Assembly (NCBI GenBank): GCA_951406725.2
Contig: OX597823.1
Location: forward strand, 34,100,001-34,164,000
DNA: 64,000 nucleotides
Direction of reading: 5' to 3'
From: Octopus vulgaris
Taxonomy: Eukaryota
Shown here: positions 1 through 64,000 of the stretch, piece after piece
Layout: each line of letters starts with the position of its first letter
Numbering within the stretch: position 1 is the stretch's first letter
Position numbers and translations under genes: made by a program
The notes under the pieces: model-generated
What the model was told of the DNA's origin: nothing
Seen by the model: only the letters and a program-made list of their open reading frames with translations
Database searches by the model: none

Positions 1-186
1 ATATATACATATATATATAACAGAGAGAAAATAGCCACAGCTTGGCTCTGCATTCATCCTACATGAAGTACCTTCAGTACATGACTGAAACCAAATAATT
101 AGCATTAACCTATAATTCACTAATGTGAAATAAGAGAATTTTATCAATGACTTCTTTAAAATCTAAAATGTAATTCTTTATTTCAG

Positions 187-325
187 AGATGATTTCCGCA
201 CCATGCGACATTCAATCATAGACATGGTTCTAGCAACCGAAATGACAAAACATTTTGAACATGTCTCCAAATTTAACAACTGCATCAATAAAGTCCTAAC
301 AAAACCTTCGGAAGCTTCACCCACG
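187..325 (+). CDS. PDE8: PDE8-family cAMP phosphodiesterase, internal coding exon (catalytic domain)
   Basis: tttcag acceptor (185-186), GT donor 326-327; translates [46 protein letters not shown], matching the PDE8 motif [16 protein letters not shown]; ends in phase 0. Confidence 0.93.
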
Positions 326-379
326 GTAACTATTATTTATTTTTATTTATTTATTTTGCATACATTTTCTTAGGTAAAG

Positions 380-1580
380 CTTGCAATGAACCTGCTGTTA
401 TGGTCATCTTCTAAATACCAGGTACTCTTGTCTAGTGTCCAACAGCCCTCCATCTCCATTTGGGCCTTGATGGACGGCCTAACTTTACATCCACATCAGT
501 GATAAGGGGCAAGAGAATCCTGAAGAGTCTTGAAGAGTTGACATAAGTCTACTGAGATTCAAACCAGTCAGGTCTAAAACTCTTAAAGAAAGGCAGGGTC
601 AGCAGAAATTCTGGCTTCTTTATTGGAAGCAAATAAATACCCTTCGCCACTGGCTATCCACTGTAGACAAGTCAGGTATACCTGACCGCTCTCCATATAT
701 GAAGTATGAGATCCCAATATCCAACACTACTGTATAAAATCCCTGACACAGGCAGTTTATGATGTTCTGCTAAGCACTTCCAATATTTGTTCTGCTAGGG
801 AAGTTGAATCCCCCAAAAACAGACATTGGAGCACATCTTTAGTGGCTGTCCAAATGCTCTGAGAGAAGGGTGCTGTTGTTGGCCACATGACCAGGTCTTG
901 CAATGGTTAATCTCACAGCAAGCATGATCTGCGATGGCATTAACTATTGCAGGCACCACCACCCAATAAGGAGAACTATCACTGTTGACCTGGCTGGTCT
1001 GAAGGTAAAAGCACCACCAAGTCCACCTCTCTGGGAACTCTCTGAAAGTTGACCAGAAGAAGCATCCAAAGTCCCTGAAAACTGTTGCTTCAACATTGTT
1101 AAGGCCAAATGTGGGACTGGTCTCAGAAATGGTAAAGAAGATGGTTCTGTTTGAATGCTCCCCATAGCCTGGAAGGATTGCACTGGGGAGGCAAATGAGA
1201 GGAAGAGAATGAAATAAGCTGAACTCATGGAGTTATGCTGATACAGGGAGTAGCAAGCGAGTTGTGAATCTCCTGAAGTATATACAGTGGGTTCACAGGT
1301 CAGTTCCTCTGCTGAGACTGCATGCTGAACAGCAGAAAGGCCAGGAATGCAGAAGGCTATCGAGTTAGTCATAGAAGCTATGGATCAGAAAGTCTCATCC
1401 CTGGAATGGTTTCTGCCTGCTGAGTTCATTAGACACCAACTGGAGTTTTATCAACCCAGATGGGTCATATTGTCTGATTTTGTTGAGATACTCAACCACC
1501 ATAACAAGCATAAATGATGATGCATCCAGGAGCATCATAAGATGCTGTATGAAAACCTGGGTATGATGAGATGGTTGGTA
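380..1580 (+). mobile_element. Degraded RLE-type non-LTR retrotransposon, HERO-like 3' part
   Basis: interrupted translations QAVYDVL, TLEHIFSGCPNALREG..WPHDQVL (zinc-knuckle/RHD region) and AWKDCTGEANERKRMK*AELMELC (restriction-like endonuclease); many stops and frameshifts. Confidence 0.7.
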
Positions 1581-1690
1581 TGTAACAATACAAGTTTACA
1601 CAATGTTATCTAATAAATTATGTAATGGATTCATATTTTAATTAAACCACACAACTGTATATATATGTGTGTGTATATATATATATATAT

Positions 1691-2085
1691 CATCATCATC
1701 ATCATCATCATCGTGTGTATGGGTTGGATTCATGGGGTCTGGGATGCATCAGATGTGGCAGTGTTTCTACAGCTATATATGTAGTGGGTGATTTTATGTG
1801 CCACCGACACAGGTGCCAGACGAGGCTGGCAGACGGCCACCTCGGATGGTGTTTTTTATGTGCCACCGACACAGGTGCCAGACGAGGCTGGCAGCGGCCA
1901 CGCTCGGATGGTGTTTTCTTATGTGTCACCGACACGGTGCCAGACGAGGCTGGCGGACGGCCCGCTCGGATGGTGTTTGTTCGTGCCCTCAGCACGGAGG
2001 CCAGTCATTGCGGTACTGGCTATCACGTTCGGATGGTTTTCTTATGTGCCACCGCACTATACAAATTCCATTGATGTTCATCTAT
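1691..2085 (-). mobile_element. RTE LINE 3' UTR copy with ~5 tandem ~62-bp units and (GAT)n tail
   Basis: reverse complement of 63600-63966; (CAT)n at 1691-1712; repeated gtgccaccgacacaggtgccagacgaggctggc. Confidence 0.85.
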
Positions 2086-2136
2086 TTTGATTTGGTTCGA
2101 TTTGATTCGATACGATTCGATTATATATAATATATA

Positions 2137-2182
<46 letters not shown>

Positions 2183-2283
2183 CCGTTTGATCCACTCAGC
2201 CATAGCAGTGCCAAGATGCACATAAACAAATACATTCACATACATATGTATATGTGTGTGTGTGTGTACGTGCATGTACATGC

Positions 2284-2680
2284 TGGTGTGGCTGTGTGGT
2301 AAGAAGTTTGCTTTCCAACCACACAGTTCTGGGTTCAATCCCACTGTATGGCACCTTGAGCAGGTGTCTTCTACTACAGCCTGAGCCGACCAAAGCCTTG
2401 TGAGCAGATTTGGCTGATGGAAACTGAAAGAAGCCCATTTAGACATATGTATATATTTATCTGAGTGTGCCTCTGTGTTTGTGTTTGTCCCTCAGCTCTG
2501 CTTGACAACCAGTGTTGGTTTGTTTATGTCTCCATGACTTAGCAGTTCAGCTAAATAGTGACCAATAAAATAAGTTGCAGACTTTAAAACAAAGAATGTA
2601 TTGGGTTTGATTTATTTCTCTTAAACCCTTTTAGCCAGTGCCCCAGCATGGCCACAGTCAAATGACTGAAACAAGTAAAT
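2284..2680 (+). mobile_element. tRNA-derived SINE, family A (GTGGCTGTGTGGTAAG head; probably one of the octopus OK/OR SINE families)
   Basis: A box tggctgtgtggt, B box ggttcaatccc, body caccttgagcaggtgtcttctacta..gaaactgaaagaagccc, internal TA/TG microsatellite; >10 copies in window. Confidence 0.85.
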
Positions 2681-3565
2681 ACACACACACACACACACAC
2701 ACATACAAACACACACATAGATGAACAATAAAATTCATTTGACTTGGGCTTTGTGTTTTCTGGGAGTTTTGTCATTGTTTTTTTTCCTACCTGATGGCTT
2801 ATACTTGTTGAATAAACTGTGAAGTGAAACTTAAAGTCTCAGTCTAACTAATTTTATTATAAACCTGACTCTATAGTATTGGGTCTCATCTTAAGTAAAT
2901 GTTGTGTTCCTATTCTTAAACTTGCTTTAAAACAATAAATTTAACTTTGTGTGAGTAACTATAAACCTGTCGATGTATTCTATATATTTGTCTGTATGTG
3001 TGTGTATCTATGAGTATGGCTCTATATATACCAGACCTGTATCTATTTTTATGCATGTGTATGTGTGTGTATATGACTTACATATGTGACAGCTATTAAG
3101 CCCATCTTAATTAACATAAATATGAGAATCTGTAACTAACAAAGCAATGTTGTTAATTAATCTAATCAAAGATAATGAGTTGAGTCTTAAAGAGATAAGT
3201 GATGGTCTGTGTGATCTAGTGTCTGCTATTTAAAAATATCAGTTTGTTTAATTACCTGGGTTAATCAGTATATTTAATTACTCACTAATATTAATTTAGG
3301 CATGGTCCTCTAATATCTGCTAAATCAATGTTTAATTGTCTTCATTCTTTTTAATTAATTTAATTGGTGGACCAAAATACATTTAAAGCTGTCTATATAT
3401 ATACATCTTACCATCTTCTCTAGCTTTTCCTCACTCCTCTCTCTCTATCTCTCTCTCCCTCTACATATACGGGACATAGGGGGAAAATTTATAGGAGAGC
3501 ATTTTGCATGCTATATATATATCAATCAGAAGATGGAGAAGATGACAATGAGGATATATGCATAT

Positions 3566-3900
3566 ATCATCATCATCATTGTCATCATCTTCATCATCAT
3601 CATCATTTGACATTTGTCTTCCATGCTGAAATGGCTTGGACAGTTTGACAGGATCCAATATCTGCTTTGGCATGGTTCCTACGGCTGGAAGCTCTTCAGA
3701 ACACCAACGACTTCACTTAGCATATCGGATGCTTTTATCGTAATCCCAGCTCTGCTGAGGCCTACAAGTAACTCGCAAGACAAAGAAAAAAACTTTTTGA
3801 ATGAGTGGAGCTCTTGAGGGGAAGGCAACTTGATGCCAAAATATGAGACATTAAAATTCAACGGGCACAGGTGTCTTGCTACAGAGGGGCTGTGTCAGTA
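3566..3900 (-). mobile_element. Diverged RTE-tail-bearing repeat
   Basis: (CAT)n followed by tttgacatttgtcttccatgctg and gttcctacggctggaagctcttc, similar to the RTE 3' terminus. Confidence 0.55.
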
Positions 3901-4134
3901 CCCTGCCTTATATAAGAGTGAGTGAGAGTAGTTAGAATGAAGAGAATAACCAGGAATGTTACAATTCCCCTTTCATCACAATTTTAGTTTAAGAAATCTA
4001 ATTACTAAACGATTTCTACTGACACTATTATTGCCATTTGTTTCTCTTTCTTCGTGACTTCTGGTATTCACATTGCTCAATAATTGTAAACAAACCTCTC
4101 CATCACACACATGCATATAATATTTTCATTCTGT

Positions 4135-4510
4135 GGAGGTGCAATGGCCCAGTGGTTAGGGCAGCGGACTCCTAGTTGTAGGAGCGTGGTTTCAATTCCC
4201 AGACCAGGCATTGTGAGTGTTTATTGAACGAAAACACCTAAATCTCCACTAGGCTCCAGTAGGATGTGGTGCACCCTGCTGTACTCTTTCACCGCAACTT
4301 TCTTTCACTCTTTCTTCCTGTTTCTGTTGTACCTGTATTTCAAAGGGACAGCCTTGTTACACTCTGTGTCGCCCTGAATCTCCCTGAGAACTCTGTTATG
4401 GGTACACGTGTCTGTGGAGTGCTCAGCCACTTGCATGTTAATTTCATGAGCAGGCTGTTCCATTGATCAGATCAACTGGAACCCTCGTCGTCGTAACCAA
4501 CAGACGCCAT
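4135..4510 (+). mobile_element. tRNA-derived SINE, family C (GGAGGTGCAATGGCCCAGTGGTTAGGGCAGCGGACTC head)
   Basis: A/B boxes tggcccagtgg / gtttcaattccc; related head on the minus strand at 35085-35392. Confidence 0.8.
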
Positions 4511-4514
4511 GATT

Positions 4515-4725
4515 TTCATTCTGTTCAAGTCAATCTCTTGTCACTCTGAAGTTTTACCTGGGTGCTCATAGAATCATCAGGCAAGTTGTAACTTATCTGA
4601 TGACCCTACAGGCATGCAAATAGAACTGCTGAGTAGCAAGAGACTGACTTGAACCAAATAAAATATTATTAATCTCTATTATGGTACTGAGTACTCTATC
4701 TTTTCCTAAAGTCAACTCTAAATGG
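4515..4725 (+). repeat. Dispersed repeat containing a decayed hammerhead-like motif (same family as 29300-29510)
   Basis: shared segments gagtagcaag.gactgacttga and aaataaaatattatta..ctctattatggta; ctgatga core at 4597. Confidence 0.6.
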
Positions 4726-4734
4726 ATTTGTGGT

Positions 4735-5010
4735 AGTGAGTTCAATTTCTAGACCAGGCTGTGTGTTGTGTTCTTGAGCAAGACACTTTATTTGACGTTG
4801 CTCCAATTCACTCAACTGTAGAAATGAGTTGTGATGTCAGTGGTGTCAAGCTGTATTGGCCTTTGCCTTTCAGTGGCATGGAGAAGGAGGCTGGTATGCA
4901 TGGGTGACTGCTGGTCTTCCATAAACAACCTTGCTTGTACTTGTGACTCAGAGGAGGAATTTCTGAGTGCAATCCCATGTTCATTCATGACCGAAGGGGG
5001 CCTTTATAAT
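4735..5010 (+). mobile_element. 5'-truncated tRNA-derived SINE (family C-related)
   Basis: gttcaatttctagaccagg..tgtgttcttgagcaagacacttta; similar segments at 37985-38130 and 38845-39140. Confidence 0.65.
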
Positions 5011-5435
5011 ATAAGTGTATAGGGATAAAATTATCCAGGCGGGCACCATGCTAGCTCTCAGGTATATTCCAGGTTATGGCTAACTGCATCAAGTAGTACC
5101 AAGTGTCACTGATCGCTAAGTATTTGAAATCTCACTATGCTGATTATGCTGGGTTGCAAGTGCAAACTGCACACATGCTGTGCAGCAGAAACACATGTCA
5201 ATCATTGCAACCAAATAATTGTGCTGCACAACCAACTTTAAATTAAAAGGAAAAAAATTTGATGATGTACCTGTCTCCATATTCTTTATAACTATTTGAA
5301 ATATATATATATAGTTGAATTAGGTACTTGAGGTAATATGATTAACATTTTTCTAGGAAGGATGCATATAGAATAGTGTATTCTGTATGCATCCTTCCAA
5401 AAAAAATGTTAGCTTTAGTTCTATAAGCTTATAAT

Positions 5436-5548
5436 AACCCTGAAGGAGTTCTGCCCCATTTAGTTAAAAATTATACCATTCTTAGCATATAACCAAATAC
5501 TTAGAATTGCATATCAACTAGGGGACAGAACTGAAACATATGTAGGTT
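5436..5548 (+). ncRNA. Type-I minimal hammerhead-ribozyme-like motif (Penelope type, A9G core change)
   Basis: stem I AACC/GGTT, core CTGAAGG, stem II AGTTCTG../..CAGAACT, GAAAC-ATAT-GTA with palindromic stem III ACATATGT. Confidence 0.55.
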
Positions 5549-5933
5549 TTTTGCATCTCCCATTTTCTTTTTCAGCTTTACAACTTATAATTTATTTGTA
5601 TTGTTATTTTTTTTTTTATTTCAACATCTTTATTATTCATACATCCATCTTTCTCCCTTTTCTTTCTTTCAATATTAATATGTATTACTACAATAATCCC
5701 TAACATATCGCAGAGACTTTCTCCTCATATGAGAGTGATTAACCAGTGGAATTGTTTGGGATTATATAATCCCTAATGCGGATCTAACATCCACAAACTG
5801 ACTATATATGTGTGTACGTGTGTGTGTGTGTGTGTGTGTGGTATATCCTTTTCAAAGTTAGCCAAAGCAGGGTTTGGGTGTGGATTTTTGTGAATAAAAA
5901 GGATTCTTACAATCTCTCTCTCTCTCTCTCTCT

Positions 5934-5978
<45 letters not shown>

Positions 5979-7304
5979 AGAGAGAGAGAGAGCAAGAGAG
6001 AGAGAAGGGCCAAATAAAAGCAGAAGAATTTGAAGTGTTTTTATTGCAACATCAAGAATTACTTCATCTTACACGTGTTTCACAAGTAAGTTGTCATAAA
6101 AATGCTGAAATAAATTCTCCTATTTTATTCTATTCTCAGATATAAATTCCTTAAATTATTCCAATGTGTGTAACATCAAACGAAAATCTGAAGACAAATA
6201 TCACAAATATCATTCAATTTTCCATTGAAAGTTTGATCTACAATGTTTTAATTTATATAAAGTTCTAAACATTGGTTAATTATTGTGCTTCCTCAATGAA
6301 AACAGCATGTTACCCAATGTTTTGGCCTCAGTAAATGTCTCATCAAACCATACCCTGCAGTTTAACAACAGTCATTGTATCTCAGGATAGGTTAACATGT
6401 GGAGTTTGAGTCTGATCACATTAATAAGAAATGTAGAAAATATAATTGCTATCCTTAGGCTTTATATGTGATAAGTGCATGTATATTAAATGATAATATG
6501 TATATAATATTTATATATATATACACACATTTCTCTCTTTTTACAATTGTGTTCCTCACCATTTCTATTCAATATATAAACTCTCTTACTCTGTCTCCCA
6601 GTCACAGCAGATGAGGCTGAATATCGGTTGTTTTGTATGGCCAGGTAGTTCCAAGGTAGGCAACCATGTGCTCTTCAAGCCAGTTATCTTCTGATGAATG
6701 GCTACACTCTAGCTAAATTCATGTGTTCACAGCTACACTTTCTTACTGTCACACATGCACACATATCTTGAGCAAGCCTCTCACCTGTTGTGTACCAATT
6801 CACACTCACACACTTGCTGTTATATCAAAACTGATGCACACATTTCACGTATTGCACTCAATTGTATGAATGTATGTGATCTCTTTATGTATATGGATGT
6901 GTATGTGTGTGTGTGTGTTAGATGTTAAGCTACATAAGCAACTCAAGGGCCTAAAGTTTTATTTATGGCACATGTCAAAGCTTATAATGCATACACACAA
7001 ATAAATACGTGAGTGCACATGGGAGGGGATGTTTGTATATATCCACAACTGAGTGCATACAATATGTATGCACACACCTAATACTTCTGATTGAGAGCCG
7101 AGTGATGATAAAGAAGATAAGATGCAATGATAATACCAGTGTTTGACTCTGAAACTGCTGAAGAAAGTAGTAGGAGGCATAACTCACTATTTATTGCCTT
7201 TTTTAGTTAATGATGAGTTAGGTCTTTTAAGTTGGCTGAAGAGGTAGTGATGTAGTTATATACTTCCTTTAAAAGTGTTTGTGTGTATCTGTATACATTA
7301 AAAA

Positions 7305-7469
7305 GGAGTGGCTGTGTGGTAAGTAGCTTGCTTACCAACCACATGGTTCTGGGTTCAGTCCCACTGCGTGGCACCTTGGGCAAGAGTCTTCTACTATAAC
7401 CTCAGGTCGACCAAAGCCTTGTGAGTGGATTTGGAAGACAGAAACTGAAAGAAGCCCATCATATATATG

Positions 7470-7542
<73 letters not shown>

Positions 7543-7770
7543 GTATGTGTGTGTGTATATATATTTGTGTGTCTGTATTTGTCCCCACAACATCGCTTGA
7601 CAACCGATGCTGGTGTGGTTACGTCCCCATAACTTAGCGGTTCAGCAAAAGACACCGATAGGATAAGTGCTAGGCTTACAAGGAATAAGTCCTGGCTCAA
7701 TTTGCTCAACTAAAGGCGGTGCTCCAGCATGGCCACAGTCAAATAACTGAAACAAGTAAATGAGTAAAAG
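7305..7770 (+). mobile_element. tRNA-derived SINE family A, full length
   Basis: same head, body and tail as 2284-2680 and 35408-35795. Confidence 0.9.
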
Positions 7771-8949
7771 AATGTACAAAATTAGCATTGGCAAGTTAAA
7801 CTGTTAAAACTTTAATACATCACTTAGATTATACATTGAAGAATGTTGACATGTTAAGTTTGAAAAGGGTAAAATTTAAATTTAAAAAGTTGAAATTAAA
7901 TCATGTAAAGTTATAATGAATGTGTCATAATTGTTTGGGAGGTTTGTTTGGTTAGGTGTTCATGTATATTTCCAGGTTGTCAGAAGGTACTTCATGAAAT
8001 GTCAACATTTATTGAAAATTATTCATCTCACATTTAAATAATCAACAGATTTATTACAGATCATAGTGATGAGAATTCTATTGTAGGTAACTTTTTCATG
8101 GATAATTACTTCAGAAATGCATGACTGGTTTAGAGAACATGATTTTTTTTCCTACACAAACAGTTTATCTCAGTTATTTTAGTAAGTTTACTTGTGATTA
8201 AGATTTTCATATTGATGGTACAACTACAACTTCTTTTTAAGTTATTTCTATTAAATAACTTGGTGGTTAATGTGGGAAATCTTATTTATTAAGTCTAGGA
8301 AACTTTTGCTATATCAGAATTAGCATTTAACAACAAAAGAAGAAGTAAACTTGTTTTCTTGAAAGTGAATAACAGGAAGTTAGAAACGTATTTAATCTAA
8401 TTTTTACGTCCATTAACTTCTACTTCGTTATTATAGTATGGTACAGCTGTCTCAAAGATTTCCTATTGGGATAACAGCTTAGATATTCCTCTTATAATAT
8501 CATTGACTATCTTTGTGAAAACACAGTGAGTGGTTGGAACTATATTAATATAAATACATGTAAGTTTTTCAGTCAGTTGCTTAATATTTATCAGTGATTA
8601 GGTTCAAAGTTAAAATTCACTTTATTCCAGATAATGGTATTGTGCTAATTGTGATTTGCAGACTAAAATTATAGAACATGTTAAATCTGCTTTCTGTTTG
8701 TCTAATGTATAACCATTGGCATGTGATGTGGGACCAACCTGTTACCTCTATAGAGGCCTGTATCTGTGGTTGTCAATTTATCTTAAAGCGGGTCTGGTAT
8801 GTACAGGTCACATGATAATCACAGACAACTCTGATCTATGTAGTAAAGAAGAGAGAGAAACTTACATATTTTAATTTAGTTTCCAGCCATCTACGATCAC
8901 TTTTCAGAAACAGTTCCTAACACACACACACACACACATGCACACACAC

Positions 8950-9170
8950 ATGCTAGCATGGAAGGCAGACATTAAACGATGATGATGATGATGTGTGGTA
9001 AGTAGGCACAGGAGTCACTGTGTGGTAAGTAGCTTGCTTAACAACCACATGGTTCCGGGTTTAGTCCCACTGCATGGCATCATGGGCAAGTGTCTTCTAC
9101 TATATCCTCAGGCCAACCAAAGCCTTGTGAGTGTATTTGGTAGACAGAAACTGAAAGAAGCCCATCGTAT
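8950..9170 (+). mobile_element. RTE 3' tail stub followed by SINE family A 5' half
   Basis: catgctagcatggaaggcagacattaaacgatgatg, then ggcacaggagtcactgtgtggtaagtagc. Confidence 0.75.
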
Positions 9171-9849
9171 GTATGTGTGTGTGTGTGTACACATGTATGT
9201 ATCTATGAAAGCCACAACCTATTAGCAATGCTGTTTTCACCATTTCTCCCGGCAACAAATCACCACTTACTTTGTGCTCTCAAAGACCTGTGAAATAACA
9301 GATCTCTTATTTGAAAAAACAGGTTATGGTTAGCAGGAGAGAAGGTATCTGGTTGTAAAATAATACCTCAATAATATATTCACCTAATCTATGCTAGCAT
9401 TGTAAAAGACACATAGAATGATTGAAGTAGATATATATAATGCAAATAATGATAAGACAAAGAAAATTCTTTGGTACGTCTTTAATGCTTCCTTACAATT
9501 GTTTCTGTACTAACTTTACTTGCAACGCCAGTTTATGCAAAAGTTTAAATTGAAAATTTATGTAATGTTTGTGGTTTTAGACATTAGAGAGGCACTTCAT
9601 CACACTTGCATCCAAGGGTTGCTGTCACATTGTGCATCTTTCAGATGCATGGAGGTTACAGCTTGTCTGAGAATATTCTTTCGTATTCTTAAGAGAAAAG
9701 TAACAGAAAATTTTCTTTCAAACATATTTTGGTGATGCTTGTTACCTCATCAGAGAAGATGCATTCTTCAGTCTTCAGCTGCCCAGTCAACTAGTAACTG
9801 AAATTATTATATAAAAGAATAATTTATCAAGTAAGTATTGTGTCTCGGC

Positions 9850-10075
9850 CAAGGTTACCCCGTTACTGTGACATTTAAGTGACTGAGATCAGAGCATTTC
9901 CCCTGGATGAGAAGCCAGTCCCTTGCTGGATCACTCATTCACAGGTGAATGAACTGGTGCAACATGAAATGAAGTGTTTTATTCAAGAGCACAACACATC
10001 ACCTCATCTGAGAATTGAAACCCTGATCTTGTGATTGCGAATGCCACAGTCAAACCATCAGGTTATGTGCTTTTA
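9850..10075 (-). mobile_element. Diverged tRNA-derived SINE
   Basis: gaaatgaagtgttttattcaagagcacaacac..gaattgaaaccctgatctt; related to 39580-39830. Confidence 0.6.
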
Positions 10076-10313
10076 CATGGTTTATTAACTGTATCGGTAT
10101 TTTGTTAGTATGTATTTTATTCAAACTGATACACCTGAAATATGTAGACAAACAGGAGTTGAGTGGGTTTCGAATATTTCAAACATCTGTAAATTTATTC
10201 ACCATTAGACATATTTTAGTTGTTCAGATTCACATCGTATATATATACGTGTGTGTGTATGCACTCTCACACATACATACATATATATATACATATATAT
10301 ATGCATATATATA

Positions 10314-10741
10314 CCATAAATCCTGGAGTATAATCCGCATTTTTTTTCCCAAAATTTAAAGGTCAAAATCCCTAGTGTCTACTATATACGAGGTTAAAAA
10401 TGAGAATTATTTTCTAATTAATGTCCAAGTCTCTGTTTGCTGTCCGGCAATGTTTATTCAGATGCATCTTGTGATGCCAGGCGCAAAAGTACCTTAAGCT
10501 AAGCATGAAAGCAATGACGTCATAAAAGAATCATCCATAACTTGCAGTAAGCAACATTTATTAAATGTTATTACTGTTATTTCTTTATTTTCTGAAAACA
10601 AAATGCACAAAAAGGCTACACATTTGCATTATGTTATGTGTACAATAATAATAAAGGACGTTACCATATACATTTTTACAAACCAAGGACGTTATATAGA
10701 CCTCCTTGACTCAAGGGCAGACTATACTCGAGGATTTATGG
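10314..10741. mobile_element. Tc1/mariner-superfamily MITE
   Basis: TIRs CCATAAATCCTGGAGTATA / TATACTCGAGGATTTATGG flanked by TA target duplication. Confidence 0.8.
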
Positions 10742-10908
10742 TACATATATTCTATAATTATAAGCATAATTATAATTAGGGGTCAGCTAGTTGCTTCACC
10801 ACATACTGAATTTAGAAATTTACTTTCCTTTCCAGAGCGCCCAATAACACAGTACTTGTACCACGACCTCGCATTGTTGCTATTTCTTGTTTGTTCTTGT
10901 TTGGATTG

Positions 10909-10959
<51 letters not shown>

Positions 10960-11326
10960 TCAGTCTAATGTTAAGTGTTTTTTTCCCTTTTCTAAATTGA
11001 TAAACAGTTGTGTGTGTGTGTATGTGTGTGTATACACTGTTATATTTACACATGTATGGCCACATGGTGCAATCAATATAATTCTGCACCTACCAAATGC
11101 ATGTATTTACTCACTTTTTTATACACTCTCTTACTATACTCATACTTATGGATACGGATACACACACATACACACACCCGCACACACGCTCTATCACACT
11201 GTGTTGCTACACCCACTTGATCTGTTTGAAGTACTCATCCATGCAATCTCGCTTCCACCCACAGACAAATTCATAAAACTAAATATACTCTCCAACCAAT
11301 AGACCAAGCACACAATACATGTAAAA

Positions 11327-11395
<69 letters not shown>

Positions 11396-11552
11396 CCAAT
11401 CCCATCCACCCTGCCATAAGTGCAGGAATGAAATTTGCTTCAGGGTTGCAAACTCAGGTCCAACATTTTTTAGAAACAAGGTCGATTTTTCAATCTTAAG
11501 ATTGAAACAGTCACAGGTTTAATAATCATTATTATTGTTGTTGTTGTTGTTG

Positions 11553-11610
<58 letters not shown>

Positions 11611-12369
11611 CATTGTATTTGTGCATCCATCAAATCGAACAAATCCAATAATGGAAGATTAATGTTTCAAATCAGTCCAAAAATGTTCCTATGCTCTTTT
11701 ATTTTGGCAATGAAGTTTTTTCAGGAGGACGTTCAAAGGATTTTCATTGCTCACACACACACACACACACATCCAAATTTTACAGGGTGCACTTGCATCC
11801 TCTGCACCTCTTGTTCCTGAGCCTATGCAACCATCCCCCCCCACACACACACACAATATAAACATTACCTACTTATATGACTTTTTTGCTGTTTTTGTTG
11901 TTGTTGCTGTTATTGTTGCTGTTGTTGAGGTTGTTTTGTTACTGTTGCTGTTCATAACTGTTGTTGTTGTCTCTTGTTGTTATATTGTTGTTGTCGCCAT
12001 TGTTGTTGCTGATATTGCTGTCCTTATTTTTGTACTGTTCATGTTCTTGTTATTGTTGTCGAGTCTGTTGTTGTTGTTGTTGTCGAGTCTGTTGTTGTTG
12101 TTGTTGTCATTATACGTATATTCTTACATATTTTTTTTCTTAACATAGGGCCATTTAGTAATGAGTATAATGAGGAATTCTGTTAGAAAGTAGGTGTGCA
12201 CCAAGGTTCAGCCCTCAGCCTCCATTTGTTCCGTAAAGTCCTGCAAGCCATAACAGATGAGGTTTACCCCTTTAACTGTGGAATTAAATTTCCTGTTTAT
12301 TCTTGTAATAATGCTAAATATCTACCAAAGAATAGAATTGGTATTTTCTACAAGTCACTTTTATGTCTT

Positions 12370-12595
12370 TATTGTCCACAGGAGGCTAAACATAGAGGGG
12401 ACAAAAAAGAACAGACAAAGTGATTAAGTCGATTACATCGACCCCAGTACATGACTGGTACTTATTTAATCGACCCGGAAAGGATGAAAAGCAAAGTCGA
12501 CTTCGGCAGAATTTGAACTCAGAGCATAACGGCAGACGAAATACCGCTTAGCATTTTCCCCAGCATGCAAATATTTCTGCCAGCTCACTGCCTTT
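12370..12595 (-). mobile_element. tRNA-derived CORE-like SINE, family B
   Basis: reverse complement of ggcagtgagctggcagaa..atgctaagcggtatttcgtc..gagttcaaattctgccgaagtcgactttgc..aagtaccag. Confidence 0.85.
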
Positions 12596-13399
12596 TTGCA
12601 AGTCACATTGCCTCAAGAAACCTGATATATCTCAATAAGAAATAGTTTCAAATGTGATATATTTGAACAAAAGATAGATTGATATATAAAACTGCTGTTA
12701 AGCGTAATTAAACTTTGAGTGAATGTATCTGATTTCTGCAGTAAAACGGTGAATAATGGTGACTCGTAAGCACTCCTTTGTGCTAATGACCTAGATTTTC
12801 TGAACCTGCTGTAGAATTAGAAAAGGAATTCCACATATGGAAACATGCCTTAGAATTGAAGCCCCTAATTTAAGAAGGAAAGAAGACAAGACTCTGCTGC
12901 TGCTAACATGGAAATAGTCATGCTTGGCATGCAGATAAAGAGTAGATAAGAATTCTGTATGATACATCCTATGTAAACAATGCTTACACAAGAAGTATAG
13001 TGGAACCACAGACAAGCGAATAGGAAAGGCATACTTCATGTCTCAGGTGTATAGGGACAGTAAGTACCAAGAACATATGTGAAATAGATTCCCTACAATG
13101 CCCAGACTGCTCTCAAGAAGTTGACAGCCTCTGTTACCTTAAGGACCTAATCGACTGTGAAAAAGAGTGTTCTGAAAGAATGGTCGGCAGGGTTCAAACC
13201 AGCTGGAAAGAGTTCAAAGAGCTGTTACCACTGGTGGCAGGGAAGAACTTTGCCTTCAAAGAGAAGGACCAATTGTATGATGCTCGTTAGTGAAGCATGA
13301 TGCTGCATAACAGTGAACTAGGACCCTAAAATGTAGAGGATTTGAAATATACACAAAGCAAGGCAGCAAGTATTTGATATTGGATATGTAAAAGTACTA

Positions 13400-13967
13400 C
13401 AAAGGTGAGTCAAAAAGTAATACCATTTTGTTTAGGACAGGTATAATTACCAACACAGGAACACGTATCATACATCAAAATGAAGCTGGTTCTCTGTGGA
13501 TCACATCACTACTTCTCAACATAGTCACTATTTCTCTCAATAGCAATGTTCCACCTTCCAATGAGAGCATGTATCCCTGCCCTGTAAAATTCTGTTGACT
13601 GCTCTTTGAGCCACTTCTTCTCTACAGCTTTCACTTCCTCATCACTGGAATAATTTAGCACCTTCAGACTATTATCTCTTCAGCCCCTTGAAAGAGGGTT
13701 TGAGAGGCAAACATTATTCCAGTGACGAGGAAGAGAAAATTGTAATGAAGAAGTGGCTCAAAGAACAGTCAACAGAATTTTACAGGGCAGGGATACATGC
13801 TCTCATTGGAAGGTGGAACATTGATATTGAGAGAAACGGTGACTATGTTGAGAAGTAGGGATGTGATCCACAGAGGACCAGCTTCATTTTGATGTATGAT
13901 ACAAGTTCCTGTGTTGGTAATTATACCTGTCCTAATCAAAATGACATTACTTTTTGACTCACTCTCG
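13400..13967. mobile_element. Mariner-derived foldback MITE built from two 3' ends
   Basis: ~255-bp inverted arms, TA TSD; plus strand 13658-13858 encodes the transposase C-terminus APSDYYLFSPLKEGLRGKHYSSDEE..IHALIGRWNIDIERNGDYVEK*. Confidence 0.9.
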
Positions 13968-14312
13968 TATATGTGAACAACCAAGCACCAATGAGTTCAC
14001 AGAAAACTGAACATAACAGAAATCACATGTAGTGTGCAAGAAGGAAGACTGCATTGTTATGAGTGTATGATAGACATGGGAGAAGGTAAATGTATAGATT
14101 GGCATGCATTCTTAGGAGATGGAACCTATAGAAGAGGGAAATGAAGGAAGGTTTGGCATGAAATGGTGAAGACATCTGAAGCTGTTGATCTATTCCATAG
14201 AGGAGTTGGCAAAGGACTATATTGATTGGTAGATAACTCTTCAGGAAAAGACCAGTTCACTTGTTCAAGCATGACAAAACAGATATTAAATTGTGTGTGT
14301 GTTTGTGTGTAC

Positions 14313-14353
<41 letters not shown>

Positions 14354-14354
14354 C

Positions 14355-14422
<68 letters not shown>

Positions 14423-14503
14423 ATATAATATAATATAATATAATATAATATATATACACATATATATATATATAATATATACATTTATATATATAATATA
14501 TAC

Positions 14504-14540
<37 letters not shown>

Positions 14541-15649
14541 TCATTAGGCATATGTATAGATTGGGGCCTGTTTCCAACAAATTCCCTAGAATCTAGGAGG
14601 GTTTCTGTTTTTTTCTTTTTGTGAGGGAGGGGGCATTATTTTGTTTAATAGTGGTAGTGTCCTGAGAGTTCTGGAAAAGTGAGAAATTCTACTCTTATAA
14701 TATCGTCCATGTACTTGTAGTTTCATCTATCTCCAGGTTATGGGACCACATTACTGACATTCAGTTAACAAGCAAATGTAACTAGCTCCTATGTCTAATG
14801 TCAACATACTGTTTATAGATTTACATCTTAAACCAGACATTCTCAGACCAAACAACCAGATATACTATGTCTAGTAATGAGGCGTTTAAGAGTTCATTTG
14901 CCTAACTATTTTCAATATGTCTGATGAAATGAAATTAAAAATAATTAACCCTAATTTTAAATTAATCAATCAAGACGTTAATTAAAGCAGTTAAACAGAA
15001 GTAATCACTGTAGCAATTATCCAGCAATTGAATAGACACCATCTACTCATATATTATCTCTTAATCCATAAATGTTCCTATTCATTACTTCATACATCTA
15101 TCTTCCCCAGAAAACCATGCAGATTTTGTGTGTAGCAGAAATTCAGAGAGGACAAATCATCACTACAGTTATTCTCCACTTACATAATATATTATCTAGA
15201 AAAATCTGTCTTCTCTGTCAGCTATCATTTAATTATCTGATGAAACAGCTAATATGTCATTCTAAACAAACATAAATCAATCTTCACTAAGTGCTGCAAG
15301 GGTTAAATGCAGACAAAATTTTGCACATTATTCTGTTAAAGTATTTCATACGGTTTGGTTTATATTGGAGACTTTCTTTTTGCAGCAATTATAATCCCCA
15401 ACACACTGCAGCCAAATGTATTGGTTTTTTTCCCTTTGGGTTATTTTCTTTCAAGATCTTTGTTTAGCTCTGCTTCATAATGTGATTTAATGGTTAAGGT
15501 GAAGTTGTAGATAATGAGGGCTGATATCTGAAAAGAGATCAATGTGACAACAACTGCCAATATATGACATAAATGGATCGTTGATAATTTCATTGAACTG
15601 TGAGCGATGTCACAGTGAACTGTTGCAGCAGTGAGTACCATATGCCCCC

Positions 15650-15935
15650 CCACACACTACATGCCAACACCACAAGTCTATATTATATACCTATACTATA
15701 TGACAAAATCACATGTCTACACTGAATATGTGCACAACATGTATACACAATATACCTATGCTACATGTATGCTATATATATATATATGTCTATACTACAT
15801 GCCAATGCTACATGACCATACCACATGTCCACACTAGACGTTTTCATGATATCACTACATTACATATCCATGCTACATGTTTCCCCTACATGCTCACACT
15901 TCTTGTCTACACTACATGTCTTCACTGCATTTCCA
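15650..15935 (+). repeat. Degenerate ~13-bp minisatellite (CACTACATGTCTA-like)
   Basis: recurrent cactacatg/ccacatgtc units. Confidence 0.6.
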
Positions 15936-16234
15936 CTTAATATAGGCGCTTTTTCTCTTCATGTTTTATTAGTTTTCATTTATTTTATATTCTTTTAATG
16001 TTTATTTAATCAAATTATTTTCTCTCACCATGGAGTCTTTCAATTGCTCCGTTTTGACTTCCTGTCAGGATTTTGCTTCAGACAAAACATGGTATGATTC
16101 TTGATTTTATGAAAAAGTTTTAATGAAGATACAATTTAATTCTAACATACACTCATGTGACAATCTTAATTTCCAGTCATGCAATAATCTTAATTTTCAG
16201 TCATGTGACAACCCTAATTTTCTCCCTCTTTTAG

Positions 16235-16411
16235 AGTGACCAAAGCAGTATGGACAGTATGAGCGACATTGTGGCTCACCTCTCAACAGACGAGAGCCGA
16301 ATTCTGATTAAAAGAATGCTTATGAAGTGTGCAGATATCTCAAACCCATGCCGACCTCTCGATCTTTGCATCATTTGGGCAAAACGAATTGCTGAAGAAT
16401 ATTTTGATCAG
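16235..16411 (+). CDS. PDE8: PDE8-family phosphodiesterase, internal coding exon with metal-binding Asp
   Basis: polypyrimidine tract+ttag acceptor, gtttga donor; 177 nt, phase 0-0; [59 protein letters not shown] ([12 protein letters not shown]). Confidence 0.95.
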
Positions 16412-16566
16412 GTTTGATTTTGTTACCTAATTAATATTTCTCATTAATTTCTTTCTTGTTTGAGTTGGGTTTTCTTTGTTTCATGTTTTTTTGGGGTTTA
16501 TTTTTGCATATAGCAAACTTTCAGAATGTTTTCTGTGGGGATGTTTGTGTGTGAATAAGAATATCA

Positions 16567-16629
<63 letters not shown>

Positions 16630-16783
16630 GTTTCAAATTTTGCCACAAGGGCAGCCATTTTGGGGGAGCATACTAGTTGATTCCATCGACCCCAGTGTTC
16701 AACTGGTATTTTTTTTATCAACACCAAAAGGATGAAAGGCAAAGTAAACCTCAGCAGAATTAGAACAATAATTATAATAATAG

Positions 16784-17212
16784 TATGAGCACAAACTGCA
16801 AAGAGACCACATTTTGTGGTAGTGGTGGACAAGGTGCACCACATGTGCTGTATAGTTGATGTTGCAAACCCATGAATAGTCAAGAAGAAAGATGAAAAAA
16901 TAAATAAATAAATACAAGACTCTTAAGTATGAAATAGCCCAGCTATGGAAAATGAAGAAGGTGAAGATAGTGCCAATTATTGTTGGATCCTTGGGGACAG
17001 TATCAGAAGGCATCAAGGGGAATCTAAAAGAAATTGGAATAGAGTGCCCAGTAGAATTATTACAAAAGGTTTGCCTCCTCGGCATGACTAGAATAATCAG
17101 GAAAGTATTAGATAGTTGTAAAGAACGAATGGCATGGTACCGTAAGCTGAAGGTAGTAAGCCCACTATGCATGCAAGACTCCAGGAGTTCCAGCAAAACT
17201 CGTGATAAAAAG
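16784..17212 (+). mobile_element. R4/Dong-like LINE 3' fragment
   Basis: RLE C-terminus KYKTLKYEIAQLWKMKKVKIVPIIVGSLGTV..LLQKVCLLGMTRIIRKVL; bounded by (TAA)n. Confidence 0.8.
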
Positions 17213-17236
17213 AACTACTACTACTACTACTACTAC

Positions 17237-17277
<41 letters not shown>

Positions 17278-17297
17278 GTAATAATAATAATAATAAT

Positions 17298-17655
17298 CTT
17301 AATTGAGAAAGAAAGCAAACTATGCTGGATCATAGATTATAGCATGCCCAGCTGACAACAAGGTATGTGATAAGGAAGAAAGAAAAGTCGATAGATATGA
17401 CAGGTTAGCTTGGGAGGTTAAGCAGTTGTGGTTGATTGTCAGAGCCCTGAGAACAGTGAGCAAAAATCTCAAGAAGTACGTGGAACAAATAGGGGCTGCA
17501 ATAAGGGTGGAGCGCTTGCAGAAAACAGCACTGCTTGGAACCACTCGAATACTCCAGAAGGTGCTCGAAAAATAAGAGGTGTTACATTAGTTCACTGGTG
17601 GTGAACAGCTGACACCGCAGTACATCTCCAGCATTAGAAACTGTGCAAAGGCAAT
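17298..17655 (+). mobile_element. R4/Dong-like LINE 3' fragment (different subfamily)
   Basis: CWIID/IACPADNKVCDKEERKVDRYDRLAWEVKQLW..LQKTALLGTTRILQKVL; between (TAA)n arrays. Confidence 0.8.
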
Positions 17656-17692
17656 GATAATGATGATAATAATAGTAATAGTAATAATAATG

Positions 17693-17753
<61 letters not shown>

Positions 17754-17755
<2 letters not shown>

Positions 17756-18975
17756 TCTTGGTATTTTACAATTAAGCCAGGTGATGAACACCAAGATGAA
17801 GGAGAAAATTTCTTCTAAATATATGAAGAGAGTTAAACAGCTTTGTAAATTTAAGATGAATTGAGGAAAACTTTGTTAAAGGCTTCAACATGTGGTTTGT
17901 AGGTGTGATACAATACTTAACAAGAGTTGTGGAATGGACAAAGGAAGAACTGGTAAATATGGATAGAAAAGTAAGGAAGGTAATGGCTATGAATGGGTTC
18001 CTTGATACTAGAAGTAATGTATCAAGGCTTAGAAAGGAAGGTGGGAGTGATTGGAATAGAGGATAGTGTTGTGAAGGAGGTCAAGCCCTTGCATGCCTAT
18101 CTGAGGAATAGTGATGAAAGAATGTGGTTAGCTGCATTGAGTGAGATGGGGGTCGATGACAATGGTGAATTAACCAGGAGTACAAAATGAGAACTAATGA
18201 AGAAATGATCATTGACTGGAAAGAGAAAGTTACACATGGAGAGTTTTTCCAACAAACATTGGTTGAAGCTGATGAAGAACCCTGGAGATGATTAAGACAT
18301 GTTTTTAAAGAAGGAGGCAAAAGGACTGATTCTTTCTGCTCAAGAACAAGCTTTATGAACCAACTCAATCAAGTGTAGCATTGATAAGACAGCAGTACCA
18401 CCTTGATGTAGACTATGGGAAAAATCATCTGAGACAGTTCAACAAATAATTAGAAGATGCTCAAAGCTGGCCTAAAAGGAGTACCAAAAACGCCATGACA
18501 GAGTGATATGAGCACCAACCTTTTCCAATTGCAGAGAATGGTCAGGTGAAGCTCACATGGAATGTGCCAATATACACAAGTAACAAGCTGCAACATAATT
18601 GACCAAATATAACTTTGGGAGGCGTCCAAAGAATGGACCTTCATTGATGTAGTTATACATGCAAACCAGAATATTGTGAATACAGAAAACAAGGAAGTCA
18701 GGAAGTACCAAAACCTAACTTTGGAAGTGAAACGAATCCATAGAGCCTCAAGAGTTAGAGTGGCACCTATTGTGATTGGTGCACTTGGGACCATCTCAGA
18801 GAGAGAGCAATATTTTGACATCAAAAGCTGCAAATACCAAACTTCATAGAAAGTATTCCGTTGTCAGAAATATTTGGAAGAGGTCATGTGTTGAGGGGAG
18901 TGTAGCATCTCTAAGCTGAGGGATGGAGCTGTGACATGGCAGAGATAAACCAGGAGATGTTAAGTAAGTAAATGA
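17754..18975 (+). mobile_element. R4/Dong-like LINE 3' fragment, degraded (thumb, zinc knuckle, RLE)
   Basis: YLGILQ..KMKEKISSKYMKRVKQL; CRLWEKSSETVQQIIRRCSKLA*KEYQKRHD; VAPIVIGALGTI. Confidence 0.75.
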
Positions 18976-18984
18976 TGAATAATA

Positions 18985-19620
18985 ACCCTTTCTACTGTAG
19001 CCAGATGGACCGAAAGTTTGTAGGAGGGAACCAGGGGATTACATCAACCCCAGTGTTCAGCTGGTATGTATTTTATTGACTTCTGAAAGGACAAAAGGCA
19101 AAATCAACCTTGGTAGAATTTGATCTCAGAATGTTGAAGCAGAAGAAATATTATGATTATTGTTTAGCATGTTAACGATTCTGTCACTTTGCCTCCTTGA
19201 TAATAATTATAATAATTATTTCTGCTACTGGCACACAGAAATTTTAAGGGAGAGGGCTAGTCAATTACGTTGACCCCTGTGTACAAGTGGTACTTAGTTT
19301 ATTGACCCCTAAGGATGAAAGGCAAAGTCAACCATGACAGAATTTGAACTCAGAACATAAAGACAAACGAAAAACTGCTCAGCATTTTGCCTGGCTTGCT
19401 AACGATTCTGCCATCTCACTGCCTTAGTAATGATAATTACAATAATAGCTATAATTCTGTCAAGTTTTAGGGGAGAGGGGAGAGGGGTTAACTGATTACA
19501 TCCACTCCTATACTTGATGGGTACTTATTTTATTTTATCAACACTGAAAGAAGAAAAGGCAAAGATGACCTTGGTAGGGATTGAACTCACGTTATAATAT
19601 CCAGAAGAAATGCTGCTAAA
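18985..19620 (-). mobile_element. Three tandem copies of SINE family B
   Basis: each has gattacat..acccc..ctggta..aaaggcaaagtcaacc..gaatttgaactcagaa. Confidence 0.8.
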
Positions 19621-19803
19621 TAATGTATGTATATATATATACTGTATTATATATCCATTATGGCCAATCTTAGCAATTGGTTTCATATTGGGTATTAATC
19701 TGATGTTAGATAATAGCAGAATGAAGTAATACCATGTACTTGTTTGAGCTGGCAGATGTAGAAAAGAACTCTCTCTTAATCTCTCTCTCTGTCTCTCTCT
19801 CCA

Positions 19804-19892
<89 letters not shown>

Positions 19893-20929
19893 GGGTCTAG
19901 TCTCATTGTCATTATTTTATTCTATGCTAAGGCTTCTTAGATCAATATTTAATTGATCTAGATGAAAATTTTTAATTGTTTATTAATAATAGCACATCAG
20001 GAAATTAGTTGCATTGGAATTATTAAGTTCAGTTTTAGCTCATTATTGTATTATAGAAGACTTGTGATATGTCTGTGTGTGTGTAATGACCTGCAGATAA
20101 TAACACGTTTTCTATGGGCTCTTTGACTAAATTCTTTTTCATAATGGAAGGCTTTCCTGAAACATGCTCGAAGCATTAAACAAGTTATGTATGGCAATAC
20201 AATAGCCTTGTCTTTGTCGTCATCACCATCACCTTATACATTTTACCTAACTTCTCACCTGCATAGCTTAAAAGTCTTTTTAAGAATATTCATGTTATGT
20301 ACACATTGTAATGCTTAAAGCAAATTACAATAGTCATACACACACACGCACACACAGAGTAAAATAAGGATTCAGATAGAATCAGGTACTTGAAAAGATA
20401 TGCACCAGGTAGGGTTGGAACCTGTGGTGGTAAGTATCAAATAGGATATTCCAGTTGTGTACACAGTGAAAACCAACCGTATGAGTGTTTATCCCCTAGG
20501 AGCTGGTCCAAATCATGTGTTACTTTGAATAGTACGTTGTTGGTATACTCTAGGGTGTCTGACAACTCGTAAATCCCCTTGGTGTATTATAATCAAATGA
20601 ATAATGATATACATATATACATATATACACATGCGAGCACACATACATAAGTAGTTTTTGTTTTCTTTTTTTTGACATGAGTAGACGTGTAAAAAGAAAA
20701 GAGAAAAGTTGAAAATGCACTTTGAGTCATTAAAATATTTTTTCACATATACTCAACTGGTTTAACAAGTCCATGATTTTTGAAAAATAGTGTGAATTGG
20801 AAGGACCTGGCGCCATGCTCTATTTGTCTGTTTTGTTCAGAACTTTTGTTCTGAAATAAAATCTCTTTATTTGAGCAAATAAAAAAAGGATGTCTATTGA
20901 TAAATACAAACCACAATGGAAACATATTG

Positions 20930-21135
20930 GTTTCAACTTCTGGCACAAGGCCAGCAATATTGGAGAAAGAGTTAAGTTGATTACATCGACCCCAGTACTC
21001 AACTGGTACTTATTTTATCAACCCTGAAAGGATAAAAGGCAAATTTGACCTCAGCGGAATTTGAACACAGAACACAAAGATAGATGAAATGTCACTAAGC
21101 ATTTTGTTAATGATTCTGCCAGCTCCCTGCCTTAA
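20930..21135 (-). mobile_element. SINE family B
   Basis: same motifs as 12370-12595. Confidence 0.85.
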
Positions 21136-21428
21136 GCTATGACAACATATTGAACAAACACATAAGAGAACTGTATTTCATCATCTTGCACACAAAAAAA
21201 AAAACCATGAATTCACAAACAATTAAGCTATTTCTCTGAGCTCTTTTGATGACCTGTTGTTCATACTTCCACATGGCACATTCCCCAGATTAACACAACC
21301 TTGGCTTTTAGCCTGCATCAACCAAACAAATTTTACCTCATCAGATGGTAATTTGAGTTATAATCTCTCCATAAAAAGGGGAAAATTTTCCACTCAGAAT
21401 CAAAAGAAATACAGCTTAGCCCCAGGTT

Positions 21429-21489
<61 letters not shown>

Positions 21490-22599
21490 AAGAGAGAAAC
21501 GGGAAAGAGAGGTAAAGAGAGAGAGAGATGGGAATGGGAGATAAAGAGAGAGAGAGAGGAGAGAGACGGAAATTGGAAAGAGAGGTAAGGAGAGAGAGAG
21601 AGAGAAAGAGGCAGAAAGCGTAAAAGAATGAACGAAAGCCAGGTAGAAATGGAGAACTGAGAAAGCAAAATCCAAGTGGAAAGCTTTCATTAGTTTCCTA
21701 GCATTGTATTTACAGCAAAAATCCAAACAAAACTATTTTTTTCATTATACATCTTTATTATTTTCTTTTCACAACTGTAAGAAAACATGAATCTAATATA
21801 TACATTTTTTGTGACTCAGTATTAGTTTTTGTTTGGGGGACAAAAAATCAATCAGTAATTTTTGACACAATAAAGTATTTGTATTCCATATTGTATTCTA
21901 ATCTTTGCTATACGAAAATCGATCAAAATGATTTCCGAGCAATTTCAAAGGAAGCAAAGCTCTCTCTATTCAATAGATTTTGCTCCTCATATTTTAATAA
22001 ACTGTAATTTTCTATTCCTATTCACATCATATTTTGAATGAGGTCTGAAATATTTCTGCTCACCTATTTCTCATATTTGGTCAAATATTCCATAAGACCT
22101 TGCTTGATAATTTCATGTTTTACTTAATGTTATTGCTCTTAGAGAAGCAACAAAAAGTTGTATTTATATGTTCATATATTTTCCTAACATTTCTTAACAG
22201 TAATGACAAAAATACAAAACCATATTTTTTTTTTTTTTACATCGCAGTAATTTACAAAGAAAAATTTCTTGAGGTGTATTTTCTTCACCATATTGCAAGA
22301 ATTTATAACTTCCCACGTGATTATAACTACTTCAGTTATATATTGAGATAATCTCAGATTCCTACTGAACTGTTTGTTACCAAGTTCTTTCCATCAACTT
22401 CTTGTCTTTTTTTTTTAATACTATGCATTGTATATCATACCAAAATCTTGCCATAATTTCTGTCTTTCTTTACTTGGTATGCCACTGCTTTCTGTCCCTT
22501 TAACTCTTTTCCAATGAATTGTAGTGCATCTCCCTGTACTGTATACAATAAGCTCATTATTGTTATTTGCAGACACACAAGCAGCTTTATGTTCCAAGT

Positions 22600-22950
22600 T
22601 CAAATGCTGCCGTAATTGACGTTGCTTTCATTCTCTCAGGGCCAATAAAATTAGTACCAGCTGGGTTCTGGGGTTGATGTACTCAACTCACTTTCTCCCA
22701 TTAAAATTGTTGGCCTAGTGTCAAAATTTGAAGCTGACAGAATTGTTAGCATGCCGGACAAAATGCTTAGCAACATTTCATCTGTCTTTACGTTCTGAGT
22801 TCAAATTCCACCAATGTCAGCTTTGTCTTTTATCCTCTCAGGGCCAATACAATAAGACAGCAGTCAAGAACTGGTGTCAATGTAATGGACTAATGCCCCC
22901 CCCCCTTCAAAAATTTTAGGCCTTGTGCTGCTAATAGCAGAAAGGATTAT
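22600..22950 (+). mobile_element. SINE family B, one partial and one near-full copy
   Basis: gctgacagaattgttagcatgccggacaaaatgcttagc..gagttcaaattc. Confidence 0.75.
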
Positions 22951-22954
22951 TATT

Positions 22955-23600
22955 GCACAGAACAATAAAACCGTTTCACACACACTTTCACAGTGTCTGA
23001 CAATTGTTGACTTGTGGAGTTCAGTTGAACAGCTGTTATTTTACATGTGGGATGAATCCAATGATGGGCCAAATCCATCATGTGGTTCACCCCACCACCC
23101 GCCTTTAACAAGGCAGGGCAGACAGTTCCTTTCTGTTCAGTGGTTGTGGTGAAAGAGATTATATGTTGGACGAGGTTGAAAGGATTGAGGACAGACATCT
23201 CCCTCTTTGGCCAAGCCCTCATCAACTTTTTAAAGTTCCGTTTGGGAATGGAAATGAGGATGGAAAGCAAAGTGCCACCTCTCAGTGAATTTGTGAGAAG
23301 ATGGGTGACTATGGTAAAAATGATTGCAGCAAATCCCTCTGCTCTAAGTGTGAGGTTGTAGTTTGGAGAGCAGGAGAGAGGGCTCATGCTTTTGGTGATC
23401 AGGATAATCCTGGATCTGTAGGGTTCCTTGATTGACCCTGGTTGGAGTTTCTCCTGCATCAGGAAGATTGCATCTTTCGTGTTGTCACATATTATGGATG
23501 CTTTTATTGCATTTCACTGTCTTTCTGTTTCTTTTTTTTTCATCCTTTATGTAAATCCACACACAAACTGTTGTCTGTCCACCTTATGTATGCCCTTGTG
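22955..23600 (+). mobile_element. L1/Tx1-like LINE 3' fragment
   Basis: KTVSHTLSQCLTIVDLWSSVEQLL (zinc-knuckle remnant), then WTRLKGLRTDISLFGQALINFLKFRL..EFVRRW and a T-rich 3' UTR. Confidence 0.6.
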
Positions 23601-23644
23601 GCTACTAAAAAGAATTATTATTATTATTATCATTGATTTGAATC

Positions 23645-23880
23645 AGATTCGGTCTTATTCCTGACAGAATTTATGCAGGTAGCAGGTTACTACCTGTAAC
23701 CTTAGGCATATCCACAAGCTTTCAATAGTCTTTCAAGTGCTTAAGACCTTCCTTGTAATCCCTGCTATCCCTAAGAGGCAAACTTTCTGTTGAAGCTCAC
23801 CAGAACATTCCATTCCAATCTCCTTCAACCATTTGTCTATATATTTGCTTACTGTTCCCAATGCACCAATTGTTACAACC
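23645..23880 (-). mobile_element. R4/Dong-like LINE 3' fragment
   Basis: VVTIGALGTVSKYIDKWLKEIGMECSGELQQKVCLLGIAGITRKVL; (ATT)n on both sides. Confidence 0.8.
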
Positions 23881-23924
23881 TTTATTATTATTGTTATCAT
23901 CATCATTGTCATCTTTGTCGTAAT

Positions 23925-24132
23925 ATGGTGGTGAGCTGGCAGAATTGTTAACACAACAGGCAAAATTTTTAGCATTACTTTGTCCATCTTTACGTTCTGA
24001 GTTCAAATTACACTGAAGTCAACTTTGCCTTTCATCCTTTCACAGTCGATACAATACCAGTCAAAAATTGGGACCAATGTAATTCACCTAACCTTCTCCT
24101 GAAACTGCTGGCCTTGTGCCAAAACTTAAAAC

Positions 24133-24135
<3 letters not shown>
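23925..24135 (+). mobile_element. SINE family B just upstream of a PDE8 exon
   Basis: ggtggtgagctggcagaattgttaac..gagttcaaatt..gtcaactttgcctttcatcc. Confidence 0.85.
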
Positions 24136-24189
<54 letters not shown>

Positions 24190-24284
24190 TTTCTCTATCT
24201 TTGTCTCCCCTTCTCTCTCATTTGCCTCTCCCTCCTCTTTCTCTTTCCCTCTCTCTCATCATATCTTCTATCTTTATTTTCCAG

Positions 24285-24414
24285 ACTGATGAAGAAATAA
24301 CAAAACACCTCCCCATTGTGATGCCAATCTTCTCTCGCAACACATGCAGCATTCCAAAATCTCAATGTAGCTTCATTGAGTATTTCGTTCAAGGGATGTT
24401 TGAATCGTGGTCAG
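24285..24414 (+). CDS. PDE8: PDE8-family phosphodiesterase, penultimate coding exon with invariant Gln
   Basis: ttttccag acceptor, gtaagt donor; [43 protein letters not shown], close to vertebrate PDE8 [26 protein letters not shown]; ends phase 1. Confidence 0.95.
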
Positions 24415-24837
24415 GTAAGTTAGCATTTACTTCTGTAACACTGGACTACCATGGAGCAGAAACATATCACATGTTAGTTGTACCATGTGCTACATGCTAC
24501 ATCAAAATAGTTGTGAAATAACTTGTCGTTATTGATCATCATCATCGTCATCATCATTGTCATTCCTTTCTATATTGCCCTCATCGTCTTCTCCCTTGTG
24601 CGTCTCATTCCCACATGGTAGCATGGGATGGATGAATATATTAATGTCATTTTTTAACAACCAGACACTTTTGCTGTTGCAAACCCTTAACTGTTTTTAC
24701 AACTAAAGGATCCCTTATTTGATTTGTCCTCAAAGATGTAAAACAAATGGGCAGACTGTTGATTGGATAAGTTTCAACTGCAACAACACTGCTTGCAGAA
24801 AGTCACGCTCATAGACTCCATATATAAATACAAATGC

Positions 24838-27275
24838 CCTCTTGCAGACTACCTCGTTGGCGAATGACGGGGACCTTCTCTTTGTGGTTGGTGACTTCAA
24901 TGGACATGTTGGACAACATACAGGGGGCTTCCATGGCGTACATGGAGGCTACGATTATGGTGCCCGCAACGAGGAGGGAACCAGGCTGCTGGAGTTCTGC
25001 AATGCAAATGATCTTATGGTTTGCAATACTAACTTCAGGAAACCTGCTAGTCACCTAGTCACCTACTGATCTGGCAGACACACTAGCCAAATTGACTACA
25101 TCCTCGCCAGAAAAAGGGAAAGATGGCTGCTTCTAAATGCCAAAACCTTCCCAGGCGAAGAATGTACCCCACAACATAGACTAGTAGTTAGTAACTTTAG
25201 GATCAGGGCTAAGTGGATGCCCAGAAGATGACCAGCATGGAGGAGAAGGGTCTGGAAGCTCAAAGATCCTGCAAATGGACAGAGATATAGAGACATATTA
25301 CTCAAATCCTTTGACAAAATAGGAGATATAGCTTCACACGGTGTAGAAGACAACTGGAGGTTTCTACGGGACAACCAGCTGAGAGCCACTGACCAGATCT
25401 GTGGATGGTGCAATGTCCCCTCTCGACCCAAAATAACGTCGTGGTGGAACAATGTTGTAGACAGGGCTATTAGAGAAAAGAAACAGGCTTGGAAGGACTG
25501 AAAGAACAGTGGTAGCAGAGAACTGTATCAGACTGCCAGAAGGGAAGCTAGGAGGCAGGTTTATTTAGCCAGAGGGGAAACAGATAAGAAAATATTTGCC
25601 AATGTTCTGTGCCATGAGGACCAAAGACTTGAGGTATTTCATGTTGAAAGACAGTGTGTGAGAGAGAATCGTGATGTAGGAGAGAAATGTGTTCGCATGG
25701 ATGATAGTTCTCTTGCACTAAATGAGGCTACAAAGAGAGATACTTAGAGACATCACTATGAAAGGTTGCTGAATAAAGAAACTGAATGGGAGAAAGAGAG
25801 TCTGCTGAATGTCAACCCAACAGAGGGACCAGCTATCTGAGTTGACAGTACCTTGGTAGATAAAGCAATTAAGAGTATGAAGACAGGGAAAGCCCCCGGC
25901 CCATCAGGAATTACTGCAGAGATGCTCAAAATATCTGGCAGTTTCAGCTATAGCCTAGTCACCCGTATAGTTAACCAGGTAATTCATGAAGGAGTTATAC
26001 CCAATGACTGGTGTAGCAGCATAATAGTCAACTGCTACATAGGTAAAGGTAACGTTTTTGATACAAATAATTACAGAGGTAACAAGTTGTTGGATCAGGT
26101 AATGAAGGTCACAGAGAGGGTCATAGCCCAACTAATTAGGGAGAGAGTCAGTTTAGATGAGATCCAGTTTGGGTTCATGCCAGGGAAAAGCACCACTGAT
26201 GCTATATTTCTGGTAAGACAGCTGCAGGAGAAATACCTAGCCAAGGATAAACCTCTGTACTTGGCTTTAGTTGACATAGAGAAAGCCTTTGACAGGGTCC
26301 CCCGATCCCTTATCTGGTGATCAATGAGGAAACTAGGGATAGATGAATGCTTAGTGAGAGCTGTGCAAGCCATGTACAGGGATGCTGTAAGTAAGGTGAG
26401 GGTTGGCAACGAGTACACTAAAGAATTCAAAGTAGAGGTAGGGGTCCACCAAGGTTCAGTCCTCAGCCCCCTCCTATTTATCATAGTCCTCCAGGCAATA
26501 ACGGAGGAATTCAAGACAGGATGCCCCTGGGAGCTCATATATGCTGATGACCTTGCTCTAATTGCTGAGTCACTATCAGAACTAGAGGCAAAGTTTCAAG
26601 TGTGGAGACAAGGATTAGAATCAAAGTGCCTTAAAATCAACCTAGCTAAAACCAAAGTCTTAATATGTAGGAAGGCAGGCAAATCACAAACGCCTTCAGG
26701 TAGATGGCCCTGCTCGATCTGTAGAAAAGGCGTAGGTAGAAACTCTATAAGATGCACCCAGTGTAAGCTATGGACACATAAGAGGTGCAGCAGTATCAAA
26801 GGAAGATTAACTGGGAAGATAGCTTTTGTATGTGGCAGATGCTCAGGAGCAATAAACATTGAAAATGTGCAGAGAACACATTCCAGGGAGAAAAACTAGA
26901 AGTAGTTGATAGCTTCCATTACCTAGGTGACCAATTCAGTAGCAGGGGAGGATGTGCTGAAAGTGTAGCTGCTAGAATAAGAATAGCCTGGGCAAAGTTC
27001 AGAGAGCTCTTACCTCAGCTGGTGACAAAGGGCTTCTCGCTCAGAGTAAAAGGTAGACTGTATGATGCATGTGTATGAACAGCCATGCTACATAGCAATG
27101 AAACATGGGTTGTGACTGCTGAGAACATGTGTAAGCTCGCAAGGATTGAAGCCAGTATGATCCGATGGATGTGAAATGTCTGTGTGACCAAGTTAGTAGT
27201 GGGGGTGGATGCTCAGAGAGTGTCACCACTAGAATATGAATAGCCTGGGCAAAGTTTAGAAAGCTTCTGCCCCTA
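24838..27275 (+). mobile_element. 5'-truncated, inactivated RTE LINE (APE endonuclease end, RT, PHD) in the last PDE8 intron
   Basis: GDFNGHVG, QIDY, FGFMPGKSTTDAIF, QGSVLSP, YADD, C4HC3; several in-frame stops; closely similar to 61117-63140. Confidence 0.95.
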
Positions 27276-27620
27276 GAATCTGATCTGACAGTGTTTCCTT
27301 CCTAATGCCAACCACTCAAAGAGTGTAGTAGGTGCTTTTTACGTGCCACTGGCACAGGGGCCAGGGGAGCTGGCATCAACCACGACCAGATGGTGCTTTT
27401 TACATGCCACTGGCATGGAAGCCAGTCAAAGCTTTTTATGTGCTACCAGCACAGGGCTTACAACTACAATTTCCATTTGATTTGATTTTGATATTGCTGA
27501 TGTTGATGTACTTGACTCAATAGGTCTCCTCAAGCATGGCATGTCACCCTATGATCCAAGGTACTTTTGAGTGGGCTGGTTATGCGACACTGGTGTAGGT
27601 TACAGCTGTAGACTCACTCA
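27276..27620 (-). mobile_element. RTE 3' UTR copy (3 units), tail deleted
   Basis: ttcctaatgccaaccactc..ggtgctttttacgtgccac repeats. Confidence 0.8.
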
Positions 27621-27702
27621 CTCATAGCGATTCCCTTTTCCCCTAGCATTCCCTTGTCCCCTACATATATTTTGGCTAATTATTATTTGGTTTTACTTTC
27701 AG

Positions 27703-27854
27703 AAATCTGTGATATTCCCGAACTAATGGAGTTCCTCAAGATTAATTATCAATACTGGAAGAAGGAAGATGTACAAGAATCAGCAGAATTACCAGAAATC
27801 GAAGAAGAGATTTCCCAAAGTGAAGACACAAAGGAAGATTCCAAAGATAGTTAG
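27703..27854 (+). CDS. PDE8: PDE8-family phosphodiesterase, terminal coding exon with acidic tail and TAG stop
   Basis: ctttcag acceptor in the phase required by the previous exon; EICDIPELMEFLKINYQYWKKEDVQESAELPEIEEEISQSEDTKEDSKDS*. Confidence 0.9.
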
Positions 27855-28339
27855 GGGTCATTTTAGAAACTAAGTGATATATGTTTAAGAAGTGTTTGAT
27901 TGTGTTTTCATATTAGTGGACATTAATGGCCACCTTAAATCCAAGAAGAACAAGAGAAATGAATGGACAAAAGATAAACCGTTGTTAACAGAAGTTGACC
28001 ATGTCATCCCAAAGAAAAGAAAATATGGAAAATAATAATATTAATAATAACAAAGATAATAATGATGATGATAATTAAAAAACCAACAAATATTGTTCTA
28101 TTTTTATAAACAGCTTCCGACTCTATCATTTCATGTTTCTTTTATTCTTCCTTTCATTCATAAAAGGAAACAATAATTTGGAAGAACAACAACAACAATA
28201 ACAATAACAACAACACAAGGAATATTCTTGATGAAACTGCTGTTCAAGAAAATAAATACAAAAGAGAACAACAAAAGAAATAATAAAAAAATAAAATACA
28301 AAAACTGCTATTTTTGTGTGCATGTATGTGTGTATCAGT

Positions 28340-28392
<53 letters not shown>

Positions 28393-28916
28393 GACAGTGA
28401 GCTGGTGTTTAGTGAGAGATAATTAGGATAATCTACAAACCCCCTGGATTATAGAGACTTTGAAACTGAGACCCCCTACACCCATTGACCCTACCCCCAA
28501 TTGTATCCTTTCCACCAGTTAACACACACCATTATATATAACAACCATTTAAAAAAAAAAACAAAAGACAACAAACACATATATTTAAAAATAACACAAA
28601 TAATAATTATGAAAATAAAAACATTAAATAATGAAAAAAAACATTTTTAATGGAATAAACATTAGAATATATATATTTATGAAAGAAACAATGACAGGAT
28701 TCTGGAGGCGTTGGTCAGTTGTTAAAGGAGAGGTGTGCGATATAAAGAGACAATATATCACAACAACAACATGATAATGATGATGATGATGATAATAATA
28801 ATAATAATAATAATAATAATATAGTAATAATAACAAGCAAAACCAACAACAATAACTGCAGCAATAGCTAAAATATGATTTGATTTGTTTTTATTTTTCT
28901 TTCTTTGCATGTGTGT

Positions 28917-28971
<55 letters not shown>

Positions 28972-29076
28972 CATATGATATGAAATTTGTGTTGTTTGGA
29001 ACTGCAAGTTTTGTTTCATAGTTCAGCCTCTTTAAATGAAACTTGCATTCCCAACCAACAGAAATTTTATAATGAA

Positions 29077-29157
29077 TTTGACTCGACTTTCAGTACTGAG
29101 TCATTTGACTCAACTCTCGGTATTGAGTCATTTTACTCAACTCTCAGTATTGAGTCA
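29077..29157. repeat. 3 x 27-bp tandem hairpin repeat containing AP-1 consensus sites
   Basis: tttgactcaactctcggtattgagtca-like unit; four exact TGA(C/G)TCA. Confidence 0.85.
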
Positions 29158-29365
29158 TTTTGTCAGTAAATGTTTCCTTGTTATAACAACCTTAATTTAA
29201 CATGTATACATGTATACATATGTGTGTATATATCTATAGATGTGTGTATGTGTGTGTGTGTGTGTGTGTGCACACACTTATATATAATAGTTTTATTTTG
29301 GTCAAGTTAGGCACTCCGTCACTTGTTATTCTGCATTTTGCCTGCATGTGCCCAGGCTCTTGTAA

Positions 29366-29411
29366 TTGTCTGAAGACCCTGAGCACCCACAGGTGAATCT
29401 CAGAGTAGCAA
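29366..29411 (+). ncRNA. Type-I hammerhead-ribozyme-like motif, one core mutation
   Basis: TTGT-CTGAAGA-CCCTG..CAGGT-GAATCTCAGAGTA-GCAA; GAAT replaces GAAA. Confidence 0.55.
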
Positions 29412-29575
29412 GGGACTGACTTGACCATTATGAGACCAAAATAAAAATATTATTAGCCTCTATTATGGTAACGAATGCTCTTTCTTACCACACTCAACCC
29501 TAAATGAATTTTATATATATATATATATGCATGCGTGTGTGTGTGTGTTTGTGTGTGTTAGAAAGTTAAAAGTTA

Positions 29576-29692
29576 TGGCCAGTTATAGAGTGACCATTGG
29601 TTATGCACCTTCAGCCATTTGAGTCTGATGGGTTGCCTATACTGCTAAGCACTTCATAACTGCAAAACCAATGGTCACTCTATAACTTGCCA
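29576..29692. mobile_element. Small MITE with 32-bp TIRs
   Basis: tggccagttatagagtgaccattggttatgca / tgcaaaaccaatggtcactctataacttgcca. Confidence 0.75.
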
Positions 29693-29774
29693 ATATATAT
29701 AGATTACTGTTCTGGTGCTTTGGAGCATGCGTCTTTTTCAGATATATGAACTCCTGATGAGATATATATACATG

Positions 29775-29845
<71 letters not shown>

Positions 29846-29984
29846 ATATATATATATATATAATGTGTGTATGTATATATATATATAATGTGTGTGTATG
29901 TATATATATATATAATATAATGTATGTATATATATATATATATATATATACATACATATGTATGTATGTATGTATATGTATATA

Positions 29985-30604
29985 TGAGGGGACATATATT
30001 ATTGTTATTGTCACACTGCCTTCTGCTCCTGTGTGCTTATAATTGGTACTGTTGTGGTAATGTGATCGAAATTTGAGCCTGATGGTGCCATTTTTCTTTC
30101 TGGCTTTACAGTGTAAGCATGGCTGCTCCACTAGCAATGTACACCAAAGAACAAAGACCAGTGATCTGATTCCTCTGGTCAGAAGGTATTTTAGTTGCTG
30201 AAATTCATCGGAAAATTTTAGCATGATACAAGGACAGTGATCTACGGCATAGAAGTGTGTATGAGTGGATCGAGAAGTCTAAAAGTGGCTGGACAGGCAT
30301 GATGCATGAAGGGGGAGCAGGACGCACGTCAACCTCCACCACTTAACAGAAGATTCAGTAAGCTCGAGAGAACTGATTTACCCTTTCCATCTCTCGGATC
30401 ACTGATCTTTGTTCTTCTTTGGTACACATTGCTAGTGGAGCAGCCATTCTTACACTATAAAGCTAGAAAGAAAAATAGCGCAAGCTCAAACTTTGATTAT
30501 GTGACCCAGTGGTGCCAACTAGAAGCACACCTGCACAGAAGGCAGAGTGACTATTCTAAAGATATGTTAAGGTGATAGTGCAGGTAGTTTTAGACTTCCC
30601 CTCA
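29985..30604. mobile_element. Mariner-derived foldback MITE built from two 5' ends
   Basis: ATG 30119: [37 protein letters not shown] (mariner HTH N-terminus); 30395-30560 is the inverted copy; ends tgagggg/cccctca. Confidence 0.85.
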
Positions 30605-31212
30605 TGTATATGGTGTGTGTGTGTGTGTCTATACATATATATAATGAAGCTGTATCTGTTTGACAATTGACTTGATCTGAGACTGTGTGTTGAAATTGTA
30701 GCACTCACATTGTGCAAAAGTCATTTAAACCATTTAACAAAACACAGGAACTGTTACATCCAAACTTATTCATGTGAAGGGTTAAAAATAAGTTTGTTAC
30801 ATTATAGCAACTTGGTGATTGATGTAATTATCCTGCATCCATTGAAAATCAGTTACAAGTTAGATTTTCTAAGCCTCATATTCTTTTGATCTAGAAGATT
30901 ACTCTGTTGTTTTTGTTTGCATTTTTCACATATAACCCTTTACTCACTTTTGGATTCAATTCCTTTGTTTTCTCTCTCTATCTACACCATATTTCTATCA
31001 AATTCATGATCTTTACTCTCTTTTATTTAACGTTTTGTTACCATATTTTCTGTTGGAATACACTGCCTTTGTTTGAAAATAGCGAAGAATTTAGTTAAGT
31101 AACTTTGTCCTTGTAAAGTTGGTGTTTGGAACAAGTCTGCCATAGACTGGCATCTCATTTAGAGATATTGTTGGATCTCACTCACTTAAAACATCAGAGA
31201 AACAAAACACTA

Positions 31213-31251
<39 letters not shown>

Positions 31252-31284
31252 ATTATTATTATTATTATCATTATTATATAGTCT

Positions 31285-31600
31285 TGGCACAGGCATAGCT
31301 GTGTGGTAAGAAGCTTGCTTACCAACCACATGATTCCAGGTTCAACCCACTGCATGGCAGCTTGGCAAGTGTCTTCTACTATAGCCTCAGGCCGACCAAA
31401 GCCTTGTGAGTGGATTTGGTAGACAGAAACTGAAAGAAGCCCATCATATATATATTTATGTATGCATGTCTTAGTGTCTGTGTTTGTCCCCCCACCCCAA
31501 CCATCACTTGATAACCGATGCTGGTGTGTCTATGTCACTATAACTTAGCAGTCCAGCAAAAGAGACTGATCGAATAAGTACTAGGCTTATAAAGAATAAG
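31285..31600 (+). mobile_element. SINE family A
   Basis: ggcacaggcatagctgtgtggtaagaagcttgc.. Confidence 0.85.
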
Positions 31601-32198
31601 AGAGAATTAATGTGTGAATATCAAAAGTATATTGATATTCACACATTAAAAACATCATCAAACGTTATTATTACATTGCAGTAAATCCAAGTGGAACCAA
31701 CTTGCTTGAATAAACTGAATTGCTTAAAACGATATTTTAGAGAACCATATTTAGTATAAAAATCAAAGGCTTATTTTAGAGTTATGCCCCTTGACACCAT
31801 CTCTAGTGGGTGTTGTGAGGTGACAAGTTTTCTGGGAAAAAGTCTATGGGAAATGTGTGTAAGTTTTAAGATTGATTTTTCTTGTAGAATTGGAATGAGT
31901 GTATTGTTTTTGGACGGGGAAGGGGAGGGGTAGGTGCCCAAAAGCCACATAAGCATATGTGTGTTCGTTTGTGTAATTTTGATTCAAACTTTGATTAAAT
32001 TCTTTGAGGTATTTATGTATACATGGGAGGAGTGTAGGGTTACTTTATGTGTGTGGGCTTATATTGGGGGTGGAAAAGGGTCTATTGGGTGGATGTCTAT
32101 CATGTTAGGGTGTCTATGTGAGCATCTGTGTATATTCTGGTGGGAGGTCCAAAGCTGAGGAACTGACAGCTATAGTCACAATGGAGCACATAGGTATA

Positions 32199-32555
32199 AT
32201 AATAATAATGAAATTATTGTATACAGTGCTCAGGTGCACCACAACTTGTCAGAAAGTGTGTATAAAGTACATGCAGTAATGTACAAATGTCTGGAAAGTG
32301 AACAATGTATGAGTCAGATACATGCTTGTGTGTGTATGGAGGGGAGAAAATCAGGTGTAGTGTTGGCGAATCTCAGAAAGCATGGAAGTTTTGAAGGATG
32401 CAGTGCTCCGACAACTAACAACTGACGCCGGCAGTTTGTTCCATGCTTCAGCAACTCTCAGCGTGAAAAAATGTTACCTAAATTCATGGGAGGCTGTGCT
32501 GTTTTCTGACTTTGTAAATATGTCCACGGGTGTTAGACAGGTGGAGTTTGAACAG
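32199..32555 (-). mobile_element. CR1 LINE 3' end
   Basis: minus strand SNTRGHIYKVRKQ..FFTLRVAEAWNKLPASVVSCRSTASFKTSM; (ATT)n tail. Confidence 0.85.
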
Positions 32556-32999
32556 AATATACCTCCTTTCATGTGGGCAAAGATTAAAAATTGATTTGTT
32601 TTTATATTTCTTTCTTTGCTTGCATGTGTGTGTGTGTGTGTGTGTGTGTGATTTTATTTGGGTCCTATCACTACTTCACAACCAGTGTTGGCTTATTTGA
32701 CACCCCCATAACTTAGCAGTTTGACAAAGGATATTGATAGAATACATACCGGGCTTCAAGTTAAGAGCTGGTGGTGGGGGGCCGTTTGTTCAGTTCAGCC
32801 CTTCAGATGGTTCCACAGCAAGGTCACAGCCGAGTGAGTAAAACAAGTGACAGATAAAAGAAAAGAAGGCAGCAGACAAAGTCTGCAGACATTTCAAACC
32901 ATCACCGTGAAGAAAACAATCCAAAATCCAATTAGCAAGTATTGTAAACAACAACAAAAATGCAAATGAATTAAATAGATGAATAAATATATTCCCTGA

Positions 33000-33350
33000 T
33001 CAGTCCTACTGCATGGCACCTTGGGCTATAGTCTTCTACTATAGCCTCAAGCTGACCAAATCCTTGTGAGTGGATTTGATAAACAGAAACTGAAGAAGCC
33101 CTTTGTATATATATATATGTATATATATATACATATGTGTGTGTGTGTCTTTGTGTATGTGTTTGTTCACCCCACCACCACTTGACAACCAATGCTGGTT
33201 TGTTTACAACCCCCATAACTTAGTGGTTTGGCAGAAGAGACTGATGGAATAAGTACTAGGCTTACAAAGAATAAGTCGTGGAGACAGTTTGTTCAACTAA
33301 AGGCAGTGTTCCAGCATGGCCACAGTCAAATGACTAAGACAAGTAAAAGA
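33000..33350 (+). mobile_element. SINE family A, 5'-truncated
   Basis: gcatggcaccttggg..gtcttctactatagcctc..ccagcatggccacagtcaaatgact. Confidence 0.8.
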
Positions 33351-33719
33351 ATGAGAGAAAAGAATGAATGTACAATATTGATAGCAAGAGAGAAAAGGAG
33401 TTGCATGTGATTGTGTCAACAGACTCTTAGGTTAGAAACTAAAGCCATGACAATACTATTGACCAACTGGTTTGGAGTGTGGAGATGAACAGGGAGGAGA
33501 TGTTGTTAGTCGTTGATGCTTATGAAAACTTGCCAATAACTGAATTTCAACAATGAAATATTGTGTCAATGACCAAGTTACAGAATGTACTACGGAGATA
33601 TTTGGCCCTTCATTGGGAAGGAATGAGAGGAAATAACACATGGTGTTTTTTTTTTTAAATGCTTAAAATAACAATTCTACAATGTAATTGTCAAACATAC
33701 ACCCACACACACGCATATG

Positions 33720-34290
<571 letters not shown>

Positions 34291-34748
34291 TGCATGCATG
34301 TCTGTCTGTATGAGACATAAAACTAAAAGAAAGAGCCAGACTAATGTCTACATCTTCAATTAAAATCTCCACGTATTTGTTGTTCTGTGATGTTCTCCTG
34401 TAGAAGCAGACTTTTTATTTGATCAGTTTCTTAGTTTACTGCTTGATGGACATATTAGAAAGTTATTATTTCTATGGAAAAAAAAAAAGAAAAGAAAAAC
34501 AAACTACATCACTTATTTCTCATTGTTTCTTCAATTTATGTTATTGTTTTGCCTGTTTTGTTTGTTTGTTTTCTTTTTTTAGGTTTTGTTTTGAGATGTG
34601 TTTTGAACACATTTGCCATTTTTTTCCAGCCTGTTTTTTTTTTCCTGTTTTTTTTCCAGCTTTTTTTTCCCCCTTTTTTTTTTTTTGGCTGTTTTTTCCA
34701 GCCTGCAATATTGCAATTTTTACAATGAAACAAGATGTGTGTGTGTGC

Positions 34749-34821
<73 letters not shown>

Positions 34822-35084
34822 CATGTGTGTGTGTGTCTAGTGCAAGTGCAGGAGGGGTGAATACATTGTGAAATTATTTATTGTGACATCTTTACATGTG
34901 TTTCAGTGACAGTTACATCCATGAATATCTGAAATTTTATTTTGCTTAATCTGTACAAATCAGCTTCAATATCAGAGGTCAATATATATATATATCCATC
35001 TCTCTCTTTCTCTCTCTCTATATATATATATGTGTGTGTGTGTGTGTTTGTGTGCGTAAATATATAGAAATATATGAAAACGAT

Positions 35085-35392
35085 AAACGTCGTCCTTTCC
35101 AAGCCTAGCCAGGCTCATGGGCCCGGTTTCCTGGTTTCTGTGGCGTAAGTGTTTCCCCTAGCTGGACGGGATGCTAGTCCATCGCAGCGTTGCTCAAGAA
35201 ACATGAAGAGAGAGTGAGAGAAAGTTGTGGCGAAAGAGTATAACAGGGGTCGTCACCACCCCTTGGCAGCGCCTTGTGGAGCTTTTAGGTGTTTTTGTTC
35301 AACAAACACACACAACACCCAGTCCAGGAATTGAAACCACGATCCTCTGACCGTGAGTCCACTGCCCTAACCACTCGGTCATTGCACCTCCA
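35085..35392 (-). mobile_element. SINE family C
   Basis: reverse complement of ggaggtgcaatgaccgagtggttagggcagtggactcacgg..ggtttcaattcc. Confidence 0.8.
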
Positions 35393-35407
35393 TATATATA
35401 TATATAT

Positions 35408-35795
35408 AGGCAGAGAAGTGGCTGTGTGGTAAGTAGCTTGCTTACCAACCAACTTGGTTCCGGGTTGAATCCCACTACATGGCACCTTGGGCAAGTGTCT
35501 TCTACTATAAGCTTTGTGCTGACCAACGCGTTGTGAGTGGATTTGGTAGACGGAAACTGAAAGAAGCCCGCCTTGTATATATATGTGTGTGTGTGTATGT
35601 CTGTTTTGTTCCCCCCAACATCGCTTGACAACCGATGCTGGTGTGTTTATGTCCTCGTAACTTAGCGGTTCAGCAAAAGAGACAGATAGAATAAGTACTA
35701 GACTTACAAAGAATAAGTCATGGGGTTGATTTGGTCGACTAGAACTGGTGCTCCAGCATGGCTGCAGTCAAATGACTGAAACAAGTAAAAGAAAA
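35408..35795 (+). mobile_element. SINE family A, full length
   Basis: matches 7305-7770. Confidence 0.9.
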
Positions 35796-35877
35796 TATAT
35801 ATATTTAAATATATTTATATATATATGTATATGTATATGCACATATATCTATCTATCTATCTATTTATCTATGTATC

Positions 35878-35941
<64 letters not shown>

Positions 35942-36152
35942 CATACATACATATATATATATATTATATAGATAGATATAGATATATATATGTGTGTATA
36001 TATATATATATGAATATATATATGTATGTGTATATATATATATGTATATATATATATGTTTGTGTGTGTATATATATATATATATGAATTGTTTGCGTAA
36101 TGAGATTAAAAAACCAAGGCTGTATAGATATTAGAGCATTTATAGATAGAAG

Positions 36153-36204
36153 GTCTTACAGCTGTTTCTAGGATGTTAATTAATAATATCCCTTCATCGG
36201 AGAC
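36153..36204 (-). ncRNA. Type-I minimal hammerhead-ribozyme-like motif (Penelope type)
   Basis: minus strand GTCT-CCGATGA-A-GGGAT..ATCCT-A-GAAAC-AGCT-GTA-AGAC; palindromic stem III ACAGCTGT. Confidence 0.65.
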
Positions 36205-36933
36205 AGTGTGAGAGGAAAAATTAAGTCATAGTTAGTTTCGATGTGATACAAAAAGAGAGTGAGGTGGAGGAAAGAAAATAGATGTAAGATATGTATGGGT
36301 ATTGAGTTCGTAAATCAGAATATATATAAAATACAACAGAATAGCAGGAAGCAAGTTGTTGATATATCAGTTATTTCTTATCCTTTACAATCATTTCTAT
36401 GATTGATAATCAAGATCAGTGAATAATCACAAGTTATGATTTATAACCTTTAATATATATTCAAACAGTCGGATCTTGGATTGCAACTTGAGACAGGAAG
36501 TAGAAATACGAAGGGACATTGGCATGTAGTCTCTTTAGAAATATGCAAAAACCAGTGGGAATTAGGAGGATGAGATGGGATCAGTGGGAAAGCTACAAGT
36601 ACATGGGTAGTTAGCAACATAAATGACAGAAGGGGAAACATTTATAGAGATAGGGGCTATGAAAGGGGATTTGTTAAATGCAGACGGTTAACTCAGCCAG
36701 TACTCATACAAATACTGACTAACAGGATGCATAGAAGGAAACAATGCATCAATAGGAGAAAATATTGCACACAAACTGAAAATTCAATCTCAGAGTTAAG
36801 GATTATTGGTATGTGTGTATATATATATGCATATACACACACACACATATATATATACATATACACACATATATATTTGTGTATATATATATATATATAT
36901 ATATATGTGTATGTATGTATGTATGTATATATA

Positions 36934-36975
<42 letters not shown>

Positions 36976-37429
36976 CATATATATGAAATAAAGACTATTT
37001 GGGCACATAATGGGGCTGTTCTGGAAGGGACAGATGTTACTTTGTGCTGGATGGGGGGGCTGTACTCCCTGTTCAAAAATATAAGGACCCAGATATTGTG
37101 TCATGTAGCCAGCTGGAAACGATGTTTCCTGGGGCTAAACAACAGTAACACTCGTCCCTTCCAGGACAACCACATTATATTGGCAAATAGTCTGAATATC
37201 CCTCTTTGAAAGATTTAGAAATAATGTTTCTATTTATATATATTTATTTATGATTGTATACATGGTAAAATTCTCCAGCTTACCAGTTCCAGTTAAACTG
37301 TCTAACCCATGCCAGCTTGAAAAATGGATGCTAAATTAAAATTATGATGAATACATATATATATTTATATATATACACACCCTACTCAGTATATGGTGCA
37401 TGTGTAGATTTACATTAATGTATATTTGT

Positions 37430-37930
37430 TTCTTAAAGAGGATTCTAAGCATAAAGTGGTAGGATGAAATTCCAAAGTGACAGGGCTTCTTGGGAGATGT
37501 GCCAAGACTTCCAGTTTGCTTGTTAATCTCATGCAAATCTTGTTACATTGGAATGGACATTCTGTCAGAGTGACTGACTCTAAACTACCAAGATCATATC
37601 TTCTACTCTGAATTTATGAATGAAGAAAGCAGTGTTGGTGCACTGAACAAAAGAATTGAAAATTGTGCTGAAAGCAAACCGTCCTAAACTCATGGGAGGA
37701 TCTTGCTCAAGACAGATCTTTATGGAAGGAAGGAAGCACCCAGAGCCCAAAGACTTTTTGGTTGTTATAAATCTCTATAGCAGGGACCGAAACAGAGACT
37801 TACAAATAACACCATAGCAAATCTGGTGTAAGACATCAGTGAATGGTCTGCAAAAAATACACTTCCAACACAATGGGACTTCTTTACCACAGCAGACCCC
37901 TAAAAAGAAGCAACCCCCTTTGCTTTTCTT
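37430..37930 (+). mobile_element. Old RTE (BovB-like) 3' fragment
   Basis: LKRILSIKW*DEIP..LHWNGHSVRVTDSKLPR..FYSE. Confidence 0.6.
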
Positions 37931-38146
37931 CCTTTCATTGCAATATTTTTCATTGATTTACTCATTTCTATTATTATTGTGAAAGCATATGACCAAGTGG
38001 ATAGGATGTTTGGCTCATGGTCATAACATTGTGGGTTCAATTCTGTGATTGGCTGGTGCAGAATGTCCTTGAGCAAGGCACTTCATTTTATGTTGCTCCA
38101 GTCCATGCAGCTGTAAATGAGTACCAGCCTAGTGCCAATGCAGCTC

Positions 38147-38177
<31 letters not shown>

Positions 38178-38179
38178 GT

Positions 38180-38625
38180 CATCATCATTGTTTAACGTCC
38201 GTTTTCCATGCTGGCATAGGTTGGGTCTAGGAAACCAGGAGGCTGCACCAGGCACCAGTCTGATCTGGCAATGTTTCTACAGCTGGATGCTCTTCCTAAT
38301 GCCAACCACTCCGAGAGTGTAGTAGGTACTTTTTACGTGCCACCAGCACAGGGGCCAGAGGAGCTGGAATCAACCACGATCGGATGGTGCTTTTTACATG
38401 CCACCAGCATGGAAGCCAGTCAAAGCAGCACTGGCATCGGCCACATTCGGATGGTGCTTTTTTTTTTTTTATGCTACTGGCATGGGGCTCACAACTACAA
38501 TTTCCATTTAATTTGATTTTGATATTGCTGTTGATGTTGATGTACTTGACTCAATAGGTCTCCTTAAACACGGCATGTCACCCTACAATCCAAAGTAATT
38601 TTGAGTGGGCTGGTTATGTGACACA
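38180..38625 (-). mobile_element. RTE 3' UTR copy (3 units)
   Basis: catcatcattgtttaacgtccgttttccatgctggc tail; ggtgctttttacatgccaccagcatg units. Confidence 0.85.
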
Positions 38626-38844
38626 GCTGTTTTATCCTGAATGTGCCTCTGGATCAAAGGGTCAGAAGCCCAGTGGGAATCATTGTCAGTGCACATCAAC
38701 AGAGGCAATAAAAACACTACATTACCAAGCCATATCCATTCAAGGTTTGTGGCTGGCTTTTATTTTTTGTTTTTTTTATGCTGTTCTTGGGTAATCATCA
38801 GATTTATGTATGTGTATGCTTGTGTGTGTGTGTTTGTGTGTGGT

Positions 38845-39139
38845 AAGGCACATGGCTTAGTGGTTAGGGTGTTGCAGTCACAGTAGCGAGGTCATTGTTT
38901 CGATTCCCAGGCCGGGCATTACATTGTGTTCTTGAGCTAAGCACTTCATTTTATGTTGCTCTGCAATCATTTCATCACCCGACAAGTGGCACCCATTGCA
39001 CCTGTACAGGTAATGTCAATCTGATGGAAGGAGTGAGCTAATGTCTACACAAACATTTAATCACTCTAAACAAATCATCTGTGTGGTTGTTTGGTAAGAA
39101 ATTGTCGAACCCTCATATGTCATCTAACAACAGGAGAGT

Positions 39140-39140
<1 letters not shown>
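38845..39140 (+). mobile_element. tRNA-derived SINE (family C-related)
   Basis: tggcttagtggttaggg A box, gtttcgattccc B box. Confidence 0.7.
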
Positions 39141-39205
<65 letters not shown>

Positions 39206-39579
39206 TACTCACACCTATGTGTGTGTGTGTGTGCAAAGATTTGGTATCTCTTTACATTTAAAAATGCTGGATGAAACTGAATCAACCTAGATAGGAAACA
39301 TGTACAATGATGCTATGATGGAACTTAAACCACTGATCATTAATTAGTTGTGAAACATAATTTGTGCAGACATGCATGTTACACACACATATGTATAAAT
39401 ATACACACATACATATAAATATACATATATACATATACATACATATATACATACATATATGTATATAGCTTAGATAACTTTGATATGTTTCGACCAAAGA
39501 CTGGTCCAGGCCATGCCTAATTTAATAGCACCACCTGATATATATATATATGTATGTATGTAAGTGTATGTATTGTAAT

Positions 39580-39830
39580 CACGTGACTGACCAGACTTTC
39601 TGATTTTGTTACACGCTGCTGGTCACAATGCATATCACTTTAGTCTTTGAATGATGCTACACCACTGCTGGTCAGTGCAGGTCAACAGCATCCCCTGACT
39701 GAATAATAAGGGCTGGAATGTGAAGTGAAATGTTTTGCTCAAGTACACAACGTGTCACCCAGTCTTGAAATCAAACCCACGACCAAGCAATCATGAATGC
39801 AACAGCCTAATCATTTGGCCATGTGCCTTC
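39580..39830 (-). mobile_element. tRNA-derived SINE
   Basis: reverse complement of gaaggcacatggccaaatgattagg..gggtttgatttc..cttgagcaaaacatt. Confidence 0.65.
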
Positions 39831-41862
39831 ACTGTGCCTTCACACACACACACACACGCACACATGCACGTGCACACACACACACACACACGCACACATG
39901 CACGTGCACACACACACACACTTTTCATCAACAAAAATAAATTTCAAACTCACAAACTGCTGAATCAACGTCACATGACTAATGGAATTAACAAATCCAT
40001 ATTCAAGCATAAATGTTGCAGACTTCCCCTGAATTTTGCAGTGTCTTTTGTATATAAATCTCCCAATCATGTTAAAAACTATAGATTTTGACAAGATTCA
40101 GTTAGTCATAAAAATATAACTATTGAAAGAATTTAATAATTGTTGGTGTCTATTGTGAATGAGGTTTTTACCTGTTGTGTTGACTTTTAGCTGTTGTCAT
40201 GTTACTTTCACCTGCCAAGTTAGATTGAATGCAGTTAAGTTGGTTACACATTAGAGTTTTCACATATATTTACATGACAGTGTTTCATGGGCATTGATTC
40301 CCTAATTAAATCATTAATAAATAATATCACTGAATTCTAATTTGTTGCTTAATTCATCAACAAGTATTAAGAGAAAAAGAAATCAAAGTCAAGAATTCAG
40401 ACAAATTTGCTTGATAAGATGCAAAAATAAACATAGATGGCAAAAACAGGAAGCCTTTTGGCAGGAACTTGTTTCTAAAATTAAATTAAGCTTAGTTTCT
40501 TGTATAAAAGGATGCTTAGTTTTTAGCTCAATTTGAACTATCAATTTCTGTGGCTTGGAATTTGATAGCAGCTGTGATATTTGCAATGCAGGACTTTAAG
40601 TTTAGCTTTTATTTCATGTACCAAATATTCACATTGGTTGAACGACAAGGAGTTGTTGTAACCCTTTGAATTTCCTTATTTGCTGGCATCTAAGACACAC
40701 ACTTACAAAAGACACTATTTCAAATATTTACAAAGCTGTTTTGTGGGAAAACATTTTTTAGTATCTTTCACAAAATATTTATTAAAAAGAAATATTAAAG
40801 TGTTTTTTTAAAGAAAAATATCTGATTCTGTGCATATAAAAACTGGAATAAAGTATGAAATCATACAAAGTAAGTTTGACTAACATTTAAAGGAAACTAA
40901 ATTAAATTTTCCATTGCAAAAAAGAAACAGATTGGTATCAATGAAACCCAGTATATGCAAACAAAACTAAACATGTTTGTAAAAATTGAAACAAAACAAA
41001 ACAGCTGAGTACAAATAAGTGGAAAGAACAGCCATTGCAAATGGCTGACATGAAAGTCTGTTAACATTCTATTCATCTTTCTCAGAGAATTTTTCGTTTA
41101 AATAATAAGCAAACATTTCTTAAAGGTAACAACACAATTATTAAATAAAGTAAGACATTTATTAAGTTTAGTTTATGTATGTTGAGGAAAGATGGCACAA
41201 AGGTACAATGTGACTGCCCAACATAACTGCCAATATACCATAAACAATATTTGCAAATTTGTACTAACAGACTTTTGATAATTTGGCTTATTTCAAATAA
41301 TTCTTTTTATTGACAACAACTATGGTGCGTAGGGAACTTATTCTCCTCTGGCTCCCCAAGCCAATAATTCTCAGTCTCCCATCTGCAATATGGCTGCATT
41401 TGATACAAAGCAATTTTTTGATACATTTAAAATTAAAAATAACAGGTCTTATATGCACGCAAATACAGCCCCTATCAGAACTTGGTAAAAGAACTCTAGT
41501 TGATAATTGTCAAAACATGTATAGTCCAGCGATAACGAATGAAAAACAGACATGATATCATTTTTATGAATCTCATCTATGATTAAAGAAGAATAGCTAT
41601 TGTGTGAGATAAGAGTTGGAAGGCTTATGAAGCCATGACAGGGGTTTGTTATTTATTGTCGCAAAATGAAAAGAATGAATAAGAGAATAGATAAAAAAAT
41701 ACTTGGGAAAATATTGAAAATAGCATGTAGCTGTGTTTCAATAACATATGTTTATAAGAAAAGTTGCTCCCATATACAAACACACACACACACGGTGTGT
41801 GTGTAATTTACCACTTTTTGGTGAATTAGTAGAATGCGTGTGTGTGTGTCCATATATATACC

Positions 41863-42330
41863 ATCATCATCATCGTTGTCATCATTTAATGTCTGCTTTC
41901 CATGCTGGCATGAGTTGGATAGTTTGACTGAGGACTGGCAATCCAGAAGGCTGCACTAGGCTCCAATCTGATCTGGCACGGTTTCTACAGCTGGATGCCC
42001 TTCCTAGCGCCAACCACCTCGAGAGTGTAGTGGGTGCATTTTACATGCCACTGGCCACAAGGGCCAGTCAGGTGGTACAGGCATCGACCATGCTTCAGTG
42101 CTGCTTTTTACGTGCCACTAGCATGGGAGCCAGTTAGGTGGTACTGGCAATGACCATACTTGAATGGCGCTTTTTATATGCCAGTAGCATGGGACCAGTC
42201 AGTTGGCACTGGCATCGACCAAGCTCGAATGGTGCTTTTTACATGTTGCCGGCATGGGTGCCAGTCAGGCAGTACTGGCATTGGCCACAACAATGACTCA
42301 CTTGACTCAACAGGTCTTCACTGTTTCTTC
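41863..42330 (-). mobile_element. RTE 3' UTR copy (4 units)
   Basis: (CAT)n tail, gtttctacagctggatgcccttccta, repeated gctttttacgtgccac. Confidence 0.85.
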
Positions 42331-42390
<60 letters not shown>

Positions 42391-42420
42391 GAAATATTAA
42401 AATTACTAAGTCTCTATATA

Positions 42421-42874
42421 TATATGAAGTCATAAATGACAGCAAAATAAATAGTTCGATGAAATTTTATTTAACAATGAGAAAATTCTAATATCACGAT
42501 AAATTGTTTTGTAACTTAAAAACATGTAAATAATTTATATTATTATATCTAATAATAAATGAATTACATACATGCCTGTATTAATGCAAAATGCAAAAAG
42601 TTCATTCAAAATAATGCTGAAATTGAGCTACATTATGCTGACAGGTGAAAGAAAGTCTGTTGAATTTAACAAAGACTTTTTGCATTATTTTGAAGGATTT
42701 TTTGCATTTTGCATTAATGCAGATATGTAAGTAATTCGTTTATTATTAAGTATAATAATATAAATTATTCACATGTTTTTAAGTTACAAAACAATTTGCT
42801 GTGATATTAGAATTTTCTTATTGTCAAATAAAATTTCATTATACTATTTCTCTCATTATTTATAACTTTATACA
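42421..42874. mobile_element. AT-rich foldback element/MITE, ~195-bp inverted arms
   Basis: 42421-42617 is the imperfect reverse complement of 42682-42874. Confidence 0.85.
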
Positions 42875-43041
42875 GTCCTTATCATGTTCTCTTGTATCGC
42901 ACTATACACTGAATATGCTTTGTAGAATAATACATTAAGGAGCTGTTTTTATGAGTACTGCTGGATTACTTGAACCCATATATTTTGGCTTAAATTTACA
43001 TACACACACACATACATACATACATACATACATACATACAT

Positions 43042-43086
<45 letters not shown>

Positions 43087-43769
43087 TCTGTATATCATCT
43101 TCACCATCAGTTAGCATTCACTTTTCAATGCTCACATGACTCAGATGATATTTGTAAAACCAGGTTCTCTGCAGCAGGCTGCTCTTCCTATTTCCAACCC
43201 TCACTTGTTTCCAAAGTCATATTTCCACATCGATGGACATATTTTCATGGAAGACTAGAATCAACCAATAGTGTTTATGTGACGGTGACCCACATTAACA
43301 AATCACCACATGACATCAAGACAATGGCATGCACACACACACACACATGTTTGCGATGATGATGACCTGAAAAATTCGGTTAATTCACCAAACAGTGACA
43401 TATATATTTGCCCCTATCCACAGATAGATATGTATGCATGCACAGTTAAATACTAAGCAGTAATATTACAGACATATGTACGTGTTGATGCTTTACATTG
43501 TTCAAGTCTCAGTGGTTCTGGCCATGCTACAGTTTGCACCTTATTCTTCAATATTTATATATTCATTTATAGATGGTGTGTTTATTGAGTTTATCTTTGT
43601 CATTTGAGATAAACTATTTCATCTTCTTTGTTCTTCTCTTAGAATTGTTTTTCTTATTTATCAGTATGTTGTCCAGTGATGTAGAGCAACACATGAGCAC
43701 CCATCTAGCTAGCTCACACAGGATTTGTTTTGCTTTTAGCATTTATTTTTTATCTTTTGTGTGTTTCAC

Positions 43770-44230
43770 TTGTTAGACTGTGGCCATGCTGAAGCACTGC
43801 CTTGAGGGACTTGGTTGAACAAATCAAACTCAGTACTAACTCTTCGAAGTTTGGTACTTATCCTATTGGCCCTTTTGCCAAGCCACAAAGCTACAGAGAC
43901 ATAAACAAACAAACACTAGTTGTTGAGCAGAGTGGGGACAAATATAGACACAAATACACACACATACAATAGGGTTCCACACAGTTTTTACCTACCAAAT
44001 CCACTGCACAGGAGCCAGTCCAGCAGCACTGGCAATGATCTCGCTCGAATGTTTTTTCATGTGCCACTGGCAAAAGTGCCAGTAAGGCGATGCTGGTAAC
44101 GATCATGCTCGAATAGTGCTTCTTACATGCCACCAGCACGGAAGCCAGTTAGCCACTCTGGCATCGATCACGCTCGGATGGTGATCCACTAGCACGGATG
44201 CCAGTCATCAAATTTGATTTCAATTTTACT
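43770..44230 (-). mobile_element. SINE family A 3' part joined to an RTE 3' UTR unit array
   Basis: gactgtggccatgctg..ctaccaaatccact, then atgtgccactggca / cttacatgccaccagcacg units. Confidence 0.7.
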
Positions 44231-44354
44231 TAATGATTGCCATATCTGTTTACACAGAACTTTACATGTATATGCAGACGTGTATGTTTTTGTAAGTGAT
44301 TAATCACTTAACAAATTAGTCCAAAGATATTTGTATATTAATATTAGAAGATTT

Positions 44355-44570
44355 AGGCAGCAAGCTGGCAGATTTGTTTCTGCATTGGGAAAAATGCTTA
44401 GTGGTATTTCATCTGTCTTCGTGTTCTGGGTTCAGATTCTACCAAGGCCAACTTTTCTTTTTGTTCTTTGATAAAATGCATACCAGTTGAACATTGGGGT
44501 TCATTTAATTGACTTAGCTCCTCCCCCAACATTGCTGGCTTTGTGCCAAATTTTGAAACCAATATTAGAA
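44355..44570 (+). mobile_element. SINE family B
   Basis: ggcagcaagctggcaga..aaaatgcttagtggtatttc. Confidence 0.75.
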
Positions 44571-44631
44571 GAAATGAGCGACTGTTTTTACGGTTTGTGT
44601 CAGGTTTACAATAAACGTATACATTGTCATG

Positions 44632-44669
<38 letters not shown>

Positions 44670-44777
44670 CATGCATGCAGACATGTAAATTTATTGAATA
44701 TTATAAATGTCAACACATGGAAGACAAAGTTTGATGAATGAAGTATTAGCTTAAAGCTTTAATGGAATGAGAACATG

Positions 44778-44812
44778 TCTTAACATTTCAGACATAGTCC
44801 TTCATCAGAAGA
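44778..44812 (-). ncRNA. Minimal type-I hammerhead-like motif
   Basis: minus strand TCTT-CTGATGA-AGGAC-TAT-GTCT-GAAATGTT-AAGA. Confidence 0.55.
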
Positions 44813-45097
44813 AAAAAAAGGGAGAAGTGTAAAAACGGAGGGAGGAAGAGAAATAGTTAATGAGGAAAAAAAATTGGTGAAAGGTTAGAAACCAAGTGGG
44901 ACTGCTATTCTATGTGGTAGGGAGTTAAGAAAGGAAGAAGCAGAATGAATGTACAAGTAAACACACATACACACATATTTGTAAAATATACAGTTATACA
45001 AAACAACACGGACCGTAATGGAAATATATTAAAAAATCCTTTTAATGTAGGGTCCATCTAACACTCAACCTTAGACAAAACATACAGAATCATTTAA

Positions 45098-45283
45098 CCT
45101 TTTTGATACCAACCCATCTGAGGCCATCCTCCTGGTACTATGATACAAGCTTCCTGTTTTAAAGAAATCTAAATTAAAATCCTCCATCAAAATGGCTGAG
45201 TTATTTTACCGAATTCTTCATTATTTTCAAAATTAGTTGAAACAAAGAAAATGTTTTGTGTCAGAAATATGACAATGAAAGGG
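45098..45283. mobile_element. piggyBac-like MITE
   Basis: TTAA-CCTTT..AAAGGG-TTAA; related copy at ~48990-49198. Confidence 0.65.
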
Positions 45284-46765
45284 TTAATTTCTCCCTAAAG
45301 CCTTTAGATATATACTGAATCCATTACTTAACATAAAAGACCTTTGGTTGAAATACAACAATGGTTAGATAAGTAACTAATTAAAAAAGGAATCTTGTCC
45401 TGGCCCTTCCACAGTCTTTGGAATTAAGGATTTGAAATGGTTTATCTCAGCTGAAGATTAAAATATATCTTCCTGATACAAATGTCTGCAGAACCTTTCT
45501 CCATATGAACAAGTATTAGATAGTTTAGAATAGAAAACATAAACTTTGCATATAGTTCATAATTTATCTTAACAGCTGTTTCATTGGCAATGATCACTAA
45601 ATCCACAAGTCTTTTTTATTCTCTCTCTGTTTATTTCATCATGTTCCTTTCTGTTGAAGAGTATAGACTCAAAACATAAAAGACTTTCTCCCATTCCTAA
45701 GCATCAAACTAATATAACTACTTGTTGTTTATACACCTGTCTTCGTCTTTTGTTTTTCTGTAAATTTCAGTTATTATATAATTAATTAGTTAAGGCTCAT
45801 AATTAATCAACTCAAATTAATTTTATAAAAGGTTTTTATAAAAGTAGTTTTTAAACATCTAATAGCTAAGGAGGGTCCACCAGAATGAAATAATGATCAA
45901 AAGGGTCCATAAATAAAAAAAAACGGTTAAGAACCCTGATATAAACAATCAAATAAAGAACCACTATATGATCACTGAACTTGCTAGAAACGGCAACCAA
46001 ATATATTTTAAATCAAACCCTTCTGTCTAAAGAAATGCATTCCAGCCATGACTATCCCAACTTTTGGGGGGAGTATCAACGACTACATTATCTAATGTCT
46101 TTTTCTTTTTAAAAACAATAGTATGACATTAGAGGGAAATTTGGCTACTATTTCTAGCCTTACAAGTAACTGTATACAGGTTTCAGTTTTTTGCTCATTC
46201 TTCATTAGTTATCATAGACAATTGCCATAGTAACCGCTACAAAACATCAGTCAACCAAACACAAGTCTTTTTAAATGGTTGACTCAGTAAAAGAGAAATT
46301 TCTGCAATGACCCAGACACAGGCATTTGAAGAGATCCTCTTCCAAAATAACTTAATGACCAGGAAATACAATTAATACCGACTAGCAACATCTGTGTACA
46401 CAGGAATGGTTTTATTCCTGCAACAAATATTCACAAAAGACAGCATGAAATGGCACAATGTTGGCAACTGTTACAATAGATGGAATTTATAATTTCTCTT
46501 TCCATTCTTTGGTTAATACTTTCTATGAAAAAGCTACTGAATTATTGATTCTTTGGTATGTACACGTAATGTATGTGTGTGTGTGTGTGTGTGATCGCCC
46601 ACATATAAATGCACATAAAATATATAAAATAAACATAAATGCATAATGCATTCCACTCATAGTAAATTTTTTGTCCCCATAACTTAGCGGTTCAGCAAAA
46701 GAGACTGATAGAATAAGTACCAGACTACAGAAAATAGTTACTGGGGTCAATCTGTTTCACTAAAA

Positions 46766-46816
46766 CACCTTAAAGGCTGTTTCTGGGATATTATGGATAT
46801 CCCTTCATCAGAGATG
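46766..46816 (-). ncRNA. Hammerhead-like motif with decayed stem III (same family as 36153-36204)
   Basis: minus strand CATCT-CTGATGA-A-GGGATAT..ATATCCC-A-GAAACAGCCTTTA-AGGTG. Confidence 0.5.
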
Positions 46817-46899
46817 GTGGGAGAAAATATTTGAGTTTGAATTATTATGGAAAAGGAGGAGATAGGGAATATAAAGGGAAATAAGAGAATGAAAGTAGA

Positions 46900-47622
46900 A
46901 GGCAATGGCTAGTGACTGAGACCTTTGAAAATATACTGTGCTTGAGAAGACCCAGCAAGCCAAATGAGACCATAACCTCATGGCCTATGAAGGGGCATAA
47001 CCAGCCCACTTATGCGTACCTTTCCTTCTTTGGGTACTAAATTCTGCTTGCGAAGACCTGTTGAGGCAAGTGAAATCGAAATCAAATTCGATGACTGGCA
47101 TTTGTGCTATTGGGGCACTAAGAGTACCATCCGAGCGCGATTGTTGACAGAGCTGCTAACTGTCTTCCGTACCAGTGGCATGTAAAAGGCACCATTCGAG
47201 CGTGATCGTTACCAGCATCGCCATACTGGCACTTGTGCCCCATGCTAGTGGGGCACTAAGAGCACCATCTGAGCGTGATCATTGCCAGAGCGGCTAGCTG
47301 GCTTCTGTGCCAGTGGCATGTAAAAGGCACCATTCAAGCGTGATCAATACCAGCATCACCATACTGGCACTTGTGCCGGTGGCACATAAAAAAACATTCA
47401 AGTGAGGTCGATGTCAGTACCGTCTGACTGGCCCTCGTGCCTGTGGCACGTAAAAGCACCCACTACACTCTCAGAGTGGTTGGTGTTAGGAAGGGCATCC
47501 ATCTGTAGAAACTCTGCCAGATCAAGATTGGAGCCTGGTGCAGCCATCTGGTTTGCCAGTCCTCAGTCAAATCGTCCAACCCATGCTAGCATGGAAAGCA
47601 GATGTTAAACGATGATGATGAT
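46900..47622 (+). mobile_element. RTE 3' end (last codons plus 3' UTR with 6 units and (GAT)n tail)
   Basis: homologous to 63390-63966. Confidence 0.9.
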
Positions 47623-47656
47623 CATCATGATATGTGTGTGTGTACATATATACATG

Positions 47657-47691
<35 letters not shown>

Positions 47692-48431
47692 GTATATATA
47701 TATATATATGTATGTATGTATACACACACACACATATATAGAAAATAGAAATCATATTTATTAAAGCTAAAACATGAAATTTCATGACTTTGAGTTTCAT
47801 CTCTGATCTTCAAAGAAAACTGGAGGAATTAAATAGGGAACCATTAATAGGAATAATCAGATAATGAAATCAGAATGGAAGCTTTTGATTGGATGCCTGT
47901 GTCAAAACAGAATCAAATTAATAAAAAACACATAATTGAATGAATATAACAGGATAAAATTAACAAACTAAAAATAATATTAACAATGGAATGCAATAAT
48001 ATTAATTGCAGATTTTTAGTTGTAAATCCATTCACAAAATGCCTAACTTACTCAGATACTACAAAATATCATAATATGAAAAAGGAAGAAAGAAAATGAA
48101 TATTGGATGCACAATGGGAATAAAATGTCATTAATCTTCTAAATGTACTCATCAGTCTCTCTCCATTCACAAAGTCCCGTATTATAAACAGTCTGTAATG
48201 TAATAAACAACCTGCAATACAATAAGGATGAGAAAGATGAGTGAAGAGAAAGAATGTCAAAGCCAAACATGTAAACAGTAAAAATGTGTGAGAATAAGAA
48301 ACTTCTCTTTCAAAGTTCTCTGTCTTTTGAAAATTTGATAGCAGATATTTTACTTTATGCAAAATGCTACAAATAATATCATTTCTTATATTTAATTGTT
48401 CTTTTCTCTGTGATAATATTAAAACATTCTA

Positions 48432-48630
48432 AGGCAGTGTGCTGGCAGAAACGTTAGCATGGTGGGCAAAATGCTTAGCAGTATTTCATCTGTTTTTACG
48501 TTCTGAGTTTAAATTCTGCAGAGGTCAGCCTTGCCTTTCATCCTTTCGGGGTTGAGAAATTAAGTACCAGTTGCATACTGGGGTCGATCTAATCGACTGG
48601 CCCCCTCCCCCAAAATTTCAGGCCTTGTAT
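48432..48630 (+). mobile_element. SINE family B
   Basis: gctggcagaaacgttagc..catcctttcggggttga..aagtaccag. Confidence 0.85.
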
Positions 48631-49614
48631 TCAAACATTCTTGGATAAGTAAAGATGACAACACAGCTTACTTTTGTTATTACTATGCAAAAACAAAAAA
48701 TATATCAAACTCTGTGTGTGTGTGTGTGTGTGTGTAAATGTATGTGTATACACACACACATACACACATTATATACATACTTAGTTGAAGAAAACAAGTA
48801 GAAAACCTTTGTATTTGCTGTTATTCTTCAATATACATGTTGCTGTATATGGAAGCGAAGTGGAGTTTTACTCTGACTAAAGGCTGGACAATTATTGCTA
48901 AAAAGAAGAATAATTAACAAAATTCCAGAAATTATCTTGACAAATATTTGTATTTAAAAACTTAGAAGTGAACACAATAATTACATTTAACCCTTTTGAT
49001 ATCAACTTTGAGTTTGTATCAAAGAACCAGAGATGTCATTCTCTGATATGTTTCAAAGTGATCTAAATCCAAACCATTCTTCAAAACTCCACTTTTATAA
49101 AGACCATGTGATTTGACTAAATTCTTTATTATTTTCAAAATATATTACATCAAAAGCTATGTATTTCAACAGAAGCATGATAATGTACATTAGGATTAAC
49201 ATACATTAATTGTAATCATATACGTGTGACTGGCTGTTTTGAAAGAGGTGTGTTCAGCTGTGGAGCTTTGTATATGTTGAGATATATGAAGTGAGCTGCA
49301 GCTGCCAACTCATTAAACCTGTGGATCAAGAAAGTACAAATGAAACAAAACTTTCATTGATGAGAGTTAAACATGTGATTAATGCTTATATCTGCTCAAA
49401 ATGGGAAGAGAAGACAACGTCAAATCAAGAATGAGTTAACTTGTGTTGTTTTGCTTATTATTTCCCATGCAGATGACATCCCTGGGTGACTTGTTATTTT
49501 GTATCCTGATTGCCCTCAGTACACAATCATCTTTTTATCATGATACTTATTCTGTTTGTTTAACTTTTTCTTTCTGTTTCTTTTTGTTGCATATGCCTGT
49601 GTAGTATATATGTA

Positions 49615-49669
<55 letters not shown>

Positions 49670-49967
49670 ATAAAATCAAAATAAGCAACAGGATATCAAG
49701 AAGTGATGCAGTATGACTGTTTCAAGCGGCTCCATTTAATTGAACAATGAAATCATCATATCAATTTAAATGCAGGGCCATCTTCAGCTGCACAAATTAA
49801 TAAATAGAATTTTAAACAGTTGGACATATTAAAATAATTTTTCTTAAATATTTTAACAGAGCATGAAAATGGATGATATTCATGATGTCGCTATTGTAGC
49901 TAAGAATAGACTACACTTCCAAGAATCGCATCACTACCTGATATCCTGTTGCTTATTTTGATTTTAT
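49670..49967. mobile_element. MITE-like element with 40-bp inverted repeats
   Basis: ataaaatcaaaataagcaacaggatatcaagaagtgatgc / gcatcactacctgatatcctgttgcttattttgattttat. Confidence 0.75.
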
Positions 49968-50174
49968 TCACCTTACTTTGAACTGTGCGGATTATACCGG
50001 ACTGACTTGGTGCTTCAACTTAAGTACCTAATTCAACTGAATCTCAATTATTTCTATATATGTATATATGTACGTGTGTATTTTTTACCTAGATATATAC
50101 ATACACGCACACACGCACGCACACACGCACACACACACACACACACATACACACACACACGTATGCACACATCT

Positions 50175-50638
50175 TTTATCTTGTACTTGCTTCGGTCATG
50201 GGACTGCAGCCGAATCTGGGTCATCACCTTGAAGGGTTGACTCAAACAAATTGACCTCAGTTTTTTTATTTTTTAAAACCTGGTTCTTATGTTATTGCTA
50301 TCTTTTGCTGGACCAGTAACTTACAGGAATGTAAACAAACCAGCACCAGTTGACAGTTAGAGGGGGTAGGTGGAGAAACATGCACACACACACACAAACA
50401 TAGATATATACATATATATATATTCTTTTCTTTTTTTCTTTTATTTGTTTCCGTCATTTGACTGCAGCTATGCTGGAGTACCACATTTAGTCAAACAAAT
50501 CGACCCCAGGACTTATTCTTTGTAAGCCTAGTACTTATTCTATCGGTCTCTTTTGCCAAACCACTAAATTACGGGGACGTAAAGACACCAACATCGGTTG
50601 TCAAGCAATAGTAGGGGGACAAACACACACACACACAA

Positions 50639-50674
<36 letters not shown>

Positions 50675-50890
50675 GATTTTGATTGATTTTGATTTTTCCA
50701 GTTTCAGCTAATGAGCTGTGGCCATGCTGGGGCACCGCCATATATATATATATATATACACACACATGCTGGGCTTCTTTCAGTTTCCCTCTACCAAACC
50801 CATTCACAAGGCTTTGGTCGTCCTGAGGCTATAGTAGAAGCCGGTAACATGTGGTTGGTAACCAACTTCTTACCACACAACCATGCCTAT
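50175..50890 (-). mobile_element. Cluster of SINE family A pieces
   Basis: gtcatttgactgcagc, ctagtacttattctatcgg, gggcttctttcagtttc..ccacacaaccatgcc. Confidence 0.75.
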
Positions 50891-50942
<52 letters not shown>

Positions 50943-51035
50943 GAGTAAGTAGATAAAAGAAAGTAGGGCACTCAACATATTTATTGGGAGCTACATGTAT
51001 GGATCAAAACAATTTGATTTATAACTGTTTTGATC

Positions 51036-51066
<31 letters not shown>

Positions 51067-51509
51067 GTGATAGTATTATATATCTATCACGGCTGCTCTT
51101 ACCAACCGGTTTCATGCAAGGAATACAATGGAGTGTTAGGTAACAATCTGATTATATAGCTTTATGCTCATCAGAGTTAGCCAATTTGGAAAGTAATATG
51201 GCGACTGCTCTCTCAGATATAATACAGTAGATCTCAGATGGAGATGCTGAAAAGTTTGTCGCTTTAGGTAAAAAAAAAAAAATACAGGAGGATCAGTTAA
51301 TTATGATTTTATTCAATATGTTCCCCTCTCAGATTCACACACTTCGTTTTCCTAAAACCTGTAAAAGAACTTGGAAGATTGCATCTCCAGGTAGGTATTT
51401 CATGATACCCTGAAAACCAGGAATTTATCATCATCCCCTCATATATATAAATATATATAGATCGTTAGCCACTACACACATTTTTTTCTCTCCTTGTTTT
51501 TCTGTGTCC

Positions 51510-51545
51510 CTTTCTGTAGAAGAGCATAAGCTCGAAACGTAAAAG
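51510..51545 (+). ncRNA. Hammerhead-like motif with CUGUAGA variant core (second copy 45647-45682)
   Basis: CTTT-CTGTAGA-A-GAGC-ATAA-GCTC-GAAAC-GTA-AAAG inside a dispersed repeat shared with 45620-45770. Confidence 0.55.
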
Positions 51546-51635
51546 ACTTTTTCTATTCCTGAGCGTTATACTAATACATCTGTTTGTTTTGTACACCACC
51601 TGTCTTCGTCTTTTGTTTTTTTCATAAATTCTCCC

Positions 51636-51704
<69 letters not shown>

Positions 51705-52994
51705 TGGGTCTCTTTCAGTTTCCATCTACCAAATCCACTCAATGTTTTGGTTGGCCTGAAGCTATACTGAAGGTACCATGTAGTGGGACTGAACCTGGAA
51801 AACAACCATTTTACCACACACCCACGCCAGTGGTCAGGCACATACACACATATATACATATGTATATACACATACATACACACATACACACATATATATA
51901 ATCATTATTTTTATTTCCAGTTGGCGTGGTTTAGAGAGATCACTTTTCACTCAGGCCTCGCTATTTTGTAACAATCCTTTGTCAATCCTTTGAGAAATTC
52001 AGATACTTGAAAGCATCCCTACACATTTTTTACCCCTTCTTCAACCTTTTTTCCTTTCACAGTCTCCTTTGTACCATTTAATACTTTGTACCCAAACTAT
52101 CATCCTTCATTTGTATTCAATAACCCTACCAATATAATCCTTTCTCTTTCTCTCTCTCTCTCATAACCAATTTTCCTTCTCTCAGGTTATTTGTGGTTTA
52201 TCTTCCATCCACTCTCACTCTACACATCCAGCTTGCTTCGTTTCCATCAATCCCTTACACATCCCCCACATTTAGTCCACACATCATACGACCATGTAAT
52301 ATCCCATTTATATCTTTGATCTTTTGCTCGATCAGTGGTCATGCTACAGCACCACTTCAAAAGGTTTAGTGAAACAAATTAATCCCAGAACTTCTTTTTC
52401 AATTCGGGTATTTTTTTCTATCAGTCTCTTTTGCCAACCACTAAGTTATGAGGATATAGACAAACCAACACTGGTTGGCAAGTATTGATTGTGAGATAAA
52501 CATAAACATTATATATTTAGTCTCCCTGTTCCAGCTTTAGCCACAAGGCATGGATCGGTTCAATGCTATAGCAAAAGACATTTGCCCAAGGTGCCGCGCA
52601 GTGAGACAGAACCCGAAACCACTGATTTGCAAAGCGAGCTTCTTCACGGAATCAAGAATAGCAAAACACCGAGTTATTGTGGGAGGGGGGGATTACTTAG
52701 CGAAGGTACGTCACTCTGAACGTTTCAAATAGAGGTTATCTCCCTTGTCCTTTACCTTAATATATTATATATATATATATATATATATCCACATGCACTC
52801 TCTCTCTATATATATATATATATGTATACACACACACACACATATATATATATGTATATATATACACACATACACATACTGCATACATATATACACGCAC
52901 ACACTATATATATATATATATACACACACACATACTATATGTGTGGTTGTGTGTGTAGTGTGATGATTTATTATAGATTAATTATTATATATTT

Positions 52995-53210
52995 CTTTAC
53001 TACCCACAAGGGGCTAAACACAGAGGGGACAAACAAGGACAGACAAATGGATTAAGTCGATTATATCGACCCCAGTCCCAGTGCGTAACTGGTACTTAAT
53101 TTATCGACCCCGAAAGGATGAAAGGCAAAGTCAACCTCGGCGGAATTCGAACTCAGAACGTAACGACAGACGAAATATGGCTACGCATTTCAGCCGGCGT
53201 GCTAACGTGT
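52995..53210 (-). mobile_element. SINE family B, young (CpG-rich)
   Basis: gattaagtcgattatatcgacccc..gaaaggatgaaaggcaaagtcaacctcggcggaattcgaactcagaacg. Confidence 0.9.
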
Positions 53211-53287
53211 CTGATTAATTATTATAGTGTTACAATGTTGAAGGTTAACCTAATCAGAGTTGCGAATCTGATATATTTAGATTATAA

Positions 53288-53660
53288 GGTGGTGAGCTGG
53301 CAGAAACGTTAGCATGCCGGGCAAAATGCTTAGCGGTATTTTGTCTATCTTTATGTTCTGGGCAAGTGTCTTCTACTATTGCTTCAGGCCGACCAAAGCC
53401 TTGTGAGTGGATTTGGTAGACAGAAACTGAAAGAAGCCTGTCGTATATATGTATGTGTTTGTGTGTCTGTGTTTGTACCCACCAACATCGCTTGACAACT
53501 GATGCTGGTGTGTTTATGTCCCTGTAACTTTGCAGTTCGGCAAAAGAGACTGATACAATAAGTACTAGGTTGACAAAGAGTAAATCCTGGGGTCGATTTG
53601 TTCAACTAAAGGCTGTGCTCCAGCATGGCCTCAGTCAAATGACTGAAAAGAATAAAAGAA
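53288..53660 (+). mobile_element. Chimeric SINE: family B head fused to family A body
   Basis: junction gttctggg|caagtgtcttctacta at ~53362. Confidence 0.75.
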
Positions 53661-53787
53661 TAAAAGAGTGTGTGTGTGTGTGTGTGTAACAGAAACTGGA
53701 AATGTTGAAGTATTTTCCATTCTTCTTACTAATACATCTGCTATTTTTTCCTTTGCCTGTTTTTGTCTTTTGTTTTCTGTAAATTTG

Positions 53788-53827
<40 letters not shown>

Positions 53828-54709
53828 ACATACATGTGTGCTTACCAATGTACAAAAAAAGGACTGACCTTTTGACCATCACTATACCAACTGAGCCCTT
53901 TTCACCCTATTACGACTAATATTCCCATGATTCCTCTGGTAACTAACTCTGTCTCTTCTAAAAATTAACCTCCCCTCCCTTAGGACTAAATGACCTCCTA
54001 CCTCCTCTCTACTTGACTTGGTTACATTTTGAAATTTTTATGTAGTTTGTTTTATTTTTATCTTATTTCAAATGTTTAATATTTCCATAACGTAGCTGTT
54101 GCTGATGTTGTTGTTGAGGTTTCTTCTGATATTGTTGTTGCTGTTACTGAAGAGAAACGAGACGACAACTGACTCTTTAACACCTCACAAGTTTTGTCAT
54201 ATTTCTGAGCAAGAGAGTTTCCACTTGCCTCAGTATCCCTGGCTTATAACAAATGATACCATAGATTTCTATCTTATCCAGGAGGGGATTCAACACTTAT
54301 CTAGACATTGTTACAGAAACTGGAGTTAAATACCAGCCTGTAAACCCTTGTGGCAGTTCTTCAAAGAATTTACAAATTTTTAATTCTTGATATTTGTTGA
54401 ATATTGTTGTTGTTGTTGTTTTGGTTGTTACATCTTTCTCCAAATATTTGGTCATTGGTATATTTTGTTTAGCCCCCAAAAATAGTCACAACAAAAAGCA
54501 TAACAAAAAAAATAAAAATTACAAACCCTTTGCAGAATTGTTTCCCAAGAATTGTTGTTGCAATTTTACTGGTTGCTAATGGCCAAAACCAATATATCTA
54601 GCTTTTATCATACCTGAAATATCTGATACACTTTATTCTGGAATTGAAATAAAGACGAAAATAATAATAAATAAAATCAACTGCACTGTGGTATCTTCAT
54701 CCATATGAA

Positions 54710-55200
54710 AGCATCCAAAATTGTTTCAAGCTACCTGAAGCTGTGTTAAGATATTTTCATATGAATTAAGGCATCTGACATGGGGCACACAGTACACCTA
54801 TACAGGCAATGTTGATTTGATGGAGGGAGTGAACATTTGATCACTATAAACAAATCACCTGTGCAGGTTGTTCTGCAATTGGCTCATTGCAATCATGAGT
54901 TACTAATTTATGGAACTTTCATCAGTCATAAATGACAGATGAGAGTTCACCACTTAAACATCTAAAGTTGCTGCAAGGTACTTGGAGATGTATTTCAGTA
55001 TCTTCATTGGTACTAAGACATCTAAAATTATTACAAGGTACTTGGAGTTCTGTTAAGATATATCTTTCTGTGCTAAGACATCTGAAATTGTTTCAAAACA
55101 CCTGAATCTTTGATTTAAGATATGAAGTTACTTCAAGGTACCTTAGAGCTCGATTGAGGTAAATAGAAAAGGATTAAGGTACCTAATGCTGTGTAAATAG
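54710..55200. repeat. Degenerate 60-bp tandem repeat (~20-bp subunits) interrupted by a SINE fragment at ~54775-54950
   Basis: aagacatctaaaatt..caaggtacttggag..ttaagata recurring at a 60-bp period. Confidence 0.65.
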
Positions 55201-55574
55201 AATCATGCAAATACAATTTTAAAATGTGTTGCTATGGTTTTAAAAGAAATAGAGTTACATTAAAGAGTGGCATCAAAGCAACAACTATGTCTTCAGACAG
55301 TTCTTGGAAGACTCTGGAACAAAAATAAAACTGGTAACAGTTTACTGCAATTTACCGCAATCTGAATTATTTCATTATGGTGTTACCTTGACAGAAACAA
55401 GAGTGACAGACAAAATTCGTTGCAGTATTTAGTTACATTCTGGGATCAAATCCCACTGAGGTTGGCTTGACTTTCACATTTCTGGGTTTGATATTAGAAC
55501 TCATTAAATATTGAGGTCAATAAAATCTGCTGTTCCTTCCCTTGAAATATGTTACTTTGGTGCCTATGTAAGAA

Positions 55575-56210
55575 ATAACGATATAAGAAGTATATCATGT
55601 ACATTGTTTTGTCTTGGTATAAAAGATGGGCTACAGCAAATATTCTGCTCAATACCACAGATTTGCTTGTCACTTGTTTGACTTTAACCAGTTGAGCATG
55701 TCCCTTAGTGGCTGACGATATGTGCATCTCTGATCACGAGCAGAAGTAGTTGGGGAGCATCATAGCCATGTGTTGAGATAGATTTTTGGGGGTTTGAATA
55801 ATTCACCTCTGGAAACATGGGTGTTTAGTTCAACACCCTTAAACAACCCTTATTCAGGGACCTTTCGAGTGGGATGGGTTACTCGACCTGAAGAAAATTC
55901 TAACTGGGGCCCACCTGCAAGGTCATGTGCTGTTTATTTTGATATGGGATCACCATGCCGCGCACATATGGTTGTGATGCATGTGCCTAGTGTACCCTTA
56001 TCAGACGGGTAGTCATGATGGGTATACTGGGCTTCGTATATTTTACCCCAGTGTCACTTTGATGGCATGCACTGCTCTCTCACTCAATAATAATAATAAT
56101 AATAATAATAGGTATACACTTATCAGATGGGTAGTCATGATGGGTATACTGGGCTTCGTATATTTTACCCCAGTGTCACTTTGATGGCATACACTGCTCT
56201 CTCACTCAAT
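55575..56210 (+). mobile_element. Non-coding repeat ending in (TAA)n with its last ~95 bp duplicated (probable LINE 3' UTR)
   Basis: 55992-56087 and 56115-56209 near-identical, separated by (TAA)n. Confidence 0.6.
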
Positions 56211-56435
56211 TATAATTATAATTATTATTATTATTATTATTTAGACACAAGGCCTGCAATTTTAAAAGGGTTACTGAATATTGTCAAGCCTAGTAACTGA
56301 GTGTTTCTTAATTTTATCAAACCTGGAAGGATGAACGACAAAGTTGACCAATGGTGAAATTTGAACCCAGATTGTGAAAAGCCACAGAACAAATAGTATT
56401 TTGTCCAATGTTCCAACTTTTCTGCCAGCTTATGC

Positions 56436-56499
<64 letters not shown>

Positions 56500-56795
56500 T
56501 AATAATAATTGTTTCTAAGTTAGGGTCAAGGCCAGCAGTTTTGAAAGGGGAGTGGTAATTGTGATACTATTGGCCCCAGTTCATGACTGGCATTATATCT
56601 TTTCTACTCGCAAAAGAATTAAGGATTCCTTCCATATTTTGGGAGTTGGAAACATAAAATACCACTCAGTTATTGCAGTGATCATTCGCTAATTCCCTCT
56701 CCTAAAAATTTCTGCCCTTTTTCCTATAACATTATTTATTATTACTATTATTATTATTTTTATTATCATTGTTATTATTATTATTGTTATTGTAG

Positions 56796-56859
<64 letters not shown>

Positions 56860-58109
56860 GTTGTTGTTGTTGTAGGCACTGTACCTTGCAAGTTGTGAAT
56901 TCAGTTTCAATTCCCAGCTAAATCCATTTGTTCTCACCAATATCCTTAGGACAGGGATGAATGCCTCAACATGCTGCTTTCTTTCCCCGTCTTTTGCCTA
57001 TATATATATATATATCGTTATCATTGTTTTTCTCATCATTATCATCACCATCACCATCACCATTAATATTGTTGCTATTATCATTATTCTTAGCAGTAGT
57101 AGTTGTAGTAGTTGTAGTGGTATAATTATTGCAGTGGTTTGATAGAGCAACTATAAATTCTCCACAAACAGAATGGTGGGCCTGGTTTCAATTCTCAACT
57201 GGAGTAGCTCCAAGGATGATTATATAGCATCACTGTAATTAATGAAAGCCAAAGAATCCTCATGTTTTGTTTCTTATCTGTCCAGGGCCTTGTACCTCTA
57301 TAACAATTTGCTATTGTTGTTGTTGTTGTTATTATTATTATTATTATCATTATCCTATTATTACTATTATCGTTATTATTATTTCTGTTGTTGTTGATGA
57401 TGTTGAAAATCAATTAATGTAAAGCTCAATTCCAAAGTGAATAAAGGTACCCAACTCTTTGATCCTCCAGATCATGAGTTCTCATCATACAGCAGGTACT
57501 GTATTGAGTCCTTGGACAAAATGTCTTAACTCCGTTTGCCTAAGATTTCATTTCTAATCACGAAATCACTTAATCAAGTTATATTATTTATCTAATTATT
57601 TAAATTCCAATGAAAAAAAAAAAGCAAGCAAACAAAAATTTTGTCATCATTATCATAATTAAAAACAATATTATTAACATCTTTTGTTAATGAGTCAAAT
57701 ATTTTTATGGTTATTTTTATCAACAGTTAAGTAAAAGCTTTCAACAAAACCACGTATTTCGAAAGTAATCCAGGTGAAACCCTTAAGCAATGCTTCCCAA
57801 ATGTGATCCAATGATTTATATGAGAGTGAAACCCTTGCCCCAGGTTTAGTACTGTGCACTGTATCTACTCTGCCCTAATTTCATCTAAATTCTGTATTTC
57901 TATGGCAACTTAACGTTTATAAATCTATTGTTACGGTTTCTATGGTTTCTCACTTTTACTTGAATTAAACATAATTTACAAACTTCTGCCTCAGCTTTCA
58001 TAAAACTTATTTTTACATGTAATATGTATATATGTGTCTGTATATTTGTATGTAATATATATGTATGCATGTATGTGTGTGTGTTATATATATATATATA
58101 TTATTTATT

Positions 58110-61100
58110 ATCATCCATCATTTTAAATCCAGGTTTTGTCCCCATTAACAGTGGTGGCCGGATCTACTTCAATGCCATAGCAACTGTCCTCACACCATCT
58201 TGCCATCTTGTCCAGTTTTGAGCATCCTCCCTTCTCAAGCCAACCCTCCCAATCTCCTCCTCCATCTGTCCCCTCCACATTTTTCCTTAATCTACCTTAC
58301 TTTTGCTGTCCATTTACCTCAAATTCTAGCACCCTCTTCAGAACATGCTCTTCATCCCTCCTCAACACATGCCCATACTACCGCACTCCATTCTCCTTGC
58401 TAGCCATTCCACTGATTCCTCCAACCCCAGCATCCCCATCAAGTCCTCAGTCCTCCTCTTATCAAACAGTCTCACACCACACATTTCTCTCACCATTGCT
58501 TTCTCGGTCCTTCTCAAAATTGCCATCTCTCTCTCCCTCAAACACCATGTCTCACTCCTGTACAACATTGCAGCTCTCACACAACTCCTATAGACCTTTC
58601 CTTTCATCTTCCCAAATAATAATTCTCCACATTCCCTGAACTTCACCCAGCCAAGTCTCATTCTTGCTGTCACATCCACCACTTACATCTACCGTCTCCC
58701 AAAATAACAAAACCCTCTTATCATCTCTACTTCCTCACATAGTGTTTCGACTGACTTCGCCAGCCCTCCAGCTCCTTTCTCACATCTTCACAAATAAATT
58801 CTCTTGCCAGTCTTGGGGTCACCTTCCTCATTTACGTACATCTACCATGAATCCATTTCTCACATCTTGTACACAACACCGCATTTGCCTTTACCCTCCT
58901 CCCACATACACCATTTGGATCCACTCCTTTGTCTTCCCGTGGTTTACCTTCAAACCCTTGCTTTCAAATGCCTCCTTCCATTTCCAGGACTTCTTCCTCA
59001 ATCCCTCCATCATCTCACACATCAGAACAAGGTCATCCACATACACTATCTCCATTATCAATCCCTCTCTTGCACTTTCCATCACCACATCAACCACTAT
59101 TGCAAACAACAATGGTGATAACACAGACCCCTGATGCACACCGACTTTCACTGCAAACTCCTCCGACAGCTCTGATCCAATTTTCACACTTGTCTTTACC
59201 CCTTCATACAAACTCATCACTGCCCTCACTATTACACCCCTTTTCCTCAATGCCCACTCAATCACCTTCCTTAGAACCCTATCAAATACTTTCTTCAGAT
59301 CAACGAAGCACATGTACAACTCCTCCTTATTTTGGTATTCCTCTTGCAATCTCTTTACAATGAACACTGCATCTATTGTCCCCCTTCCTGGCATAAAACC
59401 AAATTGCATCTCATCCACTTCCTTCTGAATTCTCCTCTCCAACACCCTTTCCACTATCTTCATTGCATGCTCCAATAACTTCACTCCACTATACGCCCCA
59501 CAACCCATCACATCCCCCTTTCCCTTGAAGATCGGTACCACCACACTTAGTACCCAATCATCTGGCATTCCTCTTCCATCCAGCACACCCTGGCAGAACT
59601 CCATCAACACAACAGACCCTATCTTTCCACTTGCAGTTATCACTTCCACACTTACTTCTGATGGATCAGCTGCCTTTCCTGTTTTCATTTCCTTCATTGC
59701 CTCCACTACTTCTTCCTGACTAACCCTCTCCACTGGCCCCTTCACCACAACAACTTCCATCCTCTGATGCTATCTTTTCTCCTCATTCATAATTCCCTCC
59801 ATATGCTCCTTCCAAACTCTTCCCCTGTCCTTCTCACTAAAATTCAACCTTTCATCACTTCCCCTCATGCATCTTCCTCCTTCAGCATCTCTTCCATCAT
59901 TTTTTACATTGATTTAATAAACCTAAACACTCTTTCTGGGTTCTCATCCAGCCTGCTCAACTTCTCCTCAGCCTCCTAACTCATAGATCTCGCAACCACC
60001 CTCTTTGCACAATTCTTCATGTTATTATACCTGGCTTTCATTTGCTCAGTCCTATTATTGCATAAAGCTTTGTGCGCCTCCTTCTTCCTTGCTATCCCTC
60101 ACCTCCTCTTTCCACCACCCCATATCTCCTCGATCACTCCTACCTTTTGTCCTTTCACACCCTTTGTCACATGCTTTTAGTACCCTTTCTTTAAAAGACT
60201 TCCACAAATCTGGTGCATCAGTGCTTCCCAACTCCTCAACTCTCTCCTCAAACCTTACTCTTGTTTCTTCCTCCTTCAGTTTCCACACCTTTCTCCTCTC
60301 AACCGTTCCCTTTCTCACACACTCTTTCTAACTTTCCTCTTACCCAAGTTAGCAACCACCAACCTGTACTGCAACTCCCCTGGTATTGTCTTCACATCTC
60401 TCAGATACTTTCTCATTTTCCTGCCAACCAACACAAAATCGATCTCTGTCTCATTCCCTCCTGCACTGAAAGTCACTTTCCTTTTCTCTGTTTTCCTAAA
60501 CCATGTATTTGCCTCACACAACTCTTTCTCATCGCAAAACTCCGACAGCATCTTTCCTTCCCCAATTCCATTTCCCCCAGCACACCCTCAAAGCCCTGGA
60601 TCCATTTCCAAACATGTCCATTAAAATCACCCATACCCACCTTCTCAATGATTTCTTCCTTCACCAAAACTCCCACACCTCCAGTCCCCTTGCTATTTCC
60701 CGACTACCACAACTTGTACTTTCTTCCTTCCTTTGACCCCCACAAATCTTGCACCCTGGCCCCTCCACCTAACCCCCTGCACACAGCACACATCCACCCT
60801 CCTCTTACTCAATTCCTCATACACCTCAGTTCCCCTTCCACACAGACTATCCACATTCCAGCTTCCCAACCTCACCCCAAGTTTCTGCTCAGGATGTTGG
60901 CTTACGCAATCCAGGATGAAGGTTTGCACCTTCCTTAATCAGGTACGCATGTGCAGCCCACCTCAACCTACAGGCTGGCTGGTGCCCATTCTCCTTTGCT
61001 ATTATCATAGCAGGATTTTCTACATGGAGCATTCCCTTGCTTTCCCCCAACCTCAGTGGTCCTGAGACCAAAGCTTCTACCATGATTTTTAAGAAATGTG

Positions 61101-61110
61101 GTGGAAAATT
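58110..61110 (-). mobile_element. Near-full-length degraded RTE LINE (second family)
   Basis: APE start LGVRLGSWNVDSL..DVCCVQ, GDFNGHV, EIDF, QFGFMPGRGTIDAVF, QGSVLSP, YVDD, PHD remnant, WVKFRECGELL; frameshifts and stops. Confidence 0.93.
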
Positions 61111-63469
61111 AGCTGTATGTACCCCACAACATGAACTGGTAGTTAGTGACTTTAGGATCAGGACTAAGAGGACGACCAGAAGACGACCAACATGGAGAAG
61201 AAGGATCTGGAAGCTTAAAGATCCTGCGAATGGACAGAGACTTAGGGACATATTACTTGAAGCCTTTGACAAAGTAGAAGGGGATATAGCTTCACACGAT
61301 GTGGAAGACAACTGGAGGTCTCTAAGGGACAACCTGCTGAGAGCCACGGACCAGATCTGTGGCTGGTGCAAAGTCCCCTCTCAACCCAAAATAACGTGGT
61401 GGTGGGACAAGGTTGTAGACAGGGCTATTAGAGAAAAGAGACAGGCTTGGAGGGACTGGAAAAATGGTGGTAGCAGGGAATTGTATCAGACTACCAAAAG
61501 AGGAGCTAGGAGACAGGTTTATTTAGCCAGAGGGGAAGCAGATAAGAAAAAATTTGCCAATGTTCTGCGCCGTGAGGACCAAAGACTTGAGGTATTCCGT
61601 GTTGCAAGACAGTGTCTGAGAGAGAATCGTGATGTGGTAGGAGAGAAATGTGTTCGTATGGATGATGGTTCACTTGCGCTAAATGAGGATGCAAAGAGAG
61701 AGGTTTGGAGACATCATTATGAGAGGCTGCTAAATAAGGAATGGGTGAAAGAGAGTCTGCCGAATGTCGACCCAACAGAGAGACCAGCTATCCGAGTTGA
61801 CAGTTCCTTAGTAGTTAAGGCAATTAGTAGCATGAAGACAGGGAAAGCCCCAGGCCCATCAGGAATTACTGCAGAGATGCTTAAAATATCTGGTAGTGTC
61901 AGCTATAGCCTAGTCACCCGTATAGTTAATCAGGTGATACACGAAGGAGTCATACCCAATGACTGTTGTAGCAGCATAATAGTCAACTGCTACGAAGGTA
62001 AGGGTAACGCTTTAGATACAAATAATTACAGAGGTATCAAGCTGTTGGATCAGGTAATGAAGGTTATGGAGAGGGTCATAGCCCAACTGATTAGGGAGAG
62101 AGTCAGCTTGGATGAGATGAAGTTTGGTTTCGTGCCAGGAAAAAGCACCACTGATGCCATATTTCTGGTGAGACAGCTGCAGGAGAAATACCTAGCCAAG
62201 GATAAGCCCCTGTACCTGGCTTTCGTTGACATGGAGAAAGCCTTTGACAGGGTTCCCCGATCCCTTATCTGGTGGTCAATGAGGAAACTAGGGATAGATG
62301 AATGGTTAGTGGGAGCTGTGCAAGCCATGTACAGAAACGCTGTAAGTAAGGAGAGGGTTGGCAACCAGTACACTAAAGAATTCAAAGTAGAGGTAGGGGT
62401 CCACCAAGGTTCAGTCCTCAGCCCCCTCCTATTTATCATAGTCCTCCAGGCAATAACGGAGGAATTCAACACAGGATGCCCCTGGGAGCTCCTATATGCT
62501 GATGACCTTGCTCTAATTGCTGAATCACTATCAGAACTAGAGGCAAAGTTTCAAGTGTGGAGACAAGGATTAGAATCGAAGCGCCTTAAAATCAACCTAG
62601 CTAAAACCAAAGTCTTAATATGTAGGAAGGCAGGCAAATCACAAACGCCTTCAGGTAGATGGCCCTGCTCGATCTGTAGAAAAGGCGTAGGTAGAAACTC
62701 TATAAGATGCACCCAGTGTAAGCTATGGACACATAAGAGGTGCAGCAATGTCAAAGGAAGGCTAACTGGGAAGATAGTTTTAGTATGTGGCAGATGCTCA
62801 GGAGCAATAAACACTGAAAATCCTCAGAGACCAACTTCCGCCACATTCCAGGGAGAAAAACTAGAAGTAGTTGATAGCTTCCGTTACCTAGGAGACCAAG
62901 TCAGTAGCGGGGGCGGGTGTGCTGAAAGTGTAACTGCTAGAGTAAGAATAGCCTGGGCAAAGTTCAGAGAGCTCTTACCTCTGCTGGTGACAAAAGGCCT
63001 CTCGCTCAGGACAAAAGGCAGACTGTATGACGCATGTGTAAGAACAGCCATGCTACATGGCAGCGAAACATGGGCTGTGACTGCTGAGGATATGCGTAAG
63101 CTCACAAGAAATGAAGCCAGTATGCTCCGATGGATGTGTAATGTCAGTGTTCATACTCGACAGAGTGTAAGTACCTTGAGAGAAAAGTTGAACCTAAGAA
63201 GCATCAGTTGTGGTGTGCAAGAGAGACGTTTGCGCTGGTATGGTCATATAGCGAGAATGGATGAAGATAGTTGTGTGAAAAAGTGCCACACCCTGGCGGT
63301 TGAGGGAACCTGTGGAAGAGGTAGACCCAGGAAAACCTGGGACGAGGTGGTGAAGAACGACCTTCGAACTTTAGGTCTCACCGAGGAAATGACCAGAGAC
63401 CGAGACCTTTGGAAGTATGCTGTGCGTGGGAAGACCCGGCAGGACAAGTGGGACCAAGTGAGACCATAA
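61082..63469 (+). CDS. RTE reverse transcriptase ORF lacking most of the endonuclease, with an inserted PHD finger (~795 aa from the first ATG)
   Basis: uninterrupted frame; KAPGPSGI, NYRGIKLL, FVDMEKAFDRV, QGSVLSP, YADD, C4HC3, SFRYLG, RRLRWYGH, GRGRPRKTW. Confidence 0.85.
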   Translation: MIFKKCGGKLAVCTPQHELVVSDFRIRTKRTTRRRPTWRRRIWKLKDPANGQRLRDILLEAFDKVEGDIASHDVEDNWRSLRDNLLRATDQICGWCKVPSQPKITWWWDKVVDRAIREKRQAWRDWKNGGSRELYQTTKRGARRQVYLARGEADKKKFANVLRREDQRLEVFRVARQCLRENRDVVGEKCVRMDDGSLALNEDAKREVWRHHYERLLNKEWVKESLPNVDPTERPAIRVDSSLVVKAISSMKTGKAPGPSGITAEMLKISGSVSYSLVTRIVNQVIHEGVIPNDCCSSIIVNCYEGKGNALDTNNYRGIKLLDQVMKVMERVIAQLIRERVSLDEMKFGFVPGKSTTDAIFLVRQLQEKYLAKDKPLYLAFVDMEKAFDRVPRSLIWWSMRKLGIDEWLVGAVQAMYRNAVSKERVGNQYTKEFKVEVGVHQGSVLSPLLFIIVLQAITEEFNTGCPWELLYADDLALIAESLSELEAKFQVWRQGLESKRLKINLAKTKVLICRKAGKSQTPSGRWPCSICRKGVGRNSIRCTQCKLWTHKRCSNVKGRLTGKIVLVCGRCSGAINTENPQRPTSATFQGEKLEVVDSFRYLGDQVSSGGGCAESVTARVRIAWAKFRELLPLLVTKGLSLRTKGRLYDACVRTAMLHGSETWAVTAEDMRKLTRNEASMLRWMCNVSVHTRQSVSTLREKLNLRSISCGVQERRLRWYGHIARMDEDSCVKKCHTLAVEGTCGRGRPRKTWDEVVKNDLRTLGLTEEMTRDRDLWKYAVRGKTRQDKWDQVRP

Positions 63470-63966
63470 CCCGTGGCCTCTACCTGGGACGTAGCCAGCC
63501 CACTTATGCATACCGTTCCTTCTTGTGACACAAACCCTACTTGTGAAGACCTGTTGAGGCAAGTGAAAATCAAAATCCAAATCGAAATCTTTCAACATCA
63601 ATGGAAATTGTAGCTGAAATACCAGTGCCGGTGGCACGTAAGAGAACTGCCGGTGGCACGTAAGAGAACTGTCTGAACGTGGCCCTTGCCAGCGCCACCC
63701 CGACTGGCCTCCATGCCGGTGGCACGTAAAAAGCACCATCCGATCATGGCTGTTTGCCAGCCTCGTCTGGCACCTGTGCAGGTGGTACATAAAAAGCACC
63801 CACTACACTCTCGGAGTGGTTGGCGTTAGGAAGGGCACCCAGCTGTAGAAACACTGCCAGATCAGACTGGGCCTGGTGCAGCCTCCTGGCTTCCCAGACC
63901 CCAGTTGAACCGTCCAACCCATGCTAGCATGGAAAACGGACGTTAAACGATGATGATGATGATGAT
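61117..63966 (+). mobile_element. 5'-truncated young RTE LINE with 3' UTR unit array and (GAT)n tail
   Basis: homology to the 24838-27275 copy starts at atgtaccccacaacat; ends ggacgttaaacgatgatgatg. Confidence 0.95.
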
Positions 63967-64000
63967 GTATGTATGTATATAAATAAATATATACACACAC

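Follow-up and report, generated by a model that had tools for sequence, protein, structure and literature searches.

Proteins of stringent LINEs bind a 3' stem-loop of their RNA (PMC4176376), and the R2 proteins of birds and turtles bind a pseudoknot of the 3' UTR, with compensatory rescue (PMC12180492). This pseudoknot of A-clade R2 lies upstream of the terminal stem in a non-LTR 3' UTR, is present in a single copy 6 nt from that stem, and was shown to be protein-bound by cryo-EM and rescue (PMC12180492). Bipartite RTE SINEs have been described as well, and HaSE1 is composed of a tRNA part, an unknown body, an RTE 5' part and an RTE 3' part (PMC5786205). The domains of SINE bodies that are conserved across phyla have been called a major enigma and are stated as not found in LINEs (PMC5804259). 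In octopus, RTE-2_OV is an RTE-clade LINE whose 3' UTR is mostly microsatellite from the end of the ORF (PMC9115989).

We analyzed a 64-kb stretch of microsatellite-rich animal DNA from Octopus vulgaris (hereafter the window) in which the 3' UTR of an RTE element carries an array of structured units. Mobile elements with tandem repeats are already known, as are LINEs with a structured tail and RTE elements of bipartite layout. What is new here is the 3' context, that is, an array, a 5'-UTR motif and a tail that follow a LINE ORF in the layout of a bipartite SINE. Like R2 of the A clade, the octopus array would place a pseudoknot upstream of a terminal stem, whereas its units belong to another clade and occur in three to six copies, at a distance of over 110 nt from the terminal stem. 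Because the 3' UTR of RTE-2_OV is mostly microsatellite, it seems to be another family than the array-bearing RTE, and the excerpts of two octopus repeat papers, PMC9115989 included, do not mention the array. Among the open-licence papers listed by our searches, none describes such an array or a pseudoknot of a cephalopod RTE.

A tandem array in the 3' UTR of an RTE element

The ORF ending at 63469 presents an RVT_1 match (E=2.7e-30 in a domain search), and among named proteins the closest, at 83% with 73% of the query covered, comes from Octopus bimaculoides. Full-length relatives of 1040-1100 aa carry a PF03372 endonuclease, RT and a PHD finger in a single ORF. Based on this ORF layout and on the tail, rather than on a tree, we label the array-bearing element as an RTE-clade LINE. 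It is 5'-truncated near 61117, where it abuts the 5' end of a minus-strand RTE, and the open frame as listed from 60920 overlaps the 5' end of this second, opposite-strand element. The interval 58120-63966 thus holds two different RTEs head to head, the minus-strand one (58.2-60.9 kb) being decayed and nearly full-length. A further piece of the ORF of the array-bearing RTE was found at 24836-27265; it is 90% identical to 61117-63150, presents a local duplication, and ends against the opposite-strand tail copy at 27.3 kb.

Table 1. Features of the array-bearing RTE element, its copies and its relatives in the 64-kb window.
Positions	Strand	Feature	Basis
61117..63469	+	5'-truncated RTE-clade ORF: RT, PHD-like finger, C-terminus	
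63470..63623	+	3' UTR leader: diverged repeat of the ORF end, then A-rich spacer	by eye; self-BLAST did not return the repeat
63624..63671	+	first unit, present as a 22-nt tandem duplicate that has lost the S2 partner but retains the S1 hairpin and the A-rich strand	
63688..63708	+	hairpin B (GCCAG/CUGGC), long-loop type	
63712..63737	+	26-nt core; S1 63712-16/63722-26, L1 63717, candidate S2 63718-21/63734-37, A-rich L3 63727-33	
63738..63774	+	spacer: 18-nt linker, hairpin B (63756-63771), 3-nt joint	
63775..63800	+	terminal 26-nt core	
63806..63852	+	5-bp hairpin, then RTE 5'-UTR motif (GGUUGG..AGGAAGGGCA.CC..GUAGAAAC)	
63911..63966	+	RTE terminal stem (CGUCC/GGACG around inner hairpin), UUAAA, (GAU)n	
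61018..61052	-	related 5'-UTR motif at its native site before the ORF of the second RTE	
1691..2107	-	5'-truncated copy, 5 units	
27276..27620	-	5'-truncated copy without its tail; 3 units, the first incomplete	
38179..38630	-	5'-truncated copy, 3 units	
41852..42325	-	5'-truncated copy, 4 units	
44003..44231	-	copy with 4 units (2 partial), fused to an unrelated SINE body	
46900..47631	+	copy that begins at the ORF end; 6 units, among them a 138-nt higher-order dimer carrying a core indel variant	
3561..3800	-	diverged relative (61-64% identical) with a single degenerate module of hairpin + AUAAAAG-CAUCC; RTE 5'-UTR motif and tail follow	

The array starts at 63624, 155 nt past the stop of this RT and PHD-finger ORF, and its assignment to an RTE 3' UTR in a preliminary description of this DNA stands. 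The majority core of 26 nt reads CGUGC-C-GGUG-GCACG-UAAAAAG-CACC. An internal unit is formed by this core, a linker of 17-18 nt, a GCCAG/CUGGC hairpin with a loop of 5-11 nt (hairpin B), and a joint of 2-4 nt, and complete units are spaced 60-73 nt. First, internal and terminal units present three spacer types and only the 26-nt core is common to all; internal and terminal units diverge exactly after CACC. Public contigs yielded the same majority core. The interval 63380-63980 was matched by 164,383 contigs of one run (X1), and one unit was matched by 12,243-25,316 contigs per run in four out of four runs labelled as four organisms. The array-bearing repeat is very abundant in these four public runs, with the limit that contig depth gives no copy number. 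A covariance model of the unit returned 15 matches, all inside the window, and none in 89 other loci; the unit was not found in the two common SINE families of the window.

We recovered all seven copies at the positions first proposed, and they carry three to six full or partial units, in agreement with the variable unit number that had been reported. The 63.5 kb copy has three units and a 22-nt partial duplicate; this copy and the one at 47 kb are continuous with the ORF end. Unit turnover is visible in partial, deleted and higher-order units. The GCCAG/CUGGC hairpin was also confirmed: across the 13 units with a complete spacer, pairwise divergence is 0.03-0.14 in the stems of S1 and hairpin B versus 0.48-0.49 in the hairpin-B loop (0.48) and the 3-nt joint. 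Two of the related copies present peculiarities of their own. The single-module relative at 3561-3900 (minus strand) has a TATA-like stretch upstream, and an out-of-register 4-bp complement in this heavily decayed copy could be an altered S2. At 43741-44231 (minus strand), an array copy is joined inside a unit to a common CORE-like SINE body at a short shared stretch, by template switch or deletion.

The spread of the array by 5'-truncated copies was upheld. It had been suggested that the units block nucleases or stabilise the RNA; as stable pseudoknots they would then give rise to short 3' RNAs that are retrotransposed. In six of the seven array copies the 5' end falls no more than ~205 nt upstream of the first unit, and no copy starts within the array, which is consistent with this reading, as are the compact geometry and the A-rich loop. 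However, the 5' ends lie ~35, 50-80, 70, 140, 150-170 and 205 nt upstream without any pile-up just before S1, ordinary 5' truncation accounts for the start pattern, and Rfam gave no match in its favour at E up to 10. The scatter of 5' ends over ~35-205 nt in these six copies argues against a 5'-3' nuclease block at the first unit, and we consider protection from nucleases improbable.

The preliminary description left room for the motif being already known, and no Rfam family was found to match it: the 64 kb yielded no match at gathering score, and two copies of the array gave, at E up to 10, chance-level or microsatellite matches only. The same search bears on the possibility that each unit is a small self-cleaving ribozyme of the pistol, twister or HDV type. 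S1 followed by the A-run presumably resembles P1 of pistol, and the short-loop hairpin B presumably resembles P3/L3 of HDV. A ribozyme cleaving in the 3' UTR would, however, sever the ORF from its tail, and no ribozyme family was matched at E up to 10 in two copies of the array. Ribozymes have been reported at the 5' ends of RTE elements (excerpts of PMC5786205; PMC8501958), but a pistol ribozyme needs a 6-bp pseudoknot and three stems (PMC6154101) whereas the unit loop has only 5 nt. We discarded HDV-like, twister and hammerhead ribozymes on the lack of a family covariance-model match, and pistol on its 5-nt loop and the lack of an Rfam match. Self-cleavage is the least probable of the readings considered here, and we regard it as very improbable.

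Base pairing in the array units

Base pairs were counted in 22 of the 24 units, leaving out those at 42058 (indel) and 63646 (partial duplicate); about five degenerate units lie outside this set. Each pair of S1 holds in 18-22 of the 22 units, and 92% of the cells of the S1 pair-count alignment are paired, with three of the five pairs presenting two-sided change, mostly of the CpG type. Indeed, the CpGs at positions 1-2, 6-7 and 14-15 were lost in 17, 15 and 15 of the 22 units, respectively. When both S1-partner CpGs had changed by one step, the directions of change were complementary in a ratio of 8:1 (8/9 units, p=0.02), as compared to 3:4 and 4:3 for the non-partner CpG controls, and the coupling reached 10/11 with two double hits added. 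Since the units share ancestry, this coupling represents ~7/8 independent events by our own count, with likely duplicates merged. We identified one non-CpG compensatory change in S1 (pair 5-11 of unit 1936). S1 is supported by these comparative data, and the five pairs CGUGC/GCACG stand as first proposed. The pair-preserving variants that had been listed for the units are present, but most of them reflect CpG decay.

Single CpG changes in S1 produced four wobbles versus three mismatches. Because wobbles are not preferred, DNA hairpin repair explains the coupling equally well as RNA selection, and hairpin-templated DNA repair, without RNA selection, could be behind the complementary changes at the S1 CpGs. 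CpG decay also accounts for the C/U variation of L1 and for the AGUG form of S2. Window-wide, ~70% of the unit CpGs have decayed as compared to a pairwise divergence of ~10% at the other S1 sites, so the array repeats were probably methylated in the germ line.

S2 presented a different picture in the 20 of 22 units whose downstream anchor places the 3' strand. Its four pairs hold in 11, 15, 18 and 16 of these 20 units, and no compensatory change was detected among them, in a sample with few master-level changes. Pair 7-26 is G-C in 10 units and A-C in eight, and none of these eight was rescued, so that the 4-bp GGUG/CACC stem of the preliminary description gained no support. It had also been set beforehand that S2 should be better conserved than its flanks. 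In the small sample of 13 complete-spacer units, the two S2 strands diverge by 0.29 and 0.19 versus 0.27 for the linker, which does not bear this out; the non-CpG sites of S1 diverge by 0.09, and the unique sequence between copies by 0.10-0.15. The pair-count tool scored S2 as 61% paired, but the alignment it used was in part misregistered for this stem. At 63624 and 63646 the partner strand of S2 is missing.

Some observations point in favour of S2, namely the uncommon geometry in shuffled sequences, an L3 of 7 nt in 13/20 units, and the divergence point after CACC. Some pseudoknot of matching geometry was obtained in 80 of 3000 dinucleotide shuffles of the UTR, and in 6/3000 when an A-rich loop was imposed as well, in a test designed after the motif had been seen. 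A strict scan for all-Watson-Crick pseudoknots was passed by a single array unit (38411) and by two unrelated matches at 5167-5168. In 19/22 units the L1 base is able to pair with position 10, which yields a 6-bp triloop hairpin of -8.7 kcal/mol versus about -6.9 for the pseudoknot without coaxial stacking (nearest-neighbour, summed by hand); such sums fail to separate the two folds. A 1-nt loop spanning a 4-bp stem is sterically marginal, and an S2 of 3 bp with an L1 of 2 nt would be less strained. We presume that this 3-bp register would tolerate the common AGUG form. Two other pairings were considered. An alternative S2 between the loop CGG and the linker CCG was dropped because terminal units are devoid of that linker, and ACCA/UGGU, a competing hairpin of the linker, is disrupted wherever the linker is of the GAUC type. 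Of the H-type pseudoknot as a whole, S1 stands, paired and CpG-coupled, and S2 is left without compensatory change. From this balance of counts and modelled geometry, the presence of a compact H-type pseudoknot in the units appears about equally likely either way.

Luteoviral pseudoknots such as those of BWYV and PEMV have a 5-bp S1 and an A-rich loop and follow a slippery site. The octopus core shares the compact H-type geometry of the luteoviral -1 frameshift pseudoknots, which lie in coding overlaps and possess an unpaired junction nucleotide (excerpts of PMC1149493), whereas the octopus units are non-coding, arrayed, and have no junction nucleotide in the 4-bp register. The luteoviral (BWYV-type) label given earlier is therefore not appropriate for this array, which lies past the stop codon.

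A bipartite 3' end and its likeness to SINE bodies

Downstream of the array, a piece of RTE 5' UTR is joined to an RTE 3' tail without any ORF between them (63818-63966), which corresponds to the bipartite RTE layout. The motif at 63818-63852 sits just before the start codon of the RTE ORFs of locus L001, locus L121 and the second RTE of the window, and it lies 20-25 nt ahead of the first ATG in L001 and L121. It is found directly before the matching RTE tail in the non-coding elements L127 and L132, and also inside tRNA-headed or headless short elements elsewhere. Searching the genome contigs for this motif returned 24 matches; the 10 that are eukaryotic-repeat-like were used, and the other 14 were dropped as bacterial chance matches. 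Hairpins of 5-7 bp with different sequences precede the motif in four families (63806-63852; 61018-61070, minus strand; L001, 190-255; L062, 1890-1945), which suggests a conserved structured element beside the RTE start codon. At L001 157-186, just upstream of the motif, we also observed a candidate H-type pseudoknot with stems of 4 bp and 5-6 bp and a CUAAAC loop.

It is conceivable that the module is a displaced 5'-UTR cassette for translation or ribosome engagement, in which the units help the RNA to meet the ribosomes making the RTE protein, as proposed for SINE hitch-hiking. The proximity of the motif to the first ATG in L001 and L121 would agree with this, as would the L001 candidate with its UAAA loop. 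In contrast, we found no such pseudoknot ahead of the motif in L127, L132, L137, L139, the second RTE of the window or the spacer of L121; only one of seven non-array regions is positive, an A/U-only match in L121 aside. A role in translation seems unlikely.

The terminal stem covaries over 12 tails, with 83% of the cells paired and 5/10 pairs showing two-sided change. None of 500 shuffles reached its covariation score, although kinship among the sequences can inflate this test. The terminal stem and (GAU)n are common to L002, L055, L121, L127 and L132, and two Hydractinia-type proteins (P0003, P0005) end in the peptide encoded by the terminal stem of the window. We fetched 79 RTE loci, 27 of which reach the ORF end. 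For 11 of these 27 by script, and for more by eye, an AAA + microsatellite end lies 74-105 nt past the last aligned residue. Since these relatives run almost directly from ORF to tail, the array-bearing element has ~440 extra bases between the two, and the array is absent from the fetched RTE relatives. S1 of the unit, with its CGU../..ACG pairing and the U and A-run behind it, is similar to the terminal stem. The latter, however, surrounds a second hairpin, which is missing from the array units.

The closest layout was found in HaSE1 of a moth, which shares with the array element the order of body, RTE 5' part, RTE 3' tail and (GAU)n. When the first 21 nt of the core and one flanking base are set against the HaSE body, 19 positions agree and two gaps are needed (by eye, with no E-value), and in both cases a UGCCA/UGGCA hairpin comes next. 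HaSE1, HaSE3 and the Deu-RTE SINE EbuSINE2 differ from the octopus cassette in possessing an RNA-derived head, whereas the cassette has none and the window contains 0 tRNA genes. Moreover, the HaSE families are SINEs, and the cassette forms the 3' UTR of an autonomous LINE with its module multiplied three to six times. The excerpts of PMC5786205 give no structure for the HaSE body.

The Deu/Nin domain also resembles the octopus core: it contains a tandem pair of motifs, each with CGU../..ACG and then U and an A-run (excerpts of PMC4824008, PMC4758252 and PMC5804259). By eye, its first motif presents an S1 of 5 bp, an L1 of 1 nt and an S2 of 4 bp, as in the octopus core, and its second motif (Nla_Nin) ends nearly letter-for-letter as the octopus terminal unit. 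The first motif differs from the octopus core in a junction loop of 2-3 nt, an L3 of 5 nt and other S2 letters. The octopus cassette also lacks the RNA-derived Pol III head of Deu/Nin SINEs. The octopus unit spans ~25 nt of a domain of 70-120 nt, for a likeness of ~20-25 nt judged by eye only. In the published consensuses, read by eye, S1 of the first motif is CGUCC/GGACG in hagfish EbuSINE2, CGUGU/GCACG in HaSE1, AGUCU/AGACU and ACUCU/AGAGU in two snail families, and GGUCU/AGACC and GUUCU/GGAAC in two bivalve families. For S2, also by eye, most molluscs have UCGG/CCGA and hagfish has UCAG/CUGG. One S1 mismatch is present in Pan_3, Lsa_Nin, Nla_Nin and NuNu; S2 has 3 bp in HaSE1 and TeGr and is disrupted in CrVi; and for Lottia and Pan_2 the sequence is truncated before S1. 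The second motif keeps its stem, with S2 possible in only some families.

An H-type pseudoknot can thus be drawn for the first motif of Deu/Nin, and between hagfish, molluscs and a moth both of its stems show compensatory changes. None of the open-licence papers listed by our searches describes a pseudoknot for Deu/Nin domains; the alignment figures of SINE papers, Repbase and Dfam could hold one. From this short likeness, homology between the octopus core and the Deu/Nin domain appears evenly balanced. A broader proposal would be that the core of Deu/Nin and of the HaSE body is a conserved compact H-type pseudoknot (5-bp S1, 1-nt L1, 4-bp S2, A-run in the S1 groove) serving as a dock for retroposon proteins, of which the octopus LINE captured and multiplied a minimal version; we consider this possible and rather doubtful. 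Homology to the Meta domain was also considered and was not seen in the published BivaMeta consensus. Viral contigs returned no match for the unit, the RTE protein, the Nin first motif, the 5'-UTR motif or the HaSE core; 40 matches to the Nin second motif were set aside, since the S1 hairpin is missing around them and they resemble matches to coding sequence.

Docking sites or neutral expansion

Taken together, the array, the 5'-UTR motif and the tail may constitute a SINE-like body with relatives in other phyla. We infer that the terminal stem is recognised by the RTE protein. Because the unit stem resembles this terminal stem of the LINE, our best reading is that a captured SINE-like body was multiplied and may provide extra docking sites for the LINE's own protein. 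We hold this reading tentatively, as somewhat short of an even chance, and recognition by the RT, which the preliminary description had listed first, remains the best functional guess for the array. Under the docking reading, a template switch or recombination would have put a cassette of body, RTE 5' part and RTE tail behind the ORF, and units would then be gained and lost by slippage or unequal exchange between identical cores. In the RNA, the A-rich strand would pack on S1, and S2 may close, perhaps in half of the scenarios we envisage, as a compact H-type pseudoknot in equilibrium with the 6-bp triloop hairpin. Binding of the RTE protein to the units would raise RNP loading, and the genomic copies would afterwards decay neutrally, mainly at CpG. 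Two observations speak against docking: relatives spread without the array, and S2 is without compensatory change.

Both observations are shared with a neutral alternative, which comes close behind the docking reading and which we regard as possible. The array would then be a minisatellite, that is, a captured hairpin piece multiplied by slippage or unequal exchange with no job, and S2 would be a chance complement. Unit number indeed varies freely, with partial, deleted and higher-order units, S2 is unsupported, and the relatives lack the array. In addition, a 4-nt complement at a fitting distance is expected in ~4-10% of cases given a 5-bp stem and a 5-nt loop, by our own estimate. What neutral expansion explains less well is that the stems of S1 and hairpin B are near-constant as compared to the hairpin-B loop and joint, that one core was kept across three spacer types, and that all seven array-bearing copies hold at least three units. 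If the array is neutral, it is a minisatellite of the ordinary kind, located within a repeat that is among the commonest of the genome.

With this element, a LINE is available that carries three to six copies of a SINE-like body module, and it gives the Deu/Nin core a concrete candidate fold that is open to probing and rescue mutants. If a SINE-core pseudoknot was truly captured, the copies would constitute a natural dose series on what the conserved domains of SINEs do.

Finally, several of the loci compared above or related to them (L121, L125, L127, L129-L132 and L137-L139) are eukaryotic RTE/SINE sequences in prokaryotic genome records, where they probably represent contamination. L121 among them is a head-to-tail RTE tandem.
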